From an uncultured candidate division Zixibacteria bacterium (GTDB taxonomy: Bacteria; Zixibacteria; MSB-5A5; GN15; FEB-12): a stretch of DNA of 64,000 nt. A model generated the notes under the pieces. That model did not search any database. It saw nothing but the letters and a program-made list of their open reading frames with translations, and was not told the origin of the DNA. A program made the translations under genes and the position numbers. The stretch covers positions 128,001-192,000 of the forward strand of contig CAWDXE010000004.1 in assembly GCA_963806185.1 (NCBI GenBank), in the 5' to 3' direction. This document shows, one piece after another, positions 1 through 64,000 of the stretch (position 1 is the first letter of the stretch; the number at the start of each line of letters is the position of its first letter).

Positions 1-31
1 TTCAAATCGCGCATAGCCGGGAGTTAATCGT

Positions 32-658
32 ATGAAACGCGTCTTGATAATTGTTCTTGCTGCGCTGGTGGCGTTGCCGCTCACGTCGTTCTCTCTTGGC
101 TTTCTCTCAGTCCAGAATGCGACTATCACGCAGATAGGTACCGACACCTACCGCCTGCGCGTCAACATGGATTGGGGGGGCCCGGATATTCTCGCCGGTG
201 ACTTCGTCGCGCCGACTGGCGCCACTTTGGTTACCGACGCTCGGGTCAATCTCTCGGCATTTGAACTCGGTGGTCCGGCCGGTGGATTCAACTATTTTGC
301 CGAAGTCAACGAAGGCATATGGGGTCCCGGTCAAACCTCCGGCTGGGGCGGTACTGACTATGATCGGTATGAATACTGGCGGCCGCTCGGCTATGAATTC
401 GGCTATGACTTCCAGCTTGCGGGCGCCTTACCGCAGACCATGCAGATCACCTATGGCGGTTGGCTGGAATGGGCGTACACGTATCGGACAGCCGGCGGTC
501 TGCGCTCCTTCGATTGGTATGATATTGCCCATGACGAGTATATCAGGGGCTCATATCAAATTGGCTTCGTTCCCGTCCCCGAACCCACAACCGCACTTCT
601 GTTCGGCATCGGTGTGATTGGAGCAACGCTGGTAGGCCGCCGTCGGGCAAAAAAATAG
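32..658 (+). CDS. PEP-CTERM sorting domain protein (secreted, exosortase target)
   Basis: Signal peptide; C-terminal VPEPTT + hydrophobic helix + RRRAKK; GGGAG upstream of ATG. Confidence 0.9.
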   Translation: MKRVLIIVLAALVALPLTSFSLGFLSVQNATITQIGTDTYRLRVNMDWGGPDILAGDFVAPTGATLVTDARVNLSAFELGGPAGGFNYFAEVNEGIWGPGQTSGWGGTDYDRYEYWRPLGYEFGYDFQLAGALPQTMQITYGGWLEWAYTYRTAGGLRSFDWYDIAHDEYIRGSYQIGFVPVPEPTTALLFGIGVIGATLVGRRRAKK

Positions 659-681
659 ACTCTGAACTGAATAGAATTTTG

Positions 682-713
682 CGGAGGCGGGTGTACTCGC
701 CTCCGTTTTCGTT
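682..713 (+). terminator. Intrinsic terminator hairpin between convergent genes
   Basis: cggaggcgggt-gt-actcgcctccg followed by ttttcgttt. Confidence 0.7.
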
Positions 714-726
714 TGGGAAAACTCGC

Positions 727-2568
727 TTACAACCCCACCAGCCGATACTCAAACTTTTTCCGGCGATCATACGGTGTGATGTCAAACAACTCCCCGCGCT
801 TCACCCGCTTTTTCAGATCGACCCAGAACTCGACCGTAAATAAATCTCCGTGCGCCCGCTTCAATATCCCCATTAAGGGTATCGGAATCCCCGAGTAGTG
901 CTCTGTTTCATCCATGAAAAAGTCATTCGGCATGGCCGCAATCCGATCCTCGTCCGGCTGCAATTCCTCCATGTAGTCCCGCGGCGCCGGTTTGTCGCGG
1001 AAATTCACTTTCTCCAGCGACGTCACATCGTCATAGTCAAACAGCACTACCCGGCCCCGTCGTGTCACGCCGTAATTCCAAATGTTGAACAGGTCGAGTG
1101 GGAAGACCCCCACCGAGGCAATGTCCTTGAGGAAGTAGCCAAAATCCACCACTACCCGGCGAATCGCCTCCGGATCAGTATCTTCCAGCAGGTACATGGG
1201 CAACGGTGTCACCCGTCTCTGCAAATAGAGGTGCTCGATGACGACATACATCCCTTCGAAATGTACGCACTGCTTGGCCGCCGCTTCAAACTCGGCCAGG
1301 AGTTCCGGTGTGAACCGCTTCCGCTTGAAGCGAAGATTCGTAAACTCCTGGGTGTCCACCATCCGTCCGACCCGGTCGCGTCGGCAGACAAATTCATACT
1401 GCTGCAATACCTCCTCCCGATTCGTCCGCTTCTCCGTCATCGTCTGACTCCGCAGGAAACAGGGCCGGTCCTTGATCAGCTTGAAGACATACCCGAATGA
1501 CGGCATGGTGAATCCGATCATCACCGCCCCCTCTTTTCCCGGCGCAATGATGAACTTCTCCTTCGATTCGTGTACATACTTGTGCAGCGTCCGGTAAAAC
1601 TCCGTCTTGCCGTGCTTGGTAAAACCCAGTGAGAAATAAAGATCCGACAGCGGCTTCGAGGGCATAATCGATCGGAGAAACTCGATCAGATGATGGTGCC
1701 GCTTGACGCGCACCTGGAATTGACTGAAGGCGAAGCTGAAAACGATACTCGTATCCGCCTCATCCATAAGCGCCGTGTCGACAAAAATGCCGTTCGGCCC
1801 GTTGTACAGCGGAAGAATCAGCGGCAAAATCTTGTCCGCCGCCCGTATCCTGCCCACCAGGTAGGCCACTTTGTTGCGGTAAAACGGCGTTCCAATCATG
1901 TCGATCTGATAAGTTGCACCATAATGCAGAATCGGCCAGAGCCGCAAGTTGATCTCCTGCGCCACCAGCTCCGCGTCGCGTGTGATATCGCGATACTCCA
2001 CGCCGAATCCGTAGCTGCGAAGAATCTCCCGCACGACCAGGTGGGTAGGACGATTTACGACATAGGTGTTATAGATGTCCTGCTCTGTCCCGGCCGTCGG
2101 AGGAGTCGGGGAGAGGCGGAAAAATTCGATCTCACGATCAATGCCGACTGTGAGCAGGACTTTGCGCGTCACTGAATTATAATACGTCTCCGCCAGGTCG
2201 CAGTCGTATCGGCCGCTGATCAACCGCCCGAACATCCGCTTGATTTGCCACCATATCCGCACGTCGCGCAACGCCGGACCCAGACACCGCCGCAGTGCGG
2301 CGGCGGTCTTGTCGAGCGAATCCTCGTACAGGTCATACCGCCGCGCGGCATCGCGTACCCGGCCCGCCCAGTCGCATTTCTCGAATCGTCTCTGCGCCCG
2401 TACCGTCAGCCGATCGAAATCTTGTACGTTTTGCTCGTGGGCATTGAAAATGATTGTAGCCGCTCGCTCAATTCGCACCCGCGTGTCCCGTGGTCGAACC
2501 GCGACCCGACTCTTGATGGATGTCCGAATGGCGTTGGTCGCCATATTTCGCCTCATCCTGTTTGGCAA
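727..2568 (-). CDS. aceK: Isocitrate dehydrogenase kinase/phosphatase (true start may be the downstream ATG, MATNAIR)
   Basis: Motifs AETYYNSV, FYRNKVAYLVGR, GKTEFYR, APG-x-GxVM, FKLIKDR, DRVGRMVDTQEF, GVTRRGRVVLFDYD. Confidence 0.9.
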   Translation of the reverse strand: MPNRMRRNMATNAIRTSIKSRVAVRPRDTRVRIERAATIIFNAHEQNVQDFDRLTVRAQRRFEKCDWAGRVRDAARRYDLYEDSLDKTAAALRRCLGPALRDVRIWWQIKRMFGRLISGRYDCDLAETYYNSVTRKVLLTVGIDREIEFFRLSPTPPTAGTEQDIYNTYVVNRPTHLVVREILRSYGFGVEYRDITRDAELVAQEINLRLWPILHYGATYQIDMIGTPFYRNKVAYLVGRIRAADKILPLILPLYNGPNGIFVDTALMDEADTSIVFSFAFSQFQVRVKRHHHLIEFLRSIMPSKPLSDLYFSLGFTKHGKTEFYRTLHKYVHESKEKFIIAPGKEGAVMIGFTMPSFGYVFKLIKDRPCFLRSQTMTEKRTNREEVLQQYEFVCRRDRVGRMVDTQEFTNLRFKRKRFTPELLAEFEAAAKQCVHFEGMYVVIEHLYLQRRVTPLPMYLLEDTDPEAIRRVVVDFGYFLKDIASVGVFPLDLFNIWNYGVTRRGRVVLFDYDDVTSLEKVNFRDKPAPRDYMEELQPDEDRIAAMPNDFFMDETEHYSGIPIPLMGILKRAHGDLFTVEFWVDLKKRVKRGELFDITPYDRRKKFEYRLVGL

Positions 2569-2649
2569 ACGACATCGTCATGGTATTCCATCCTAATATG
2601 GATGTTCTCATCGCCGCAAACAAGACCTATTAACCGCTGGCTGGCGTAG

Positions 2650-3130
2650 TTCTCCGTGCGCCGGCCGCCGACTGTGCCGTCAGGTCCCGTGACTGACGGG
2701 GCAAGGTGTCCCCGTCGTGCATTTTCCCCTCCTCGTCATCCTGAATCATTTCCCTCCTCGTCATCCTGAATCATTCGCCCCCCTCGTCATCCTGAATCAT
2801 TCCTATGATTCAGGATCTCACTGTCCACCGTGCCTACCTGTACGGCCGCAAAGCGTCGCACTGAGTCCTTCGTCTCCGCTCAGGATAAACTTCGTCGAAG
2901 TGCGATTGAAGGGTATAGCGAGTCATTGCGAGGCGCGCTTCGCGCCGCGGCAATCTCAAATCTTTCGCATGTCAATGACTGCTCATCATCACACCACGAT
3001 GGCGATGCCAGAATCGTCGGGCGGACAAATGACACTGGTGAACGGAGTCGAAGCCCGACGATCACAAACACCCCCTCGCCGCCTCTCAGGGACACGTGTC
3101 CCTATGCGATAGGGCCAGCATTCGGCCCGC
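2650..3130. repeat. Intergenic cluster of REP-like palindromic elements, including a triple tandem 20-mer
   Basis: cctcgtcatcctgaatcatt at 2731, 2756 and 2782; gtcattgcgag...gcaatctc at 2922-2962; cgtcgcactgag...gtcgaagtg near 2855-2902; ccgtcagg...ctgacgg at 2673-2699. Confidence 0.85.
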
Positions 3131-3203
3131 CATTTGCTCCCTTATCTGTCAACGCGGCATCATGGATGTTGCCGCACTACTTTAACAGGGACGAGGTAAT
3201 TGC

Positions 3204-3800
3204 ATGAAGCGTACGGTATTGGCTCTGTTGTGTGGCCTGATTTTTCTACCCGGTTCGACCTGGGCATTCTCCTTTCTCAGCATCAAATCTGCCCAGATGT
3301 GGAAAATTCATGCAAACACGTACCGCCTCAAGATTGACATCAACTTTGGCGGACATATCGACGCGCCGCCTATCCCCGACGGCGTCACCTCGGTTACGAG
3401 CCCCGAACTCTACTTCACCCGATTCTCAATAGCCACCCCGCGCTCCGCTCGGAATTTCTATTATGATCCGGGCGACGGAGTGATCAGCTGCAATCCTGAC
3501 CAATATGCGGCCGACTGGTCCTCAGTTGGCTGGGGGCACACTCCCGGTACGATGGGTACTACTTTCGGCTTTGATTTCGAGGATATCGGTCCGCCCGACC
3601 GCCTCCCGCATTTCACCTTTGCCGCCGAGCTGCAGTGGTGTCGCGTTGCCTTTTACGAACCATATGCCGTCGGTTCTGACTGGCTCGGTCAGGATAATCA
3701 TCGCGGTGGAATCATCGCCGATGTCGTCCCTGAACCGACGACGTTGGCATTGTTCGGCTTCGGCCTTGCCTGCGCCTCCCTTTTCCGCCGCCGCCGATAG
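3204..3800 (+). CDS. PEP-CTERM sorting domain protein, paralog of 32..658
   Basis: Signal peptide; VPEPTT + TM helix + RRRR; GAGGT SD; shares FLS, TYRL, GG and FGxDF motifs with 32..658. Confidence 0.9.
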   Translation: MKRTVLALLCGLIFLPGSTWAFSFLSIKSAQMWKIHANTYRLKIDINFGGHIDAPPIPDGVTSVTSPELYFTRFSIATPRSARNFYYDPGDGVISCNPDQYAADWSSVGWGHTPGTMGTTFGFDFEDIGPPDRLPHFTFAAELQWCRVAFYEPYAVGSDWLGQDNHRGGIIADVVPEPTTLALFGFGLACASLFRRRR

Positions 3801-3809
3801 CGATGATCA

Positions 3810-4320
3810 TTGCAGTGCCTGGCGTACGTCTCGTGTGCCACGCCCGTCTCCCCAACTGCCATCCCGCTCCCCAAAAATGTCACCCCCGCCTTAAGCGGGG
3901 GCCCATTCCATTCTTGCCTCGAGTATCTCTCAAATCGTCATCCTGAACCTCTTCCCAAAGGTTCAGGGTCTCACTGTCCACCGCCCCGCCGATCACGCCA
4001 CCGCGAGATGCGCTCCTCCTCTTTGTCATTGCGAGGCGCGCTTCGCGCCGTGGCGATCTCAAATCCCTCGTTTTTCGATGATTGATCACCATCGCACCAC
4101 GATTGAAGGTCCCCCATAGGTCAGGCTTCTATATCAGTTTTATCAAGAAGCCTGACAGATAGGCCAACTCCGTACCCCACCGTCTCCGCGGTGGTGTATC
4201 CAATGCCTGGCCGACGTCCCGTGCGCCAGCCGGCAACGCATGACGGCTTCTCGGAATCTTATCCTACAACAGATACCACACCGTAAATCGGTGTGGTACG
4301 GAATGGGGAGGTGTGCTACC
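3810..4320. repeat. Intergenic cluster of REP-like palindromes
   Basis: 4025-4065 matches 2922-2962 at 39/41 positions; tcgtcatcctgaacct...aggttcagggtctcactgtccaccg at 3935-3983; gtcaggcttc...gaagcctgac near 4120-4156; taccacaccg/cggtgtggta hairpin at 4274-4298. Confidence 0.85.
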
Positions 4321-4322
4321 GG

Positions 4323-5132
4323 CTACATCTCGCACGTCTGAGCGACACTGTCGCCGAAATAAGCGCCGGCTTCAACGATCGACAAGCTATCCGGAGTCAG
4401 TTTCCCCAGCGACTCACACCATCGCGGAAGTATTCTGTCCGGCGGCACCTTCCACCGCTCTTCCCATCGCTCTTTGCCGGTCATCTTCTTTGGCACTGGT
4501 CGAGAATTGTCTGGTATCCGCATGCGTGTTGGCGCAGCCAGACTTTCAGGCCGCTGCTCTGGTGGCCGATAGCGCGGGTCAGTTGCGAACACCTTGACCG
4601 TGTCCACGCTAGAAACGAAGTAAACATCTATGGGCCGGCTCCCTCTACAGCTTTCGATAAAGCCCTCAATTGCACACGTGTCGTTGGGGCGCAGCGTTAC
4701 CGTGAATCTCGAATTGTAGGTTGAATCGGCGTTAAGGCGACCGTACCAGACGTTGGGCCCGGCGTATTCTGCGCCAATAACGCCAACGCGCAGTTGAATG
4801 CTATCGCATGGATACTCCCACGCCCGAAACTTGGCAAAAATGTTAATCTCCACCGGGCCAGGCTTTAACGGTGGCGAAACCGGCCGCATGCGCGCTCCGA
4901 TGCCCCACATGCCGAAGATATCGTTGGTATCGTACGGCACCGGTGTGTGATGAATCACTGGCGTCGGATGAAGAATCAGCGCTTCCAGCGCCTTCAACGC
5001 GGAATCACTCTGTGTAACGGGCTCTGAACCCGGCTGTTGTGCCGGCTGCGCATGACCCGGCATTCCCGACAGCACATAGGCGGCTATTGCCGCTGTTACA
5101 TAGAATCTGATTCTTTTCACATTCCCCTCCAC
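4323..5132 (-). CDS. Hypothetical secreted protein
   Basis: 269-aa ORF with a signal-peptide-like N-terminus (GHA-QP); GGAGGGG before an alternative GTG start; hairpin after the stop; no family recognised. Confidence 0.6.
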   Translation of the reverse strand: MEGNVKRIRFYVTAAIAAYVLSGMPGHAQPAQQPGSEPVTQSDSALKALEALILHPTPVIHHTPVPYDTNDIFGMWGIGARMRPVSPPLKPGPVEINIFAKFRAWEYPCDSIQLRVGVIGAEYAGPNVWYGRLNADSTYNSRFTVTLRPNDTCAIEGFIESCRGSRPIDVYFVSSVDTVKVFATDPRYRPPEQRPESLAAPTRMRIPDNSRPVPKKMTGKERWEERWKVPPDRILPRWCESLGKLTPDSLSIVEAGAYFGDSVAQTCEM

Positions 5133-5566
5133 ATATGTGTTATATCAACTCATTGACGTTTTGGATTGGGTCACTGAAACCATGAATTCCCTCCCGCTCT
5201 GAAATGAACTCGCCTGAATTCTTGCAATGCCGAGCGAATTCGTCGGTAATTTGAGAATCTGTGCGATCTGAGATGGCCGCGGCGGCGATCAGGAATAAGA
5301 GAGTCCGTCGCTTACCAATGGACGTTCATTTAATTGTTATGTGTAATGGAGCCATCTGTCAAGTATCTATCTTGTCATCCCCCCCTCTTTTTCCCCTTGC
5401 CCTCCCTCTCCCCATTCACTTTATTGTTGTGACAGTTTTCACAAAGTCGCGCCCCGTTGGCCCGACTTTAACATAAAAGGTACTCGATTACCCGCCAGTG
5501 ACTTGCACTCGCAACCACCGGCAACCGAAATGAGTCAAAACGTGATCTTCCATACAGGGGCAACCC

Positions 5567-7357
5567 ATGAGAGAACTCCTTTCAGGCAATGAAGCGGTGG
5601 CCCGCGGCGCCTTCGAGGCCGGCGTCAAACTCGCCGCCTCCTACCCGGGTACACCGTCGACCGAAATCCTCGAAACCCTGGCCCATCGCTATCCCCAGAT
5701 CTACAGCCAGTGGTCACCCAATGAAAAAGTTGCGTTCGAAGTCGGCATCGGCGCTTCGATCGGCGGCGCGCGCGCGCTGGTGACGATGAAACATGTCGGC
5801 CTCAACGTCGCCGCCGATCCGTTCATGACCTTCGCCTATACCGGCGTCAACGGCGGTTTCGTGCTGGTCTCCGCCGATGATCCGGAAATGCATTCCTCGC
5901 AGAACGAACAGGACAACCGGTTCTTCGCCCGGTTCGCGCAGGTTCCCGGCTTGATCCCGTCCGATTCGCAGGAATCCAAAGACATGCTCGTCACGGCCTA
6001 CGAGATGTCGGAGATGTTCGACACGCCGGTCATGCTCCACATGACGACCCGCATCTCGCACTCGAAGGGGATTGTCGAGCTCAACGAACCCCATGCCGGG
6101 CCGGACAAGAAATTCGTCAAGAACCCGCAGAAATATGTGATGATCCCCTCCAATGCGCGCACGCGCCACGTCGTCGTCACCGAGCGTCTGGAGAAATTGA
6201 AACGGTTTGCCGAGGAAACGCCCGCTCAACGTCATCGAGAACAACGGTTCCAAGTTCGGCATCATCACCGGCGGCGTCGCCTATCAGTACGCCAAGGAAG
6301 TCGCGCCCGATTTTGATTATTTCAAGATCGGTATGAGCTATCCGTTGCCGATGAAGAAGATCCGCCAGTTCATCGAAAGCCACCAGACGGTCTTGGTCAT
6401 CGAAGAACTCGAACCGTTCTGGGAAGACCAGATTCGCGCCGCCGGCATGATGGTGGAAGGGAAGAAGTACTTCTCCGGCTCGGCGAATTGTCGCCGTATC
6501 GCGTCGCGCAGGGTCTCGAAGAGGCCGGAGTGATCGACCACGTCCCGCCGCCGGAAATCTTGGGCGAAGAACTCTTCCCGCGTCCGCCGGTGTTGTGTCC
6601 CGGCTGTCCGCATCGCGGCGCTTTCATGGCGCTCAAGAAACTGGGTGTGGCGGTCACCGGCGATATCGGCTGTTACACGCTCGGCGTGCTGGAGCCGCTC
6701 AACGCGCTGGATAGCTGCATCTGCATGGGCGCCTCGATCGGCAACGCCATCGGTATGGAAAAAGTGAAGGGATCGGAGAAGGGGACGGTCGCCGTCATCG
6801 GCGATTCGACTTTCATCCACTCCGGCATCACCGGCCTGCTCGACGCGGTCTACAACAACAGCAATGTCACGGTGATCATTCTCGATAACCGGGCCACCGC
6901 CATGACCGGCGGCCAGCAGCATGCCGCCACCGGCCATACGCTGATGGGGCATAAGGCGCCCGAATTGAATCTGGTCAACCTGATCAAGGCGCTTGGCGTC
7001 AAATCGGTTCGCGAACTCGACCCGTATGATTACAACGGCGCTCTCGATGTCATCAAGGAAGAAATGAATCGCTCCGGCCCATCGGTGATCATCACCAGCC
7101 GTCCCTGTGTGCTCATGCCGCAGCGGATTATGGATGAACCGTACGTGGTCGATGCCGAACTTTGCACCGCCTGCTCGGCCTGCTTCCGCATCTCCTGCCC
7201 GGCCATCGCCGCGTCGGAGGAAACCAACAAGCACGGCCACCCGAAGGCGGTGATCGATGAAACCCAGTGCACCGGCTGCACCCTGTGCGCTCAGATCTGC
7301 CCGCCCGAGGCGATCATCCTCCGCAGTCACTACACGAAAGAGAGAGTGAAGGCATGA
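5567..7357 (+). CDS. iorA: Indolepyruvate:ferredoxin oxidoreductase alpha subunit, split by two frameshifts (~6220 and ~6480)
   Basis: GNEAVARG, YPGTPSTE and MKHVGLNVAADP in the first frame; EELEP in the second; CPGCPH, GDIGC, GDSTF and two 4Fe-4S motifs in the third. Confidence 0.9.
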
Positions 7358-7956
7358 CCGACAATAGTTTCAACATACTGATCGTCGGCGTCGGCGGGCA
7401 GGGGGTGCTGCTGGCCTCAGAAATTCTCTCCGAGGCCGCCATGAACGCCGGACTCGACGTCAAGAAATCCGAAGTCCACGGCATGTCCCAGCGCGGCGGC
7501 GTCGTCTCGTCGCATGTCAAAATCGCTCCCAAAGTCTACTCACCCACGATTCCGCAAGGGCAGGTCGATATCGTTCTCTCGTTCGAGCAGGCCGAAGGAC
7601 TTCGCTGGACCGGCTGGATGCGCAAAGACTCTATCGCCATCGTCTCGCAGACGACCCTCATCCCGGCGATTGTCACCTCGTCCAAGCAGTATCATTACCC
7701 CGAGGATGCGATCGAACAGCTCAAGAAGAAGATCCATCGCGTCATCAGCGTTCCCGCCGATCAGATCGCCGGCGAGCTGGGCAACCCGCGTCTCGTCAAT
7801 ACGATTTTGTTGGGCGTGTTGTCCAACTACCTGCCGTTCGATTACGATCTCTGGGTCGACTGCTTTAAGGCCAAGATCAAACCGAAACTGGTGGACATCA
7901 ATCTTGAGGCGTTCAAGCGCGGGCGAGACATTCGCCTGACACCCGTCACCGCCTGA
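7354..7956 (+). CDS. iorB: Indolepyruvate oxidoreductase beta subunit
   Basis: GVGGQG and SEVHGMSQRGGVVSSHV motifs; ATGA overlap with iorA. Confidence 0.92.
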   Translation: MTDNSFNILIVGVGGQGVLLASEILSEAAMNAGLDVKKSEVHGMSQRGGVVSSHVKIAPKVYSPTIPQGQVDIVLSFEQAEGLRWTGWMRKDSIAIVSQTTLIPAIVTSSKQYHYPEDAIEQLKKKIHRVISVPADQIAGELGNPRLVNTILLGVLSNYLPFDYDLWVDCFKAKIKPKLVDINLEAFKRGRDIRLTPVTA

Positions 7957-7972
7957 TACTTGCGAGGTCGTT

Positions 7973-9040
7973 ATGGCAGACTACATGCTCATCATCAACC
8001 CCGGGTCGACCTCGACGAAAATGGCCCTCTTCGACGGCGACAAGAAAGTTGTCGACGAAACCGTCCGCCACGACCCGAAAGAACTGGCCGCCTTCGACAA
8101 CGTCGCCGACCAGTTTGCCTATCGCATGAAAGCTATCGATCAATGGATCGACAAGCTTCCGGCCGATTCCCGGAAACTCTCGGCGGTTGTCGGTCGCGGT
8201 GCCCCGCTAAAACCGCTCGAGGGCGGCTCGTACAAGATTTCGGCGCAGATGCTCGACGACCTCAAAACGCGCAAGTATTCCAACCACGCCTCCAATCTTG
8301 GTGCGTTGATCGCCCATCATCTCGGTCAGCGGTACGGTGTGCCGTCACTTATCTCCGATCCGATCACCACCGACAACTTCACCGACATCGCGCGCATCTC
8401 CGGCCTCCCGGAGATCGAACGCAAATGCCGGGTGCACGCACTCAACATCAAAGAGGTCTGTCGCCGCGAGGCCGCCAAACGCGGCTGGAAGCTGGACGCC
8501 GTCAACTTCGTCGCCGCCCACATGGGCGGCGGTGTCTCGGTGGCCGCACTCGAGAAGGGGAGAGTCATCGACGTGAACGACGCCCTGCTCGGCATGGGCC
8601 CGTTCTCTCCCGATCGTTGCGGCGCTCTGCCCCTCGGCGGGCTGGTAAAGCTCTGCTTCAGCGGCAAGTACACCGAAAAGCAGCTCCTCGACAAATTATC
8701 CAAAGGCGCCGGTCTCGTCGCCTATCTTGGTCAGGCCGATCTTCGCGAAGTTGAGAAGATGATCGACAACGGCGATCAGAAAGCGCTCCTCTATTTCAAT
8801 GCTATGGCCTACCAGATCGCCAAGGAGATCGGCGTCGCCGCCACCGTTCTCAAAGGTAACTATGCCGGTATCGTGCTCACCGGCGGCATGGCCCACTCGG
8901 ACCGTCTCGTGAGCGAGATCACCAAGTACATTGCCTTTCTCGGCAATGTGATCATCGTGCCCGGTGAATTCGAAATGGAAGCCCTCGCCGCCGCCGGCCT
9001 GCGTTTCCTCCATGATGAAGAACAACTCAAGGAATACTGA
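7973..9040 (+). CDS. buk: Butyrate kinase
   Basis: INPGSTSTK, HASNLGA, HALN, HMGGGVSV, GPFSPDR, LTGGMA and PGEFEMEALA motifs. Confidence 0.95.
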   Translation: MADYMLIINPGSTSTKMALFDGDKKVVDETVRHDPKELAAFDNVADQFAYRMKAIDQWIDKLPADSRKLSAVVGRGAPLKPLEGGSYKISAQMLDDLKTRKYSNHASNLGALIAHHLGQRYGVPSLISDPITTDNFTDIARISGLPEIERKCRVHALNIKEVCRREAAKRGWKLDAVNFVAAHMGGGVSVAALEKGRVIDVNDALLGMGPFSPDRCGALPLGGLVKLCFSGKYTEKQLLDKLSKGAGLVAYLGQADLREVEKMIDNGDQKALLYFNAMAYQIAKEIGVAATVLKGNYAGIVLTGGMAHSDRLVSEITKYIAFLGNVIIVPGEFEMEALAAAGLRFLHDEEQLKEY

Positions 9041-9060
9041 TCGTCAGAAGTGGAGCCGGT

Positions 9061-10020
9061 ATGAAAACACCGATTCATTCTTCGACTCAACTGATCGACT
9101 ACGCTATCGCTCTGGCCGAAGCGGGGAAGAAGAAAACCGTCGCCGTCGCCGCCGCGCAGGATGTCGACGTGATCGACGCTGTCTCGCAGGCCAATCGCGA
9201 CGGATTCCTCGACGGCATCCTCGTGGGTGACCGCGAGGCCATCGTCAAACTGGCTGCCGGCGCCGACATCCCGATCGACGCTTTGCAGATCATCGACGAG
9301 AAGGATGTCACCAAGGCCGCCCATGGCGCCGTGAAATTGGCGTCCGAGGGCAAGGCCGACGCTATCATGAAGGGATTTCTGCCCACCTCATCGTTACTGA
9401 AAGTCGTTCTCGACAAACAGTATGGACTGCGCGGCTCGAACACGCTCTCGCATTGCGCGGTACTCGACATCCCCGGCTATCATAAACTGCTCAACTTGAC
9501 CGACGGTGGGATGGTCGTCAAACCGGATACCGAACAGAAGTTTCAGATTCTCGAGAATGCGGTCCTCGTCGCCCGCGCCCTCGGCCTGTCCCCGGTCAAA
9601 GTGGCCGTATCGTCCGCCGTTGACCGCCTGTCCGAGAAAGTGCCGCACACGCTCGCCGATATGGACGGCCTCGTCCCCATGGCGATGGAAAAACTCGCCA
9701 ACGTCGCCATCCAGTGCCCGCTCACTTTCGATATGGCGACCTCAAAGGAGGCCGCCGCCGCCCATGGCTCCTCCGGGCCAGTGGTCGGTGATGCCGACAT
9801 CTTTCTCGTCGACTCCATCGAGGAAGGAAACATCACCGCCAAAACCCTCATCCAGTTCGCCGATGCCGTCTTCGCCGGCGTCATTGTGGGTGCCAAAGTA
9901 CCTGTCTCGCTGGTCTCACGTACCGATACCGTGATTAATAAGAAAGCCTCGCTCGCCCTGGCTTGCGTCATTGCCGACTTCTACGCCACCCACGGCGCCA
10001 ATGGAAAGGAGCAGGCATGA
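9061..10020 (+). CDS. ptb: Phosphate butyryltransferase-like protein (copy 1)
   Basis: AVAAAQD, ADAIMKG, TLSH, TDGGM and GAKVPVSLVSRTD motifs; follows buk. Confidence 0.85.
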   Translation: MKTPIHSSTQLIDYAIALAEAGKKKTVAVAAAQDVDVIDAVSQANRDGFLDGILVGDREAIVKLAAGADIPIDALQIIDEKDVTKAAHGAVKLASEGKADAIMKGFLPTSSLLKVVLDKQYGLRGSNTLSHCAVLDIPGYHKLLNLTDGGMVVKPDTEQKFQILENAVLVARALGLSPVKVAVSSAVDRLSEKVPHTLADMDGLVPMAMEKLANVAIQCPLTFDMATSKEAAAAHGSSGPVVGDADIFLVDSIEEGNITAKTLIQFADAVFAGVIVGAKVPVSLVSRTDTVINKKASLALACVIADFYATHGANGKEQA

Positions 10021-10955
10021 GTCAAGTCGCTATACCGGATGTCCACTCGTTCGAACAGATTGTCGAACGCGCTCGCCAGAAGGCAGCCGCCCGCGGCCGC
10101 CGGTGCCGGGTTGCGGTTGTAGCCGCGTCCGACGAGAAGACGCTGTGCGCTCTCGCCAACGCCAACCAGACCTGCATCCTCGATTACTGCGTGATCGGTG
10201 ATCGTCAGGAATTCCATAATGCCGCCCGCAAGATTGACCTCCCCATGGCGCCGACTGCGGTCTACGAAACCCCGACTGCCACCGCGGCCATCGGCAAAGC
10301 TGTAGCTATGGCCGCCGCCGGTGAGATCGACGTCATCGTCCAGGGACGCATGGTCCCTGCGCAGATGCTCACGCAACTCTTCCACTCCACCGACGCCTTC
10401 CTCGTCAAAGGACAGACTGTCTCCCACGTGGGGATATTCAAACCGAAGAAATATCCGAAGTTGCTCATGATCACCGATGGTGCCGTGGTCGTGCAACCCG
10501 ACCTTCCCACCAAACTGAATCTTATCGGCAACATGATCAAGGTGTCCAACACGATCGGTATCCCCAACCCGCGCATCGGCCTCCTTGCCGCCGTCGAAGC
10601 CGTTTATCTGCAGATGCCCGTCACCACCGAAGCGGCCATCATCGCGAAAATGGCCGAGCGTGGTCAAATCAAAGGAGCGTTCGTCGACGGTCCGCTCTCG
10701 CTGGATTGTGCGGTCGACATGGACGCCGCTCTCGGTAAGGGGATAAGAACCTCTCAAGTGGCCGGTCAGGCCGATGGACTGGTAGCTCCCAATCTCGAGA
10801 CCGCGCACGGCATCTACACCGCCCTTTCACTGTTTGGCTCTGAAGCTTCGGCCGGCGTTGTTATCGGCGGCATCACACCTGTGGTGATCTCGGCGGCAGT
10901 CGACTCGATCGAAACCCGCTACCACTCCTTGCTGACCGCCTCGTTGTTCGTCTAA
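10017..10955 (+). CDS. Phosphate butyryltransferase-like protein (copy 2)
   Basis: VSHV, TDGAV, LAAVE, DGPLSLD and AGQADGLVAPNLE motifs; ATGA overlap with copy 1. Confidence 0.8.
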   Translation: MSQVAIPDVHSFEQIVERARQKAAARGRRCRVAVVAASDEKTLCALANANQTCILDYCVIGDRQEFHNAARKIDLPMAPTAVYETPTATAAIGKAVAMAAAGEIDVIVQGRMVPAQMLTQLFHSTDAFLVKGQTVSHVGIFKPKKYPKLLMITDGAVVVQPDLPTKLNLIGNMIKVSNTIGIPNPRIGLLAAVEAVYLQMPVTTEAAIIAKMAERGQIKGAFVDGPLSLDCAVDMDAALGKGIRTSQVAGQADGLVAPNLETAHGIYTALSLFGSEASAGVVIGGITPVVISAAVDSIETRYHSLLTASLFV

Positions 10956-10986
10956 GTTTGTGGCCTGCCGCAACTAATACCCGCTG

Positions 10987-11033
10987 GGCCGATTCAAACT
11001 TCGCTTGACCCCGACGTTGAATCGGCCTATTTT
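10987..11033 (+). promoter_or_regulatory. Sigma70-like promoter overlapped by an 11-bp inverted repeat (possible terminator or operator)
   Basis: TTGACC(11005)-17 nt-TATTTT(11028); ggccgattcaa 10987-10997 / ttgaatcggcc 11017-11027. Confidence 0.55.
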
Positions 11034-11068
11034 GCACTCTTTACACCGTTCAGCCACGAGGACTACCA

Positions 11069-12148
11069 GTGATTTACGGCATTATCATGGCGGGCGGCAA
11101 AGGCGAGCGCTTCTGGCCGCTCTCCCGTGCTGACCGCCCGAAACAGTTTCTCTGCCTCACGTCTAATAAGACTATGCTCGCAGAGACTATCGAGCGTGTA
11201 ACGCCGCTTATCCCTTTGGAAAATGTCCGTATCGTCACCGGCGAATCGATGACAAAACTGATTGTCGACTCCGCCGCCTATGTCTCCCCAAAACAGTTGC
11301 TCACCGAACCGATCGGCCGCAACACCTGTCTCGCCATCGGCCTGGCTGCGGTACATGTTCAACATGAAGATCCACACGCCGTCATGGTTGTGCTCTCGGC
11401 TGACCACCTCATCCGACCACCCGAACGTCTGCTGAAAATCCTTCAGCACGGTACCGCCATCGCCGCTTCAGAGGACAAGTTAATCACGATGGGTATTGTC
11501 CCGACGCGCCCCGAAACCGGTTATGGCTACATCAAACTCGGTGAACAATATGCTATCCCTGGCGACGGCGCTGTCTACCAGGTGTCTGCTTTCGCCGAAA
11601 AACCCAAGGCGGCCGTGGCCCAGGAATATTATTTCTCCCGCAAGTATCTCTGGAATGCCGGCATGTTTATCTGGTCGGCGAAATCAATACTCAGCGCCAT
11701 CAATAAGTGCCAACCGGAAATCGGTGAACTCCTCACCCGGTACGCCCGTACCATCGGAACCTCCGGTGAACAAGCAGCGCGCAGGGAATTGTATCAGAAG
11801 GCCCCTTCCATCTCCATCGACTATGCCGTTCTCGAGAAGGCCGACAACGTCCTCACCATCAAGGCTGACATGCTCTGGGATGATATCGGCAGCTGGAATT
11901 CGCTCGAACGGTACAAGGAGAGGGATAATGAAAACAACACCGTGTCAGGTTTGGTCACCCTGCACGAAACCTATGAATGCACGGTGCACAACGACGCCGA
12001 CGGCCTGATTGCCTGTCTGGGAATCTCCGACCTCGTGGTCGTACGCTCCGGTGACATCACCCTGGTCGCCCATAAAACCAAGGTCGGTCAGATCAAGGAA
12101 CTTCTCGCGAAGCTGAATGAAAACGAAAACCTGCGCAAATATCTCTAG
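11069..12148 (+). CDS. manC: Mannose-1-phosphate guanylyltransferase
   Basis: MAGGKGERFWPLSR-PKQFL, EPIGRNT, ADH, PETGYGYI, WNAGMF, SIDYAVLEK and WDDIGSW motifs. Confidence 0.93.
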   Translation: MIYGIIMAGGKGERFWPLSRADRPKQFLCLTSNKTMLAETIERVTPLIPLENVRIVTGESMTKLIVDSAAYVSPKQLLTEPIGRNTCLAIGLAAVHVQHEDPHAVMVVLSADHLIRPPERLLKILQHGTAIAASEDKLITMGIVPTRPETGYGYIKLGEQYAIPGDGAVYQVSAFAEKPKAAVAQEYYFSRKYLWNAGMFIWSAKSILSAINKCQPEIGELLTRYARTIGTSGEQAARRELYQKAPSISIDYAVLEKADNVLTIKADMLWDDIGSWNSLERYKERDNENNTVSGLVTLHETYECTVHNDADGLIACLGISDLVVVRSGDITLVAHKTKVGQIKELLAKLNENENLRKYL

Positions 12149-12737
12149 CCTCATCCTGCTGGCCGTCCTCGTAGTCGCCGTGGCCGCTACCGTCTTCGCT
12201 GCTCCGCGCAAGGCACAGCCGGCTCGGACTCACACCGAACGGGGGTACGACCCGCTCGAACTTCCCGCGGACACTCGCATCGTCCCCAAACTTTCCTCCG
12301 GCTCAAAGGCCTCATCGGCCGACTATGCCGGCACTCAAACCGGCAACACGCACCTTGATTCGGCTACCGCCGCCGCTGTCGATTCCGCTTCCGGCCGTAT
12401 CTATCGCATACAGATTTTCACCAGCAACTTGTTCGGCGAGGCCCGCCGCGCTGCCACCGTCGCTGAAGAGATTTTCGATCAGTCGGTGTATCTCGACTAC
12501 GACATCCCCTATTTCAAAATTCGCGTCGGCGACTTTGCCCGTCGCCGGGATGCCGAGGATTATCAGCGAAAAGTTACTACCGCCGGCTACCCAACCGCTC
12601 TCGTCGTCGCCGTCAATCCTCTCGTCCGGCAAGCACCCCCGCTCTATGATAGTCTTGCCGCGCCCGTCCCCCCCGATACATCCACCATCAAAGACACGTC
12701 CGTTACCAAGAAAGACACATCAAAAACTCGTGAGTAG
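12117..12737 (+). CDS. SPOR domain-containing protein
   Basis: N-terminal hydrophobic segment; YRIQIF...PYFKIRVGDF...GYPTA SPOR pattern. Confidence 0.8.
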   Translation: MKTKTCANISSLILLAVLVVAVAATVFAAPRKAQPARTHTERGYDPLELPADTRIVPKLSSGSKASSADYAGTQTGNTHLDSATAAAVDSASGRIYRIQIFTSNLFGEARRAATVAEEIFDQSVYLDYDIPYFKIRVGDFARRRDAEDYQRKVTTAGYPTALVVAVNPLVRQAPPLYDSLAAPVPPDTSTIKDTSVTKKDTSKTRE

Positions 12738-13371
12738 TCAAACCCGTCGAATCAATCCGCAACAGCCGGAATCGGCCATCATCGCCAAAGCATCCTCATT
12801 ACTCCGTCAGGGTGACCTCGTCGTCGCCCCCACCGAAACTCGTTATGGCTTGCTCGCCCACGGCGATGACCCGCGCGCCGTCTCTCGCCTCTACCAGCTG
12901 AAAGGGCGACCGTGGAACATACCCACCGCTCTTTTTGTACCCAGTATAGAAGATATGTCCCGCTACGGCCACGTATCCGCTGTCGCACAACGACTTGCCG
13001 AACAGTTCCTGCCCGGGCCGCTCACCCTCGTCCTAAAAGCTGTTGTTGACTGGGCGGCCCCGCGTGTCGTAGATGGAAAAATCGGAATCCGGGTCAGCCC
13101 CGCTCCGGTTGTCGTCAGCCTCCTCAAAGAGGTCGGTGCGCCGCTCACCGCCACCTCGGCCAACCTGACGGGTAAGCCGGATGGCGTCACCGTGCAGGAG
13201 ATTGCCCGTGCCCTGGGAACTGGTGTCGCACTTTACCTCGACGGGGGCAAGCTGGAAGGCCCGGTGTCGACTGTGGTCGATTGTTCGACCGACACACTCA
13301 CCATTTTGCGGGCCGGCGCGATCGCCGAAGAGGAGATCCGACGAGTAGCTTCGATGGTTGGAACAGTATGA
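12730..13371 (+). CDS. tsaC: L-threonylcarbamoyladenylate synthase (TsaC/Sua5/YrdC family)
   Basis: PTETRYGL, LKGRP, PGPLTLVL, IGIRV, TSANLTG and STVVD motifs; GTG at 12730. Confidence 0.9.
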   Translation: MSSQTRRINPQQPESAIIAKASSLLRQGDLVVAPTETRYGLLAHGDDPRAVSRLYQLKGRPWNIPTALFVPSIEDMSRYGHVSAVAQRLAEQFLPGPLTLVLKAVVDWAAPRVVDGKIGIRVSPAPVVVSLLKEVGAPLTATSANLTGKPDGVTVQEIARALGTGVALYLDGGKLEGPVSTVVDCSTDTLTILRAGAIAEEEIRRVASMVGTV

Positions 13372-13862
13372 GTGATCGCTATACCATAATGTTCGTTTGC
13401 ACCGGCAATACCTGCCGCTCGCCTATGGCCGAGGCCGCCCTCCGTGTCCTGCTCGATAAGCAGCGACCGGGCCAATTCGACGTGATCTCGTCCGGCGTCT
13501 CCGCCGCCAGCAACTTCCCGGCGACCATGTACGCTGCCGAGGCGGTCAAGATGTGGGATGGCGACCTCAGTATGCACCACTCACAGCAACTGTCCCGCTC
13601 ACTCATCGAGCGTTCCGACCTGATTCTGGCGATGTCGCCCGAACATTTCAAGGAAATTGCCAAGCTCGCTCCGTGGGCTACCGACAAGGTCTTCCTCTTT
13701 AAAAGTTTCCCGCAAGCTGGCGGAAAGGGGGAAGGCGTGTTTGATCCGATCGGTCAGGGACTCGACCGCTACAACGAAACCTTCATTGAAATCGGCGAAG
13801 TCCTGGGTCAGATTCTCCCCGAAATTGTAAAACGTATTGATGCCAAGAGCAATGTCGCGTAG
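13368..13862 (+). CDS. Low-molecular-weight protein phosphatase (YwlE-like arginine phosphatase)
   Basis: FVCTGNTCRSPMAE P-loop, DLILAM, DPIG; adjacent to tsaC as in the ywlC-ywlE arrangement. Confidence 0.85.
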   Translation: MSDRYTIMFVCTGNTCRSPMAEAALRVLLDKQRPGQFDVISSGVSAASNFPATMYAAEAVKMWDGDLSMHHSQQLSRSLIERSDLILAMSPEHFKEIAKLAPWATDKVFLFKSFPQAGGKGEGVFDPIGQGLDRYNETFIEIGEVLGQILPEIVKRIDAKSNVA

Positions 13863-14685
13863 AACATTCGTTATCCGCTCGCTTTTCGTCGCGGCTGCTC
13901 TGGCTGTTGCTGCTCCCGCGGCCTATGTCATCTTCTGGAATCCCACGACCGCCTCGGCTGCCAGCGAACAATCCGCACCCGCCGACACCACCGCGCCCCT
14001 CGGCCGGGTGATTCAGAATGATGCCTTTGGCGTGGGTGAGAAACTGACCTTTGATATCAACTACGGCTTCATCAACGCCGGCGAGGCCTCCCTGGAAATC
14101 ACCAAGCTCGTCAACTGGCAGGGCCGACCGGCCTACCAAATCGTCAGCCGCGCCAATTCAAACAAATTCTTCTCTACCTTTTACAAAGTGGAAGATCGGG
14201 TGGAATCCATCACCGACGCGACCGGACTCTTCAGTTGGCGTTTTGAAAAGAACCTCTCCGAGGGCAGCTATCGCGCCCATCGCGTCCACGTCTGCGATCA
14301 GCAGAACAACAAAGTCACCTATAACGACAGCTTGATGGACGTTCCGCCCTATGTGCAGGATGCGCTCTCCGGACTCTATTGGGTCCGTACCCAGCCGTTG
14401 GAACCGGGTAAGTCGCTCTTCCTCGATAGCTTTGTGGACGGCAAGGAACTTCATATGGAAGTCAAAGTGCACAAACGCGAATCGGTCACCGTTCCTGCCG
14501 GAACCTTCGAGTGTATCGTCGTCGAGCCTATCACGCAATCGGTGGGCGTCTTCCAGCACGAGGGGAGTCTCAAAGTCTGGCTCACGGATGATCGTCTCCG
14601 CATGCCGGTGCTCATGAAATCCAAAGTCGTCGTCGGCTCTATCGCCGCCGAACTCAAAGAATATACCCTCGGCGAAATAGAATAA
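13837..14685 (+). CDS. DUF3108-like exported protein
   Basis: N-terminal TM segment; GEKLTFDINYGFINAG, VPAGTFEC and WLTDD-x-RMPV motifs. Confidence 0.75.
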   Translation: MMPRAMSRRTFVIRSLFVAAALAVAAPAAYVIFWNPTTASAASEQSAPADTTAPLGRVIQNDAFGVGEKLTFDINYGFINAGEASLEITKLVNWQGRPAYQIVSRANSNKFFSTFYKVEDRVESITDATGLFSWRFEKNLSEGSYRAHRVHVCDQQNNKVTYNDSLMDVPPYVQDALSGLYWVRTQPLEPGKSLFLDSFVDGKELHMEVKVHKRESVTVPAGTFECIVVEPITQSVGVFQHEGSLKVWLTDDRLRMPVLMKSKVVVGSIAAELKEYTLGEIE

Positions 14686-14696
14686 TCTTTAGACAA

Positions 14697-14869
14697 TTGA
14701 CTTTTCACGTGATTATCGAATATTGTCCCGTCGTGACATTGGTCACCGACCCTACCGCAAGTGACGGTGGGTGCGTTACGTGTATCGGGCATCAGCAATT
14801 GATGAGTCCGTATCTGGTCTGAGACCCGGAAGGTGAATCGACGGCGCGGACTCATCACGGAGACTCCTC
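14697..14869 (+). promoter_or_regulatory. Promoter and structured 5' leader of ftcD
   Basis: TTGACT(14697)-18 nt-TATTGT; hairpins at 14733-14746 and 14751-14771; 11-bp stem 14800-14810/14847-14857. Confidence 0.45.
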
Positions 14870-16405
14870 ATGGCTAAACTAGTTGAATGCGTTCCGAATT
14901 TTTCCGAAGGACGACGTAAAGACGTCATCGATCAGATCTGCGCCGCTATCACCTCGGTCGAGGGTGTCACTCTCCTCGATCATGAAATGGACGCCGACCA
15001 CAACCGCGCCGTCGTCACCTTTGTCTGCCACCCCAGCCTCGCCGTCGAGGCCGCTTTTCGCGGTTATCAAAAGGCCGCCGAATTGATCGACATGCGCACT
15101 CACAAAGGCGAACACCCGCGCATGGGCGCCTGCGATGTTTGCCCCTTTATTCCGCTCTATGAGATGACTATCGAGGACGCCATCGAGTTGGCCCGGCACC
15201 TCGGCAAACGGGTAGGGGAGGAGCTGCAGATCCCGGTCTACTTGTACGAAGATGCCGCCACCTCGACCGCCCGCAAGAATCTCGCCATCGTCCGCGCCGG
15301 CGAATACGAGGGCATTCGCGATTCCATAGAAACCGACCCGATCCGCAAGCCCGATTTCGGCCCCGCGAAAATGAATCTCAACGCCGGCTCAACGGCTATA
15401 GGTGTCCGTTTCCCGCTGGTTGCCTTCAACGTCTATCTCGACACCAACAAGAAGCTGATCGCCGACAAGATCGCCGACGCTGTACGCAGCCTGACCGGCG
15501 GCTATCGTTTCGTCAAAGCCCTCGGTTTCGAAATTACCGCCCGCAACCAGGTCCAGATTTCTATGAATTTGGTCAACTACACGAAGACGCCGATCTTCCG
15601 CGTCTTCGAAACGATCAAGAGCGAGGCCGCCCGCTACGGCGTCAACGTCGTTTCTTCCGAAGTCATCGGCCTTCTGCCGGTCGACGCTATCGTCGACGTC
15701 GCCGACTTCTACCTCCGGTTGGAGAACTTCTCCAAAGCGCAGTTGCTGGAAGAAAAATTGAAAGCCGTCTCTCCTTCGGCGGCGCTTACCGCCGGACCGC
15801 AGGACACTTTCTATGATCAAGTCGCCTCGTCGTCACCCGCCCCCGGCGGCGGTTCCGTTTCCGCCTCGGCGGGTGCGCTCTCCGCGGCCCTCACCGCAAT
15901 GGTCTGCCGCCTGACCGTAAACAAGAAGGCCTTCGCCGAGGTGAAGGACGAACTCAGCGACATCCGCGACAAAGCCGATCTGCTGCGTGCCGAACTCACC
16001 CGGCTTATCGACGACGACAAAAACGCCTTCAACGCCGTTATGGACGCCTACAAAACCGCCCGTTCCGCCTCCGGCGATTCCGGCAAACAAATAATCGGTG
16101 ATGCCCTCAAGCTCGCCGCCGAAACGCCGCTCAAAGTCATGCGCAAATCGGTTGAAGTGATGGAACTGGCGGTCGTCGTCGCGAAAAAAGGGAACCAAAA
16201 CTCGATTTCCGATGCCGGCGTGGCCGGACTGATGGGCCAGTCGGCCGTCGAAGGGGCTGGCTACAACGTCAGAATAAATATCAAGAGCGACGGCTGGATT
16301 GACACCCCCTATGGCGAGAAACTCCGCGCCGAAGTCGCCTCACTGCGCAGCCGGGCTCGTCAGCTGGCCGGGCAAATCGCCGAACTTGTCGAGGCAAAAC
16401 TCTGA
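14870..16405 (+). CDS. ftcD: Glutamate formimidoyltransferase / formiminotetrahydrofolate cyclodeaminase fusion
   Basis: ECVPNFSEGR, DADHNR, GEHPRMGA and QVQISMNL motifs; C-terminal PAPGGGS, SDAGVA and NVRINI. Confidence 0.93.
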   Translation: MAKLVECVPNFSEGRRKDVIDQICAAITSVEGVTLLDHEMDADHNRAVVTFVCHPSLAVEAAFRGYQKAAELIDMRTHKGEHPRMGACDVCPFIPLYEMTIEDAIELARHLGKRVGEELQIPVYLYEDAATSTARKNLAIVRAGEYEGIRDSIETDPIRKPDFGPAKMNLNAGSTAIGVRFPLVAFNVYLDTNKKLIADKIADAVRSLTGGYRFVKALGFEITARNQVQISMNLVNYTKTPIFRVFETIKSEAARYGVNVVSSEVIGLLPVDAIVDVADFYLRLENFSKAQLLEEKLKAVSPSAALTAGPQDTFYDQVASSSPAPGGGSVSASAGALSAALTAMVCRLTVNKKAFAEVKDELSDIRDKADLLRAELTRLIDDDKNAFNAVMDAYKTARSASGDSGKQIIGDALKLAAETPLKVMRKSVEVMELAVVVAKKGNQNSISDAGVAGLMGQSAVEGAGYNVRINIKSDGWIDTPYGEKLRAEVASLRSRARQLAGQIAELVEAKL

Positions 16406-16408
16406 GCG

Positions 16409-17245
16409 ATGTCCAGTAAACTCGACCTCCACATGCATACCTTCCACTCCGACGGGGCTTACTCGCCGGAGTCGCTCATGGCTATCGTCCGCGCCGCCAA
16501 TCTGGTCGCCTTTTCCGTCACCGATCACGACACCATGCGCGGTTATCACGACGTCACATCGCTGCTCAAACCCGGCGATCCGGAACTGATCCCCGGCGTT
16601 GAATTGTCGGTCACCTTGGACGACACCGACATTCACATGCTCGCCTACCTGTTCGACCCGCACGACACCGAGTTCACCGCTGCCCTCGAGGACTATCGCG
16701 TCAAACGCGAAGCCCGCGGCCGTCAAATGGTTGAAAAGTTGCGCAATCTCGGTCTCGATATTACCTTTGATCAGGTCGCGCTGGTCGCCGGTGATTCCGT
16801 GATCGGGCGGCCCCACGTCGCCACCACCTTGCACCAGTTGGGCCACACGTCGGTGTATGAGCAGGCGTTTTACAAATACATCGGTCCCAAGGGACCTGCC
16901 TATGTCCCCAAGGCTGTGCTCAGGCCCGAGGATGCCATCGCCCTTGTTCACCGGGCGGGCGGCGTCACCGTCCTCGCGCACCCCTTTATCGCCGACACCT
17001 GGCGATTCCTTGATCGCCTTGTCCCGCTCGGTCTCGACGGTCTGGAGGTGTGGCATTATTCTCAGGACACAGCCCAATCCGAGCGACTCAAAACCATGGC
17101 CAGGAAGTATAACCTTGTGACGAGCGGTGGCTCCGATTTCCACGGCCGCGACGCCCGCGAGGGCACCGTCGGCTCCGTTCGCGTCCCGCTCGACGTCCTT
17201 GATAGACTCAAAGAACGCGCCCAGCGCATACGAGGTCACGCGTGA
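16409..17245 (+). CDS. PHP domain phosphoesterase (TrpH/YciV-like)
   Basis: DLHMHT-SDG, TDHD, GVELS, GRPH, LAHP and GGSDFHG motifs. Confidence 0.9.
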   Translation: MSSKLDLHMHTFHSDGAYSPESLMAIVRAANLVAFSVTDHDTMRGYHDVTSLLKPGDPELIPGVELSVTLDDTDIHMLAYLFDPHDTEFTAALEDYRVKREARGRQMVEKLRNLGLDITFDQVALVAGDSVIGRPHVATTLHQLGHTSVYEQAFYKYIGPKGPAYVPKAVLRPEDAIALVHRAGGVTVLAHPFIADTWRFLDRLVPLGLDGLEVWHYSQDTAQSERLKTMARKYNLVTSGGSDFHGRDAREGTVGSVRVPLDVLDRLKERAQRIRGHA

Positions 17246-19344
17246 AAACATCCCTCTTGATTCCGGGTCTTCTCCTCATTGCCGCCACTGCCTTTGCGCA
17301 GTCGTCGTCCCAACCGCTCAGTCAGGAAGCGCAACGCCGCATCGTGGCCGATTACCTGTTTGCGATGGGTCAGCTCGACTCCCGAAACCCGCTTGCCTCT
17401 GCCGTCTCGGTCGAACAATCCGGGGCGCCGCTCAAGTGCGCTACGCCGGCCATTCTCGCCTTCCAGACCCATCGCCGCCAGATCGATCCCGCCATCCTCG
17501 GTAGTCTCTCTGCGACCGCCACCACCCGCCCGATAAATGACTATACCTACGACACCCCCGGCGGTCACTTCAAGATTCACTACTCGAAGTCGGGTCTCGA
17601 CGCGGTATACCAGCCGACCACGGATGGCAACGGAAACGGCGTTCCCGACTTTGTCGACGGCGTCGCCCAGGCCGCCGAATACGTCTACAACTCCCAGGTA
17701 AACGTGATGGACTTCACGGCGCCGCCGGCCGATGATTTCTACACCGAGGGCGGTGACGCTCGCTACGACATCTACCTCAAGGCCGTCTCGTCCACCTTCT
17801 ATGGTTTGGCCTATCCCGATGTTATCGTCGGCGATTCGTTCACCTCGATCATCGCCACCTCGTTCATCGTCCTCGATAACGATTACAGGGACATCGAGGC
17901 GTACAAAGACCGTCCGCTCGATGCCGCGCGCGTTACGCTCGCCCACGAATTCTTTCACGCCGTCCAGTTCGGCATCGACTTCACTGAATTCGACGAGGGC
18001 CCGAATGGTACCCCCGACCGCCCCTGGTGGATGGAAATGTCCGCTACCTGGATGGAAGAGCACCTGTACGACGGTATCAACGACTACTACGCCTATCTCC
18101 CGTATTTTTACCGGGACCCCCGAGCCTCCTTGCAGCAATTCAAGACCGGCTTTGATGCCCACGCATACGGGGCTGTCGTCTGGCCATTGTACCTGAGTCA
18201 GAAGTTCGGCGACGGCATCATCAAGGCCATTTGGGACAAGTGCGGCCAACTCGGCCTCGGCTCGCACGCTCTGATAGCTTTTGATCAGGAAATCGACTCG
18301 ATCAGCGCCAACACCATGGGGTTCTCCACCGCCTTTAACGAATTCAACGTCTGGAATTTCTTTACCGGTGAGTACGCCCCGGCGGCCCCGAATAACATCG
18401 GCTTTGCGGAGAAAGAAAACTATCCCGTCATACCCGTCGATTCCATGGCCCGCCACGACACCTATCCGTTCCTCGTCGTTGACGCCGGCAATCCTTTCCG
18501 ACCTCAGTTTAACGGCGTAACCTATGTCCGGTTCGAGGATGCGTCGTCGGTGCTCAGCGACTACTGGCATTGCACTGGCGCCTACGACCCCGACCACTGC
18601 GATTCCCTCAAAGAAGATACCGTCTCTTTGGTCGAAATCGATTCCCTCTGCTGTAATTACGACACCGCCTTCTCATTTCTCGCCTTCGGCCGCAATCAGA
18701 ATCTCCCGTGGGTCCTCAGTCTGATCTATCAACTGGAATCCCCGCCCGATTCATTCTTCGTGGAGCAGTACCCGATTGAAAACACCGGCTCGACTTTCTG
18801 GACGCTCGGTACCAGCGACACGGTCATTGTTCCCCACAATCCCAAACGCTATCGTTCCGTGACCTTAGTTGCCACCTCCAATACGAGCAGTTACCAGTCC
18901 TACCAGATCAACAAAGTTGTTGAATTTGCCTACGCTGGGTTGGATTCCACGGACTCTCCGGTCAATCGTACTACGACCACCTTGGGCGTGCTCACCCCTT
19001 ACCCCAATCCTGCAGTGGTCGGCCAAATGAACGGTCGTCCGATGACTTTCCGTTTCCAGTTGCCGCTCGACAGCCTCGGCGCACCCGACGCTTCCCTCAT
19101 CAAGATGAAGATGGATGTCTTCAGTCTCGCCGGTGAGCGCGTCGCTTCCGTCGAGGGCATCTTCAACGGCAACGACAGTCGCGGCACCCACCCGCATGGT
19201 GTCTTCTCGGCCGAATGGGATATGACCACCGACAGTCACCAGCCGGTTGCCTCCGGCGCTTATCTGGTGTACGCCCGATTGTACACCGATCCCGAGGGCG
19301 ACCCCGTCGCTGAAAAACGAGTCAAAGTAGCGGTAATTCGATGA
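17242..19344 (+). CDS. Secreted putative zinc metalloprotease with a C-terminal YPNP/FlgD-Ig-like tail
   Basis: Signal peptide; KCAT; HFKIHY; DGNGNGVPD; AHEFFHAVQ...E; C-terminal PYPNP...WD...VASGAYL. Confidence 0.75.
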   Translation: MKTSLLIPGLLLIAATAFAQSSSQPLSQEAQRRIVADYLFAMGQLDSRNPLASAVSVEQSGAPLKCATPAILAFQTHRRQIDPAILGSLSATATTRPINDYTYDTPGGHFKIHYSKSGLDAVYQPTTDGNGNGVPDFVDGVAQAAEYVYNSQVNVMDFTAPPADDFYTEGGDARYDIYLKAVSSTFYGLAYPDVIVGDSFTSIIATSFIVLDNDYRDIEAYKDRPLDAARVTLAHEFFHAVQFGIDFTEFDEGPNGTPDRPWWMEMSATWMEEHLYDGINDYYAYLPYFYRDPRASLQQFKTGFDAHAYGAVVWPLYLSQKFGDGIIKAIWDKCGQLGLGSHALIAFDQEIDSISANTMGFSTAFNEFNVWNFFTGEYAPAAPNNIGFAEKENYPVIPVDSMARHDTYPFLVVDAGNPFRPQFNGVTYVRFEDASSVLSDYWHCTGAYDPDHCDSLKEDTVSLVEIDSLCCNYDTAFSFLAFGRNQNLPWVLSLIYQLESPPDSFFVEQYPIENTGSTFWTLGTSDTVIVPHNPKRYRSVTLVATSNTSSYQSYQINKVVEFAYAGLDSTDSPVNRTTTTLGVLTPYPNPAVVGQMNGRPMTFRFQLPLDSLGAPDASLIKMKMDVFSLAGERVASVEGIFNGNDSRGTHPHGVFSAEWDMTTDSHQPVASGAYLVYARLYTDPEGDPVAEKRVKVAVIR

Positions 19345-19865
19345 CTGGCGGACCGCGCCTATTGACCCGTATTGCTCTGTTTTCGGCGCTCATTTTCGTC
19401 TTGTCGTGGGGCACGGCTTACCTGCCCAATGTCAAATTCACTTTCTTCATAGTCTTTTGTGCCGGCTTCCTCTGGGGAGCCGGTCCCGGTCTCATGGTCG
19501 GCGCCATCGGTACCGGCCTCTGGACCTGGCTCAACGCCTATGGTCCGGCGCCGCTCCCGATCATGCTCGCCCAGATCATTGGGAGCGCCGCCTGCGGCCC
19601 GGTCGGCGCCCTCTTCCGACGGTTCAATCTGTTTACCCGTGGCAAATCGACTGTTGCCCTCGCAATGATCCTCGCCGCTTTGCTCTGTTCGCTCTGTTTC
19701 TATATCCCGGTGAATGTTGTTGATGCCTGGCTTTTCCAGCCCTTCTGGCCACGCTTTGTCGCCGGCTCAATCTGGATGCTCGTCTCTCTGGCCGCCAACA
19801 TGCTGATTTTCCCATTGCTTTTCCCCGCCCTCAGGCTGTTACATGCGAGGGAAGAGGCAGCATGA
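19341..19865 (+). CDS. ECF transporter S component (CbrT-like)
   Basis: 174-aa multi-TM protein; ALFSAL and LPNVK motifs. Confidence 0.65.
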   Translation: MTGGPRLLTRIALFSALIFVLSWGTAYLPNVKFTFFIVFCAGFLWGAGPGLMVGAIGTGLWTWLNAYGPAPLPIMLAQIIGSAACGPVGALFRRFNLFTRGKSTVALAMILAALLCSLCFYIPVNVVDAWLFQPFWPRFVAGSIWMLVSLAANMLIFPLLFPALRLLHAREEAA

Positions 19866-21886
19866 AAAGTCGTTCCGCTAGTTGGTTTGTCGGTTTCAGC
19901 TTGTGGTGTATTTCCATCCCGGTCGTCGCACAGGACCAACCCGGCAACCGCGTTCCCGCCACGACGCCTCCCGATACGACTGCCATTGCTGATACCTCTC
20001 GTCCCGCCCTCGACACCACCCTGCAAAAATATCTCCCGCCCAGGGAACGCAACGAACCATCCACGAAGAAAGAAGTGGAGCGCAAACCCGCGTTGCCCCA
20101 CCTTTCGATTATCGATTCTGTACTCACCTCGTACATCAGCGATCGATTAAACGAACGCCGCTTCATCGATCAATCGTCCTATCACGATGCCGGCGACTAC
20201 GCACGCCACGATCCGGCCTTCTTTGCCCAGCAGTACTACGAAACCCCGGTCCGGTCGACCGTCGCACCATTTGGCCTAGCGGGCAATCGGCTCGATATTA
20301 TCCGCGACCATAGCCGCGTCGAACCGTTCGATCACGTCATCGAACCCGACGGCATGGTTGACATGAACGACCTCCCAACGGCCACCGATGATGCCGTCCT
20401 CCTGATCCCTGGCCCCGCCGGACAGCTTTTCGGCAGCGATCAGGCGATTGCCTCAATGATTACCCGAGCCGTCCGCCCCGATTCCTCCCCGGCGATCAGT
20501 GCTTTCCTGGTCGACAAAGGCGCTTACGGTTTCTCTCACGCCCGCGCTCGCTATGCCAAACGCTTCACCACCGGCAAGGACCTCGCGCTTTCGCTTGACT
20601 ACCGACTCGCCGACGGCGGCAGTGGCAACTTCGTCGATAACACCTACCACTACACCGTCGACTTCCTCTTCCCGATAGGCGAAAACTGCGGCGTCTCCGC
20701 CGACGGGTGGATCTACGACCGCGGCGGACGATATCCTCTTCGACCCGATACGAGATTTCTCTCGGTCGAACGCAACCGCATCGATCGCCACCTGAACCTC
20801 GGCTTCTTCCGCCAGAACACCGATCACAGCCGGCTCGATCAAATCACCTATCGTCACCTGCGTCAGGGCGTCTTCATAGGCAACGACAATGCAACCAACT
20901 ACAAATCCCGCTTCAATCTCACCGGCCACGGCTTCACCGCTCAGCGCGATCTCGTCCTGCCGACGGCGTTTGTGCACATCACCGCCTACGGCGATTACCT
21001 GCGCTACGACCACGGCACCGCCGAGTTCACTCGCGTCAGCGGCGGCGCCTCGCTCGATTTTGCGCAGCGGAAAGTCTCCGGTTGGCGCTACGGCGCTCAC
21101 GCCAAATTGGATTACACCGAGTCGTTTCGCCCCAATCTCGACGCCGCAGCCCTGCTGTTGTCCGATTCTCCGACCCGCCTCTATCAGCTATCCGTCGGCC
21201 TCGCTGAAAAGGTCCCGTCCCTTCACGAACTCTACAGCCCCCTGCGCGTCTCCAACTTCTACGGCAACCCTGCCGACTACACCGAACACGGCAACCCCGA
21301 CCTTAAGCTCGAACATCAGCTCGTTGCCTCCGCTCAGGCGGAGTTCGGCCCGCTTTCGCGTCGCATCGGTCTAACCCTCACCGGCGGTCGTCTCTTCGAC
21401 GCCATCGACTGGCTCCCGGATAAAACCACCGATGCCGGCATCGACCGCTATAACTTCTCACCAATCAACCATGATCTTTCCTTCGCCGATGCCACTCTCC
21501 GTGGCGAATGGCAGTGGCGCACCACCCTTCAGCTTCACGGCGGCGCCAGTGGCCGCTATCAACATTACTCCGACCGTTCCGACTGGCCCTACACTCCCAA
21601 CTATCAGCTCTTCGGCGGCGGCGAACTGCACTACTACTGGGCGCAGAAACTCATGCACTTCTATGCCTACGGCGAGGTCGTCTATGTTGGCGCCTATTCC
21701 ACCTATTCGGGAGACGAACTGGCCGCCACGCCGGTCTTCAACAGCAAATTATCCTTCACCATGGGCAATTTCCGTTTCAATCTCACTTACCTGAATACTC
21801 TGGCCAACGCGTACGAATCACGCGAGGACCTTACTTCCATCGGCCGCCTCGTCACCTGGGGCTTCATCTGGAACTTCTTCGACTGA
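19862..21886 (+). CDS. Outer-membrane beta-barrel protein (TonB-dependent receptor / putative porin-like)
   Basis: Signal peptide; alternating beta-strand pattern; PSLHELY...GNPDLKLE; C-terminal WGFIWNFFD. Confidence 0.7.
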   Translation: MKSRSASWFVGFSLWCISIPVVAQDQPGNRVPATTPPDTTAIADTSRPALDTTLQKYLPPRERNEPSTKKEVERKPALPHLSIIDSVLTSYISDRLNERRFIDQSSYHDAGDYARHDPAFFAQQYYETPVRSTVAPFGLAGNRLDIIRDHSRVEPFDHVIEPDGMVDMNDLPTATDDAVLLIPGPAGQLFGSDQAIASMITRAVRPDSSPAISAFLVDKGAYGFSHARARYAKRFTTGKDLALSLDYRLADGGSGNFVDNTYHYTVDFLFPIGENCGVSADGWIYDRGGRYPLRPDTRFLSVERNRIDRHLNLGFFRQNTDHSRLDQITYRHLRQGVFIGNDNATNYKSRFNLTGHGFTAQRDLVLPTAFVHITAYGDYLRYDHGTAEFTRVSGGASLDFAQRKVSGWRYGAHAKLDYTESFRPNLDAAALLLSDSPTRLYQLSVGLAEKVPSLHELYSPLRVSNFYGNPADYTEHGNPDLKLEHQLVASAQAEFGPLSRRIGLTLTGGRLFDAIDWLPDKTTDAGIDRYNFSPINHDLSFADATLRGEWQWRTTLQLHGGASGRYQHYSDRSDWPYTPNYQLFGGGELHYYWAQKLMHFYAYGEVVYVGAYSTYSGDELAATPVFNSKLSFTMGNFRFNLTYLNTLANAYESREDLTSIGRLVTWGFIWNFFD

Positions 21887-21943
21887 CCACTACCCCTTCG
21901 CCCATCTTGACAGGCCTCACCAATGGCGGCATATTCCGTCATC

Positions 21944-22501
21944 ATGCCACTCGAACTCACACGCGAAACCGCCTATCAACTCGTCGTCGACAAAATCGGC
22001 GTCAACAATTTGCTGAAACACATCCTGGCCGTCGAGGCCGGCATGCGCCGACTGGCCGAGCACTTTGGTGAGGACCCTGAATACTGGGGGCTGATTGGCC
22101 TCGTGCACGATCTCGATTACAACGAAACCAAGAACAACGCTCCTCGCCACACCTACGTTACCGAGGAATGGCTGACCGACTATCACCTGCCCGCCGACTT
22201 CCACTACGCCATTCACGCACATCCGGGTCACGTCCCTTGCCGCTCGCGCCTCGATTGGGCCTTGTATGCCGTTGATCCCTCCACCGGCTTTCTGGTCGCC
22301 TGCGCCCTCATGCACCCGTCGAAAAAACTCGCCCCCATCGACGCCGACTTCATGCTCCGCCGCTTCGCCGAAAAACGTTTTGCCGCCGGCGCCACTCGCG
22401 AAAACATCGCCGCCTGCAGCAACCTGGGTCTGGAACTCGATCAGTTCCTTTTACTCGTAAAAGAGGGGATGCTTCGCATCTCCGATAAACTGGGTATCTG
22501 A
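21944..22501 (+). CDS. HD (HDIG-type) domain hydrolase
   Basis: KHILAVEA, GLVHDLD, IHAH and FAAGATRE motifs. Confidence 0.85.
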   Translation: MPLELTRETAYQLVVDKIGVNNLLKHILAVEAGMRRLAEHFGEDPEYWGLIGLVHDLDYNETKNNAPRHTYVTEEWLTDYHLPADFHYAIHAHPGHVPCRSRLDWALYAVDPSTGFLVACALMHPSKKLAPIDADFMLRRFAEKRFAAGATRENIAACSNLGLELDQFLLLVKEGMLRISDKLGI

Positions 22502-22505
22502 GCCC

Positions 22506-23834
22506 GTGGCTAATTCCCGAAAGTCCGTCTTCCGCCGCGATGTCATCGCCTGGTCGATGTATGATTTCGCCAATACCATCTATTCGATGAACGTCGTCTC
22601 GCTCTATTTGAAACGACTGATCGTCGAAGATCAAAAGTACGATGACCGCTACTTTGACATCCCCTTCGCCGTCTCCATGCTGTTTGCCGCCCTCCTTATG
22701 CCCGGTCTCGGCGCCCTTTCTGATCACTCCGGCCGGAAGAAGGCGTATGTCACGATCTTCACGGTTGTCTGCTGCGCCGCCGTCGCGGCCATGGGCTTGG
22801 TGTCGCCCGGCCTGGTCGGCTTGACCATCATTCTGTTCATCACGGCCAATTTCTGTTATGAAGCGTCAATGCCTTTCTACAACTCCTTGCTCTATTCTGT
22901 CGCCGACGGCGCCGAGGCCCGCTTTGTCTCCGGTATCGGCGTTGCCCTCGGCTACGTCGGTTCTGTCGTCGGCATGATCCTCATCCTCCCGTTCGTCACC
23001 GGCTCGCTGTTCAGCCTCGATATCCCGTTTCTCGACGGAGGAGGGAAGCAGGCCGCTTTCCTGCCTACCGCCATCCTCTTCCTCCTGTTTTCCTTGCCGC
23101 TCTTTCTCGTTGTTCACGAGCTTTCGACTCGGAAACCTGGCTCGGCCTCATTGCGGACGGCGTATCGCGAGGTATGGGATTCGCTTCGTCAAACCCGAAA
23201 ATATCCCGGCGTCCTGCGCTTTCTGATCGCTGACTACTTTATTGAAGACGCCGTTGCTACCGTCATCCTGAACATTGGCCTTTATTCGTCGATCGTCTTT
23301 GGCATGGCCGACGCCGAAATCACCATCTTTCTCGTTATCTCCACGATCACTGCCGTGATCGGTTCGTTCATCATCGGGCGAATCGCCGAATTCTGGTCGC
23401 TCAAGAGCCTGATGACTATCATTGTCTTCGGCTGGGTCGCCGCGTTGGCGGTTTTTGTCCTCACTGATAATCGCACTGCCATCTGGATCCTTGGCTCCGT
23501 CGTCGGCATTCTCCTCGGCGGTCTCTGGACAACCACTCGTCCCTATCTGGCCGAACTGGTCCCGCGCGATGAACTGGGCCGCTTTTTCGGCCTTTTTGCC
23601 CTCTCCGGACGAGCCGCGGCCGTCGTCGGACCGCTTGTGTGGACGACAATCGTCTATTTATTTCGCCCGGAGCGTCCGCTTGGACGTATCTTATCCGAGT
23701 GGCTGGGACAATCGCCGGATGCCGCCGCCCGCCTGCCGTACAAGCTGGGCGTGGCTTCGCTCGCGCTTATGATGCTGGTTGGTTTGTTTATTTTGCGTAA
23801 GGTGCCGCACACTCACAAAGGACTGCATGGCTAA
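22506..23834 (+). CDS. MFS transporter (UMF1/Atg22-like)
   Basis: AWSMYDFANT, GALSD-GRKK, FYNSLL and GRFFGLFAL motifs; about 12 TM segments. Confidence 0.88.
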   Translation: MANSRKSVFRRDVIAWSMYDFANTIYSMNVVSLYLKRLIVEDQKYDDRYFDIPFAVSMLFAALLMPGLGALSDHSGRKKAYVTIFTVVCCAAVAAMGLVSPGLVGLTIILFITANFCYEASMPFYNSLLYSVADGAEARFVSGIGVALGYVGSVVGMILILPFVTGSLFSLDIPFLDGGGKQAAFLPTAILFLLFSLPLFLVVHELSTRKPGSASLRTAYREVWDSLRQTRKYPGVLRFLIADYFIEDAVATVILNIGLYSSIVFGMADAEITIFLVISTITAVIGSFIIGRIAEFWSLKSLMTIIVFGWVAALAVFVLTDNRTAIWILGSVVGILLGGLWTTTRPYLAELVPRDELGRFFGLFALSGRAAAVVGPLVWTTIVYLFRPERPLGRILSEWLGQSPDAAARLPYKLGVASLALMMLVGLFILRKVPHTHKGLHG

Positions 23835-24879
23835 ACAGGTCGGACAATGGTTCCACTATTCGGGCGCGGTGCACATGCACACCACCGAATCCGACGGCAC
23901 CAAAACACTCGAGGAAGTCATTCAGATCGGCCGCGAGGTCGGTCTCGACTTCATGATGTTCTCCGACCACATGACGCTGGCCCACCGCGAGCGCGGGGGA
24001 GAGGGTATCTACGGCGACACCCTGGCTGTCATCGGCTATGAACATAACGACGCCACCGACTGCCATCACTATCTCCTCTTTGAGTCACCCGTCGTCTATC
24101 CGAGGGATTTCACCCCCAAACAGTATGTCGCCGCCGGAGCCGCCGACAACGCCATCGGTATTATGGCTCATCCCGATGAAATCCGCGATCGCATGCCCAA
24201 CTATCCGCCCTACCCATGGCTTGACTGGGACGTCAAAGGGTTCACTGGCCTCGAATTATGGAACCAGATGTCTGAATGGATGGAGAAACTCACCCCCTAC
24301 AACAAACTGCTCATGAGCCTCTCGCCGCGCAAATCAATGATCGGTCCCACCGACCGCATCCTGAGGAAATGGGATGAACTGAATATGACCGGCCGCTGTG
24401 TTGGTATCGCCGGCGCCGATGCCCATGCCTTTCCCGTCTACCTCGGACCACTGAAAATTGAAATATTCCCCTATAAAGTGCACTTTAGAGCTTTGCGCAC
24501 GAATATCATTCTCAGTCAGCCGCTCTCCAAGGACCTCATACCCGCCAAACAACAGCTCTATTCCGCCCTCCGGGACTGCCGCGTCTACAACGCCAATATC
24601 CGCTGGGGTGAGGCCGACGATTTCCTGTTTACCGTCTCCAACGGTCAGGCGGCGGCCGTCTCCGGCGACGATATCAAACTGATCCCCGATCACACGAATC
24701 TGGCCGTCTCGCTCCCGGATACGGCCACGATCAAAGTCGTCCATGACGGTCGCTACGTTCATCAATCGGCCGGCAAAAAATTGGAGCTGGCCGTTGCGCT
24801 TCCCGGTATGTATCGTGTGGAAGCATGGAAAGGGAAACGCGGCTGGATATTCTCCAACCATATCCGCGTGAGCCAATGA
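23827..24879 (+). CDS. PHP-fold metallohydrolase (CehA/McbA-like)
   Basis: GAVHMHT-SDG, SDH, AHP, GLELWN and GADAH motifs; C-terminal WIFSNHI. Confidence 0.8.
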   Translation: MAKQVGQWFHYSGAVHMHTTESDGTKTLEEVIQIGREVGLDFMMFSDHMTLAHRERGGEGIYGDTLAVIGYEHNDATDCHHYLLFESPVVYPRDFTPKQYVAAGAADNAIGIMAHPDEIRDRMPNYPPYPWLDWDVKGFTGLELWNQMSEWMEKLTPYNKLLMSLSPRKSMIGPTDRILRKWDELNMTGRCVGIAGADAHAFPVYLGPLKIEIFPYKVHFRALRTNIILSQPLSKDLIPAKQQLYSALRDCRVYNANIRWGEADDFLFTVSNGQAAAVSGDDIKLIPDHTNLAVSLPDTATIKVVHDGRYVHQSAGKKLELAVALPGMYRVEAWKGKRGWIFSNHIRVSQ

Positions 24880-24885
24880 TCAGGC

Positions 24886-25281
24886 ATGGAAACTGTCGTT
24901 TGCGATTACACCGCCCTTTTTGACTTTCAGGCCCCGTTACCCGCTGCCCCCGTGTCGTGCAAGTTCGTCCTCCTATGGTATGAACAGAAACATTGGCTGG
25001 TGGTGGGCAAGTACGACGACTTTGCCTATCACGCCATGCTCGTCCACCGCTTCAGCAAAGAGCACGATCTGGCCGTACATTGGATCAAATTCCTCGAATT
25101 GGCTCAGCTCGAAACCAAAAACGCCACCATCCTCGGCGGCGGTTGGATGAAAATCGATCTGGCCGCCAAATCTGTCCGACTCCATGGCACGTCTACCGCT
25201 TATGGCACTGCCGACTACGCCCTCGCTTCCGCGGCCCTTTCCGCCCATCCCGATTTTGGCCGACTTACCGTTTCGTTTTAA
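24886..25281 (+). CDS. Janus/Ocnus (PHPT1-like) family protein
   Basis: Order and spacing of KFVLL, VVG, YHA, LGGG and GTSTAYG resemble PHPT1 KYVLI, VRG, YHA, LGGG and GYSMAYG. Confidence 0.6.
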   Translation: METVVCDYTALFDFQAPLPAAPVSCKFVLLWYEQKHWLVVGKYDDFAYHAMLVHRFSKEHDLAVHWIKFLELAQLETKNATILGGGWMKIDLAAKSVRLHGTSTAYGTADYALASAALSAHPDFGRLTVSF

Positions 25282-25451
25282 CACCGTCCGCTTGTGACAA
25301 GTGTAGCAAGGACTTGACGACTACGTTCCCACTCCGGGAACTCTGCCACCCGTCTAACCTGTTTGCTAATATGCCGGTAAATGTTTGTGAATTGGTAAGC
25401 TTTGACGGATGCCAACAGCCGCATAAACCCTTGAAACCGTCCAATTTGCTG

Positions 25452-25480
25452 TTGACACGACCCTGTGTGAATGGTAATGT
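25452..25480 (+). promoter_or_regulatory. Sigma70-like promoter of the nuo operon
   Basis: TTGACA-17 nt-TAATGT with an extended -10 TG. Confidence 0.65.
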
Positions 25481-25523
25481 AGACCATGTTTTTGGCCAGC
25501 CGGTTCATTTCGGGAAAATAGAC

Positions 25524-25881
25524 ATGTTCGAGACATTTTACCCTATTCTTTTCCTCGTCCTTGCTGCCACCGTCCTGGCCGTTACTTTTACGCTCATATC
25601 AGTTCTTATCGGCCGGCGCACCCGTCAGGGGAAGAAAGAACAACCCTACGAATGCGGTGTCGATCCGCAGGGTCACCACGCGCGACCCCGTACCGATAAA
25701 ATTCTTCATGGTCGCTATTTCCTTTATCCTGTTTGATATCGAAGTCATTTTCCTCCTCCCGTGGGCGGTCGTCGCCCGCGACCTCGGCATGTTCGGCTTC
25801 GTCAGCATCCTCATTTTCGCAACGGTCGTTATCGTCGGCTGGGTCTATGAACTCGGCCGTGGAGCCCTCAAGTGGGATTAG
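25524..25881 (+). CDS. nuoA: NADH-quinone oxidoreductase subunit A (one frameshift ~25670)
   Basis: PYECG in the first frame; FILFDIE-FLLPWA and GALKWD in the second. Confidence 0.9.
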
Positions 25882-26375
25882 AAGAGAAAATTCCTGATTC
25901 AATCATACTGACCACCGTCGATAAGATGGTCAACTGGGCGCACAAACGCTCCATGTGGCCGCTCGGCTTCGGCCTCGCCTGCTGTGCGATCGAGATGATC
26001 TCGACCTTTTCACCACATTTCGATCTCGCGCGCTACGGCATGGAAGTCATGCGCCCTTCGCCTCGCCAGGCTGACCTGATGATCGTCGCCGGCCGCGTCT
26101 CCATGAAAATGGCCCCGGTGGTCAAGACCCTTTACGAGCAGATGCCCAATCCGAAATGGGTCATTGCCATGGGCGCCTGCGCTTCGTGTGGCGGAGTGTT
26201 CAACAACTATGCTGTTCTGCAGGGTGTGGATCGCATCATCCCGGTTGACATTTACGTCCCCGGCTGTCCGCCTCGTCCCGAACAGCTGATGGATGGCATC
26301 CTGAAACTTCAGGAAAAACTCGAGCGCGAATCCATCAAGGACAAGCGTGCCGAATGGGGTCAGCGGATCGCATAA
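25872..26375 (+). CDS. nuoB: NADH-quinone oxidoreductase subunit B
   Basis: [21 protein letters not shown] and PGCPPRPE motifs. Confidence 0.96.
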
Positions 26376-26427
26376 AGGACATCGCACATCCGATCCGCCG
26401 ACCAAATGTAAATGGAGTTTGTGAATT

Positions 26428-26961
26428 TTGGCGCAAGATAATCCGGTCTCGCAACGAGTACGAGAGTTTCTCCAGGCGCGCTTCCCCGACGCCCTCGTCA
26501 GCGAGGACAACTTCCGCAACCAGCAATCGTTCACCATCAAGGCCGAACGACTGGTTGATCTCTGCCGGGCGCTACAGGAAGACGCCGACCCAAAATTCAA
26601 CTATCTCAGCGATATCACCTGCGTCGACTGGCTCGGTCATGCCGAAGAGAAGAAGGGACGCTTCGAAGTCGTCTACAACCTCTATTCGCTGTCCCATGCC
26701 TGCCGACTGCTTCTCAAAGTGCGACTCCACGCCGACTATCCCCAGTTGGACAGCCTCACGCCTCTCTGGAACGGCGCCAATTGGCTGGAACGCGAAGTCT
26801 GGGATCTCTTCGGCGTCGTCTTCGTCGGCCATCCCGACCTGACCAAGATCGTCACGGCCGACGATCTCGAAGGCCATCCGTTGCGTAAGGACTTTCCCCT
26901 TACCTACGAAACGCCCGTCTTCTCCTGGAACAAGGATGATCCGCCGGAGGTGATCAGGTAG
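26428..26961 (+). CDS. nuoC: NADH-quinone oxidoreductase subunit C
   Basis: RFEVVYNL, ANWLERE-WDLFG and GHPLRKDFP motifs. Confidence 0.95.
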   Translation: MAQDNPVSQRVREFLQARFPDALVSEDNFRNQQSFTIKAERLVDLCRALQEDADPKFNYLSDITCVDWLGHAEEKKGRFEVVYNLYSLSHACRLLLKVRLHADYPQLDSLTPLWNGANWLEREVWDLFGVVFVGHPDLTKIVTADDLEGHPLRKDFPLTYETPVFSWNKDDPPEVIR

Positions 26962-28134
26962 TGGCCGAAATCAAGACCATGCACATCAATATGGGCCCTC
27001 AGCACCCCTCCACTCACGGCGTGCTGCGTGTCGAGCTTGAACTTGAGGGCGAAACTGTCATCAAGGCCAAACCTGTCATCGGCTATCTGCATACCGGCAT
27101 CGAAAAGACGATGGAGTCCAAGCTGTACTACAAGGCGCTCCCCGCCACTGACCGAATGGACTACCTCGCGCCCATGTCGAACAATCTCGGCTACTGCCTT
27201 GCGGTCGAAAAACTACTTGATATCGATGTCCCGGAGAAAGTCAAATACGCCCGCGTCTGTCTTGCCGAGCTGACCCGTATCAATTCACATCTCGTCTGGC
27301 TCGGCACTCACGCTCTCGATATTGGTGCCATGTCGATGCTGTTATACACCTTCCGCGAACGCGAGTTGATCATCGACATCTACGAGGCCTGCGGCGGTCA
27401 GCGCATGATGACCTCCTACATCCGCATCGGCGGCCTTTCACATGAACTGCCGCCTGATTTCGACGAACGCGTGCGCAAAGTCCTTAAGGTCATTCCCCAG
27501 CGTCTGGAAGAGTACGAGACACTCCTTACCAAGAACCAGATATTCATCAGTCGCACCAAAGGCGTGGCCGTCATCTCCGCCGAGGATGCCATCAACTGGT
27601 CCCTCTCCGGTCCCATGGCCCGCGGCTCCGGTGTGAAGTACGACGTCCGCAAGGCGAATCCCTACTCCGGTTACGAGAAGTTTGATTTCAATATGGCCCT
27701 TGGCACCAACGGTGACGCCTACGATCGGTACCTCCTCCGCCTCGAGGAAATCCGTCAATCTCTGCGGATCATCCAGCAGTCGCTCGAAGGTATGCCGGAA
27801 GGTCCCTACCGCGCTCACGTGCCGGGTGTCGTTCTGCCGCCCAAGGAAGACGTCCTCCACAAGATGGAATCGCTGATCTTCCACTTTAAGATTGATCACC
27901 GAGGGCTTTCACGCCCCCACCGGCTCAGTCTATCAGGCGATCGAGTCGCCCAAGGGTGAGATTGGGTTCTTCATCACGGGCGACGGTTCCACGTATCCCC
28001 GCCGCGTCCGTGTCCGCCCGCCCTCTTTCATTAATCTCGCCGCTTTGCCCGCGCTGGTGGAGGGTCGGATGCTGGCCGACGTCATCGTGGCTATTGGTAC
28101 CATTGACATCGTTTTGGGAGAAGTTGACCGATGA
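26961..28134 (+). CDS. nuoD: NADH-quinone oxidoreductase subunit D (frameshift ~27890)
   Basis: GPQHPSTHGVLR, GYLHTG and DRMDY; second frame gives IESPKGE...DIVLGEVDR. Confidence 0.93.
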
Positions 28135-28607
28135 TTCTCACCGCTGAATCGGTGAAACAGATGAAAGATGCCGTGACCCGGTATCCGCAGAAAAAATCGG
28201 CGGTCCTCCCGGCGCTCACGATTGCCTATCGTCAGGTCGGACATCTGAACGACGACATATATAAGGAAATCTCGAACGCCATCGATGTCCCGTAGGTCGA
28301 GGTCGCCGAGGCAGCCACCTTCTACACCCTCTTCCCGAAACATCCGGTCGGCAAGTATCTCATCCAGGTCTGCCACAACATTTCGTGCGCCTTGCTCGGC
28401 GCCGATAGTCTGGTCGGGTATCTCGAACAGAAACTGCAGATCAAGAAAGGGGAGACCACCAAGGACAATCTGTTTACCTTGATTTCCGTCGAGTGCCTCG
28501 GCTCCTGCGCCACCGCGCCCATGATGCAGATCAATCAGGATTTTTACGAGAATCTGACCCGTGAAAAGGTCGACAAGATTTTGGAGGAATTGAGAGCTAA
28601 AGGCTGA
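28131..28607 (+). CDS. nuoE: NADH-quinone oxidoreductase subunit E (in-frame TAG at 28293-28295)
   Basis: Manual translation: RYPQKKSAVLPAL...DVP*VEVAEAATFY...VCHNISC...ECLGSC-APMM. Confidence 0.9.
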
Positions 28608-29941
28608 TGTTTTATTCACCGGTCATAACCAACGCCGCCGAGGCGGCCCAAAACGAGAAGCTGCACCTCTTCAGGTACGTCGAGGATCCCAACCAGACGA
28701 AGCTCGAAACGTACGACTCCCACGGCGGCTATGCCGCCTGGAACAAGGTGCTGACGTCGATGAAAGCCGACGACGTCATCGCGACGGTGAAGAACTCCGG
28801 CCTCCGCGGCCGTGGCGGCGCCGGATTCCCGACCGGCATGAAGTGGAGCTTCGTGCCGAAGGCCTCGCCGAAAGCCCGCTATCTCGTTTGCAACGCCGAC
28901 GAATCCGAACCGGGCACCTGCAAGGACCGCGTCATCATGGAACGCGATCCGCACGCCATGATCGAGGGCATGGCCATCGCCGCCTTTGCGATCGGCAGTC
29001 ACCTGATGTTTGTCTATATCCGCGGCGAATTCAACCATAGCATCGACACCGTCATCGCCGCCATGCGCGAGGCCTACGCCAAGGGCCATCTCGGCAAGAA
29101 TATCTACGGCTCCGGCTACGACCTCGACATGGTCGTCCACACCGGCGGCGGCGCCTACATCTGCGGCGAGGAAACCGCTCTCCTCAATTCCCTGGAAGGG
29201 GAGAAGGGACTCTCGCGCATCCGTCCGCCTTTCCCGGCGATCGAAGGCCTCTACGCCTCGCCGACCATCGTCAACAATGTCGAAACCCTTTCGGCCGTGC
29301 CGCACATCATCAATCGCGGCGCCGAATGGTATCGCACGCTCGGCACTGAGAAATCCGCCGGCACCAAAATTTTCAGCCTCAGCGGCCATGTCAAACGCCC
29401 GGGCAACTACGAGGTCGAACTCGGCTTCAACCTGAAAAAGTTCATTTTCGACCCCGCCTACGGTGGCGGCATGCTCGGCGATAAAAAATTGAAAGGTGTC
29501 ATCCCCGGCGGTGCTTCCACTCCGTTCCTCACACCGGATATGATCGACGTCCCGCTCGACTACGAAGGACTCACCCAGAAAGGCTCCATGCTCGGCTCCG
29601 GGGCGGTCATCGTCTTCAACGAAGACACCTGCATCGTCTGGGTCATCTGGAAGCTGATTCATTTCTTCCGCCACGAATCCTGCGGCAAATGTACCCCCTG
29701 CCGTCAGGGGACAGCCTGGCTTGAACAGATTATTGAGCGCATCGAGCACGGTCAGGGACGTCCCGGCGATATCGAGAAGATCGAAGACGTGTGCGGCAAT
29801 ATCCTCGGACGAACCATCTGTCCGCTCGGCGATGCCGCCGTCATGCCCATTCAGAGCGCTATTAAACACTGGCGCGATGAATGGCAGCATCATATCGATA
29901 ATAAACAGTGCATGGTAAAGACTCACTTCGAGTTCAGATAA
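28607..29941 (+). CDS. nuoF: NADH-quinone oxidoreductase subunit F
   Basis: GLRGRGGAGFPTGMKW, NADESEPG, YICGEETAL and ESCGKCTPCR motifs. Confidence 0.97.
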   Translation: MFYSPVITNAAEAAQNEKLHLFRYVEDPNQTKLETYDSHGGYAAWNKVLTSMKADDVIATVKNSGLRGRGGAGFPTGMKWSFVPKASPKARYLVCNADESEPGTCKDRVIMERDPHAMIEGMAIAAFAIGSHLMFVYIRGEFNHSIDTVIAAMREAYAKGHLGKNIYGSGYDLDMVVHTGGGAYICGEETALLNSLEGEKGLSRIRPPFPAIEGLYASPTIVNNVETLSAVPHIINRGAEWYRTLGTEKSAGTKIFSLSGHVKRPGNYEVELGFNLKKFIFDPAYGGGMLGDKKLKGVIPGGASTPFLTPDMIDVPLDYEGLTQKGSMLGSGAVIVFNEDTCIVWVIWKLIHFFRHESCGKCTPCRQGTAWLEQIIERIEHGQGRPGDIEKIEDVCGNILGRTICPLGDAAVMPIQSAIKHWRDEWQHHIDNKQCMVKTHFEFR

Positions 29942-29949
29942 GGAATCGC

Positions 29950-32536
29950 GTGTCCGAAGACGCCAAAACTGACGTTCGTACCAAGGCCGATGAGCAAGCC
30001 AAGCCTGCCGTGCCCGCGGTCACGCTCACCATTGACGGACGGCAGACCACCGTCCCTAAAGGCACCACCGTGCTTCGGGCCTCCCTTGATATGGGTATCA
30101 AGATTCCCTTTTTCTGCTGGCACCCCAAGCTCAAGCCGGTCGGCGCCTGCCGCATGTGTTACGTCGAAATCGAAAAGATGCCCAAGCTCCAGGTCTCGTG
30201 TGCCACAGAATGCACCGAAGGCATGATCGTCCACACCGATTCCCAGCAGGTGCTCGACGGACGCCGGGCCATCATCGAATTCACGCTGCTCAACCATCCG
30301 CTCGACTGCCCCACCTGCGACAAGGGGGGAGAGTGCGATTTGCAGGACTTGACTGTCGCACACGGCTACGACGACTCCCGCTTCGATTTCGAAAAGCACC
30401 GGCATATCGAAGACGAAGTGCACACCACTTTCGACGATCTGCCGATCGGCCCGGAGATCATTCTCAACCGCAATCGCTGCATCCTTTGTTACAAGTGCGT
30501 TCGCTCAAACAAAGAGGCTTTCGGCGAATACGATCTGGGCGCCTTCGAGCGTGGCGATCATACCGAAATCAACGCCGCCCCGAATCAGCAGGTCGACAAT
30601 CCCTTCTCCGGCAACCTGGTCGAGATCTGCCCGGTTGGCGCGCTGACCAATACCGATTGGCGCTACAAAATCCGCGTCTGGCTCACCGAAAAAATCGCCG
30701 CCGTTGATCCCTTTGGCTCATCCGGCATTAACATTAATCTTCAGCCGCGAACAGCATCAGAACAAGATCTTCCGCATCACGTCGCGGCGTAACGACGATA
30801 TCGATGACGGCTGGTTGCCCGACGTCACCCGCTACGGCTACCAGCTGGTGCAGTCCATCGAACGTCTGCAGAAACCGCTCATCAAGAAAAACGGCCAACA
30901 GGTGCAGGCGACGTGGGAAGAAGCCTTGGCCGTCATTGCCATGCGCCTCAAATCGATCAATGAGCAGCGCGGTTCCGTCTGTATCGGCGGCCTCGCCGGC
31001 CCTCAGCTCGATAACGGTTCTCTCTACGCCTTCAACAAGTTTTTGCGTACCGTCATCGGCACCAATGCCGTCGACTCTCGCTACGACTACAAGCACCTGC
31101 CCGCGACCGGCGATTCAATCTGGCAGGCCGCGTCGTCGCGACCGTTCTCGATCAACCAGATCGACGCCTCCGATGTCATCGTCACCTTCGGCACCGATCT
31201 CCTTCGCGAACACCCCAACGAATACCTGCGCATTCGTAAGGCCTGCGCCTTCAACAATGCCCGGTACTTTGCCGTCAATCCGTATGCGACCAAAACGGCC
31301 GACGTCGCCCGGCTGGAATTGACCTACACTCCCGGCACCGACGAGCTGATGCTCACCGCCATCTGTCTGGCCGCCATCGAAGAAAATCTGGTTCCACCGG
31401 CTGAAGCTTCCGCTCTCAAGGCCAAATTGCCGTCCACCTCGCTCAAAGAACTCGTCGAGGTGTGTGGAGTCGACGAATCGGAATTGAAATTCCTGGCCCG
31501 CGCCATCGCGGAAGGGAAGAAGGTCACCTTCTTCGCCGGCGAACTGGTCAGCACCAGCATCGCTCGCGAGACGATCGCCTCCGCGCTGTCCAATCTGAAT
31601 CGTCTCTTCGGTCTCGATCAGAAGGGCCAACTGGCTATCCTGCCGCGCCATGCCAATAGCAATGGCGCTGATCGCCTTGGCGCGGTCGCGACTCCTCTGC
31701 CGCAGGTCAAAGACGCGCTGAAAAAACTCTGGGGAGAATTCCCCGATACCGACCCCTGCAACACCGACGAGATGTTCGCCCGTGCCCGTAAAGACGAACT
31801 CGATGCCATGCTGATAATCGGCGCCAACCCGGTCATGCTCTACCCCGATCGCGAATTTGCCCGCGAAGCCATCGATAAACTCGACTTCCTGGTAGTCGCC
31901 GACCTCTTTGAAACCGACACCACCGCTCTCGCCGACGTTGTCCTGCCCCTTACCAGTTGGGCCGAACAAGCCGGCGACTTCATCAATCTGGAAAACAAGG
32001 TTCAGCGCTCTCTGCCTGGCATCAAGCCGGTCGCCGAATCGAAGTCGGCCGTCGACATCCTGACCGCCATCGCCGACGAAATGGGTCAGCGCCTCTTCGC
32101 GACCGATCGCGACTGCGCCGCCGAAACCGCCCGTTTGCTCGAGGTCGGCCCTTATCTGCCGCTCCCGAAAGAGTATCTCGCGATCACCCCGGCCACCGAA
32201 CCTGCCGATGCCGACCACCCGTTTGTGCTGGTCGTGGGCGATGACCCGCATCACGCAGGCTACTTGACCGAGAAAGCTACCTCGCTTTCGAATTTCGTCA
32301 GCGAAGCGTATGTTGAAATCGCTCCCGCCACCGCCGCCAAACTCGGCGTGAGGGAGAAGGGGATGGTGCGCCTCGAAACCAAAACGGCCAAAATAATCCT
32401 TCCGGTGCGCCTATCCGACTACCTTGATAATGACGTTGTCCTCGTGCCGCGCAACTTCGCGGCCGCCCGGGTCAACAGTTTATTGAGTCGCACCAAACGT
32501 GTGGATCGGGTCAAAGTTACCCGCATGGACGCCTGA
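29950..32536 (+). CDS. nuoG: NADH-quinone oxidoreductase subunit G (frameshift ~30730)
   Basis: FCWHP, GACRMC, HPLDCPTCDKGGEC-LQD, RCILCYKCVR and CPVGAL; molybdopterin-oxidoreductase-like C-terminal part in the next frame. Confidence 0.92.
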
Positions 32537-32538
32537 GC

Positions 32539-33566
32539 ATGCTTGAGACAATCATCATATCCTCCATTCAGGTCATATTCGTTATGGTGTGCGTCCTGAC
32601 CGGGTGTGCCTGGTCCACCTGGCTCGAACGCAAGGTGGTGGGTCATATGCAGCATCGCTTCGGCCCCACCTATGCCGGCCCTTATGGATTACTGCAGCCC
32701 ATTGCCGATGCCGTCAAACTGATTTTTAAAGAAGACATCATTCCCAGCAACGTCGAGCGTATCACCTACGCCCTCGCGCCGATTCTCGCCTTCATCCCGT
32801 CGATGCTCTCGTTTGCCGTGATTCCGTTCTCACCGGACTTCACCGTCTTTGGCTACCACTTCAACGGCATGCTCTCCGATCTGAACATCGGCATCCTGTT
32901 TGTCTTCGCCGTCACTTCGCTCGGCGTCTACGGCATTATTCTCGCCGGTTGGTCATCGGGATCGAAATACTCTCTGCTCGGCGGCATCCGATCGTCGGCG
33001 CAAATGATTTCCTACGAGATCAGCTACGGCCTCTCGATCATCGGCGTGATCCTGGTGGCCGGCACGCTTTCGATGCGCGAACTGGTGGACATGCAGGACG
33101 GGCACTTCCTCTATGTCATCCCGACTGGTTTCGTCTTCAAGGCAGCCGTTCGGCTTCATCCTCTATTGATCTGTGCGCTATCGCCGAAACCAATCGCGCC
33201 CCCTTCGACCTCCCCGAAGCCGAATCCGAACTCGTCGGTGGTTATCATACCGAGTATTCGTCCATGCGATTCTCGATGTTCTTCATCAGCGAATACGCCA
33301 ACATGCTGGCCGTCGCTTGCGTCGGCACTACCCTGTTTCTCGGCGGATGGCAATCCCCCTTGCCCTGGAACTTGCCGTGGTATTTTTTCGGCGACGGTGT
33401 CCTCTGCTTTCTCGCCAAAGTAGTGCTCTTTATGTTCTGTTATGTCTGGTTGCGCGCCACCTTCCCTCGGTTGCGCTACGACCAGTTGATGAATTTCGGA
33501 TGGAAAGTGCTGTTCCCGTTAGCTATTGCCAACACGCTCATCACCGGTTACTTCGTGTTGCGCTGA
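32539..33566 (+). CDS. nuoH: NADH-quinone oxidoreductase subunit H (indels ~33140-33175)
   Basis: [16 protein letters not shown] and AQMISYE; next frame gives [17 protein letters not shown] and PRLRYDQLM. Confidence 0.92.
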
Positions 33567-33593
33567 TCGGATAGGCTGAAGGATAGATGTGTT

Positions 33594-34100
33594 ATGAAAG
33601 AGATTCTTAGAGCGTTCGGCCATGTGATCTGGAAGATGCCGCAAGGCTTCCTGGTGACGCTGAAGTACTTCTTTAAGAAGCCGGTTACGCTGGACTATCC
33701 GAAGAAGAAGAAGCCGATGGCCCCGCGCTATCGCGGCAAACACTACCTCGAACGTTACGACGACGGCACCGAACGCTGCGTTTGCTGCGGTCTGTGTGCC
33801 GCGGCCTGTCCTGCCGACGCCATCTACATGGAACCGTCGGAAAACGAAAAGGGCGAACGCTTCGCCAAAGTGTACGAAATAAATCTCCTGCGGTGCATCT
33901 TCTGCGGCTTCTGCGAGGAAGCCTGCCCCGAGGAAGCGATCTTCCTCGGTCGCGAATACGAATTCTCCGATGACAACCGCAACTCGTTCATTTATACCAA
34001 GGAGCAGATGCTGGTCCCGTACCCGCGCAAGGACAATCCGTTCAAACGGATCTACCGCCGCGTGCGCAAAGTCTACGGTGTGCCGGACGCGACACGATGA
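33594..34100 (+). CDS. nuoI: NADH-quinone oxidoreductase subunit I
   Basis: CVCCGLCAAACP and RCIFCGFCEEACP ferredoxin motifs. Confidence 0.96.
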   Translation: MKEILRAFGHVIWKMPQGFLVTLKYFFKKPVTLDYPKKKKPMAPRYRGKHYLERYDDGTERCVCCGLCAAACPADAIYMEPSENEKGERFAKVYEINLLRCIFCGFCEEACPEEAIFLGREYEFSDDNRNSFIYTKEQMLVPYPRKDNPFKRIYRRVRKVYGVPDATR

Positions 34101-34684
34101 CACTCGACGTTGTCATATTCTTCATCTCGGCTGTGGTGGCCGTTTTCGGCGCGACTATGATGATCGCCCAGCGCAATCCGGTCGCCTCCGTGCTCTACCT
34201 GATCCTCTCCCTGGTGGCTCAGGCCGTCTGTTACGTTCAGCTTGGCGCCCTCTTTCTCGGCTCCCTGCTCGTTATCGTCTACGCCGGCGCCATCATGGTG
34301 TTGTTCTTGTTTGTCATCATGCTGCTCAACCTGCGCGGCTCGGAGGATTTGGGCAAGCCCTCTTCGCGGCTCGGCCGTTTCACCAAGGTGATCGTCGCGA
34401 TTCTCCTTGTCGTCGAACTGCTCTTCGTCGTGAAGAGCGTGGTGCTACCGGTGGTCCCCACCGGCATCATGGTCGCTCCCTCCGAGTTCGGCTCCGTCCC
34501 GTCAGTATCGAGACTGCTCTTTACGAAATATTTGTATCCGTTCCAGCTGACCGGCATCTTGCTCTTGATCGCCGTCGTCGGCGCCGTGGTGATCGCCCGC
34601 AAGGATCGCGATGATGACCACCTGGACGAGGAACACAAGCCGGAAGCGGTCGACGTTGACACCCCCACGAAGGCGGTGAGGTAG
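34097..34684 (+). CDS. nuoJ: NADH-quinone oxidoreductase subunit J
   Basis: NPVASVL and VYAGAIMVLFLFVIMLL motifs. Confidence 0.95.
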   Translation: MTLDVVIFFISAVVAVFGATMMIAQRNPVASVLYLILSLVAQAVCYVQLGALFLGSLLVIVYAGAIMVLFLFVIMLLNLRGSEDLGKPSSRLGRFTKVIVAILLVVELLFVVKSVVLPVVPTGIMVAPSEFGSVPSVSRLLFTKYLYPFQLTGILLLIAVVGAVVIARKDRDDDHLDEEHKPEAVDVDTPTKAVR

Positions 34685-34687
34685 GCT

Positions 34688-34990
34688 ATGGTACCTGTCT
34701 CGGCATACTTGATTCTCGCCATCGTCCTCTTCGGCATCGGCACCATCGGTGTCATGATCTCGCGAAACATGATCGTCCTGTTCATGGCGATTGAACTGAT
34801 GCTCAACGCCGCCAATCTGGCCCTGATCGCTTTCTCGCGCGCGATTGGCAACATGGATGGCCAGGTGTTTGTCTTTCTGGTCCTGACGGTCGCCGCCGCC
34901 GAGGCCGCCGTCGGTCTGGCGATGATTATTACGATTTATCGCAACCGGGACTCGATCAATATCGACCGGTTCAGCATGATGAAATGGTAG
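34688..34990 (+). CDS. nuoK: NADH-quinone oxidoreductase subunit K
   Basis: [10 protein letters not shown] and [11 protein letters not shown] motifs. Confidence 0.96.
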
Positions 34991-35000
34991 GAAAGGTCTG

Positions 35001-36948
35001 ATGTCCGAGTATCTGTTTCTCATCCCGCTGCTGCCGCTGATCGGCTTCGTGATCAACGGCCTTCTGCTTGGGACGTCTCCCCAAAACGCTGGTCTCGCTG
35101 ATCGCCTGCGGTACGGTTGGCCTGTCCTTCGTACTCTCAGTCATGCTCTTCTTCCAGCTTAAGGCGATGCCGGTCACCGAGCGCGTCATCACTCAGATCC
35201 TCTGTACCTGGATTCCCTCCGGCTCGTTTAACGTCAACATCGGCTTCATGCTCGACCCGCTCTCGGCGGTCATGATCCTGGTCGTCACCGGTGTCGGCTT
35301 CCTGATTCACGTCTATTCCGTCGGCTACATGGCGCACGATCACGGCTACGGCCGCTACTTCGCGTATCTGAATTTGTTCACCTTCTCCATGCTCACGCTC
35401 GTGCTCGCCGACAACTATCTTCTCATGTTTGTCGGCTGGGAAGGAGTGGGACTCTGCTCGTATCTTCTGATCGGCTTCTGGTTCGAAAAGAAGTCAGCCT
35501 CCGACGCCGGGAAGAAGGCGTTCATCGTCAACCGGATCGGCGACTTCGGCTTCCTGCATCGGCCTTGTTCATCATCTTCTGGCAAGTCGGCTCGCTCGAT
35601 TTCCGCACCGTCATGGACCACGCCCCCACCGCCTTTGCCGCCGGTGGCGGCCTCATCACCGCCGCCTGCTTGCTCCTCTTCCTCGGCGCGACCGGCAAGT
35701 CGGCCCAGATTCCGCTGTATGTCTGGCTGCCCGATGCCATGGAAGGCCCCACGCCGGTCTCCGCACTCATCCATGCCGCCACCATGGTCACCGCCGGCGT
35801 TTACATGATCGCTCGTTCCAGTGTGCTGTACATGATGGCCCCCGACGCCCTTCTGGTTGTCGCCGGTCATCGGCGCCGCCACCGCCCTGTTTGCCGCCAC
35901 TATCGGCCTGGCCCAAAATGATATCAAGCGCGTGCTGGCCTATTCAACCATCAGCCAGCTCGGCTATATGTTTCTCGCCTGCGGTGTGGCGTCCTTCACG
36001 GCCGGCATTTTCCATCTGATGACCCACGCCTTCTTCAAGGCGCTTCTCTTCCTCGGCGCCGGGTCGGTCATCCATGCCATGTCCAGCGAACAGGATATGC
36101 GCAAGATGGGCGGCCTGAAAAAACATCTCCCGATCACCTATACGACCATGCTGGTTGCCACGCTGGCGATCGCCGGTATCCCCGGCTTCTCCGGCTTCTT
36201 CTCCAAGGATGAAATCCTCTGGAAAGCCTTCTCGTCGGCTCACGGCTCGGTCCTCCTCTGGCTCGTCGGGGCCGTTACCGCCGGTCTCACTGCCTTCTAT
36301 ATGTTCCGCCTGATCTACATGACTTTCCACGGCACCGAGCGGATGGACAAACACACCAAAGAGCATATCCACGAATCACCCCGGTCCATGACCGTACCGC
36401 TCATGGTCCTTGCCGTCCTCTCGGTCATTGGCGGCTGGATCGGCATCCCTCACGTGCTGGGTTTCCCCAACCTCTTCGAGGAATGGCTCGCGCCCGCCAT
36501 TGCCGGTGGTTCCGCTTTGCACGGTACCGAGGAAGCCCGTGCCGCTATGAGCGGGGGAGAGGCCGGACTCGAACTTTCGCTCATGCTGATTTCGATCATC
36601 ATCGCCGTCGTCGGCTGGCTCGGCGCCCGCTACTATTATTCGAAACATCCCGAGGCCGCCACCAAACTGGCCGAGCGCTTCTCCGGCTTCCGCAATCTGC
36701 TGGTTCATAAATATTACGTCGATGAAATCTACGGCGCCGTCATTGTGCGCCCGCTCGTCTACTTCTCGGTCTTTCTCTGGAAGATATTCGACGTGCTCAT
36801 CATCGACGGTCTCATTAACGGCGTCGCCGTCCTGTGGCGCGAAATTTCGGACACACTACGTTACGTCCAGTCCGGCCGGGTGCGCGGGTACGCCACCGTC
36901 TTCGTGCTGGGTGTCGTTGTTCTCGTGGCCTATATGGTCACCAGGTAA
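35001..36948 (+). CDS. nuoL: NADH-quinone oxidoreductase subunit L (three or more indels, ~35065, ~35560, ~35865)
   Basis: [12 protein letters not shown] start; [41 protein letters not shown] and [10 protein letters not shown] across three frames. Confidence 0.92.
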
Positions 36949-36951
36949 GGT

Positions 36952-38533
36952 ATGGGCATTGATATTCTGACATTAGTGACGTTTTTCCCGCTGGTCGGCG
37001 TGGTCCTTCTCCTCTTCGTCCCCAGCCGCCAGACCGACACGATCAAGGGCGTGGCACTGATCATCTCCTTCATCACCATGCTCGTCTCGTTTGCCCTGTA
37101 CTATCTGTTTGATCCTCTTGCCAGTGGCATGCAGTTCGAGCGCGTGATCCCCTGGGTCAGCTCGTTCGGCATCAACTACCATATGGGCATCGACGGCATC
37201 TCACTGCTGCTGATCGTCCTGACCACCGTCCTTTCCGTTCTGTGCGTGATCGCCTCCTGGAACAGCATCACCGTCAACGTGAAGGGGTATTTCATTTCGA
37301 TGCTCCTCCTCACGACCGGCATGATCGGCGTCTTCTGCGCCCTCGACTTGTTCCTCTTCTACGTCTTCTGGGAAGTGATGCTGGTCCCGATGTATTTCCT
37401 CATCGGGATCTGGGGCGGCCCGCGTCGCGTCTATGCCGCCATCAAGTTTGTGCTCTTTACGATGTTCGGCTCGCTGCTGATGCTGGTCGCCATCCTCTGG
37501 CTCTACTTCAACAATCAGGCCGCCTCGGGCGAATACACCTTTGACCTTCTGCAGCATCATGCAAACGCCCATTCCGCCCGGCGCCCAGCTCTGGCTGTTC
37601 GGCGCCTTTGGCCTGGCCTTTGCCATCAAGGTGCCGCTCTGGCCGTTCCATACCTGGCTGCCCGATGCCCACGTTCAGGCACCGACGGCCGGCTCCGTCA
37701 TTCTGGCCGGCGTCCTGCTGAAGATGGGCACGTACGGTTTCCTCCGCATCTGCCTGCCGCTGTTCCCGGATGCCACCATCACCTTCATGCCGTACATCTC
37801 GGTTCTGGCTGTGATCGCGATCATCTATGGCGCGCTGGTCGCGATGGTCCAGAAGGACATCAAGTCGCTGGTCGCCTTTTCGTCGGTCTCGCATATGGGC
37901 TTTGTCATGCTCGGTATGTTCGCCCTCAACCTTCAGGGCCTGCAGGGCTCGGTTCTTCAGATGATTAACCACGGCGTCTCGACCGGTGCGCTCTTCTTTA
38001 TGGTGGGCATGATCTACGACCGCCGGCACACGCGCATGATCGAGGACTTCGGCGGCATCGCCAAAGTGATGCCGATCTATTCCGCCTTCTTCATGATCGT
38101 CACCCTGTCGTCGATCGGCCTGCCGTTTACCAACGGTTTCGTCGGTGAATTCCTGATCCTGCTCGGAACCTTCAAGGCCAACACCTGGTACGCCGTCTTC
38201 GCGGCCACCGGCGTCATTCTGGCCGCCGGCTATATGCTCTGGATGTACCAGCGGGTGATCTTCGGCAAGGTCACCAAACCGGAAAACGAAAAACTCGATG
38301 ATATCGGCTGGCGCGAACGCGGCATCCTGGTCCCGCTCGTCATTCTCATTTTCTGGATCGGTATTTATCCGAAGCCGCTGCTGACTCGGATCGAACCGGC
38401 CGTGAAGCAGGTTCTGACTCAGGTAGCACAGGCCAAAAACGCCCATCTCGACAGCCAGTTCCAGATCAGAATGGCCAATGAAATTCCGGTCGCACGACTC
38501 CCTGCAGTTGCGGGTGGAGAAGGAGGCCGGCAA
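36952..38533 (+). CDS. nuoM: NADH-quinone oxidoreductase subunit M (frameshift ~37550; 3' end runs in frame into the glutaredoxin ORF as assembled)
   Basis: GIDGISL and FWEVMLVPM; next frame gives [24 protein letters not shown] and SSVSHMG. Confidence 0.9.
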
Positions 38534-38755
38534 ATGAGCAATGTTACCATCTACACCAAGGACGGCTGCCCCTATTGCGCGGCGGCTAAGAAGCACTATA
38601 CGGATTTGGGCAAGCCCTTCACGGAAATTAACGTGCACCGCACGGCCGGCGCCAAAGAGAAGCTGCTCGCTCTGTCGGGCGGCCAGAGCATTGTGCCGGT
38701 GATTGTTGAGGACGGCCGCGTTCTGGTCGGCTTCGGCGGCGGTTGAGGAATTTAG
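38534..38755 (+). CDS. UXX-star glutaredoxin-like selenoprotein (73 aa, Sec at TGA 38744-38746)
   Basis: AGGAGG SD 7 nt before [13 protein letters not shown]...VPVI...VGFGGG-TGA-GGA-ATT-TAG (U-G-I-stop); hairpin downstream. Confidence 0.8.
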
Positions 38756-38760
38756 TATGA

Positions 38761-38778
38761 CGGCGACGGTCGTCGCCG
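38761..38778 (+). promoter_or_regulatory. Putative bacterial SECIS element
   Basis: cggcgac-ggtc-gtcgccg; apical loop starts with GG, 21 nt after the in-frame UGA. Confidence 0.7.
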
Positions 38779-38788
38779 AACCAAAATT

Positions 38789-40240
38789 ATGACTGACTAC
38801 ACTACTGCTCTCTCAGTTGACATCGGCCTGGTGCTGCCCCAGGTGGTTCTCCTTGTCGCCGCCTCGCTCATCATGATCTTCATTGCCTCCGTCCGGTTCC
38901 AGCGCCTCGCCCCGTATATCGCCATCGCCGCCTTCGGTGTCGCCTTTGGCCTGTCCGTCGCCGAGTGGAACTACCCCAGCGCCGGTTTCGCCGGCATGGT
39001 CACTGTCGACAACTTCGGCGTCATGTTCAACCTGATCTTTATCGCCGGTTCGCTCCTCTCACTCCTGCTCGCCTTCCGCTTCCTCCATGTGAAAGGTCTC
39101 GAGAAACCGGAATTCTACGTTCTCTTGCTCGTCTCTACGCTCGGCATGACGGTCATGGCCAATACCTGCGATCTGGTGGTCATGTTTCTCGGCCTCGAAA
39201 TCATGTCCGTGCCTTTGTACGTCATGGCCGGCCTGAATCGACGTTCGCTCGAATCTAATGAGGCCGGCATCAAGTATTTCATCATGGGTGCTTTTGCGAC
39301 CGCTTTCCTTCTTATGGGTATTGCCTTCATCTATGGCGCCGCACAGACGACTGATCTTCGCCGCCTGGTCGCCGACTTCAATTACATTCAGGACACCTAC
39401 AAGATCTATCTCTATGCCGGTGTCGCCTTCATCCTGGTTGGTTTCGGCTTCAAGATCGCCGCCGTGCCCTTTCATACCTGGGTTCCCGACGTCTACACCG
39501 GCGCTCCGACGCCTGTCACCGCCTTCTTCTCGGTCGGCCCCAAGGCGGCCGGTTTCGCGGTCATGCTGCGGATCTTTACGTTCGGCTTCGGTCAGCTTGA
39601 AATCGTCTCACAGGTGCTCTGGGTCATCGCCGTGCTCACCATGACCGTCGGCAATATCCTCGCCCTCCGCCAGGACAACGTGAAACGGATGCTCGCCTAT
39701 TCCTCGATCGCCCACGCCGGTTATATCCTGGTCGCGCTCACCGTGCGCAGCAGCGACGCTGTCTCGGCCGCTATCTTTTACCTGATTGCCTACACGCTCT
39801 TCAACCTCGGTGCCTTCGCCGTTCTCGTCGCTCTCGAGACCCGCTCCGGCATGAAATCGGAATTCTCTGAACTGAGCGGCATGGCCAAGGCCAGTCCCTA
39901 CCTTACGGCCGTCCTCGCCCTGTTCATGTTCGCCCTGGCCGGCTTCCCGCCGACCATCGGCTTCGTCGGGAAATTCTATGTCTTCTCCGCTGCCGTCAAA
40001 TCCGGGTTTTTATGGTTGACTGTCATCGGCGTTCTCAATTCATTCGTGTCGGTTTACTATTATCTGCGGGTCATCAAGACCACGTACTTTGACCAGTACG
40101 ATGGCCAGGCTGTCCCAGCGACCGTTTCGCCGGCCCTCTTTGTAGTCCTCGTCGTGACTGTCGCCGGCACACTCGGCCTCGGCTTGTTCCCGCAGCAATT
40201 GTTGGATCTGTCGCGCGCCGCTATCTTCGCCTTCCTGTAA
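38789..40240 (+). CDS. nuoN: NADH-quinone oxidoreductase subunit N
   Basis: EAGIKYFIMG, FKIAAVPFHTWVPDVYTGAP, KRMLAYSSIAHAGY and YYYLRVI motifs. Confidence 0.96.
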   Translation: MTDYTTALSVDIGLVLPQVVLLVAASLIMIFIASVRFQRLAPYIAIAAFGVAFGLSVAEWNYPSAGFAGMVTVDNFGVMFNLIFIAGSLLSLLLAFRFLHVKGLEKPEFYVLLLVSTLGMTVMANTCDLVVMFLGLEIMSVPLYVMAGLNRRSLESNEAGIKYFIMGAFATAFLLMGIAFIYGAAQTTDLRRLVADFNYIQDTYKIYLYAGVAFILVGFGFKIAAVPFHTWVPDVYTGAPTPVTAFFSVGPKAAGFAVMLRIFTFGFGQLEIVSQVLWVIAVLTMTVGNILALRQDNVKRMLAYSSIAHAGYILVALTVRSSDAVSAAIFYLIAYTLFNLGAFAVLVALETRSGMKSEFSELSGMAKASPYLTAVLALFMFALAGFPPTIGFVGKFYVFSAAVKSGFLWLTVIGVLNSFVSVYYYLRVIKTTYFDQYDGQAVPATVSPALFVVLVVTVAGTLGLGLFPQQLLDLSRAAIFAFL

Positions 40241-40306
40241 GCCGCTGATCGGCCCGCGACCATCGCGCTGGCCGAACCTCTGCCCGCGCCAAAGGAGTGC
40301 TGTTTC

Positions 40307-40837
40307 ATGATCACCAAGGGATCGATGCGCGTTCTCATTTTCTTCCTCATCACCGGTATTCTGCTCAGTGTCGCGCTCATGGTCCAGTCTGAAACACCCA
40401 AGAAACCGGCCATTGAGAAAATCAAACTCTCTCAATTCGGCTGGCTCTCCGGCTCCTGGCGCATGGACTCCGGCTCTGAAATTCTCTATGAAATCTGGGA
40501 CTGCACCGACACCGCCGTCTATCGCGGAACCGGTCTCTCCGTAAAAATAGATCGTGCCACGCTGGCGCGCGACTCATCGCTCGGCGAACTCATGCGTCTG
40601 GAACCGACTGACTCCGGATTGTTCTTCGTCGCCATGGTTCAGCACAACGCTTCAGAAGTAGGCTTCAAGCTGGTCCGCATGGACAGCACCGGCGCCGTCT
40701 TTGAGAACCCCTCGCACGATTTCCCAACCCGCGTGATCTACAAACCGCTGGGCAACGACTCTCTATACGCCCGAGTCGAGGGCCGCCGTGGCGACAAAGA
40801 GGTCGGCCTCGATTTCCGCTACGCCCGCATGAACTGA
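40307..40837 (+). CDS. DUF6265-like exported protein
   Basis: N-terminal TM segment; WLSGSW, YEIW and FENPSHDFPTRVIY motifs. Confidence 0.7.
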   Translation: MITKGSMRVLIFFLITGILLSVALMVQSETPKKPAIEKIKLSQFGWLSGSWRMDSGSEILYEIWDCTDTAVYRGTGLSVKIDRATLARDSSLGELMRLEPTDSGLFFVAMVQHNASEVGFKLVRMDSTGAVFENPSHDFPTRVIYKPLGNDSLYARVEGRRGDKEVGLDFRYARMN

Positions 40838-40839
40838 CT

Positions 40840-41220
40840 CGGCAGTTCTGCCGCATTGTCGGGACGTTCTGTTGGTCGGGTTCCGTAGCGAGCCTCAGCT
40901 TGCCCAGAAACCAGACACCTCTTCTGTTCCACTCATTGCGAGGAGCGCAGCGACGAAGCGACCTCAAAACTCTCTTGATCCACGACGCAGCCGTCATCGA
41001 ATTTCTTCTACAATGACACGGCCGTCGCACTGAGCGAAGTCGAAGTGTGACGTTCTCCAAACCCCGCCGCCTCGAGCGTAGACGAGAGGCGCTATACATC
41101 CGTCGCGTCAGATCCTGCGCCGAGTCCTCGAGGCGTGTGACCTGACGCTTTTTTCTCATCCCCTCACCCTTCGGAAGGGAGCCAGGGTGAGGGCGAATAA
41201 GGAAGAAGGACAGGCCTTGT
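40840..41220. repeat. Intergenic cluster of REP-like palindromes between convergent genes
   Basis: ggtcgggttcc...gaaaccagac; tcattgcgaggagcgcagcgacgaagcg; cgtcgcactgagcgaagtcgaagtg; gcgtcag...gtgtgacctgacgcttttttct; ccctcaccct...agggtgaggg. Confidence 0.8.
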
Positions 41221-41226
41221 GCTTGC

Positions 41227-42153
41227 CTACGGCGTTACCGGCACCCGAAACGCAAACACATGACTTCCCGTGTAGAAAAACTCCGTGTCATGAAACGTAT
41301 CCAGCAGCACAATATTCCAGATCCGCGGATTCACCGTCGGTGTCCTGATCGTGTCAACTGAGTTGTTCCGGTCAATCCGAATCATATTCCGCGAAAAATT
41401 GCCGTTCTCATCTGCGGCCGAAATACGCACCAGCGGCCGCTTCACCGTGCCGGAGAATTTTGACTTCGCCGCGATCGCCAGATCCTCACCATCAGTTATC
41501 ACGGGAATCTCATCGTACTGAAGATAAGTAGCGCCACCGAACGTATACGACGAATCGGCCGTGAAATCTGCGTTTGCAGAGCGGATCTGATGATAAATAT
41601 CCCCATCCCCCGGAAAACTCGTCCCCCCGGCCGGATCGACCGTTACAAATATAGATGTGGATCCTCCGCCGTTGTACCCCCACAGATACCACCCCTTATA
41701 GAGGTCACCGGATCCACCCAGGCGCAGCAGGAATGCATATCGCGTAATATCGCGATCCGTCGTATCCACAATCGTCGTGTCAGAGTATACCCTTCGCGTC
41801 TGGATGGTGAATTCATCGGTCACCGTCGCCGTTGCTTCCGTCTGCGATCCGCGCGGGTACCAGTAGTACACCCGCTTTGAGTTGATCGCCACGTCGATTG
41901 TCCGCCGATGGCTGAGCATCGAATCGCGGCACGTCCCGTCGTCATACGGCACCGTGTAATCCGTCGGAATCACCAGGCTGTCCCAACGGAACAGATCACG
42001 CCCCATTTCCGACTTCGTCAAGAGCGACTTGATTTCGTCGACGTCGGTGGTGAACGGCGTGTCCTTCTCCTTGCATCCGCCATAGACCAGCGCCAAAACG
42101 ACCAACAGCCATAGTGCCCGGTGTCTCTTTGCCATTTGCATCACCCTCTTCAT
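41227..42153 (-). CDS. Hypothetical lipoprotein
   Basis: Basic N-terminus + hydrophobic stretch + GGC lipobox-like site; directly downstream of uvrB. Confidence 0.7.
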   Translation of the reverse strand: MKRVMQMAKRHRALWLLVVLALVYGGCKEKDTPFTTDVDEIKSLLTKSEMGRDLFRWDSLVIPTDYTVPYDDGTCRDSMLSHRRTIDVAINSKRVYYWYPRGSQTEATATVTDEFTIQTRRVYSDTTIVDTTDRDITRYAFLLRLGGSGDLYKGWYLWGYNGGGSTSIFVTVDPAGGTSFPGDGDIYHQIRSANADFTADSSYTFGGATYLQYDEIPVITDGEDLAIAAKSKFSGTVKRPLVRISAADENGNFSRNMIRIDRNNSVDTIRTPTVNPRIWNIVLLDTFHDTEFFYTGSHVFAFRVPVTP

Positions 42154-42158
42154 CTGTC

Positions 42159-44183
42159 CTACCGTCGGGCGCGCAATTTCGCCCGCTTCTGCTGCTCTTT
42201 CAGCTTTTTGACTTCGTCGCGAAGCATGATCGCCGCCTCGAAATCAAGATTCTCCGCCGCCTTCTTCATCGCCGTCATCATGAACGAAAGCTGGTCCTCC
42301 AGCGACATCAAGTGGAAATGCTCCGGCTTGTCAACCTTCGTTTCTTCAACTGTCCGGCTGTCCGCAAACCTGGTCGACCGGAGAATCTCGTCCCTTGTCT
42401 TAAAGACGGTTTCCGGGGTAATTCCGTTCGCTTCATTATACGCTATCTGCTTGATTCGGCGGCGATTCGTTTCGTCGATCGCCTTACGCATCGAATCGGT
42501 AATCCTGTCGGCGTAGAAGATTACTTCGCCGTTCTTGTTGCGCGCCGCCCGCCCCGCCGTCTGGATCAACGATCGCTCCGACCGCAAGAAACCCTCTTTG
42601 TCGGCGTCCAGCACCGCCACCAGCGACACCTCCGGCAGATCCAGCCCTTCGCGGAGTAGGTTAATTCCCACCAGCACGTCAAACTGGTGCAGCCGCAAAT
42701 CGCGAATAATCTCCGTCCGCTCTATCGAATCAATCTCGCTGTGCAGATACCGTACGCTGATCCCCATCCGGGTCATATAGTCGGTCAAGTCCTCCGACAT
42801 CCGCTTGGTCAACGTGGTCACCAGAATCCGCTCACTCTTGGCCGCTCGAATCCGTACCTGCTCCAGCAAATCGTCAACCTGGTTCTTCAGCGGCTTGACC
42901 GTGATCTTGGGATCCAAAAGTCCGGTCGGCCGTATGACCTGCTCTACCACCACCCCCTCGGCCCTCTCCAATTCAAAATCAGCCGGCGTCGCGGAGACAT
43001 ATATCACCTTGTCGATGAGACTCTCAAACTCATCAAAATAGAGCGGTCGATTGTCCAGAGCGGACGGGAGACGGAACCCGTGCTCCACCAAAACGTCCTT
43101 GCGGCTGCGATCTCCCGCAAACATCCCGCGAATCTGCGGAATCGACTGGTGCGATTCATCGATGACCAACAGAAAATCCTTGGGAAAGAAATCGATCAGA
43201 CACTGCGGCCGTTCGCCTGCCTCACGGTTGGTCAAATACCGCGAATAATTCTCCACCCCGCTGCAATAACCGACCTCTTTCAGCATCTCGATATCGTACT
43301 TCGTCCGCATTTCCAGCCGCTGTGCCTCCAGCAGCTTATCGAGTTGACGGTACACCTCCAGCCGATCTTTCAATTCCCGCTGAATTCCCTCAATCGCTTT
43401 CTCCAGTGTCGGCTTGCTGGTCACGAAGTGTTTGGCCGGGTAGATCGCCACTCTCTGTCGTTCACTGATGATCTCGCCCGTCAGCGGGTCAATCTCCGTT
43501 ATCCGCTCAATCGTGTCCCCGAAAAACTCAAACCGCAGCGCCGTTTCATGGTAGGCCGGAATCAGTTCAATCGTATCGCCGCGCACCCGGAAATTGCCTC
43601 TGGAAAAATCAATTTCATTCCGGTTGTAGTGTATCCCGATCAGATTCCGGATCACCTCGTCCCGGTCCATCTCCGCACCCAGTTCGAAAAACATCATCTG
43701 CTTCTTGTATTCCACCGGCGAACCGATACCGTAGATGCACGACACGGAGGCCACAATTATGACATCCTTCCGTTCCAGCAGCGACGCCGTCGCCCGCAGC
43801 CGCAGACGGTCAATATCCTCGTTCATCGCCGTATCCTTCTCGATGAACGTGTCGGTAGTGGGGAGGTACGCTTCCGGCTGGTAGTAATCGTAGTAACTGA
43901 TGAAGAACTCAACTGCGTTTTTCGGGAAAAACGCCTTCAGCTCTCCGTACAACTGGGCCGCCAGCGTCTTATTGTGCGACATGACCAGCGTGGGCCGTCC
44001 GTATTGAGCGATCACGTTGGCAATCGTAAACGTCTTGCCCGACCCCGTCACTCCGAGCAATACCTGGTGCTTACGATCGGCCTCCAGCCCTTCCCGAAGC
44101 TCCTTAATCGCCGTCGGCTGGTCGCCGCTGGGGGAGAAGGTAGCCGCCAGTTCGAATTGCGCTTTTTCCTCAATTTCCGCCAA
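42159..44183 (-). CDS. uvrB: Excinuclease ABC subunit B
   Basis: [45 protein letters not shown] and C-terminal UVR domain; TTG start after GGAGG. Confidence 0.97.
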
Positions 44184-44369
44184 ATCGCCTCCAACACCCG
44201 GTATTTTCAAAAATTCCCCCAACAAAACAATATACCGAATCCGCCCCGGACCCGTATCATATTTGGAAAAGAATTCCTCTAAGCTCCTCTGCCACAATTG
44301 GAACGAAGTCGCCGTCCAAGTAGTGTAAGGCCTGAAACAGCATGCGCGACACCAGATACCAAAAACCCC

Positions 44370-44397
44370 TTGACTTGTTTGGTAATTGCATTACCTT
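44370..44397 (+). promoter_or_regulatory. Sigma70-like promoter upstream of rplU
   Basis: TTGACT-16 nt-TACCTT. Confidence 0.45.
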
Positions 44398-44453
44398 CTT
44401 GGGCTTAACTTTAACCCTGAGAATAAGTTCACGGTTATGTGGAGGTCTTGCTG

Positions 44454-44771
44454 ATGTACGCCATCTTTCAATTTGCCGGCATGCAGTTTCGAGCCGAGGA
44501 GGGCGAGGTTGTTCGCGTCCCTCGTCAAAAGGCCGACCAGGGCGGCAAACTAAATATCACCGATGTCCTGATGGTCAAGGACGACGCCAAAGCTCGCTTC
44601 GGTACGCCAACGGTCCCGGGAGCCACGATTGAAGCCGAGGTCATTACCCATGGTAAGGGCGAAAAAATCCTTATGTTCAAGTACAAACGGCGCACCAAGA
44701 GTCGCAGAACTCGCGGACATCGCCAGGATTTCACCGACATCAAGATCAATAAAATTCACGCCCCCGCCTGA
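44454..44771 (+). CDS. rplU: 50S ribosomal protein L21
   Basis: MYAIF-GMQFR, GTPTV-GA and FKYKRR-GHRQ motifs; GGAGGT SD. Confidence 0.95.
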   Translation: MYAIFQFAGMQFRAEEGEVVRVPRQKADQGGKLNITDVLMVKDDAKARFGTPTVPGATIEAEVITHGKGEKILMFKYKRRTKSRRTRGHRQDFTDIKINKIHAPA

Positions 44772-44787
44772 TCGCTTGATCGCGCCA

Positions 44788-47292
44788 ATGCTGAATCGAG
44801 CATGGACTGCTTGTCTCGCGCTCTGTCTGTTTCTCGGCCTGGCCTCCACCGCCGCGGCTCAGAGCAATTATCGCATCGTCGACGTTGAAGTGGTCGGCAA
44901 CCGCGTTGCCACCACCTCGCTCGTTCTCGGCGTCTCTGCCCTCGACAAAGGTTCGCCCCTCTCGCCTCAGGCCATTCAACAGACCCTGACTCGCCTCTAT
45001 GGCCTGGGCATTTTCTCCGATGTCCGGCTGGAGGCCGAAGAGGTCTCCGGCGGCCTGAAGGTCTATATCGTAGTCAAGGAACTTCCCAAGCTCGCCGCCC
45101 TCGAATTCTCCGGCAACAATGAGATCAACGCCAAAGACCTCAAAGAAAAACTCGCTCTGGGCGTCGGCGGTTACATTTCGCCCTTTCTGATTCACGACAA
45201 AGCCGAGACCATCCGCAAGCTCTATCAGGACAAAGGCTTCTTCCGCGCCTCGGCCAAACCGACCCTCACCTACAACGCCGATTCCACCGAGGCCTCTCTG
45301 GCCTACGCGATCGACGAAAAATCCAAAGTGAAGGTCGAAAACGTCGTCATGACCGGCAACGTGCGCGTGCCGTCCGAAAAACTGATCGGCAAAATGCGCA
45401 ATCGCAAACGCGGCTTCCTCAAAAGCTCCAATTTTGCCGAGGAAAAATACGACGAGGACCTGCAGAAAGTCATCGACGAATACCACAAGAAAGGGTACGT
45501 CGACGCCTACATGATCTCCGACTCCACCTCGATCGACTCCGTCACCAACCAAATGACCGTCTATCTCAACGTCTACGAGGGTCCGCTCTACTACTTCGGC
45601 AAACCCACCTTTGAAGGGACCGACGTGCTCAAGCCGGAACTCCTCACTCGTACCCTGAAATTCACTGGCGGTGAAGTATTTAATATCGAGACCTACGACA
45701 AATCCATTTCCGAGCTGTACGCCGCCTATTCCGAAATCGGCCACCTGCACGTTCGCATCGACGACGAACGCACCACCCGCGCCGATTCCATTCTCGACAT
45801 CAAGTACGTCGTCACCGAGGGCCTACCGTCGCACATCAACCTCGTCCACATCGTCGGCAATACCAAGACCAAGGACAAAGTCATCCGCCGCGAACTCACC
45901 ACCTATCCGGGCCAGGTCTTCAACCGCTCGCTCCTGATTCGCTCGGTGCGCGACGTCATGGCCCTCAATTACTTTGAGAATGTCGAACCGTCCCCGCTCG
46001 ATCTTCCCAACGGTGACATCGATCTCGAATATCGCATTAAGGAAAAGCAGACCGGTCAGATCTCCGCCGGCGCCGGTTACAATAGCCAGGACAAGCTCGT
46101 CGGCTCGCTCGGCCTCGGCCTCCCCAATTTCCGAGGCAATGGTCAGGATGTTTCCTTCAACATCGACTTCGGCTCCAAGCGCAACTCGTTCCAGCTTTCC
46201 TTCACCGAGCCTTGGTTCATGAACCGCCCGACTTTGCTTGGTCTCGACGCCTTCCTGCTTAACCGCCGCTGGTATGACGAATACACTGAAGGTCGCGAGG
46301 GCGGCTCGGTCCGACTCGGTCGCCGCCTCCGCTGGCCCGACAACTACTTCCGCATCTCCGGTGTCTACCGTCTCGAACGAAACAAATACTACGATTTCAG
46401 CGACAATTTTAAGGTCAACAACAGCTACGTCGAAAATTACTACTACGGCTCGACGATGACCGTGATTGATGGCGATACCACCTACACCGCCGGCCCGACC
46501 AGTTCGTTGGTCGTTGTGACCAAGGGTGACCTTCCCGGATCGGTCGTCTCCTACAAAGAGAAATGGAACACGGCCTCGCAGGTCGGCTTCACCATCAGCC
46601 GTGACTCCCGAAATCTGCCCGAATTTGCCACCAAAGGTTCGCAGGTCATTTATTCCGCCGAATTCACCGGCGGTCCGTTAGGCGGCTTCTGGAAATACAG
46701 TAAACACACCTTGAGTGTCGCCAAATTTATTCCGTTGGTCTGGAAGTTTGCCCTGGCCGCGAAGGTACAGTATGGTATGGTTACCTCCGGCTCAGGTGAT
46801 GACCGCATTCTGGTGTCCGACCGCTTCACCCCGGGCGGTACCGGTTATGACGGCGTCATTCGCGGATATGACGATGGCGCGATCACCCCTGACACGATTG
46901 TTCCCCCGACTTCCATTACCTACTATATTGCCGATACCACCGGGAATCCCGCCTACCTGCATCCGGACTCGGCATTCCATTCAACCAATACTGGTGAGTT
47001 CTACACCCGCGTCCGCGGCAAATACATGCTGGTGGGGAATTTCGAACTGCAATTCCCCATCGTCGAACGCACGATTTACGGTCTGATGTTCTACGACGCC
47101 GGCGGCTCCTGGCTCCACGCCCGTGATATCAAACCCTTCAGCAATCTCTACCGGGGCGTCGGCTTCGGCTTCCGCATCGCCGTGCCCGGCATCGGCACAC
47201 TCGGCTTCGACTTTGGCCACCCTCTGGATTCCTTCCGGGGATCGGATCGGAAATGGAAACCCCACTTCCAGATTGGCACCACCTTCAGATAA
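44788..47292 (+). CDS. bamA: Outer membrane protein assembly factor BamA
   Basis: Signal peptide; POTRA repeats (V-GN, GNTKTKDKVIRRE); FTEPW; IRGY; C-terminal FQIGTTF. Confidence 0.95.
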   Translation: MLNRAWTACLALCLFLGLASTAAAQSNYRIVDVEVVGNRVATTSLVLGVSALDKGSPLSPQAIQQTLTRLYGLGIFSDVRLEAEEVSGGLKVYIVVKELPKLAALEFSGNNEINAKDLKEKLALGVGGYISPFLIHDKAETIRKLYQDKGFFRASAKPTLTYNADSTEASLAYAIDEKSKVKVENVVMTGNVRVPSEKLIGKMRNRKRGFLKSSNFAEEKYDEDLQKVIDEYHKKGYVDAYMISDSTSIDSVTNQMTVYLNVYEGPLYYFGKPTFEGTDVLKPELLTRTLKFTGGEVFNIETYDKSISELYAAYSEIGHLHVRIDDERTTRADSILDIKYVVTEGLPSHINLVHIVGNTKTKDKVIRRELTTYPGQVFNRSLLIRSVRDVMALNYFENVEPSPLDLPNGDIDLEYRIKEKQTGQISAGAGYNSQDKLVGSLGLGLPNFRGNGQDVSFNIDFGSKRNSFQLSFTEPWFMNRPTLLGLDAFLLNRRWYDEYTEGREGGSVRLGRRLRWPDNYFRISGVYRLERNKYYDFSDNFKVNNSYVENYYYGSTMTVIDGDTTYTAGPTSSLVVVTKGDLPGSVVSYKEKWNTASQVGFTISRDSRNLPEFATKGSQVIYSAEFTGGPLGGFWKYSKHTLSVAKFIPLVWKFALAAKVQYGMVTSGSGDDRILVSDRFTPGGTGYDGVIRGYDDGAITPDTIVPPTSITYYIADTTGNPAYLHPDSAFHSTNTGEFYTRVRGKYMLVGNFELQFPIVERTIYGLMFYDAGGSWLHARDIKPFSNLYRGVGFGFRIAVPGIGTLGFDFGHPLDSFRGSDRKWKPHFQIGTTFR

Positions 47293-47326
47293 TGATTATG
47301 TTATTCAGCAAGAGGAGATGATAAAG

Positions 47327-47866
47327 ATGTCCACTGCAAAACTTTTCGTTCGCGCCGGCTTGCTGGCGCTGGTTCTGGGACTGGTCTTTTCCTTTACGGC
47401 CACTGCCCAGACGATGAAGATTGGGTTCGTCAACGACGAACTCATCAAGCAGAAATACCCGGCCTGGCAGCGTGCCCAGGAACAGTGGGAAACCGAACGT
47501 AAGGCTTGGGATGCCGAAGCCCAGACTCAGCAGACCGCGCTGCAGGAGATGATGGCCGACTACGACAAGCAGCGCCTGATCCTCTCCGACGATAAGCGCA
47601 AAGAGCGTGAGGCTGCCATTCGCGCCAAGCAGGAATCCCTCGATAACTACACCAAGGGTATCTACGGACCCGATGGCACTGCCGAGAAGAAACAGCAGGA
47701 ACTCGTCGGCCCCCTGCTCGAAAATGTCAACAAGGCCATCGAGGCGGTTGCCATCGAGGAGAACTTCGACGTGATCTTTACTTTGCAGAGCGGGTTGGGG
47801 TATATTAAGGAAACGTACGACGTAACCCAGAAGGTTATCGACGCCCTTGAGAAGCTCGACAAATAG
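47327..47866 (+). CDS. skp: Skp/OmpH periplasmic chaperone
   Basis: Signal peptide, KIGFVN, long coiled coil, DVTQKVI; lies between bamA and lpxD. Confidence 0.9.
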
Positions 47867-48894
47867 CCGCTCACTCACTCTGGCCCAGCTTGCGGCCACG
47901 GTCGGCGCCGATCTGCACGGCGATGGCAACATCGTCGTCAACGGCGTGGCGCCGATCGAGGCCGCCCGGCCCGGGCAGATCAGTTTCGTCGCCAATCAGA
48001 AATACACCAGGTACATCCTCACCACGCAGGCGTCGGCTCTGGTCCTTGCCCCCGAGACCCCCTGCGGGCATATGCCCGTGCTCCGGCACAAGAATCCCTA
48101 CGCCATCTTCGCCCGCGTCCTCTCCTTGCTCTATCCGGAGAGCCCCAATGTTCGCGATTGGCATTCACCCGTCGGCCGTCATTGAACCCGGCGCTCGGAT
48201 CGACCCCACCGCCGCTATCGGACCGTTCTGTCACATTCGGACCAACGCCGTTATCGGTGCCAACGTCCAGCTCGTCTCCGGCAACTACATCGGCCCGAAT
48301 GTCACCGTCGGCGACGACACGATCATCTATCCCGGCGTGCGCATTCAGGACGACTGTCGCGTCGGTGAGCGCTGCATCCTTCATCCGGGGGTGGTCATCG
48401 GGTCTGATGGTTTTGGCTTTGCCCCGTCTGAGCGAGGGATAGAAAAGATCCCGCAGGTCGGCTGGGTTGAACTCGGCGACGAGGTGGAAATCGGCTCGAA
48501 CACCACCGTCGATCGCGGTGCCATCGGCCCTACGAAGGTGGGGAAGGGGACGAAGATCGACAACCTCGTGATGATCGCTCACAACGTCGAAATCGGCGAT
48601 TACTGCTTCATCGTCGCTCAGGTCGGCATCGCCGGCTCCACCAAAATCGGCAATAACACGATCCTGGCCGGCCAGGTCGGCATCATCGGCCATCTCGAGA
48701 TCGGCAACAATGTCAAGATTGGGGCGCAAGCGGGCGTCGCCAACAATGTCCCGGACAACACCACTTTGCTGGGATCGCCCGCCCGCGAGATTCATGAAAT
48801 GGAGCGCATCTTTGCCGCCATGAGCCGCCTCCCCGACCTGCTCAAACGGGTGCGCCGCCTCGAAAACGATCGCTCAAAATCAGACGCGGAATGA
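47847..48894 (+). CDS. lpxD: UDP-3-O-acyl-glucosamine N-acyltransferase (frameshift ~48150)
   Basis: ISFVAN-KY and NPY in the first frame; hexapeptide repeats, GSDGFGF, KIPQVG and KIDNLV-IAHNV in the second. Confidence 0.92.
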
Positions 48895-48922
48895 ATCTTC
48901 CAGCTCCGCCGTCTTCGACCAG

Positions 48923-49447
48923 TCACTCTTCCATCATCGTGATGTATTTCAGCGCTTCGTCCCGGTTGCCTGCTTCAATCGCCATTCGAACATGGCACAA
49001 CGTCAGCCACTGCTGACGGTCAATCAACTTCCATTCCGTGATCCTGTTGGACAGATTCGACGACGCCGCGTTCATCTCGAACGCGATATCGCGCAGCCGG
49101 CCGTGGCCGATGATCTTTGCACGACCATTCAGATCCCCTTCGCTCATCTCCTGAAGCCGATGGACGATCGCCTCGATCGTCTCCGCATCACGACTCGCCG
49201 GTACCATTTGCATGACGGCCAGTGCCGTAATCGCCGCGATAATCGCCGAGACCATGTAGGGGAGAAGCATCGTCGCCAGCACCTGCGCCCGGCCGTACGT
49301 GTCATTCACCAGCGCCTTGTCGCTATACGAAATCAACGCGGCCGAGGCCAACACCGCCGACAACAGTATCAAGCTTATCTGCCCGTACAATCTCATGCGG
49401 TACTGCCCCGCGCTTGGAATCTGCAGAGTTGCATCATGACTTGACAT
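48923..49447 (-). CDS. Two-TM HAMP-domain-like membrane protein (3' end may be truncated by an indel)
   Basis: GGAGG SD; two TM helices, then LQEMSEGDL...LRDIAFEMN; a shifted frame continues as [18 protein letters not shown]. Confidence 0.6.
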   Translation of the reverse strand: MSSHDATLQIPSAGQYRMRLYGQISLILLSAVLASAALISYSDKALVNDTYGRAQVLATMLLPYMVSAIIAAITALAVMQMVPASRDAETIEAIVHRLQEMSEGDLNGRAKIIGHGRLRDIAFEMNAASSNLSNRITEWKLIDRQQWLTLCHVRMAIEAGNRDEALKYITMMEE

Positions 49448-49569
49448 GGAATGTATGCCTCCTATAATCGCGACCCGGTTCACTCCCGGTGTCATCCCTC
49501 ACTTCGGCCCCGTCTACTACGATTATTAGCAGCATTATTGCACTTCGCTGTGCACTCCCCATACAACAG

Positions 49570-49593
49570 AAACGCCCTCTGGCGAGGGCGTTT
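49570..49593 (-). terminator. Terminator after ssb
   Basis: Perfect stem aaacgccctc-tggc-gagggcgttt. Confidence 0.7.
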
Positions 49594-49617
49594 ACAGGTC
49601 ATCTGTGCGGTTGCTGA

Positions 49618-50037
49618 TCAGAACGGAAGATCGTCGTCACCGCTGCTTGGCGCCGCTTCTGAGGTTCCGCCCCCACTGGCCGGAGCCCGCTCTTCACCGC
49701 GATTGCCGCCCCCGCCGCCGATGAAGCTGAAGCTTTCGACGACGACCTCGGAGATATACCGCTTGTTTCCCTCTTTGTCGTCGTACGACCGGTTGTCGAT
49801 CCGACCTTCGATATAAACCTCCCGCCCCTTGGCCAAATACTCTTTCATCACTTCGGCCTGCTTGCCCCACGCCACGATATTGTGCCACGTGGTCGCTTCC
49901 TGGCTCTGGCCATCCTGGCTCTTCCAGCGACGGGTCGTCGCCAGAGAGAAATTCGCCACCGCCTGCCCGCTCGGAGTGTACCGCAGATCCGGGTCTTTGC
50001 CCAAACGGCCAACAAGGATTACTTTGTTAACGCTCAT
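49618..50037 (-). CDS. ssb: Single-stranded DNA-binding protein
   Basis: VNKVILVGRLGKDP, TTWH, YIEGR and C-terminal DDDLPF. Confidence 0.98.
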   Translation of the reverse strand: MSVNKVILVGRLGKDPDLRYTPSGQAVANFSLATTRRWKSQDGQSQEATTWHNIVAWGKQAEVMKEYLAKGREVYIEGRIDNRSYDDKEGNKRYISEVVVESFSFIGGGGGNRGEERAPASGGGTSEAAPSSGDDDLPF

Positions 50038-50067
50038 TTTTCCTTCCTCATCTGAATGAATGAGCCC

Positions 50068-50095
50068 AATATACGCCCAAGCCGACCGATGTCAA
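50068..50095 (-). promoter_or_regulatory. Sigma70-like promoter of ssb
   Basis: Minus strand TTGACA-16 nt-TATATT. Confidence 0.6.
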
Positions 50096-50138
50096 GCCGC
50101 ACAGTTTTCACTTGTTGGTCACAATCTGATGTAGTATA

Positions 50139-50975
50139 GTGGCTCGCGCTATGGACACTAAATCCAATCAACCCTTTGAACCACAGCAAGCTATCACGAC
50201 CATGCAGCGGTTCATTACGGGCAAACTGCTCCAGTCCGGACTCAGCGGCTACGTCATCGGCCTATCCGGCGGCATCGACTCTGCCGTCGCCGCTGCCCTG
50301 GCCGTGAGAGCCGTCGGTCCCGACAAACTGTTTGGCGTGCTCTTGCCCTACAAGTCCTCCGCCGCCCACTCCGAATCCGACGCTCGGCTCCTCGCCAATC
50401 AACTCGGCCTCCAGTCTAAGATGGTCGATATTTCTCCTATGATCGATGCTTATTTCGGCGGCGACATCACACCCGACCTGCGCACTCGTGCCGGCAACAA
50501 AATGGCCCGCGAACGCATGGCCATCCTCTTCGACGTCGCCCACCAGATGAACCGCCTCGTGCTCGGCACCGGCAACCGTACCGAAATCTGCCTTGGCTAC
50601 ACCACCTGGTATGGCGACTCCGCCTGTTCGGTCAATCCCGTGGGTGAACTTTACAAGTCGGAACTGCGCACCATCGCCGAAATGCTGCAGGTGCCGGAAT
50701 CAATCCGCAAAAAACACCCGACCGCTGATCTGTGGGAGGGGCAAACCGACGAAGGTGAAATCGGTGTGGCCTATGATCGCATTGACGACATTCTCCGCCG
50801 TATCGTCGACCGGGGCGAAACCTCCATGGCCGCCCTTGAAGCCGACGGCTTCACCACCACGGAGATCAGCCGCATCGTCTCCATGCTGACGCGCAACGCC
50901 TTCAAGCGCCATTTGCCCGATATCGCTCCTTTGGGGAAGAAACCTATTCCCGACATCATTCAACTTCAGCCCTGA
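50139..50975 (+). CDS. nadE: NH3-dependent NAD+ synthetase (start may be ATG 50151)
   Basis: GLSGGIDS, GNKMARERM, GTGNRTE, GYTTWYGD and PTADLW-GQTDE motifs. Confidence 0.95.
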   Translation: MARAMDTKSNQPFEPQQAITTMQRFITGKLLQSGLSGYVIGLSGGIDSAVAAALAVRAVGPDKLFGVLLPYKSSAAHSESDARLLANQLGLQSKMVDISPMIDAYFGGDITPDLRTRAGNKMARERMAILFDVAHQMNRLVLGTGNRTEICLGYTTWYGDSACSVNPVGELYKSELRTIAEMLQVPESIRKKHPTADLWEGQTDEGEIGVAYDRIDDILRRIVDRGETSMAALEADGFTTTEISRIVSMLTRNAFKRHLPDIAPLGKKPIPDIIQLQP

Positions 50976-50981
50976 GTCGTC

Positions 50982-51719
50982 ATGTCGGAAACTACCGGAA
51001 AAGTCTACCTCGTTCCGACGCCCATTGGCAATCTCGGCGATATGACTCCACGCGCGCTCGAAACTCTCCGTCAGGTCGATTTAGTCGCCTGCGAGGACAC
51101 CCGTACCAGCGGCGGTTTGCTGGCAAAATTCGACATCAAGAAACGGCTGGTCTCCTACCACGAGTTCAACGAACGCTCCCGCGCCGAACAACTGCTCGCC
51201 GTCCTGCAAGAAGGGAAGGACATCGCTGTCGTCACCGACGCCGGCTCGCCCGGCATCTCCGACCCGGCCTATCGCATTGTCCGAATCGCATTGGACAACA
51301 ATATCGAAGTCATGGCGCTTCCCGGTCCCAACGCCGTCATCCCGGCCCTGACCGCCTCCGGACTCCCCACCGATCGGTTCTTCTTCGAGGGCTTTTTGCC
51401 CCACAAATCCGGTGCCCGCACCCGACGGCTGGAGCGACTGCATGATTTCGAACACACGATCATCTTCTACGAATCCCCCTACCGCGTCCACAAGTCGCTT
51501 AAAGCCATTCTGGAAGTCATGGGCGATCGTCCCGCCTGCCTCGCCCGCGAAATCAGCAAGAAATTCGAGCAGTACTATCGCGGCACTGTCAGTCAAATCC
51601 TGAAACAGATCGAGGGCCGCACGATCAAGGGCGAGGTCGTCCTGGTGATCGCCGGCAGCAAATTGGCCGCAGCCGCTGAGTCGGAAGAAGTCGACAGCGA
51701 GGAAGAGGACGACGAATGA
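50982..51719 (+). CDS. rsmI: 16S rRNA C1402 2'-O-methyltransferase
   Basis: PTPIGNLGD, CEDTR, DAGSPGISDP, FEGFLP, YESPYR and REISKKFE motifs. Confidence 0.95.
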   Translation: MSETTGKVYLVPTPIGNLGDMTPRALETLRQVDLVACEDTRTSGGLLAKFDIKKRLVSYHEFNERSRAEQLLAVLQEGKDIAVVTDAGSPGISDPAYRIVRIALDNNIEVMALPGPNAVIPALTASGLPTDRFFFEGFLPHKSGARTRRLERLHDFEHTIIFYESPYRVHKSLKAILEVMGDRPACLAREISKKFEQYYRGTVSQILKQIEGRTIKGEVVLVIAGSKLAAAAESEEVDSEEEDDE

Positions 51720-52633
51720 TCGCCTCCGACTCGCGCCCCATTTACCCCTTCGACTGGCTCCTCATCGGCTACTGCCTGATCATGATTGCCTTCATCCTGG
51801 CCTTTGGTCGGCCGCTCACCCCATATGGCAACGAACTCGCCGCCTATGCCTCTATTGCCGGCATTGCCGCCCTGATCGTGAAGTATGTCGATCAGGAGCG
51901 GGGGAGAGGCTGGAAGATCCTCCGCTTCCTGTACCCAATGCTCTTTTTCGCCCCGCTCTACAGCCTGACCGGTGGCACCATCTTTCTCATCTTTGACCGC
52001 TTTTTCGATCCACAGCTGATCGCCTTCGAACAGGCCATCTTTGGCACCGAGCCGACCCTCTTTATCGACCGTCACCTGCTGCAGCCGATGCTTAACGAAT
52101 TGTTCTCTTTCTGTTATTTCGCCTACTATTTCATGCTGCCGGCGATCGCCCTTCCCATGTTGTTCGCCGAGGAATACGACCTGTTCGGCCGTGCGGTATC
52201 CACCATGACCCTCACCTTTGCACTGTCGTTCCTGCTGTTTTTCCTCTATCCCATAGAGGGCCCCCGCTGGGTCTTCGCCGACCAATATCTGCATCCCGTG
52301 GTTGGCTACATCTTTCGTCCCGCCGTTGAGTGGGTGATTCGCGCCGGTGCCGTCCACGGCGGCGCTATGCCGTCGTCACATACCGCTATCTCGCTGATCG
52401 TTTCGCTCTATCTCCTGAAACGCTTCCGCTGGCTTGGTCGCGCCGCAGCGACCATTACCGCCGGCCTCGCTATCGGTACCTTCTGGGGACGGTTCCATTA
52501 TGTCTCCGACGTTATCGTCGGCGTCGCTATCGCCTTGTTTTCGTACTGGCTGATCGAGAAATATTACCATCTCTGGACCCATAATCCGCGAACGGTGGTT
52601 ACACAAACGCGTATACTAAAACATGTGTCCTGA
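51716..52633 (+). CDS. PAP2 family membrane phosphatase/phosphotransferase
   Basis: Multi-TM; P-GPR, AMPSSH and R-HYVSDV motifs. Confidence 0.85.
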   Translation: MIASDSRPIYPFDWLLIGYCLIMIAFILAFGRPLTPYGNELAAYASIAGIAALIVKYVDQERGRGWKILRFLYPMLFFAPLYSLTGGTIFLIFDRFFDPQLIAFEQAIFGTEPTLFIDRHLLQPMLNELFSFCYFAYYFMLPAIALPMLFAEEYDLFGRAVSTMTLTFALSFLLFFLYPIEGPRWVFADQYLHPVVGYIFRPAVEWVIRAGAVHGGAMPSSHTAISLIVSLYLLKRFRWLGRAAATITAGLAIGTFWGRFHYVSDVIVGVAIALFSYWLIEKYYHLWTHNPRTVVTQTRILKHVS

Positions 52634-53441
52634 ACTATTCCACATCGGCCCAATTCCCGTCCGCAGCTTCGGCGTGCTGATGGCTTTATCGTTCCTGTTG
52701 GGCGTACTCTACGTCCAGCGCATCACCAAGCGGGACAAGAAGCCGTTCGAACCCTTCTTCATGATCGCCTACATCATGATCATCGGCGGCGTCGTCGGGG
52801 CCCGGCTCGCTTACGTGCTGCTCCATCTTGATGAATTCTCCGGCCACTGGACCCGCACCTTCAATCCGTTCGGCGAGGGTCAGTTTGGCATCGCCGGCCT
52901 GAATCTGTACGGGGGAGTTGTCCTCGCGTTGATCGGCACCTACATATACTGCCGGTGGAAAAAAATGCCGGTCCTGGAAGCCTTTGATTATTTTGCCCCG
53001 ACGCTGGCGCTTGGCATCGGCATCACCCGCATCGGCTGTTTTCTCAATGGCTGCTGCTTCGGCACACCGACCGATCTCCCCTGGGGTATTCAATTTCCTC
53101 CCGGCTCCATACCGACTTTTGTCTTTGGCGACGCCCATCTCCACCCGGCGCAAATCTACAGCTCGATGTACGGCTTTGGGCTGTTCCTCTTTCTCCATTG
53201 GCTGATGAAACGCCGCGCCTTTCTCGGCCAGCTGGCCGCGGTCACGATGATGGCCGAAGCGGTCTTCCGCTTTGCCATTGAGTACGTCCGCTACTACGAG
53301 GACGCCATGTACTTCGATTTCATGGGCTATCGACCCACCTTCAACCAATTCGTCTCCGTCGCGCTGCTTTTGCTCGGCCTGGGCATCTATCTTGTCCAGC
53401 GTCGCCGCGGACAACTCCCCTTGGTCTCTCACAAAAAGTGA
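52623..53441 (+). CDS. lgt: Prolipoprotein diacylglyceryl transferase
   Basis: GARLAYV, YGG, RIGCFLNGCCFG, HPAQIY and RFAIEYVR motifs. Confidence 0.93.
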   Translation: MCPELFHIGPIPVRSFGVLMALSFLLGVLYVQRITKRDKKPFEPFFMIAYIMIIGGVVGARLAYVLLHLDEFSGHWTRTFNPFGEGQFGIAGLNLYGGVVLALIGTYIYCRWKKMPVLEAFDYFAPTLALGIGITRIGCFLNGCCFGTPTDLPWGIQFPPGSIPTFVFGDAHLHPAQIYSSMYGFGLFLFLHWLMKRRAFLGQLAAVTMMAEAVFRFAIEYVRYYEDAMYFDFMGYRPTFNQFVSVALLLLGLGIYLVQRRRGQLPLVSHKK

Positions 53442-53517
53442 CTGGGCTCAGTTCAAACTTCCGATTGTACCCCACTTTGACGTAGATTCATCCAACGAAA
53501 CTGCTATCAAGGAGGTT

Positions 53518-54336
53518 ATGATGATTCCCAAGTCAGCACAAAAACTACTGCTCGTCCTGCTATTGATTGTCACAGTGATCTTCACCGTCGGTTGCGGCAC
53601 CAATATCCCGTCGGGCCACCGAGCCGTTTTCTATTCCCGCTTCGGCGGCGGCACGGAGTACGGCAAAGTGTACAGCGAGGGTTTTCAATGGCACATGCCC
53701 TGGAACAATTTCATGGTCTATCAAATCCAGTTGCAGGAGCGTAAAGAGTCGCTGACCATGCTCGCCTCCGATGGCGCCACGATTCAGATGGACGTTTCCG
53801 TGCTGTTCCATCCCGATCCCACCAAGCTCGATTCCCTGCAGGGGATGATCGGCCCCAACTACTACGACGTCAAAGTGGCTCCCACCATTCGCGGCGTCGG
53901 CAGGGCTATCGCCGGACGGTTTAAACCCGAAGAGATCTACTCTACCCGCCGCGACGAACTCAACAAGGTCATTTTTGACGAGTGCGTGACGGCGCTCGAG
54001 GGTTCGCACGTCACCATGGAGAACCTGTTCATTCGCGACGTTAAACTTCCGGAAAAAATCTCCGAAGCGATCAACTTCAAGCTGGCCGCCCAGCAAGAGG
54101 CCCAACGGATGGAGTTTACGATTCAAAAGGAAAAGCTTGAGGCCGATCGCAAACGGATCGAAGCGCAGGGCATTTCCGATTTCCAGAAGATCGTCGCTTC
54201 CGGCGTCACCCCTTCACTCTTGAAATGGAAAGGAATCGAAGCGACTGAAAAGCTGGCGGCCTCGCCGAACTCGAAAATAATCGTCATCGGCAACGGTGAC
54301 AGCCAATTGCCGATCATCCTGGGCGGAGATAAGTAG
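53518..54336 (+). CDS. Prohibitin/SPFH domain protein, possibly a lipoprotein
   Basis: AGGAGG SD; EG-WHMPW, IYS-RR, AQQEA and EAQGI motifs; TVGC after a hydrophobic stretch. Confidence 0.88.
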   Translation: MMIPKSAQKLLLVLLLIVTVIFTVGCGTNIPSGHRAVFYSRFGGGTEYGKVYSEGFQWHMPWNNFMVYQIQLQERKESLTMLASDGATIQMDVSVLFHPDPTKLDSLQGMIGPNYYDVKVAPTIRGVGRAIAGRFKPEEIYSTRRDELNKVIFDECVTALEGSHVTMENLFIRDVKLPEKISEAINFKLAAQQEAQRMEFTIQKEKLEADRKRIEAQGISDFQKIVASGVTPSLLKWKGIEATEKLAASPNSKIIVIGNGDSQLPIILGGDK

Positions 54337-54360
54337 CCCCTCGCACCGGTATTTGCGAAG

Positions 54361-54410
54361 ATGAAAACGGAGCCGCCTCGCGATCTAAGCGACTCCGTTC
54401 TTATTTTCAT
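54361..54410. terminator. Hairpin between convergent genes (likely bidirectional terminator)
   Basis: aacggagccgc...gcgactccgtt flanked by atgaaaa/ttttcat. Confidence 0.55.
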
Positions 54411-54417
54411 GAACACG

Positions 54418-55740
54418 CTATTGACAATTGGGTAGCGGGGTGAACGAAATGAAAAGATTGTAAATCAGCTCCGTCAAATCGCCAATATCGATGCCCCCTG
54501 TTACATCGCAATTCGCTTCCTGTTCGCAGCAGAGGGGAGAGAAGGAACCAAACAGGTTGTCGATCAACCTCGTGAGATCGCCGATATCGACGCTAGTATC
54601 GCAATTGACATCTCCGACCTCACCCACACAGCAGGTATCACACTGATCGGCGATTGGCGAACTCGGCCATTCAATTGTCGTCCCACTCGGCGGATTTACC
54701 GGCGGGCCGTCCCAAACACCCGTGCCCCCCATCCAATGTGAACCAGGTTGGCGGATGAAATAACCGCCCAGAAAGAGCCGATTATCAAAGACCTTCACGG
54801 CTTCAATATAGTCGTACGCGAACGCTTCGCTCGCTGGTACATCACGCCAGTTCATGCCGTCCCAGTGGACAACCTGTGTCAGGGTCGGATCTGATGGTGA
54901 CGAAATGTACCCCGCCACCACAAGTCCGCCGGCAAATGCCTCCATGGTGAATATCGGCCCGATGAGAGGAGAGCCTAGCCCCGACCAGCTCAGGCCGTCC
55001 CATGCCGCCACTCGGCCCACACACTGATCTGCAAAAGTTATCCGCCCTCCGGCGATCAACCTGCCGGCGATTTCTGCGAAACAAGCAACCGAACCCCGAA
55101 ATTCCGTGCCTACCATCTGCCACTGGGAACCGTCCCAGCGGCGCACGCCGAAGTCGCCACCGACAAACAGTTCGTCCCCGTACACCGTCAGCGCACTTAC
55201 CATTCCTGAAAATGTGCCGCCAAGCGTCGTCCAGGAGACGCCATCCCACTTCACTACGTAATTCTCCCAAGTTGAGCCGATCTTGAAGTATCCCCCGGCA
55301 ATGAGGTCACCGTGGAAATCTGCAAGCGCGTCCACGGACCCGTCCATATCGGCGGGAAATGGAACAAATCCCGCTCCGTCGAAAGTCACTATGTACCGGT
55401 AGCCCGTTTGCCCTGGGAAATTAAAATACCCCCCCACCGTTAACACCCCGTTATAGCTGGTAATCGATTTGACGCTCACTGCCTCCGGGCCGCCCAGCGG
55501 TTGCCACCCGGATCCCGTCCATTTGGCAAGAGGATTAGGCTGATGTCCAGTGTAGGCTGCCCCGGCGTACAACTCGCCGTTGTGAACGTAATAACAGACC
55601 GTCGTACGCGTCGAATCAAACTGAAGCGCCGACGGCTGAACCAGGGTCGGCTGCGTCCGGCCAGTAACACCAGCCAGGAGCATACAAAGTATGATCACTC
55701 CCCACCAGCCGCTCCGCCATCGTCCCTGCGTTGTTGCCAT
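54418..55740 (-). CDS. Secreted beta-propeller-like repeat protein with a C-terminal dockerin-like domain
   Basis: Repeats of L-AGG-F...WDG-W-LG; tail CCVG-GDVNCD and duplicated DIGDLT-LI-NLF-SF-PL. Confidence 0.8.
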   Translation of the reverse strand: MATTQGRWRSGWWGVIILCMLLAGVTGRTQPTLVQPSALQFDSTRTTVCYYVHNGELYAGAAYTGHQPNPLAKWTGSGWQPLGGPEAVSVKSITSYNGVLTVGGYFNFPGQTGYRYIVTFDGAGFVPFPADMDGSVDALADFHGDLIAGGYFKIGSTWENYVVKWDGVSWTTLGGTFSGMVSALTVYGDELFVGGDFGVRRWDGSQWQMVGTEFRGSVACFAEIAGRLIAGGRITFADQCVGRVAAWDGLSWSGLGSPLIGPIFTMEAFAGGLVVAGYISSPSDPTLTQVVHWDGMNWRDVPASEAFAYDYIEAVKVFDNRLFLGGYFIRQPGSHWMGGTGVWDGPPVNPPSGTTIEWPSSPIADQCDTCCVGEVGDVNCDTSVDIGDLTRLIDNLFGSFSPLCCEQEANCDVTGGIDIGDLTELIYNLFISFTPLPNCQ

Positions 55741-55898
55741 GTTGACTCCTTATCCTTTCGGATTGACCGCCCTGGGTGAGGGGCCGCTCGCCAGTCGACG
55801 GCCAGGTGGTTCCGTGATCTTCGTATACTAAATGTACCACCATCGCAAAATCATGCAAATCATTTGTTGCCGATGGGGTATAGAAGGAATGAAGGCGC

Positions 55899-56609
55899 TC
55901 AAAATGCAATGGTGTTACCGAAGGTAAGATACCGCCCTATCTGCCTCGTGTGTACTTGCTCGTGCCAGAGCGCCCGCCGCACCACTTTGCGTGCCGTCCA
56001 GCGCTCCCCACGTTTCTCCGCTACCATCGTGCTGCCCGCAAGTGTCGACAGAACTGCTGCCGTATGTTCGCGCACCTGCGAAAGCAGCGCAAAGATGTCC
56101 GTTGCCAGTAGTGACCGATCAAACGCCCTGTCCAACCGATCCAGGTACCACCACTCTGCTGTTGCCACGTGTTGCAAAATCCCCCGTATGGTCCCGAATC
56201 TGTCGCCGGGAATCGGTTGATCCAGCCTCTCAGTCATCAGCGGCCTGACCAGCCCGAGCAACTCCGCCCGATACAGGCGCATTAACAGCAGTCCATCGGC
56301 TATCTCGACTTCGGTGAGCGGGCGACGGTCATCTCTGAAGCAAGCGTTGACATAATAGTCATCCCCTGCTATCGAGAATGATTGATGGCGCTCGGCAATT
56401 TCATATTCGACAGGCACATCTTCGGTGATCTCCGTCTCCGTATTTGCTTGAAACGACTGCAACCGCCGGACATGTCGATTCACGCACTCCTCAACCCCAT
56501 CCAACGTTTCCTGCACTGTCGTCCCGCGCGAGTAACAACCGGGATATTCAAAGACCCAGGCCACCCAGTTATTCGGTTCGATATCCTCTATGCCGAGATG
56601 AACGCGCAT
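55899..56609 (-). CDS. HicB-like N-terminal domain fused to a DinB-family domain
   Basis: AWV-YPGCYSRG-T; ILQHVA-AEWWY; WT-RKVVRR-WHE-H. Confidence 0.75.
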   Translation of the reverse strand: MRVHLGIEDIEPNNWVAWVFEYPGCYSRGTTVQETLDGVEECVNRHVRRLQSFQANTETEITEDVPVEYEIAERHQSFSIAGDDYYVNACFRDDRRPLTEVEIADGLLLMRLYRAELLGLVRPLMTERLDQPIPGDRFGTIRGILQHVATAEWWYLDRLDRAFDRSLLATDIFALLSQVREHTAAVLSTLAGSTMVAEKRGERWTARKVVRRALWHEQVHTRQIGRYLTFGNTIAF

Positions 56610-56659
56610 GACAGACTTCCTCGCTGCTTTCAGCATAACCAAGGAAATCCGCCGCCGCA

Positions 56660-57225
56660 AGCAGGGTAGGTCGGGTTCCGGAGCGAGACACGCTCGAGGA
56701 GAAACCCGACAGCGAGACTGCCTTTGTCGGGTGGTCATTGAGATCCTGAATCATGAGAATGATTCAGGATGACGAGGTGGGGAGTTGCAGGTCGGATTCG
56801 GGAGTCTGTCGCAGACAAATGTTGAAGCTCGACACGACGAGCTGCCCCTTTTGCTCCCTCTCCCTTTGGTAGAGGGTCGGGGTGAGGGCCGGGGGGGCTC
56901 AATGAAGAAAGATGGCAAAACGCTTGTCGAATCAAGAGACGTAGGTCGGGAGCTGTAGCTCTCGACGTCAGAAGAAAAAGCGTCAGGTCACACGCTGCAG
57001 GGAGGCGTCGCAGGACCTTGTGGAGTGGGGAGTGCGGTGACGGTCAGGCACGGGGCCTGACCGCACATTTGCATACGCCGGGCTTCGACGAAGTTCACCC
57101 TGAGCCCTTCGACTTACGCTCAGGATAAACTACGCCGAAGGGCTCAGCCCGACGATAGAAATCTTAGATTGAGTTTTGCGACACTGTCGCGGGGGGTAAA
57201 GAAGGCACGCCCCGGGACAAGTGCC
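56660..57225. repeat. Intergenic cluster of REP-like palindromes
   Basis: 56739-56777 is the reverse complement of 2782-2820 (37/39); GTAG-initiated hairpins at ~56666 and 56941; ccctctccc...ggggtgaggg; reverse-oriented copies of the ~41105 and 2673 elements; nested cttcgac...ctcaggataaac. Confidence 0.85.
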
Positions 57226-57229
57226 CCTC

Positions 57230-57598
57230 CTACATGCCTGAGCCGGGGAGCGGCTTGAACAGGCCGACAATTAACCCATCCGGATCCTTGAAGAAGGCCG
57301 ACTGGCCGACGCCGGGAATATCCATTGGCGGCACGACCGTCTGCCCACCGTGCTTCTCAATCTTTGACAGATATGCCGGGATATCATCGACCGCGATGTA
57401 GAACGTCAGGTACGGCGATCCCTTGGGCGCTTTGAAAATGCCGCCATTGATCCCTTGACCGCCGGTGTCAACCACGCCGTAATTCATCGGATTGCCGGCG
57501 TCGATCTTCCAATCAAACACACCCTGATAAAACTTGTGAGCCTTAGCATCGTCGGTTGCGGCGATCTCCCAATGCACAATTGGATTTGCCATTCTCAT
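57230..57598 (-). CDS. VOC/glyoxalase family protein
   Basis: VHWEI, FY-VFDW, GINGGI, FYIAVDDI and FKDPDG motifs. Confidence 0.9.
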   Translation of the reverse strand: MRMANPIVHWEIAATDDAKAHKFYQGVFDWKIDAGNPMNYGVVDTGGQGINGGIFKAPKGSPYLTFYIAVDDIPAYLSKIEKHGGQTVVPPMDIPGVGQSAFFKDPDGLIVGLFKPLPGSGM

Positions 57599-57769
57599 TT
57601 CCTTTCAGACGCTTGATGGGCACTTGGGCGGACAGGCGGCTATCCGCGTTGTTGAGAGGAAATATATAGTGGATTGTCTGAGTGCACAATCACATTAGTA
57701 TGAATGGGCGGCCCTCGGCCGGTTTGAGCCGACCTTGCCTATCGCATTGTGGCCGCATACATTACAGGC

Positions 57770-60079
57770 ATGGCTGCGCCTCCAAAACTGCGTTCGGATT
57801 TGATTACCGTACCGTCCACAGTCGACCAAGCGACTGTCTATACGATTAAGGATCCGATCACCGGCAAGTACTTTCGTCTGCGCGAACCGGAATTCTGGCT
57901 CATTTCGCAATTCGACGGACAATCTGAGGCGGACGAATTGGCGAAACGATTTCGCGAGCAGTTCGACGCCAACATCGCCGCCGATCAGGTCAATCAGTTT
58001 GTCACGATCCTGGAAGATCTCCTATTCCTGGAGAACACGCACAGCGAGCAGGGAATTTCCCGCCAAGCTTACCGGAACCAGATGGCGCGGTCGCGGCTGT
58101 CCCAGTTGCTCTACATGCCGCTGACCTCATTCGCTCCGGGGCGGATCCTTGATGTGGCAGTGCGGCTGTATCGCCCGCTTCACTCTCGACTCTGGTTTGC
58201 GGTGTCGCTGCTTGGGCTCATCCTCGCGGCATGGGTGCTGGGTGAGAACCGGAGTTCGTTTGCCATCGATCCCCGAACGCTGATTTCATGGAACACTCTC
58301 ATCACCCTGGTGGCGGCAATTTTCATCATGGGAGTGTTTCACGAAATGGCGCACGCCGTGGTTTGTCGTTATTACGGGGGTGACGTGCGACGCATGGGTT
58401 TCTTCCTGCTGTATTTTCAACCCTGCTTCTACTGCGACATTTCCGACGCCTGGCTCTTCCCCAAGCGGAGTCAGCGTCTCCTGGTGACACTCGCCGGACC
58501 GTATTGCCAGGCGTTGTTGACCGGCGCCGCGATCCTGCTGTGGCGAATCACCCAACCGGAGACCTGGATCAATTCGCTGGTCTGGATGACGGCGTTGATC
58601 TCGCTCGTTACGTTGCTATTCAACCTCAATCCTTTGATAAAGCTCGATGGCTATTACCTGTTGTCGGATTGGATGGAGGTCCCCAATCTGCGGCAAAAGG
58701 CATTCCGGTACCTGGGCAATGTCTTTAAACGCTGGGCGCTCGGCTGGCCAATTGAGCGGATTGACGTGACCGCGCGCGAGCGAAGGATATTTCTGATTTA
58801 TGCGGTTCTGGCGCTGATTTATTCGGCATTTCTGATCGGTTACTCGGCAATGTTTCTGGGTAGACTGGTTTTCCTGTACCTCGGCGGAGCGGGATTGCTG
58901 TTGTTGATTGGTGTCGTTCTGTTTATGTTACGACGGGAACTGGGACGCCTGGCCAAAGGGATTTTGCGGCACCTGGGGTATATGAAGACTTTGCTCGCGC
59001 ATCCAATACGTCTGACAGTCTATATCATTCTGACGATTGCGTTGATCGTCGTCTGCTTCATTGTCAAGTTCCCGCATCGAGTCGCCGGTGAGGTGACAGT
59101 CGCTCCGCTGCGCGAGTTCAGTGTAGGCATCAATCAACTTGGCTATCTGGAGAGCACGTACCGGCAGGGGGGAGAACATCCGGAAAACAAATCGTGGCTG
59201 ACAAAGATGGAATCGTCCGATGTCTTGGCGATTGAACTGAAGCCCATGGTCAATGACGGTCAGCACGTTAAGGCGGGAGACACGATTGCGATCGCCGTAT
59301 CCAACCTGATGGCGAAGGACCTCGAGTCTTCAGAGGCCGAATTACAGCGTCTTGAGGGAGAACTCGCGCTTCTGAAGGCGCCACCCAAGCGGGAACGGGT
59401 GGAGGAAGCACGCGCTCTCGTCAACAGTGCCCGCACCGCGCTCGATCAGCGTCAACGCGAATACAAACGCGTACAGCAATTGGTGGACCGTAAGCTGGGT
59501 ACACAGGAACAACTCGAGGGGGCTAAGTCGGCGGTCGACATCGCCGAAGCCGAAATGGCTAATCGAAAGTCGACTCTGGCACTCGTGGAGTCACCGCCCC
59601 GTCCGGAAGAAGAGGCCGTGCTTCAACACGCCATCGCCAAACAACAATCTCAAATCCAATATCTTCGCAGTCAGGCGGCAGCGCAGATTATTGCGGCGCC
59701 GATCGACGGAACGGTGCGTTCCCGATTGATTGACACCAAACTGCTGGTGATCGCGGACGGCGCGACCATTGAAGCGCAGGTACCTGTGACAGATATTGAC
59801 ATCCCACTCGTCTCATTGCGGCAGAAAGTGTCACTCAAGGTGCGCGCGTATCCGTCGATGGTTTTTGAGGGGGAAGTTGCCGCGTTGCCGGAAGTAGGCG
59901 TTGAAAAAGATAAGCAGATGATCTTTCCGGTGACGGCCACGTTCAAAAATGGCAGTGCACTGCTCCAACAGGGGATGAGTGGTTATGCCAAGATCGAAGT
60001 TGGCACGGCGACGCTGGCCGCGCGGTTGTGGCGTAAGTTACGATCCCTCATACGAGTAGAGTTCTGGTCCTGGTGGTAG
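57770..60079 (+). CDS. RRE(PqqD-like)-M50 intramembrane peptidase-HlyD membrane fusion protein hybrid
   Basis: N-terminal PKLRSDL...KDPITGKYFRL...FDG helical bundle; HEMAH, AGP and NLNPLIKLDGYY; C-terminal lipoyl/coiled-coil/APIDGTV/GMSGYAKI adaptor pattern. Confidence 0.85.
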   Translation: MAAPPKLRSDLITVPSTVDQATVYTIKDPITGKYFRLREPEFWLISQFDGQSEADELAKRFREQFDANIAADQVNQFVTILEDLLFLENTHSEQGISRQAYRNQMARSRLSQLLYMPLTSFAPGRILDVAVRLYRPLHSRLWFAVSLLGLILAAWVLGENRSSFAIDPRTLISWNTLITLVAAIFIMGVFHEMAHAVVCRYYGGDVRRMGFFLLYFQPCFYCDISDAWLFPKRSQRLLVTLAGPYCQALLTGAAILLWRITQPETWINSLVWMTALISLVTLLFNLNPLIKLDGYYLLSDWMEVPNLRQKAFRYLGNVFKRWALGWPIERIDVTARERRIFLIYAVLALIYSAFLIGYSAMFLGRLVFLYLGGAGLLLLIGVVLFMLRRELGRLAKGILRHLGYMKTLLAHPIRLTVYIILTIALIVVCFIVKFPHRVAGEVTVAPLREFSVGINQLGYLESTYRQGGEHPENKSWLTKMESSDVLAIELKPMVNDGQHVKAGDTIAIAVSNLMAKDLESSEAELQRLEGELALLKAPPKRERVEEARALVNSARTALDQRQREYKRVQQLVDRKLGTQEQLEGAKSAVDIAEAEMANRKSTLALVESPPRPEEEAVLQHAIAKQQSQIQYLRSQAAAQIIAAPIDGTVRSRLIDTKLLVIADGATIEAQVPVTDIDIPLVSLRQKVSLKVRAYPSMVFEGEVAALPEVGVEKDKQMIFPVTATFKNGSALLQQGMSGYAKIEVGTATLAARLWRKLRSLIRVEFWSWW

Positions 60080-60248
60080 GCCGGATGTAATAGTCGGCAG
60101 CAGTCGCGCACAGCACCGGCAAGTTTTGCATACCACTTTCACATAATCTCACCACATTTTCGATCAATCGCACTCGAATTTTTTTCCTGTGCGGCAAAGT
60201 TTTCCGATAATACTACCCCTAGATAAACATGGACAATGCTCATTTCTC

Positions 60249-60276
60249 TTGACGTGTGGCGGGCCGCTCGTATTTT
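60249..60276 (+). promoter_or_regulatory. Sigma70-like promoter for the small peptide gene
   Basis: TTGACG-16 nt-TATTTT, about 100 nt upstream of the peptide ATG. Confidence 0.5.
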
Positions 60277-60379
60277 ATGAGTACATGCCTCCGCAGAGGC
60301 AGCACACACATCTGTAAATTACACACACACTCCTCCCGATGGGCGGGAGGGAGAGTACGTACATGAAGGAGGTGAATGA

Positions 60380-60457
60380 ATGAAAGACTACAAACTAACC
60401 GTAGAAGTCCTGGAGGAGCGCATCGCTCCGGGTATGAGCCTGGGCGGCCAGGGTTGA
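60380..60457 (+). CDS. Putative precursor peptide MKDYKLTVEVLEERIAPGMSLGGQG (25 aa)
   Basis: Full-length SD AAGGAGGTGA directly upstream; LEERIAP leader-like motif; own promoter and terminator; adjacent to the RRE-peptidase. Confidence 0.8.
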   Translation: MKDYKLTVEVLEERIAPGMSLGGQG

Positions 60458-60481
60458 TCTGACGGTTTCGTCTGATGAATC

Positions 60482-60511
60482 AAAGGGCAGGTTATCCTGC
60501 CCTTTCCTTTT
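60482..60511 (+). terminator. Intrinsic terminator after the peptide gene (may be bidirectional)
   Basis: Perfect 10-bp stem aaagggcagg-ttat-cctgcccttt followed by cctttt. Confidence 0.8.
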
Positions 60512-63476
60512 TCGCCAAGATCGTTCCCAGCCGCCCAATCATCGCCGCCAATCGTTGTATGTGTCGCGTCTTTTGAAAACTGATCTGCGTCGCCTGATCA
60601 GTACCAGTCAACATCTGCTTGCTCAATTCGAGCGCCTTTCGGCAAAGCTGATAGCACGTTTCGTAGTCACTCTGACCAAAGAGAATCTCCGCACGCAGGA
60701 TCGACGACGATATCATTTCCGGCAGCAAGCCAGTATCGCGGGCCTCGCCGGACGCCCGGATCAGATACTCCGACGCCGGTTCGAGTTCACCAAGCCGTAA
60801 TTTCAATTCGCCCAACGAAAGCAGCGAGCGCGTAGAATCAATATGGCGCGGTGCGTTTTTCTCAGCGTTGATGAAAGAAGTCAGTCGGGGCGCAAGCGCT
60901 GTTGCCTCCGACAGGTCGTGTCGAGCGAGCGCCGATTCCATCTTTTCTATCGCAAGCGTCGAGCCAAAGTCCTTTACCTGGAGTTGTTCCGCGAGGGAGT
61001 ACGCTTCGGATTCTTCTGCCGGGGTGAAGTCGATCCTGGCTAGCGTGGTAAGGAGCGCCAATCGAGCGGGCGCCAGGCCAACGATTTCCTTTTCTTCCAT
61101 GGCGGCGCGGAGCAAGGCGGCGGCTTCAGCCGGCCGACCGAGCAGATACTGCAGTTCAGCTCGCAGTCTATAGAGGTATGCACGGATCTCTCCGTCGGAA
61201 ATCCCATTCAAGTGTCCTAGTGCGTCGTCGGCGGCTTGCAGCGCCTCGCGAATCTGACCCATGCGCACTAGAACCTGTCCCGTTTGCGTCGTAAAGGCTG
61301 CGAGGTGTGAGAGGTCACTCAAATCGAGCGCGAGACGGACGCCTTCCTTAAGATAGGCGAGGCAATCGGACAACCTGGCTGACCGGAGCATGACCAGTCC
61401 GAGGTTGTCGAGATTGAAGAGAATTTCCTTCTGATTGCCGATTTCGCGATTGAGCGCCAGCGATTCGGTGAGGTATTCGAGTGCTTCCCGGTGATATCCC
61501 TGATTATGAGCGAGGTAGCCCAGATTATTCAGCGTGCGGGCGATTTCACCTCTATCCCCGAGTTCACGTTTCAGTTTTAACGAGAGAACCATGACGGCCA
61601 GGGCGCGATCGGCGTTCCCGAGGAAGTAATATACGACGCCGAGATTCGTTACGGTAGAGGCGACATCGCGCTTGAGAGCGAGGCGGCGCTGAACGTGCAA
61701 GGCTCGACGGTAGTAACTGAGCGCCTTGCGGAAGTCGCCGGTCATCGAATGGACATTACCGAGATTGTTCGTTACATGCGATATCTCAAGACTGTTGCCC
61801 AGTCGTGTGAATATTTCCAGAGCCTTTTCGAGCGCGGTCACACCCGGCTGAAAGAGCCGTTTTGCCTTGTAGATATCGCCGAGCAGGTTGTAGGCGCGCG
61901 CGATCAGATAGTCGGGTCCGGAGTTGTTTCCGGTGATTTCCAAAAAAGCATGTTCGGCAAGCTCCGATTCGCCGGCGTCTTTGTGGATTTCGCCATGCTC
62001 GAGGAAAAGCCGGCAGACGGCCTCTGGTGATCGAGTCATGCGGCCATAGTCGATGCAGAAGTGGAGCAGCGCCTGCGCCTCGGCAAATTGATGCTTCTCT
62101 CGATACTGTTTAACCGCAGCCAGGGCACAACGTTCAGCGGATGCAAAATCACCGGTCTGGATATAGAGGCGCGCGGCATCATCGAAGGTTGATTGGCTCT
62201 CGCGATCGGCGGCCAGCTTACGTGATAGGCGCTTTATCGTTGTAACCGTCAACATGCCGCTGAACAAGTAGGAGGACAGCATGTCGGCATGGTCCGTGAG
62301 TTCATCGGGTGTCAACTGGGCACCGGCCGCGAGGATGACGGCGTTTCGTACGTCCGACTTGCGCCTTGCGAGAACTTGTCCGCGCCAGGCCTGGCTGACC
62401 TGCCGGCGAATGATTGACGGCCAGTACACGCCATTCGGAAAACGGAAGGAGGCGTTGTCGTAGGTGAGCATTCCGCGGCGCCAGTTGGCGGTGAGAATCA
62501 GTCTGGCGCTGGCAAGGCTTTCACCGGAGAGCATGAGGAAGCGTTTCATATCCCGGGCCGAGCTTGAGATGGGGCGTTCGCTGAGAGCCGCGACTGTCGA
62601 TTGTGCGGGGATCATGTGCTTTGGCTGCAGAGCCCGTTCGTAGGGATAGGACACACCGAGCTGACGCAGGCGGCTGCAAATCTCCCACCCGGATTGCGGT
62701 CGGTGGGCGGGGTCTTTGGCCATCAGTCTGCGCTACCAGATCGGACAGTTCTTCGCTCACGTCGGCTCGCAATGACGACAGCGGCGACGGATTGTCGAGA
62801 CGCACGCGGCTGGAGACCTCGACAGGGTCGGCGCCGTCCTTAAGAAATGGATGCGAACCGGATAGCATCATGTAGGCAGTGACACCCAGAGCAAAGAGAT
62901 CGGACTGATAGGAAGTATGGTTTCGGCCAGTGTTTCCGGCGCTATGTAGCCGATGGTGCCGAGACCGGCGCGAGTATCGTCTTCACTCGGTTTGCGGCCG
63001 AGGGAGAAGTCGGAGAATTTGACCCAGTGCAGATGACCGTCGTTGAGGTGTCGCCAGTCGACAGGCAGGAAGACGTTTTGCGGTTTGAAGTCGCCGTGAA
63101 TGATTCCTGCAGCGCGCAGGAACTCAAGGTCGAGTGCGATGGCCGAAATGATCGAACAGGCGACGTCTACGTCATCGAACGGCCGATCGAGTCCAGCGTC
63201 GGACCGGGGCAGAGTTCGAGTAACAGATAGTTGCCGGCAGTTCTCATGTTCCAGGATTCGTACCAGGCCGGGAAAGGCGTAAGACCGCCGATGAGCGTTT
63301 GTTCGCGGAGAGCGAGATGGTGAATTTCGGGCGGGAGAGTGTCGGAAATCGAGCGGATACTTAAGCGCCGCGTCACGATTCAGGTGAGGCGCGAAGACCC
63401 GCACAACTTCTGCCGTCCCCCCGCGACCGAGCCGGTCCTTGATTTGAAACCGGGACTGATCGAACGTCCTGTTCAT
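60492..63476 (-). CDS. Ser/Thr protein kinase with C-terminal TPR array (several indels in the kinase part)
   Basis: LGRGGTAEV, AALK, HGDFKPQN, SDFSLG, GTIGYIAPE and HPF...KDP-RP across frames; repeated NNLG/NLG TPR units. Confidence 0.8.
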
Positions 63477-63484
63477 AATTCCTA

Positions 63485-64000
63485 TTACGCCTGACGTAGT
63501 CTGGTGAACCCGCGGCAGAATCAGGCGGAAGGTCGTGCCTTCGACCGGCGATCGACGAAACTTCCAGCTTTGCCGCCGTGCTGTTCGACAATCTTCCGGC
63601 AGTTGTACAAGCCGAGCCCGTGACCACCCTTCTTGGTGGTGAAGTGCAGGGTGAAGATCCGATCGAGTACTTCCTTGGGCATGCCGCAACCGTTGTCGGA
63701 ATCTCGACGAGATTTGATCGGCGTGCTGGTCATGGCGCCGGCGTTGATCGAAATCTGCCGGTGGAACTTCCTGATTCGGGTCGGGCAACTGCGCTGACCC
63801 GGTCGCCGATGGCGTCGGCGGCGTTATTGAGCAGGTTGATCATGCACCTGCTGTATCTGGCCGACGTCGATTTCGGCGGTTGGCAATTCGGGCGGCAGAT
63901 TGATGTTGAAATTGCACCAGCTTGAAACTCGGCTGGATGCGCAGCGAGAAACAGCAGGTCATCGATGAGGTGCTTGAGTCGTAGCTGACGAATTCCGACT
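63485..64000 (-). CDS. C-terminal HATPase_c domain of a sensor histidine kinase (partial, indel-ridden)
   Basis: INLLNNAADA (N box), DNGCGM (G1), IF-FTTKKGGHGLGL (F/G2) and GTTFRLILP across frames. Confidence 0.75.

What the first reader, a model, noticed from the sequence alone, without database searches (positions are those of the whole stretch)
24886..25281. Bacterial protein resembling eukaryotic phosphohistidine phosphatase PHPT1 (Janus/Ocnus)
Seen: a 131-aa protein with KFVLL...VVG...AYHAML...ILGGGW...VRLHGTSTAYGTA. Known (from memory): human PHPT1 is about 125 aa and has KYVLI...VRG...EYHADI...CLGGGR...IHVYGYSMAYGPA, with the His of YHA catalytic. The Lys, His and Ser equivalents are kept, while the Arg after GGG is Trp. 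The family is mostly described from eukaryotes. The gene ends a run with HD and PHP phosphoesterase genes, just before nuo. Inference: a candidate bacterial pHis phosphatase unrelated to SixA.
Basis: partly seen in the sequence, partly recalled or inferred. Interest (0 to 1): 0.7.

Follow-up and report, generated by a model that had tools for sequence, protein, structure and literature searches.

The report
Arginine-less bacterial PHPT1-type phosphatase homologue
A small gene kept by most genomes of one family of uncultured bacteria encodes a relative of the animal enzyme PHPT1, with the same predicted fold and the same key histidine, lysine and serine but a tryptophan in place of an active-site arginine, so it likely removes phosphate from histidine or other nitrogen-linked sites, an activity that is untested.

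Summary
Observation confirmed. The 131-aa ORF (24886-25281, +) scores above the Pfam Janus/Ocnus cut-off. Its AlphaFold model (pLDDT 96) matches human PHPT1 at Z 14.1, next hit 4.0. The equivalents of PHPT1 Lys21, His53, Ala54, Ser94 and Ala96 are kept; His and Ser are invariant in 206 of 206 homologues. Arg78 is Trp, Arg45 is Val, His102 is Tyr, and a 13-residue hairpin is inserted. The gene is in 96 of 107 genomes of its family (likely Zixibacteria) and in two other families, not in 17. The neighbourhood is not functional evidence. Sister families have PHP directly before nuoA without it, and the other two families carry it elsewhere without that PHP gene. It does not exclude SixA (p=0.48). 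Best reading: a PHPT1-mechanism phosphoramidate (pHis/pLys) phosphatase, about 0.55; no substrate identified. Databases already label bacterial members, and ten literature searches found none studied. This scan has reported bacterial PHPT1 homologues on at least eight other genomes.

The parts
24886..25281 (+). Janus/Ocnus (PHPT1-fold) protein, 131 aa, single copy in the genome
   Evidence: single copy
24961..24963 (+). Lys26 = PHPT1 Lys21
   Evidence: aligned; K in 203 of 203 homologues that cover the column
25027..25035 (+). Tyr48-His49-Ala50 = PHPT1 Tyr52-His53-Ala54 (catalytic His)
   Evidence: His in 206 of 206
25075..25110 (+). predicted beta-hairpin (residues 64-75) within a 13-residue insertion relative to PHPT1; Trp66 conserved; K/R common at 68-69
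   Evidence: His-to-GGG spacing 35 versus 22 in human
25135..25146 (+). Gly84-Gly85-Gly86-Trp87; Trp87 replaces PHPT1 Arg78
25192..25206 (+). Ser103-Thr-Ala105-Tyr-Gly107 = PHPT1 Ser94-Met95-Ala96-Tyr97-Gly98 phosphate-binding loop
   Evidence: Ser and Gly107 in 206 of 206
23827..24879 (+). upstream neighbour: PHP-family metallohydrolase (CehA/McbA-like, below cut-off); context only, not shown to be a partner
22506..23834 (+). MFS (Atg22-like) transporter; context only
21923..22501 (+). HD/HDIG-domain protein; context only

Best explanation
The gene encodes a stand-alone Janus/Ocnus-family protein with the predicted PHPT1 fold that likely works as a metal-independent phosphoramidate phosphatase, removing phosphate from phosphohistidine (or phospholysine) on proteins. 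Shown: family membership, the predicted fold, and conservation of Lys26, Tyr48-His49-Ala50, Gly84-86, Ser103, Ala105, Tyr106 and Gly107. Inferred from PHPT1: His49 acts as a general base that activates water for direct attack on phosphorus with no phospho-enzyme. The backbone NH groups of His49, Ala50 and Ala105 and the Ser103 hydroxyl hold the phosphate, and Lys26 stabilises the transition state. Inferred and weaker: the substrate-anchoring job of Arg78 is dropped, or passes to a Lys/Arg on the inserted hairpin, which would change the substrate range. The genome has plausible pHis carriers (HPr, enzyme I, 30 HisKA domains, one Hpt), but nothing singles one out.
For: Pfam above cut-off; 107 of 121 close homologues also match only Ocnus. 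Model pLDDT 96.2, pTM 0.89. Foldseek's five hits under E 1e-3 are all PHPT1; VIA-align Z 14.1, rmsd 2.9, 102 aligned, next Z 4.0 among 48,161 chains. Five of the six catalytic-site residues listed in PMC4817053 (K21, H53, A54, S94, A96) are identical. The most conserved columns among 206 homologues, at 21-43% identity to the query, are these site residues; this is the pattern of a kept catalytic pocket. Two divergent syntenic orthologues that Pfam misses still keep K, H and S. The gene is retained in 96 of 107 family genomes. PHPT1 itself accepts bacterial CheA-P (PMC11277029) and pLys and free phosphoramidate (PMC4389004). The genome has HPr, enzyme I, HisKA and Hpt proteins, and no SixA was found in this 82%-complete assembly.
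Against: Arg78, implicated in substrate anchoring or transition-state stabilisation, is Trp here and R/K in only 4 of 135 close homologues. The Arg45 position is never Arg (0 of 206). His102, called important in PMC11277029, is Tyr here and variable in the family. Net charge is -2, whereas PHPT1 has a large positive surface round His53. No neighbouring gene is a kinase or PTS protein in any of the 41 loci drawn (judged by clustering and partial Pfam scans). There is no exclusion with SixA: 25 of 96 genomes with the gene and 4 of 11 without it have SixA over cut-off, p=0.48. HPr is in 276 of 285 genomes and so cannot discriminate. The query is a long branch and has lost family residues (Cys57, Pro70, Phe109). 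Homologues were collected with profiles that contain the conserved residues, so the conservation counts are partly circular.
Confidence: 0.55

Rival explanations
1. It uses the same His-Lys-Ser pocket on a small molecule (a metabolite phosphoramidate or phosphate ester, for example in metabolite repair) and not on phosphoproteins; the aromatic residue at the Arg78 position would stack on that substrate.
For: Position 87 is W/Y/H/F in 116 of 135 close homologues. It sits among metabolic and transport genes in all three families and never beside signalling genes in the loci drawn. PHPT1 hydrolyses free phosphoramidate.
Against: No pathway gene travels with it across families. More distant bacterial homologues keep R/K at this position in 48 of 71 cases with an otherwise identical pocket. 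The only characterised members act on proteins.
Confidence: 0.25
2. It is a non-catalytic or barely catalytic phosphate/pHis-binding module in this lineage.
For: Loss of Arg78, Arg45 and His102 equivalents. The gene has been lost or replaced in some near-complete family genomes (G008, G017, G026) and is broken in G147. Drosophila Janus proteins have no established phosphatase role (PMC4817053).
Against: The general-base His, Lys and Ser are invariant, which a pure binding role would not be expected to require.
Confidence: 0.12
3. It is a working part of an HD-MFS-PHP phosphoester-processing operon, or regulates or helps assemble the complex I encoded next door.
For: It directly follows the PHP gene in 91 of 92 family genomes with both positions listed, with a 6-nt gap here, so co-transcription is likely. 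nuoA follows in 20 of 21 loci first drawn.
Against: The PHP gene is in 218 of 285 genomes, including 50 of 52 in the three sister families that lack this gene, and is not found in the two other families that have it (0 of 6, 0 of 15). In 12 of 13 sister-family loci PHP runs straight into nuoA. Unrelated genes occupy the same slot in G008, G017 and G026. In the other two families the neighbours are EamA, an epimerase, a methyltransferase and others.
Confidence: 0.08

Closest known systems
Human PHPT1, 14-kDa phosphohistidine phosphatase (EC 3.9.1.3; PDB 2HW4, 2NMM, 2AI6, 2OZW, 2OZX)
   Same: Fold (Z 14.1, 102 residues aligned, 24% identity); size; K21, Y52, H53, A54, GGG, S94, A96, Y97 and G98 equivalents; stand-alone domain.
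   Different: Arg78 to Trp87, Arg45 to Val40, His102 to Tyr111, Tyr93 to Thr102, Met95 to Thr104, Glu51 to Ala47; a 13-residue insertion forming a predicted beta-hairpin; bacterial host; no activity or substrate known.
Pfam PF05005 Janus/Ocnus, automatically labelled bacterial and phage members (ESM Atlas clusters, commonest Nitrospirota and Uroviricota)
   Same: Same family; Atlas feature scores 0.90-0.93; same invariant K, H, GGG, S, YG.
   Different: Distant bacterial members mostly keep R/K after GGG (48 of 71), while this family's group has an aromatic residue and a conserved C57/W66. On a quick tree it forms its own weakly supported group (SH-aLRT 79).
SixA (histidine phosphatase superfamily, TIGR00249/PF00300), the known bacterial pHis phosphatase
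   Same: Proposed reaction class only.
   Different: Unrelated family. No PF00300 or TIGR00249 match and no RHG motif. SixA works through a phospho-His intermediate (PMC7948535); PHPT1 does not.

Membership tests
Janus/Ocnus family (PF05005) | HMM score above the curated cut-off | tested here: met
   35.1 bits against 23; 107 of 121 close homologues match at E<=0.001
Janus/Ocnus family (PF05005) | PHPT1 alpha/beta fold | tested here: met
   predicted model; Foldseek E 1.5e-5, prob 1.0; Z 14.1 against next 4.0
PHPT1 enzyme (EC 3.9.1.3) | General-base His53 in Y-H-A | tested here: met
   His49; 206 of 206
PHPT1 enzyme (EC 3.9.1.3) | Lys21, Ala54, Ser94, Ala96 of the phosphate site | tested here: met
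   K26, A50, S103, A105
PHPT1 enzyme (EC 3.9.1.3) | Arg78 after GGG | tested here: not met
   Trp87; R/K in 4 of 135 close and 48 of 71 distant homologues
PHPT1 enzyme (EC 3.9.1.3) | Arg45 and His102 (His102 per PMC11277029; the importance of Arg45 is recalled, not read) | tested here: not met
   Val40, never Arg in 206; Tyr111, variable column
PHPT1 enzyme (EC 3.9.1.3) | Hydrolysis of protein phosphohistidine without a phospho-enzyme | not testable with these tools
   needs an assay
PHPT1 enzyme (EC 3.9.1.3) | Orthology to eukaryotic PHPT1 on a tree | not tested
   no eukaryotic sequence was returned as a usable protein id; the tree holds only the 66 homologues collected here
SixA / histidine phosphatase superfamily | RHG motif and PF00300/TIGR00249 match | tested here: not met
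   no match in Pfam or NCBIfam; no RHG motif in the sequence
Functional HD-MFS-PHP cassette | Co-occurrence and adjacency beyond one lineage | tested here: not met

The most novel reading that the evidence does not exclude
Bacteria have a second, SixA-independent class of protein phosphohistidine phosphatase, using the PHPT1 direct-hydrolysis mechanism thought to be eukaryotic. This family's version is a re-tooled form in which an inserted hairpin supplies the basic residue in place of Arg78 and redirects it to a bacterial target such as HPr, enzyme I or a sensor kinase.
Probability: 0.3. Interest if true: 0.75.

Novelty: new variant of a known kind. Interest (0 to 1): 0.48.

Why it matters
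A 2020 paper lists only four pHis phosphatases with proposed in vivo targets, and only SixA is bacterial (PMC7948535). PHPT1 is described as eukaryotic (PMC4389004). An active bacterial PHPT1-type enzyme would add a second chemistry for erasing pHis in bacteria and bear on where PHPT1 came from. This clade is also a natural Arg78-minus variant with an otherwise invariant pocket, so it tests directly what Arg78 contributes. The limits are that hosts are uncultured, databases already label such proteins as Ocnus-domain, and genome context gives no substrate.

Tried and rejected
Functional link to the PHP, HD or MFS genes or to nuo: rejected. Replacement of SixA: no exclusion, Fisher p=0.48, and kin are not independent. 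HPr co-occurrence: uninformative, 276 of 285. Homodimer prediction: no verdict, score 0.00, neither for nor against. Expression: no RNA holder listed, so no reads were laid. Phage homologues by tblastn: three hits at E 0.3 only. BFVD gave one weak structural lead, Tenacibaculum phage pT24 A0A1B4XX83, E 0.015, not followed. The single-sequence homologue search found only the query. Scans for named loci in genome contigs could not run because neither alignment had a conserved stretch long enough. Ten weak extra hits (E 0.002-0.006) lie in frames of about 470-540 aa; the two translated are GltD/NfnB-like flavoproteins (my reading of the sequence), so these hits are treated as noise. The promoter scan found 1 site against 1.9 expected, and no + strand terminator after the gene. 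A sequencing artefact as the source of the query's odd residues is unlikely: it stays in register and at normal length against orthologues, although the nuo genes nearby are frameshifted. The careful tree did not finish; only the quick tree is used. The primary mutagenesis papers (PMID 18991813, 16990267) were not held, so how much activity R78 or R45 mutants lose was not read.

Full report
OBSERVATION. It begins 6 nt after the stop of a PHP-type gene, and nuoA starts about 240 nt further on. The upstream run is ECF S-component, a 674-aa predicted outer-membrane protein with no Pfam match, HD/HDIG protein, MFS transporter, PHP-family hydrolase. The gene's GC and GC3 (0.55, 0.65) are near those of its neighbours (0.56-0.59, 0.70-0.78), and it is single-copy in the genome.

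FAMILY AND FOLD. Pfam Ocnus scores 35.1 bits against a cut-off of 23. The single sequence finds PHPT1 as its top PDB hit but weakly (E 0.066); profiles reach E 2.9e-5 (20 orthologues) and 3e-6 (35 sequences). AlphaFold2 on the 20-row alignment gave pLDDT 96.2 and pTM 0.89. All five Foldseek hits under E 0.001 are human PHPT1. VIA-align against 48,161 chains gave Z 14.1, rmsd 2.9 A over 102 residues to 2NMM, with the next hit at Z 4.0. The ESM Atlas places it beside clusters automatically named Janus/Ocnus, mostly bacterial (commonest Nitrospirota) and one with many phage members.

ACTIVE SITE. Human numbering was read from the PDB sequence: K21=K26, R45=V40, Y52=Y48, H53=H49, A54=A50, R78=W87, S94=S103, A96=A105, H102=Y111. 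PMC4817053 (passages read) names Lys21, His53, Ala54, Arg78, Ser94 and Ala96 as the catalytic-site residues. It says the NH groups of His53, Ala54 and Ala96 and the Ser94 OH bind phosphate, and Lys21 and Arg78 anchor substrate or stabilise the transition state. PMC11277029 (section 3.1 read whole; passages) gives His53 as a general base activating water with no phospho-enzyme, names His102 as important, and notes activity on bacterial CheA. I aligned 206 of the 216 proteins held; 10 fragments or chimeras were dropped. His49, Ser103, Gly85, Gly86 and Gly107 are present in 206 of 206, and Lys26 in 203 of the 203 that cover it. Position 87 is R/K in 4 of 135 close homologues (W 70, Y 30, H 11) but in 48 of 71 distant ones; position 40 is never Arg; position 111 is variable. 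These sets were gathered with profiles, so invariance is partly built in. Two syntenic orthologues too divergent for Pfam still keep K, H and S. The spacing from the His to GGG is 35 residues against 22 in human, and the model folds the extra stretch as a hairpin. Proteins without a basic residue at 87 mostly have K/R at 68 or 69 (134 of 154, against 15 of 52; within the distant group 16 of 23 against 12 of 48). This is only a lead: kin are not independent, the loop aligns poorly, and I could not measure its distance from the pocket. The query itself is a divergent member, with Ser, Leu and Ala where the clade has Cys57, Pro70 and Phe109.

DISTRIBUTION. Across 285 genomes of the phylum the profile matches 116: 96 of 107 in the window's family besides its own genome, 5 of 6 in f10, 14 of 15 in f20, and none in 17 other families. 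A profile of distant homologues gave the same picture, plus ten weak hits treated as noise. The Pfam model alone finds only 21 of 61 relatives. The library of 50% clusters holds 424 proteins at E<=0.001. NCBI labels on homologues point to Zixibacteria (two others are labelled Acidobacteriota), so the phylum is an inference. A quick tree of 66 homologues (22 family f1, 5 f10, 10 of 12 fetched f20, 29 others) sets the f1 proteins apart with weak support and nests f10 and f20 among the others; it shows no donor or order of events.

CONTEXT. In the family the gene directly follows PHP in 91 of 92 genomes with both positions listed, inside a conserved block running to nuo. This does not extend further. 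The PHP gene is in 218 of 285 genomes, including 50 of 52 in the three sister families that lack our gene, and was not found in f10 or f20. In 12 of 13 sister-family loci PHP runs straight into nuoA with no trace of the gene even with filters off. Three near-complete family genomes without it carry unrelated genes in that slot. In f10 and f20 the neighbours are EamA transporters, an epimerase, a methyltransferase and others. The simplest reading is a gain at this slot in the family's ancestor, then vertical descent; loss in the sister families is not excluded.

CANDIDATE SUBSTRATES. The genome has HPr and enzyme I side by side, 30 HisKA domains over cut-off, and one Hpt. No SixA was found, but the assembly is 82% complete; the one weak histidine-phosphatase match carries an internal stop. 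SixA and this gene do not exclude each other (25 of 96 against 4 of 11, p=0.48), and HPr is almost universal. Nothing points to one target.

MECHANISM. Most likely (0.55) it is a PHPT1-type phosphoramidate phosphatase for protein pHis or pLys: water activated by His49, phosphate held by backbone NH groups and Ser103, Lys26 stabilising the transition state. Fold and residues are shown; catalysis and substrate are inferred. Rivals: the same chemistry on a small molecule (0.25), a non-catalytic binder (0.12), a part of the HD-MFS-PHP run or of complex I control (0.08). PHPT1's own breadth (pLys, free phosphoramidate, not pArg; PMC4389004, abstract and passages) means that even an active enzyme need not be pHis-specific.

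KNOWN OR NEW. It is a member of the Janus/Ocnus family by score and fold. It works like PHPT1 by inference but fails three residue tests (Arg78, Arg45, His102), so I do not file it as PHPT1 itself. Ten full-text searches found no study of a bacterial member. PMC7948535 (passages) lists SixA as the only bacterial one of four pHis phosphatases with in vivo targets. PMC6429109 (passages) adds nothing on bacterial PHPT1. PMC10989767 (passages) says in passing that PF05005 is mainly composed of bacterial proteins, so the bacterial range is in databases. Subscription papers and supplements were not seen, and the primary mutagenesis papers were not held. Earlier notes of this scan describe bacterial PHPT1 homologues in at least eight other genomes, one also lacking the arginine; none matched this sequence or this context. 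They are leads and I did not count them as support.

VERDICT. A real, family-wide conserved gene; a new variant (Arg78-minus, hairpin insertion) of a known but unstudied bacterial branch of a known enzyme family. Interest 0.48; 0.75 if it proves a second class of bacterial pHis phosphatase with a re-tooled site (probability about 0.3).

Noticed in passing
window 25524-38746 (nuo operon): nuoA, nuoD, nuoG, nuoH and later genes are split by frameshifts while relatives are intact; most likely indel errors in the assembly, not pseudogenes.
   Followed up: partly
window 22506-24879: The MFS transporter plus PHP-family hydrolase pair is conserved across most of the phylum (PHP in 218 of 285 genomes at about 47-69% identity; MFS upstream in all 20 loci). 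The PHP protein scores below every NCBIfam cut-off (best CehA/McbA, 44 of 80 bits), so it is an unassigned family that may process what the transporter carries.
   Followed up: partly
window 19341-21886: An ECF S-component gene overlaps a 674-aa signal-peptide protein with no Pfam or NCBIfam match whose C-terminal Phe suggests an outer-membrane barrel; the pair recurs in relatives and could be a vitamin uptake unit (inference).
   Followed up: no
L097, L098, L099 (G008, G017, G026): The slot between PHP and nuoA holds other genes (acetyl-CoA hydrolase/transferase, a sulfide dehydrogenase-like flavoprotein) in family genomes that lack the Ocnus gene, so it behaves as an insertion site.
   Followed up: partly
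L090 about 6870-7260, - strand (G147): The Ocnus orthologue is split by a frameshift and has an internal stop in this genome, which does have SixA; a real loss or an assembly error.
   Followed up: no
G000:C7:1031830-1032126: The only histidine-phosphatase-superfamily match in the genome is a broken gene in what looks like an AT-rich stretch.
   Followed up: partly
BFVD A0A1B4XX83: An uncharacterised 108-aa Tenacibaculum phage pT24 protein is the top viral structural match (E 0.015, prob 1.0), in line with phage members of the family.
   Followed up: no
window 14870-17245: A fused formiminotransferase-cyclodeaminase (histidine degradation) and a second PHP protein (TrpH/YciV-like) lie 8-10 kb upstream; no link to the finding was tested.
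   Followed up: no

What the first reader, a model, noticed from the sequence alone, without database searches (positions are those of the whole stretch)
38521..38780. Hidden selenoprotein inside the complex I operon (UXX-star glutaredoxin between nuoM and nuoN)
Seen: a CPYC glutaredoxin-like ORF ends GFGGG-TGA-GGA-ATT-TAG. A 7-bp GC hairpin with a GGTC loop follows, its loop 21 nt after the TGA. Known: UXX-star proteins end in Sec-X-X-stop, and bacterial SECIS elements lie just 3' of the UGA with G at the start of the loop. Inference: a CxxC plus C-terminal Sec redox protein co-expressed with complex I, possibly for redox control or Fe-S/membrane-arm assembly. I do not know of this placement being described.
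Basis: partly seen in the sequence, partly recalled or inferred. Interest (0 to 1): 0.75.

Follow-up and report, generated by a model that had tools for sequence, protein, structure and literature searches.

The report
Selenoprotein redoxin inside complex I operon
A tiny glutaredoxin-like gene of an already catalogued family, whose apparent stop codon very likely encodes selenocysteine, sits between the nuoM and nuoN genes of respiratory complex I in this genome and in most sampled Zixibacteria, where it likely serves as a dispensable redox-repair helper whose selenium tail is predicted to fold back onto its own active site.

Summary
Observation confirmed. The 73-codon gene (38534-38755) reads CPYC...GFGGG-TGA-GGA-ATT-TAG, with a hairpin whose GGUC loop lies 21 nt after the TGA. 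The genome has selA, selB, selD and tRNA-Sec. All 93 loci examined keep TGA-NNN-NNN-stop, and the hairpin covaries. It belongs to the known Uxx-star family (NF041212, 110 bits, cut-off 66).

All 93 loci lie at the nuoM-nuoN junction, across 11 Zixibacteria families, whereas 35 of 36 informative metagenome Uxx-star loci lie elsewhere. The gene is dispensable: it was lost about six times within this order, and whole families lack it.

AlphaFold predicts that the Sec-Gly tail pairs with the cis-Pro substrate loop, and that strand vanishes when the tail is cut. These bacteria carry bshC and no gshB. A built-in Cys12/Sec71 redox pair is therefore likely.

Recent losses fall mostly in genomes without heme-copper oxidases (6 of 8, against 25 of 109; post hoc), which hints at oxidant protection. 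A link to complex I rests on gene order only. I found no description in print, but could not read the family's defining paper. The scan has noted this arrangement before in at least 8 other genomes.

The parts
38520..38526 (+). Shine-Dalgarno-like AAGGAGG, 7 nt before the redoxin ATG
   Evidence: read from the sequence; purine-rich stretches precede the start in most relatives
38534..38755 (+). Uxx-star glutaredoxin-like selenoprotein gene, 73 aa with Sec71, stop TAG
   Evidence: NF041212 110.1 bits, cut-off 66; PF00462
38567..38578 (+). CPYC motif (Cys12-Cys15); Cys12 invariant, Cys15 replaceable
   Evidence: CPYC 82, CPFC 6, CPHC 2, CPYS 3 of 93; [CU]P[YF]T in 46 of 48 metagenome members
38690..38698 (+). 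Ile53-Val54-Pro55 loop (the cis-Pro loop of the thioredoxin fold), predicted pairing partner of the Sec tail
   Evidence: V54 and P55 invariant in alignment A1; DSSP strand at 53-54 with the tail, absent without it
38744..38746 (+). in-frame TGA, inferred selenocysteine codon (U71)
   Evidence: TGA in 93 of 93 loci; '1 TGA' in 108 of 108 order-level matches; also in an independent 151-nt metagenome contig with 2 differences over 38704-38854
38747..38755 (+). two sense codons (Gly-Ile) and the true stop
   Evidence: synonymous variation (GGA/GGC/GGT/GGG; TTT/TTC) and a stop that varies, TAA 56, TGA 20, TAG 17
38761..38778 (+). bacterial SECIS-like hairpin, 7-bp stem, GGUC loop 21 nt after the TGA, lying wholly 3' of the stop in the spacer before nuoN
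   Evidence: fits the bSECIS constraints quoted in PMC13188914
37541..38533 (+). 3' part of nuoM (5' part 36952-37554 is in another frame); in frame with the redoxin in this assembly
38789..40240 (+). nuoN
25872..36948 (+). nuoB to nuoL of a complete complex I operon with the NuoEFG NADH module (context; several genes frameshifted in this assembly)

Best explanation
This is a Uxx-star family glutaredoxin-fold gene fixed between nuoM and nuoN that very likely encodes a 73-residue selenoprotein, whose Sec-Gly tail is predicted to fold back onto Cys12 as a built-in glutathione substitute and which likely repairs oxidised thiols of complex I during O2 or NO exposure as a dispensable helper. Steps: (1) UGA71 is read as Sec through the downstream SECIS (genomic evidence strong; incorporation not measured). 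(2) The protein is made from the nuo transcript (inferred from overlap and spacing). (3) Cys12 attacks an oxidised or bacillithiolated target thiol (inferred from the fold). (4) Sec71, held against the cis-Pro loop, resolves Cys12 as a selenenylsulfide (predicted geometry). (5) Cys15, bacillithiol or the TrxB system re-reduces it (inferred). (6) The main client is the cytoplasmic arm of complex I (inferred from gene order and from the loss pattern; the weakest step). Approximate odds: step 1, 0.97; steps 3-4, 0.65; step 6, 0.45.
For: Sec machinery: selA, selB, selD (itself with an in-frame TGA) and tRNA-Sec, all over cut-off. TGA-NNN-NNN-stop in 93 of 93 loci with synonymous drift after the TGA. 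SECIS covariation: 7 of 7 pairs change on both sides, 0 of 500 shuffles reach the score, slid controls are lower. Fold: Grx/NrdH-like, pLDDT 93, Z 10.8 at rmsd 1.1-1.7 over 64-67 residues. DSSP gives strand at 53-54 and 71-72 in the full model, and 53-54 is lost when the tail is removed. Thioredoxin-fold proteins bind partners by an antiparallel strand on the cis-Pro loop (PMC2665069, passage). The second Cys is dispensable across the family. gshB over cut-off in 0 of 61 genomes, bshC in 58 of 61; trxB present and gshF not found in this genome. Position: 93 of 93 loci at the nuoM/nuoN junction in 11 families, none found relocated, and inherited vertically (nearest redoxin in the same family 51 of 54). 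All 20 redoxin-positive operons read in full carry nuoEFG. The second nuo-like cluster has nuoM abutting nuoN in 5 of 5 relatives. Recent losses: 6 of 8 genomes (5 of 6 events) have no PF00115 match, against 25 of 109 with the gene intact (Fisher p 0.004). Precedent in mitochondria: Grx2 deglutathionylates complex I (PMC2529008, passages).
Against: The gene is dispensable. It is deleted to relics in G009, G027, G058 and G142, frameshifted in G138 and gone in genus g68. It is missing from families f6, f9, f10, f14 and f16, which keep full nuoA-N operons and mostly selA (selA over cut-off in 50 of 58 negatives). Outside this clade the family is not tied to nuo genes (35 of 36 informative metagenome loci). 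The operon tolerates unrelated inserts. No Nuo cysteine tracks the gene: the best column, NuoF 'GTCKD' (15 of 20 versus 0 of 12), follows one clade, is absent from 5 positives and is kept in 4 of 4 recent losers. The oxidase association was found post hoc, treats kin as independent, includes NO reductases, may reflect general gene loss in anaerobes, and does not hold among deeper families (p 0.5). The two new negatives found afterwards both have an oxidase: one lacks the orthologous nuoN in its assembly, the other belongs to g68. The tail pairing is read from DSSP strings only, with Sec modelled as Cys; no coordinates or distances were available. No Cys-for-Sec homologue was found (0 of 93 loci; 120 of 120 listed database proteins end at GFGGG).
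Confidence: 0.45

Rival explanations
1. A real selenoprotein but an operon passenger. It entered the nuo operon once in an early Zixibacteria ancestor and stays because it gains strong expression. It does general cytoplasmic thiol or bacillithiol housekeeping unrelated to complex I.
For: A single insertion site with vertical descent is one event, not 93. Family members elsewhere sit beside unrelated genes. Other inserts occur in this operon, including a methyltransferase conserved in two families. Repeated loss leaves complex I genes intact. No co-varying cysteine.
Against: No relocation among 93 loci although NuoN has diverged to about 42% identity. When absent from the operon it was not found elsewhere in the genome over cut-off. 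The oxidase-linked losses point to respiration, though they fit a general antioxidant equally well.
Confidence: 0.37
2. A metal- or Fe-S-handling factor: Cys12, Cys15 and Sec71 bind or deliver a metal or cluster during assembly of the peripheral arm.
For: The review PMC13188914 says Sec in UXX-star proteins may act as a metal-binding ligand (passage). Two metagenome members lie beside radical SAM and ArsR genes. Positive operons carry the cluster-rich NuoEFG.
Against: Complete operons with all cluster cysteines exist without it. The CPYC motif with cis-Pro matches redox-active Grx/NrdH. [quoted passage not shown]
Confidence: 0.1
3. A stable accessory subunit of Zixibacteria complex I, analogous to the thioredoxin-fold NDUFA2 bound to NDUFS1 (NuoG), acting as a redox sensor.
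For: Translational coupling to nuoM. An in-frame NuoM fusion in one relative, G149, and in this assembly. The NDUFA2 precedent (PMC8762328 section 6).
Against: Easy, repeated loss. Fusion is seen in only 2 of 74 resolvable loci and 0 of 80 in a second, overlapping set. The NuoM C-terminus faces the periplasm by recalled E. coli topology, the wrong side for a cytoplasmic redoxin.
Confidence: 0.06
4. TGA is a plain stop, the protein is a 70-residue NrdH-like redoxin, and the hairpin is a terminator or processing signal.
For: Databases annotate it so (120 of 120 listed proteins end at GFGGG). No Cys homologue was found. Sec incorporation was not measured.
Against: The first stop is TGA in 93 of 93 loci while the second varies among all three stop codons. 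The two codons between keep Gly and a hydrophobic residue with synonymous changes. The loop G and its spacing are conserved. The hairpin is not called as a terminator.
Confidence: 0.02

Closest known systems
Uxx-star family glutaredoxin-like (seleno)proteins, NCBIfam NF041212 (sub-models NF041114, NF041211, NF047338; fusion NF045501)
   Same: Score 110.1 bits over positions 1-70 of 70; Grx fold; Gly-rich tail ending U-X-X-stop; SECIS just past the stop.
   Different: CPYC rather than the [U/C]PYT seen in 46 of 48 metagenome members and the UxxT listed for family 1 in PMC13188914. Tail mostly GG[GS]UG[FIY] rather than GGTUGV. Fixed place in the nuo operon rather than varied neighbourhoods.
NrdH-redoxins and small dithiol glutaredoxins (E. 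coli NrdH 1h75, C. glutamicum NrdH 4fiw, BC3987 3zij, cGrx1 7c10, cGrx2 4tr0, E. coli Grx3 3grx)
   Same: Same fold over residues 1-69, Z 9.7-10.8, rmsd 1.1-2.0; CxxC and cis-Pro loop.
   Different: All NrdH and Grx family models score below cut-off. The model has no C-terminal helix; a Sec tail takes its place. No ribonucleotide reductase neighbours. The host lacks gshB.
Mitochondrial Grx2 acting on complex I (PMC2529008)
   Same: [quoted passage not shown]
   Different: Grx2 is glutathione-dependent, has no Sec and is not encoded with complex I. The action of the present protein on complex I is untested.
NDUFA2 (B8), thioredoxin-fold accessory subunit of eukaryotic complex I (PMC8762328)
   Same: Small thioredoxin-fold protein associated with complex I and proposed as a redox sensor.
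   Different: NDUFA2 lacks CxxC, binds NDUFS1 stably and is needed for assembly. This gene has CxxC plus Sec and is repeatedly lost. No homology between them was tested or seen in the top hits.

Membership tests
Uxx-star (seleno)protein, NF041212 | HMM score over the curated cut-off | tested here: met
   110.1 bits with the tail, 102.7 without; cut-off 66
Uxx-star (seleno)protein, NF041212 | C-terminal U-X-X-stop after a Gly-rich stretch | tested here: met
   TGA-GGA-ATT-TAG here; 93 of 93 loci
Bacterial selenoprotein | [quoted passage not shown] | tested here: met
   GGUC loop, 7 bp, 21 nt, -13.1 kcal/mol; covariation. bSECISearch itself was not available.
Bacterial selenoprotein | selA, selB, selC, selD in the genome | tested here: met
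   all over cut-off
Bacterial selenoprotein | Cys-containing homologue at the Sec position | tested here: inconclusive
   None in 93 loci or the 120 best database proteins; the distant-homologue search could not be run and the metagenome pattern required TGA
Bacterial selenoprotein | Sec actually incorporated | not testable with these tools
   needs 75Se labelling or MS
UXX-star family 1, NF041114 | score over cut-off | tested here: inconclusive
   74.7 with Sec read as Cys, 67.7 without the tail; cut-off 72
UXX-star family 1, NF041114 | N-terminal UxxT motif (as tabulated in PMC13188914) | tested here: not met
   CPYC here; CxxC in 90 of 93 loci; not filed under family 1
Classical glutathione-dependent glutaredoxin | CxxC and cis-Pro loop on a Grx fold | tested here: met
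Classical glutathione-dependent glutaredoxin | host makes glutathione | tested here: not met
   gshB over cut-off in 0 of 61 genomes, gshF not found in this 82% complete genome; gshA not searched
NrdH-redoxin | family score and linkage to class Ib ribonucleotide reductase genes | tested here: not met
   TIGR02194 38.2 bits against 85.75; neighbours are nuoM and nuoN
Complex I accessory subunit (NDUFA2-like) | stable binding to a core subunit | not tested
Complex I accessory subunit (NDUFA2-like) | required for an intact complex | tested here: inconclusive
   16 of 20 redoxin-negative clusters read in full are nuoA-N operons with EFG, so it is not universally required; activity not measurable here

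The most novel reading that the evidence does not exclude
Zixibacteria encode a dedicated selenium-dependent repair enzyme for respiratory complex I inside the nuo operon. It is a glutaredoxin that carries its own glutathione as a tethered Sec-Gly tail, keeps NuoF/NuoG thiols reduced during O2 or NO respiration, and is shed when lineages give up heme-copper oxidases. It would be a bacterial counterpart of the mitochondrial Grx2/NDUFA2 link, and the first assigned client and mechanism for the Uxx-star family.
Probability: 0.3. Interest if true: 0.8.

Novelty: new variant of a known kind. Interest (0 to 1): 0.52.

Why it matters
The Uxx-star family is widespread and has no known function. This locus gives it two testable handles. 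One is a mechanism: a C-terminal Sec-Gly that would replace glutathione, which applies to the whole family and can be tested with a 73-residue recombinant protein. The other is a candidate client, complex I. If the client holds, it would be a selenoprotein serving a bacterial complex I, a link I did not find in the searches run. The practical yield is certain either way: the gene is truncated at its TGA in all 120 best database entries.

Tried and rejected
(1) Terminator reading of the hairpin: not called by the terminator scan; no credible Rfam match (one hit at E 0.69).
(2) Genome-wide TGA reassignment: rejected, since TGA is the true stop in 20 of 93 loci and the TCA-anticodon tRNA is tRNA-Sec.
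(3) Real NuoM-redoxin fusion in this genome: judged unlikely. There are 7 frameshift breaks in nuoD, G, H, L and M of this assembly, and relatives are separate in 72 of 73 resolvable loci. Read-laying did not span the nuoM tail, so it is not excluded.
(4) Co-varying cysteines in Nuo subunits: none beyond ancestry.
(5) Loss explained by loss of Sec machinery: rejected, selA is over cut-off in 5 of 5 and 50 of 58 negatives.
(6) Loss explained by loss of nuoEFG: not in 16 of 20 negatives.
(7) Expression: no RNA holder listed.
(8) Other phyla: the GTDB scan kept only the best 80 of 364 loci, and all were nuoM-linked. No centre outside the phylum was obtained. The search of 50%-identity representatives never ran.
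(10) No language-model atlas look-up was obtained.
(11) Haft and Tolstoy 2025 (mSystems 10:e0141724), cited by PMC13188914 for UXX-star families and their neighbourhoods, is not held and was not read.

Full report
What is in the window. A 73-codon gene starts at 38534 behind AAGGAGG, carries CPYC at residues 12-15 and ends GFGGG-TGA-GGA-ATT-TAG at 38755. A 7-bp hairpin with a GGUC loop follows at 38761-38778, its loop 21 nt after the TGA, and nuoN starts at 38789. Upstream lies a full nuoA-M run with the NuoEFG module. The assembly is error-prone: intact subunits from a relative align in pieces with frame changes in nuoD, nuoG, nuoH, nuoL (three) and nuoM. In it nuoM has no stop before the redoxin. 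Among 74 of 93 loci where the nuoM frame could be followed, 45 have the nuoM stop overlapping the redoxin start, 27 have a gap of at most 89 nt, and 2 are in frame: this one and G149. I read the fusion here as a probable indel error, unproven (one search did not span it).

Is the TGA selenocysteine? The genome has selA (498 bits), selB (330), selD (390, with one in-frame TGA) and tRNA-Sec, each over cut-off. The protein scores 110.1 bits on NF041212, cut-off 66. In 93 loci (this one, 55 from the same order, 37 from other orders) the first stop is TGA every time. Two codons follow that keep Gly and a hydrophobic residue in 88 of 93, with synonymous variation, and then a stop that is TAA 56, TGA 20 or TAG 17 times. 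A hairpin of at least 5 bp with G at the start of the loop, 15-24 nt from the TGA, is present in 87 of 92 distinct sequences, against 15% of dinucleotide shuffles. On 33 of these aligned by MAFFT (chosen mostly for similar loops), 88% of cells pair, all 7 pairs have double-sided changes, and 0 of 500 shuffles reach the covariation score; the slid controls score 0.08-0.28 against 0.61. The hairpin meets the bSECIS criteria quoted in PMC13188914 (passages). An independent 151-nt metagenome contig covers 38704-38854 with two differences. No Cys-for-Sec homologue turned up; the 120 best of 434 database proteins all end at GFGGG. I put Sec recoding at about 0.97.

Where it sits. Named relatives are mostly labelled Zixibacteria. 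NF041212 is over cut-off in 138 of 201 genomes sampled from the phylum and in 108 of 117 genomes of the order (relatives at least 90% complete, plus this one). All 93 loci I opened are at the nuoM/nuoN junction: both flanks are seen in 89, and the other 4 end at a contig edge with one flank. They span 11 families. A second, overlapping set gave 79 of 80 with both flanks and one contig end. I did not open the remaining positives. Redoxin and NuoM+NuoN identities correlate (Spearman 0.58, 55 loci; pairs not independent), and the nearest redoxin is from the same family in 51 of 54, which fits vertical descent. The second nuo-like cluster in these genomes has nuoM abutting nuoN (5 of 5), and in this genome it shows no nuoF or nuoG hit.

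It is dispensable. G009, G027 and G058 keep selA and an orthologous nuoM-nuoN. In their spacers I read remnants by eye: the first codons of the redoxin in all three, and a SECIS-like hairpin in two. G142 has an internal deletion, G138 a frameshifted copy, and genus g68 no trace. Families f6, f7, f9, f10, f14, f15, f16 and f19 have no match over cut-off, though selA is over cut-off in 50 of 58 negatives. In 47 of 48 negatives with nuoM in view there is no trace between the genes. A FastTree tree of NuoM+NuoN (55 positive, 43 negative and 5 paralogous rows, a subset of the loci held) interleaves positives and negatives. This suggests one early origin and repeated loss, but deep nodes are weak (0.14-0.65) and I ran no clade test. 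Of 40 operons read in full, 20 of 20 positives and 16 of 20 negatives are nuoA-N with EFG; the four f7/f15 clusters hold only nuoJ-N.

Outside the clade. Of 36 with at least 600 nt of flank, one, a CPYC form, is between nuoM and nuoN and 35 are not. Their neighbours include metallo-beta-lactamase-fold, thioesterase, Thy1, OPT, NDK, UvrA, radical SAM and ArsR genes. So the nuo link is a property of this lineage, not of the family. In these 51 the N-terminal motif is U-P-[YF]-T 29 times, C-P-Y-T 17, CxxC 2 and cut off 3.

How it likely works. AlphaFold gives a Grx/NrdH fold (pLDDT 93; Z 10.8 to NrdH and BC3987). In the full model, with Sec as Cys, DSSP marks residues 53-54 and 71-72 as strand. 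In a matched model cut at the TGA, 53-54 loses that mark and the pLDDT of residues 61-70 falls from 91 to 80. Residues 53-55 are the cis-Pro loop, where thioredoxin-fold proteins bind partners as an antiparallel strand next to the nucleophilic Cys (PMC2665069, passages). That glutathione's Cys-Gly binds at the same place in glutaredoxins is recalled, not read. The inference is that U71-G72 lies where a substrate or glutathione would, beside Cys12. This agrees with Cys12 and Sec71 being the invariant pair while the second Cys is not, and with hosts that have bshC (58 of 61) and no gshB over cut-off (0 of 61). TrxB is present here. I noted this idea before reading the scan's earlier notes, one of which raises it too; that is not independent support.

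Is complex I the client? [quoted passage not shown] One further lead: within the order, 6 of 8 genomes with a lost or broken gene and an orthologous nuoM-N have no heme-copper oxidase family match, 5 of 6 events, against 25 of 109 with the gene intact (Fisher p 0.004; 5 of 7 versus 17 of 92 at >=90% completeness, p 0.006). Four negatives without an orthologous nuoN in the assembly (G021, G035, G201, G225) were left out of the count. The lead was seen post hoc in 4 of 5 cases. It ignores relatedness, PF00115 includes NO reductases, and deeper families show nothing (7 of 25 versus 6 of 15, p 0.5). Against: no Nuo cysteine follows the gene beyond ancestry, the operon accepts unrelated inserts, and one ancient insertion explains the synteny. 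Binding could not be modelled. I give the complex I client reading 0.45 and the passenger reading 0.37.

Novelty. The family is known. I found no description of this placement: 'UXX-star' with 'selenoprotein' returns one paper, whose main text has no 'nuo', 'complex I' or 'Zixibacteria'. BSepDB's main text lacks 'UXX' and 'Zixibacteria'. Searches listed nothing relevant (listings only, plus passages of PMC8318568). Haft and Tolstoy 2025, the paper most likely to mention it, was not held; no supplements were read, and either may bear on this claim. The scan's index holds 12 earlier notes of the same arrangement in at least 8 other genomes (8 shown) and none combining it with oxidase loss.

Verdict. 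A real, misannotated selenoprotein of a known family, in a CxxC variant with a phylum-wide but dispensable place in the complex I operon. The mechanism is testable and the client is unproven. Interest 0.52; new variant of a known kind.

Noticed in passing
L275:15213-15962, L276:15189-15920 and the matching ORF in L277 (G114, G099, G135; families f14 and f9): A 242-249 aa class I SAM methyltransferase (PF08241) with a conserved YxCIHCNKxTP stretch sits between nuoL and nuoM in redoxin-negative operons of two sister families (3 of 4 read; absent in G197). Possibly another complex I accessory gene.
   Followed up: partly
G086, G087, G079, G062, G078, G075, G064, G063, G092, G082, G090, G076 (coordinates): bshC lies 2-3 kb from selA on the same strand in at least 12 genomes of several families, linking bacillithiol and Sec synthesis genes; not so in this window's genome.
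   Followed up: no
L116 (G149:C198), around the redoxin start: NuoM runs in frame into the redoxin (open frame 600 aa) while keeping a strong SD before the redoxin ATG; a possible natural fusion. Its genus-mate G098 is not fused.
   Followed up: partly
L079, L080, L081, L127 (nuoM-nuoN spacers of G027, G009, G058, G142): Relics of the deleted gene: the first codons remain, with a SECIS-like hairpin in G027, G058 and G142, marking independent recent deletions.
   Followed up: yes
G000:C1:265000-275000: A second nuo-like cluster (B, C, D, H, K, L, M, N hits at 34-58% identity) with no nuoF/G hit and no redoxin; separate NuoF-like genes at C4:203745, C1:555601 and C8:95545, and a further hydrogenase- or Mrp-like cluster near C1:946000-953000.
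   Followed up: partly
L278-L281 (families f15 and f7): The orthologous cluster holds only nuoJ-K-L-M-N within 17 kb, preceded by unrelated genes such as a DEAD/DEAH-type helicase; the rest of the nuo operon must lie elsewhere.
   Followed up: no
window 28607-29941 (nuoF): NuoF has Cys in NADESEPGTCKDR where deeper families have Phe (15 of 20 redoxin-positive, 0 of 12 deep negative, 4 of 4 recent losers); clade-linked. That mitochondrial NDUFV1 has Cys here is recalled.
   Followed up: partly
L290:6077-6925, L300:6211-7182, L296:5745-6341 (coordinates on the nuo strand): One-off inserts in the operon: a nuclease-like ORF and a TPR-like ORF between nuoE and nuoF, and a transposase-like ORF between nuoD and nuoE (named by eye, not scanned).
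   Followed up: no
window 25500-37600: At least 7 frameshifts in nuoD, G, H, L and M (plus one apparent in nuoA), typical of uncorrected long-read indels; apparent pseudogenes or fusions in this window should be treated with caution.
   Followed up: partly
L322, L360 (metagenome): A Uxx-star gene between a radical SAM/SPASM gene and an ArsR regulator in two loci, suggesting a metalloid-related neighbourhood for other family members.
   Followed up: no

Follow-up and report, generated by a model that had tools for sequence, protein, structure and literature searches.

A 25-residue peptide gene between a protease-adaptor fusion and a kinase-TPR gene: a probable peptide signalling circuit in Zixibacteria

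Introduction

What does a membrane protein that joins an RRE domain, an M50 site-2 protease and a periplasmic adaptor do with a peptide of 25 residues encoded just downstream of it? The question arises from a window of 64,000 nucleotides (the whole stretch of DNA analysed, from a Zixibacteria genome), in which a preliminary description had seen a candidate new two-gene system, the fusion maturing and exporting an apparently unmodified octapeptide. Here, the individual parts of that description are largely substantiated, and a third gene, which encodes a Ser/Thr kinase with a TPR region on the opposite strand, is brought into the answer. The features of the locus are collected in Table 1.

Table 1. 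Features of the peptide locus, in window coordinates
Feature	Position	Strand	Remark
RRE-M50 site-2 protease-periplasmic adaptor fusion	57770..60079	+	769 aa counted from ATG
RRE domain, residues 3-89	57776..58036	+	predicted-model fold match to lasso RREs
HExxH zinc motif, HEMAH at 191	58340..58354	+	motif in 41/41 aligned homologues
NxxPxxxxDG site-2 protease motif, NLNPLIKLDG at 285	58622..58651	+	41/41 aligned homologues; invariant columns
Membrane-fusion-protein (adaptor) domain, residues 433-745	59066..60004	+	structure match to EmrA/MacA
Sigma-70-type promoter of the peptide gene	60249..60276	+	motif also upstream of relatives' peptide genes
RNA-library contig coverage	60295..60485	+	fits a monocistronic peptide transcript; contigs give neither strand nor level
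Shine-Dalgarno sequence AAGGAGGTGA	60366..60375	+	AGGAGGT in 110/132 peptide genes of relatives
Precursor peptide gene, 25 aa	60380..60457	+	reads MKDYKLTVEVLEERIAPGMSLGGQG
Predicted leader of the peptide	60380-60430	+	
Predicted core GMSLGGQG	60431-60454	+	
Intrinsic terminator	60482..60512	+	overlaps stop codon of the convergent kinase gene
Ser/Thr kinase-degenerate STAND NTPase-TPR gene, putative sensor	60492..63476	-	~1000 aa in relatives
GAF-PAS histidine kinase gene, 3' end	63504..64000	-	runs past the window edge; in pieces here; likely output of kinase-TPR

Results

The fusion bears the three domains originally ascribed to it, and its close homologues are likewise about 769 residues long. 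At the N-terminus, where an RRE had been anticipated, the PqqD profile gives a weak sequence match to residues 28-83 (E 0.018, below the cut-off) that is the sole PqqD match in the genome, and a sequence search against solved structures returned no significant match for this domain. The predicted model, built of three strands followed by three helices, matches the fold of the lasso-peptide RREs 6jx3 (Z 10.5, rmsd 2.4, 83/85 residues) and 5v1u (Z 9.9). With H191, E192 and H195 invariant in 41/41 aligned homologues, the M50 protease is, as judged from its sequence, intact in its catalytic motifs. The adaptor domain matches EmrA with Z 13.9, and MacA and EmrA occupy the top Foldseek rows. Neither Pfam nor NCBIfam detected a C39 peptidase or an ABC nucleotide-binding domain within the fusion, and no second fusion was found elsewhere in this genome.

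The 25-codon open reading frame is a real gene, and the signals claimed for it recur in relatives, where the reading frame itself is conserved. By itself the promoter scan does no better than chance, with 2 sites found and 2.0 expected; the promoter is accepted nonetheless because its motif recurs upstream of 81 of 117 relatives' peptide genes, compared to 1.96 in shuffles. Terminator-like hairpins lie 3' of 93/132 peptide genes (0.35 in shuffles). To the strong and conserved promoter, the Shine-Dalgarno sequence and the terminator are added the conserved codon pattern and five short RNA contigs (four runs from four studies; runs X5 and X6 stand outside this count) that fall on the peptide gene and leave its flanks empty within 801 bases, the empty flanks being the sole ground on which DNA contamination of the RNA libraries is excluded.

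The leader has the consensus LE(A/E)(R/K)(I/V)AP, a conserved block ending in Ala-Pro, where the true cut site is predicted; with Pro at -1 it fits the daptide register, as had been suggested. The cores are diverse, 83 different first-8 sequences being found among 117, and mostly end in GGQ or a Gly-rich tail. Ser occurs at core positions 2-5 in 112/117, encoded by both AGY and TCN codons; two cores without Ser (loci L178 and L262) both lie beside the kinase gene. NCBIfam models matched the 61 peptides weakly and in one member each (NF033737, E 0.019; NF012209, E 0.13; NF033456, E 0.58), and no other LEERIAP peptide was found in this genome.

Consistent with the expectation that the small reading frame accompanies the fusion, the distribution of the genes across Zixibacteria is concerted, and it includes the kinase: fusion, peptide and kinase are all present in 216 of 285 genomes and all absent from 36, with other combinations in 33. 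The joint absence is specific, for 35 of the 36 genomes without the trio still have the phosphatase gene next door. Linkage was counted over the 122 peptide genes for which 3.5 kb or more of downstream sequence is available. The convergent kinase lies beside 96 of these (70 also with the fusion upstream, 26 without it), the fusion alone beside 18, of which 14 are tandem copies of one core type, and neither gene beside 8. The peptide is therefore linked more closely to kinase-TPR than to the fusion and stays with the kinase after rearrangement, and a two-gene system is not supported. An alignment-based locus scan yielded 80 loci, apparently all from the same phylum; a locus scan with a single protein as the query found nothing.

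The three genes do not always keep together. In genus g23 the kinase has been lost (absent in 5/5) and the fusion kept (4/5) together with one to seven peptide copies of a different core, still carrying Ser, and a different promoter, which suggests that export has a use without the kinase-TPR sensor. Two genomes (G051, G052) retain the kinase and show a clean loss of both fusion and peptide, and in four others peptide and kinase were found and no fusion, two of these on rechecking being 83-84% complete. Fusion and peptide occur with no kinase match in 12/285 genomes, some of whose kinases may fall short of the strict E-value threshold.

The kinase-TPR gene directly adjoins the peptide gene in convergent orientation and is hidden in this assembly by four frame switches in its 5' third; the breaks in it and in the histidine kinase gene are probably sequencing errors. 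The statement that neither a tailoring enzyme nor an ABC transporter lies next to the peptide gene is accordingly correct for the transporter, but an enzyme does adjoin it on the opposite strand. The N-terminal domain is a PknB-like kinase, not a DNA-binding or phosphatase domain, and its catalytic residues K39, D130, K132, N135 and D157 are invariant (49/49); a gene for a catalytically intact kinase thus faces a core with conserved Ser, and the octapeptide originally taken as unmodified may carry a modification. The AAA_16 NTPase is kept in the two long family members scanned, and Walker A was not seen in the 1000-aa members. In structure comparison the TPR part folds like the peptide-binding TPRs of LGN/Pins, with the invariant Asn residues kept. 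Long kinases of the family score against the peptide-system proteins TIGR03903 and NF041717 below the respective cut-offs, and when kinase-TPR of a relative (residues 1-965) was modelled in complex with its 31-aa precursor, the score was 0.01 (mark 0.32), which counts neither for nor against binding.

The fate of the adjacent histidine kinase is instructive regarding the role of the kinase-TPR protein. Its H-box reads HELNN in 33/33 genomes with kinase-TPR. Where family f1 lacks kinase-TPR, the H-box His or the following Glu is lost in 14/17 and most of the GAF domain in 7/17; GAF identity is 0.58 with and 0.24 without kinase-TPR, compared to 0.30 and 0.32 for the Omp85 control. In family f4, the H-box survives kinase-TPR loss in 3/3. 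On a quick Omp85 tree, the kinase-less genomes fall at seven separate positions, of which well-supported branches force six or more. Since the histidine kinase decays in about seven separate losses of kinase-TPR while the control neighbour does not, the pattern suggests that kinase-TPR is a sensor rather than a tailoring enzyme, with the histidine kinase, by this comparative evidence, as its likely output. The decay ties the kinase to the histidine kinase and not the peptide to the kinase; the latter link rests on synteny and co-loss. Elsewhere in this genome, a 1376-aa polypeptide has kinase, TPR and then the same GAF type in succession, and among nine matches no fused longer form of the histidine kinase with a kinase domain was seen (weak evidence).

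Genomes without the module keep the Omp85 barrel (45/52), the membrane phosphatase (51/52) and the histidine kinase (50/52). All three are ruled out by this persistence as a dedicated channel or outer receptor and, by co-loss, none is a dedicated importer. The conserved neighbours, assessed over 61 loci of up to 20 kb with 33 representatives annotated, are signalling and housekeeping genes; neither the Dmp-forming enzymes (oxidative decarboxylase, aminotransferase, methyltransferase) nor ABC transporters were found among them.

Discussion

Based on the collective evidence, it is probable that fusion, peptide and kinase-TPR form a peptide signalling circuit, be the peptide read before it leaves the cytoplasm or after its return. 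The best single explanation, to which we give somewhat less than even credence, is a circuit of fusion, peptide, kinase-TPR and histidine kinase in which the fusion acts as a drain. The RRE would bind the precursor leader and the membrane protease would cut after Ala-Pro, a position predicted because of the daptide register; the core would then leave by way of the fused adaptor and of a TolC whose gene lies outside the locus, TolC genes being present in this genome. Kinase-TPR would read the peptide in the cytoplasm through TPR binding and control the adjacent histidine kinase. The fusion would set the cytoplasmic peptide level by removing the peptide, and a slower drain, arising from envelope state, TolC docking or core build-up outside, would give a higher signal. 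Two absences favour the drain, that of a motor from the module and that of an Opp importer from most genomes. Precedents for the individual steps exist in the RRE-fused site-2 leader peptidase of daptides (10.1101/2023.03.08.531785), in EpeP, thought to cleave and export (PMC10885120), and in Eep, which makes pheromones (PMC10202637). What speaks against the mechanism is that each subunit carries just one adaptor, so that docking to TolC requires oligomerisation, and that there is no evident source of energy. A more detailed version is conceivable, albeit doubtful: a quorum or envelope sensor without motor or importer, in which the fusion would be the translocator, core build-up would slow it and the retained peptide would switch a STAND-type sensor that is split into kinase and histidine kinase. 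On the same reading, no natural cargo of the putative LExR-leader secretion route would be smaller than the 25-residue peptide; the route would be widespread and would elsewhere move giant adhesins and modified RiPPs.

The circuit could also be closed from outside, the cut core being exported, accumulating and returning via some transporter to bind the TPR sensor as in Eep/RRNPP systems. The peptide gene beside that of a cytoplasmic TPR protein, the Eep precedent for maturation by a site-2 protease, the variation of cores within a motif and an adaptor that implies export across both membranes are all in keeping with re-import. We consider it unlikely, for the Opp/Dpp-type binding protein PF00496 occurs in just 8/108 family genomes, this one not included, and the rarity of an Opp-type importer argues against classic re-import; the neighbouring barrel, phosphatase and histidine kinase persist without the module. 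A POT/PTR2 transporter is present in this genome, but the usual cargo of POT transporters is di- and tripeptides.

Improbable in our assessment is that kinase-TPR holds the precursor by its TPR and phosphorylates the core Ser, the fusion exporting a phosphopeptide RiPP. The kinase is the sole conserved candidate enzyme for core modification, and its invariant catalytic residues, the near-constant Ser in either codon class and the subthreshold scores to peptide-system proteins would suit such a role, as would related fusions that serve modified RiPPs (L275, with two radical SAM genes). Tailoring leaves unexplained, however, why the histidine kinase decays upon kinase-TPR loss, and it sits poorly with a kinase kept without peptide (G051, G052), with Ser-less cores beside the kinase gene and with Ser retained in the kinase-less g23. 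The original two-gene model, with the unmodified octapeptide as extracellular end product and the kinase a mere long-standing neighbour, has in its favour the amplified peptides of g23, the genomes with fusion and peptide and no kinase match, and other lineages that pair fusions with LExR-leader peptides and show no such kinase within their short contigs, but is quite improbable in view of the linkage after rearrangement and of the trio missing together where neighbours remain.

The daptide peptidase MpaP/DapP (NF041824) resembles the fusion in having an RRE N-terminal to an intramembrane site-2 protease (10.1101/2023.03.08.531785), and its profile aligns with residues 24-389 at 229.6 bits, short of the curated cut-off of 300. 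The leaders are alike in part: that of the daptide precursor MpaA is also short and acidic, ends in Ala-Pro and places Leu at -7 and Pro at -1. Unlike the daptide leader ELExMEAP, the present one has Arg/Lys at -4 and Ile/Val at -3 instead of Met and Glu, and the C-terminal Thr invariant in daptides is missing; the fusion differs from the daptide peptidase by its C-terminal adaptor, a host with two membranes and kinase-TPR, a putative sensor, as partner. Eep/RseP pheromones (PMC10202637) are short linear peptides matured by a site-2 protease, as is predicted here, and with their RRNPP receptors they share the position of a small peptide gene next to the gene of a cytoplasmic TPR protein. Those systems are Gram-positive and involve ABC export, Opp import and a transcription factor or phosphatase as receptor, whereas here a predicted RRE-read leader and a fused adaptor are combined with a candidate kinase-STAND-TPR receptor of likely histidine-kinase output, Opp being mostly absent. 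EpeP/YydH (NF058609, PMC10885120) is another M50 protease to which both cleavage and export of a ribosomal peptide are tentatively ascribed, but it has no RRE or adaptor, its substrate is an epimerised antimicrobial, and the profile reaches only 46 bits on the fusion (cut-off 225).

The fusion itself is not new. The family of M50-HlyD fusions is very large, with 5,838 representatives at an E-value of 1e-30 or below, and an M50/HlyD module beside a secondary SecA_DEAD and further HlyD and GAF-HlyD genes, also without ABC transporter, was described in 2015 by Kamneva, Poudel and Ward (PMC4452313), who proposed the M50 helices as an inner-membrane pore and a role in secretion; the available text mentions no RRE, leader, peptide or Zixibacteria. 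We found no published test of that secretion role. Compared to the SecA module, the present fusion stands alone, with no extra adaptors or TolC beside it; this 82% complete genome has one SecA_DEAD gene, and none is among the conserved neighbours. Relatives of the fusion lie beside giant LEPR-tagged proteins and other LExR-leader peptides, in line with an earlier suggestion. In three plasmid operons, the giant proteins carry an N-terminal LEPR motif in the register of the peptide leader (LEPR-XLL, NF012209), as against a cargo of 25 residues here, and no NF012209 protein above cut-off was found in this genome. The accessible parts of PMC8939145, 10.1101/2023.11.21.568195 and 10.64898/2026.03.19.712371 do not mention M50, and in those of the last LEPRxLL domains are placed on giant proteins with no signal role assigned.

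It is likely that the trio is a peptide signalling circuit of two-membraned bacteria that had not been described before; no description of it was found in the open-access literature (the RRE family tables of the daptide preprint could list the family). In Gram-positive bacteria, peptide signals read by TPR receptors in the cytoplasm are known. A version in two-membraned bacteria that spans a phylum, its receptor being of kinase-STAND-TPR type and its output a histidine kinase, would, if true, be new and provide a ligand for a large class of orphan multidomain sensors. Additionally, a one-protein version with a 25-residue substrate would render the M50-HlyD secretion question testable in a laboratory strain by means of two genes.

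Multidomain sensors with kinase, AAA, TPR, GAF and histidine kinase, which we take to be of the HstK type, show the same domain order (kinase, AAA_16, TPR, GAF, HisKA, HATPase) that is here distributed across two adjacent genes in all loci read, rather than on one polypeptide, and with a degenerate NTPase. To our knowledge, no peptide ligand of HstK-type sensors has been described. In PCAT exporters, a C39 Cys protease and ATP-binding domains act on a double-glycine leader, and leader removal is coupled to export via HlyD and TolC. The predicted coupling of leader removal to export via adaptor and TolC is alike at the present locus, which has instead a zinc intramembrane protease, an RRE, a fused adaptor, no motor and a leader block ending in Ala-Pro.

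A conserved peptide gene and its probable RRE-protease-adaptor partner

The 25-codon open reading frame 3' of the RRE-M50 protease-adaptor fusion is a real gene. The ribosome-binding site, promoter-like site and terminator that the preliminary description had assigned to it are present, and its relatives keep a terminator (93 of 132 genes; 0.35 in shuffles) and, outside the core type of genus g23, an upstream sigma-70 motif (81 of 117; 1.96 in shuffles). The peptide's own motif recurs 3' of the fusion in 26 of 29 relatives' loci and as a variant in a 27th; the remaining two comprise one with 96 bases of flank only and one with the peptide located elsewhere. Among 132 distinct peptide genes, chosen by leader pattern and hence invariant by construction in the pattern's own residues, differences follow the pattern of coding sequence (third codon position 0.64; first two 0.29 and 0.21), and codon differences between close pairs are mostly synonymous (1612, against 659 non-synonymous). 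Of 285 phylum genomes, 233 match a profile built from 61 peptides and 239 match the fusion. The exact peptide sequence was not found in the protein collection, where three of seven peptides queried have entries, as 'hypothetical protein' or unnamed. RNA-library contigs of four studies are confined to the interval between promoter and terminator, with empty flanks (four of five contigs at least 99% identical; four of six matching libraries compared), and are only a hint of a separate transcript because they reveal neither strand nor level. An inverted repeat lies directly ahead of the ribosome-binding site, and hairpins of differing sequence can be made out by eye at this position in many relatives. 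In some families (loci L163, L166, L168), a peptide copy does not face the kinase; the gene just 3' of it shares its strand and encodes a sigma-54 activator-like protein of ~790 aa.

The three-domain architecture proposed for the fusion is borne out by a structure model built from 41 homologues (mean pLDDT 82.7). Residues 3-89 resemble lasso RREs (Z 10.5 and 9.9), though the Pfam match to PqqD is weak (0.018); the protease part resembles SpoIVFB (Z 10.7) and RseP (Z 10.2), and residues 433-745 resemble EmrA (Z 13.9). Pfam matches M50 at 6e-10 and HlyD families at ~0.002, and both zinc motifs are intact in 41/41 homologues. Homologue names place the genome in Zixibacteria. Searched for further LEERIAP peptides, the source genome gave a single such peptide, and the fusion likewise is single.

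Features and their coordinates (window coordinates unless a contig or locus is named)
Feature	Location	Strand	Remarks
Fusion ORF	57770-60079	+	769 aa
Peptide ORF	60380-60457	+	25 codons
Inverted repeat	60330-60355		peptide gene's 5' leader
RNA-library contigs	60295-60485
Kinase-TPR gene	60492-63476	-
Apparent low-quality assembly stretch	G000:C4:190800-194000 (window 62700-64000 and beyond)		several shifts of reading frame across adjacent genes
Kinase-TPR-GAF frame	G000:C1:418744-422871	-	1376 aa
Secreted beta-propeller-like protein	54418-55740	-	C-terminal Cys-flanked dockerin-like domain (Dockerin_1, E 0.02)
Giant DUF4347/Ig protein (N-terminal LEPR), TolC, two adaptors, RRE-M50-adaptor fusion	L263:8256-22124, L265:6150-22103, L267:9289-22103		without ABC transporter
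RiPP cluster: LEER-leader precursor (45 aa), two radical SAM genes, RRE-M50 fusion	L275:606-3523

A third gene

The preliminary description pictured two genes with no tailoring enzyme or ABC transporter beside them, and missed a third. The opposite strand directly 3' of the peptide gene holds a Ser/Thr kinase-TPR gene, which four frame switches break up in this assembly; since the histidine kinase gene beyond it is likewise broken and the relatives' copies are intact, an assembly error is likely. After histidine kinases, kinase-TPR is the commonest near neighbour (31/61 loci), and where the fusion has relocated the peptide remains tail-to-tail with it. Among the 122 of 129 peptide genes with at least 3.5 kb downstream, 96 have the kinase, 70 of them with the fusion and 26 without; 18 have the fusion only (14 of these being g23-type copies arranged in tandem) and eight neither. 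Of 285 genomes, many of them fragmented assemblies and kin not independent, 216 carry all three genes and 36 none, with 12 lacking only the kinase, eight only the peptide, four only the fusion and nine holding one gene. Joint absence does not stem from poor assembly, for the neighbouring phosphatase is found in 35 of these 36 genomes. The Omp85, phosphatase and histidine kinase genes are retained where the module is missing.

Several lineages count against a fixed trio. Genus g23 has lost kinase-TPR (0/5), keeps the fusion in four of five genomes (ambiguous bases occupy its site in the fifth) and has as many as seven peptide genes, which differ in core and promoter from those elsewhere; the promoter GTAAG-N13-15-CAAATA precedes 13/15 g23-type genes and 0/117 elsewhere, which suggests that these genes may have come under the control of an alternative sigma factor and passed to a different receptor. 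Loci of this core type (L034, L035, L140, L027, L186) are kinase-less, with tandem peptide genes each having its own terminator and cores of the form S-R/K-W/Y/F-G-x-D/E. Genomes G051 and G052 keep kinase-TPR, with fusion and peptide cleanly lost; in G072 and G170 peptide and kinase-TPR are present and the fusion was looked for and not found.

Probable sensing rather than tailoring

Kinase catalytic residues are invariant in 49/49 sequences (21 selected by catalytic motif, 28 not), long members retain the AAA_16 NTPase, and a relative's model (pLDDT 92.3) resembles PknB and the peptide-binding TPRs of LGN/Pins. A kinase beside cores with Ser at positions 2-5 (112/117) invites the reading that it phosphorylates the peptide core as a tailoring enzyme; the deciding result against this is that the adjoining GAF-PAS histidine kinase decays once kinase-TPR is lost. 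Its H-box reads HELNN in 33/33 kinase-bearing genomes, whereas in family f1 genomes without kinase-TPR 14 of 17 have lost the H-box His or the following Glu and seven of 17 most of the GAF domain, an 18th having no histidine kinase match within the fetched stretch. GAF identity to an outgroup in f1 falls from 0.58 to 0.24 without kinase-TPR, against 0.30 and 0.32 for the Omp85 neighbour; in family f4 it drops from 0.70 to 0.47, although all three H-boxes (3/3) are retained. A quick Omp85 tree of 52 proteins requires seven changes of kinase label, six forced by starred branches. In several lineages (L298-L310) the histidine kinase is retained as an apparent pseudokinase, its H-box His/Glu replaced and GAF lost or decayed. 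Elsewhere in the source genome a single polypeptide joins a kinase and TPR to a GAF akin to the one in the module's histidine kinase. On this evidence kinase-TPR behaves like one half, the input, of a multidomain sensor split over two genes; linkage and co-loss lead us to infer that its ligand would be the peptide.

With neither a motor nor an importer, the simplest loop would have the peptide made constitutively, sensed in the cytoplasm and drained from there by the fusion. The main rival is re-import of the peptide by some carrier. The source genome holds a POT transporter, along with several TolC genes; an Opp-type binding protein occurs in 8/108 family genomes and not in the source genome, which speaks against classic re-import.

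Known systems and the wider fusion family

Daptide, PCAT and RRNPP identities were each rejected on the tested features. The fusion's top NCBIfam match, the daptide peptidase, scores 229.6 bits, short of the 300-bit cut-off, and the leader shares Leu -7 and Pro -1 with daptides. By analogy, the module would combine leader removal as in daptides with signalling of the Eep/RRNPP kind, assembled from other parts. No description of the trio was found in the open-access literature searched. The leader lines up with the daptide register and also with the LEPR motif (Leu, Glu, x, Arg), which supports its probable reading by the RRE. The earlier observation is confirmed and its interpretation partly supported: the leader fits, but the system probably includes a third gene, and the fusion is not peculiar to this locus (its profile matches 5,838 representatives at E <= 1e-30). 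M50/HlyD proteins without an ABC transporter were described, and proposed as the pore, by Kamneva et al. 2015 (PMC4452313).

Of 50 matching plasmid records, five regions were examined. Three combine giant protein, TolC, two adaptors and fusion (Table), the giants starting with LEPR (NF012209, 15-16 bits; cut-off 17); the fourth has SecA and a giant gene whose start fell outside the stretch, and the fifth carries no annotation, its large ORF likewise beginning beyond the stretch. A more distant fusion was followed in 13 metagenome loci; 12 of these, including several near-duplicates, have an LExR-leader ORF 5' of it, mostly with Gly/Ser-rich cores. One of these, L275, has two radical SAM genes, and its precursor, without an NCBIfam match, has a Trp/Cys/Tyr/Met/Pro core. 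A conserved gene of 300-330 aa with no Pfam or NCBIfam match lies 3' of the fusion in L269, L272 and L273. In L268-L274 and L276-L279, precursors of ~80 aa that share this leader and carry long cores of Gly/Ser repeats stand directly 5' of the fusion, and 'tail fiber' genes lie near all three plasmid giants.
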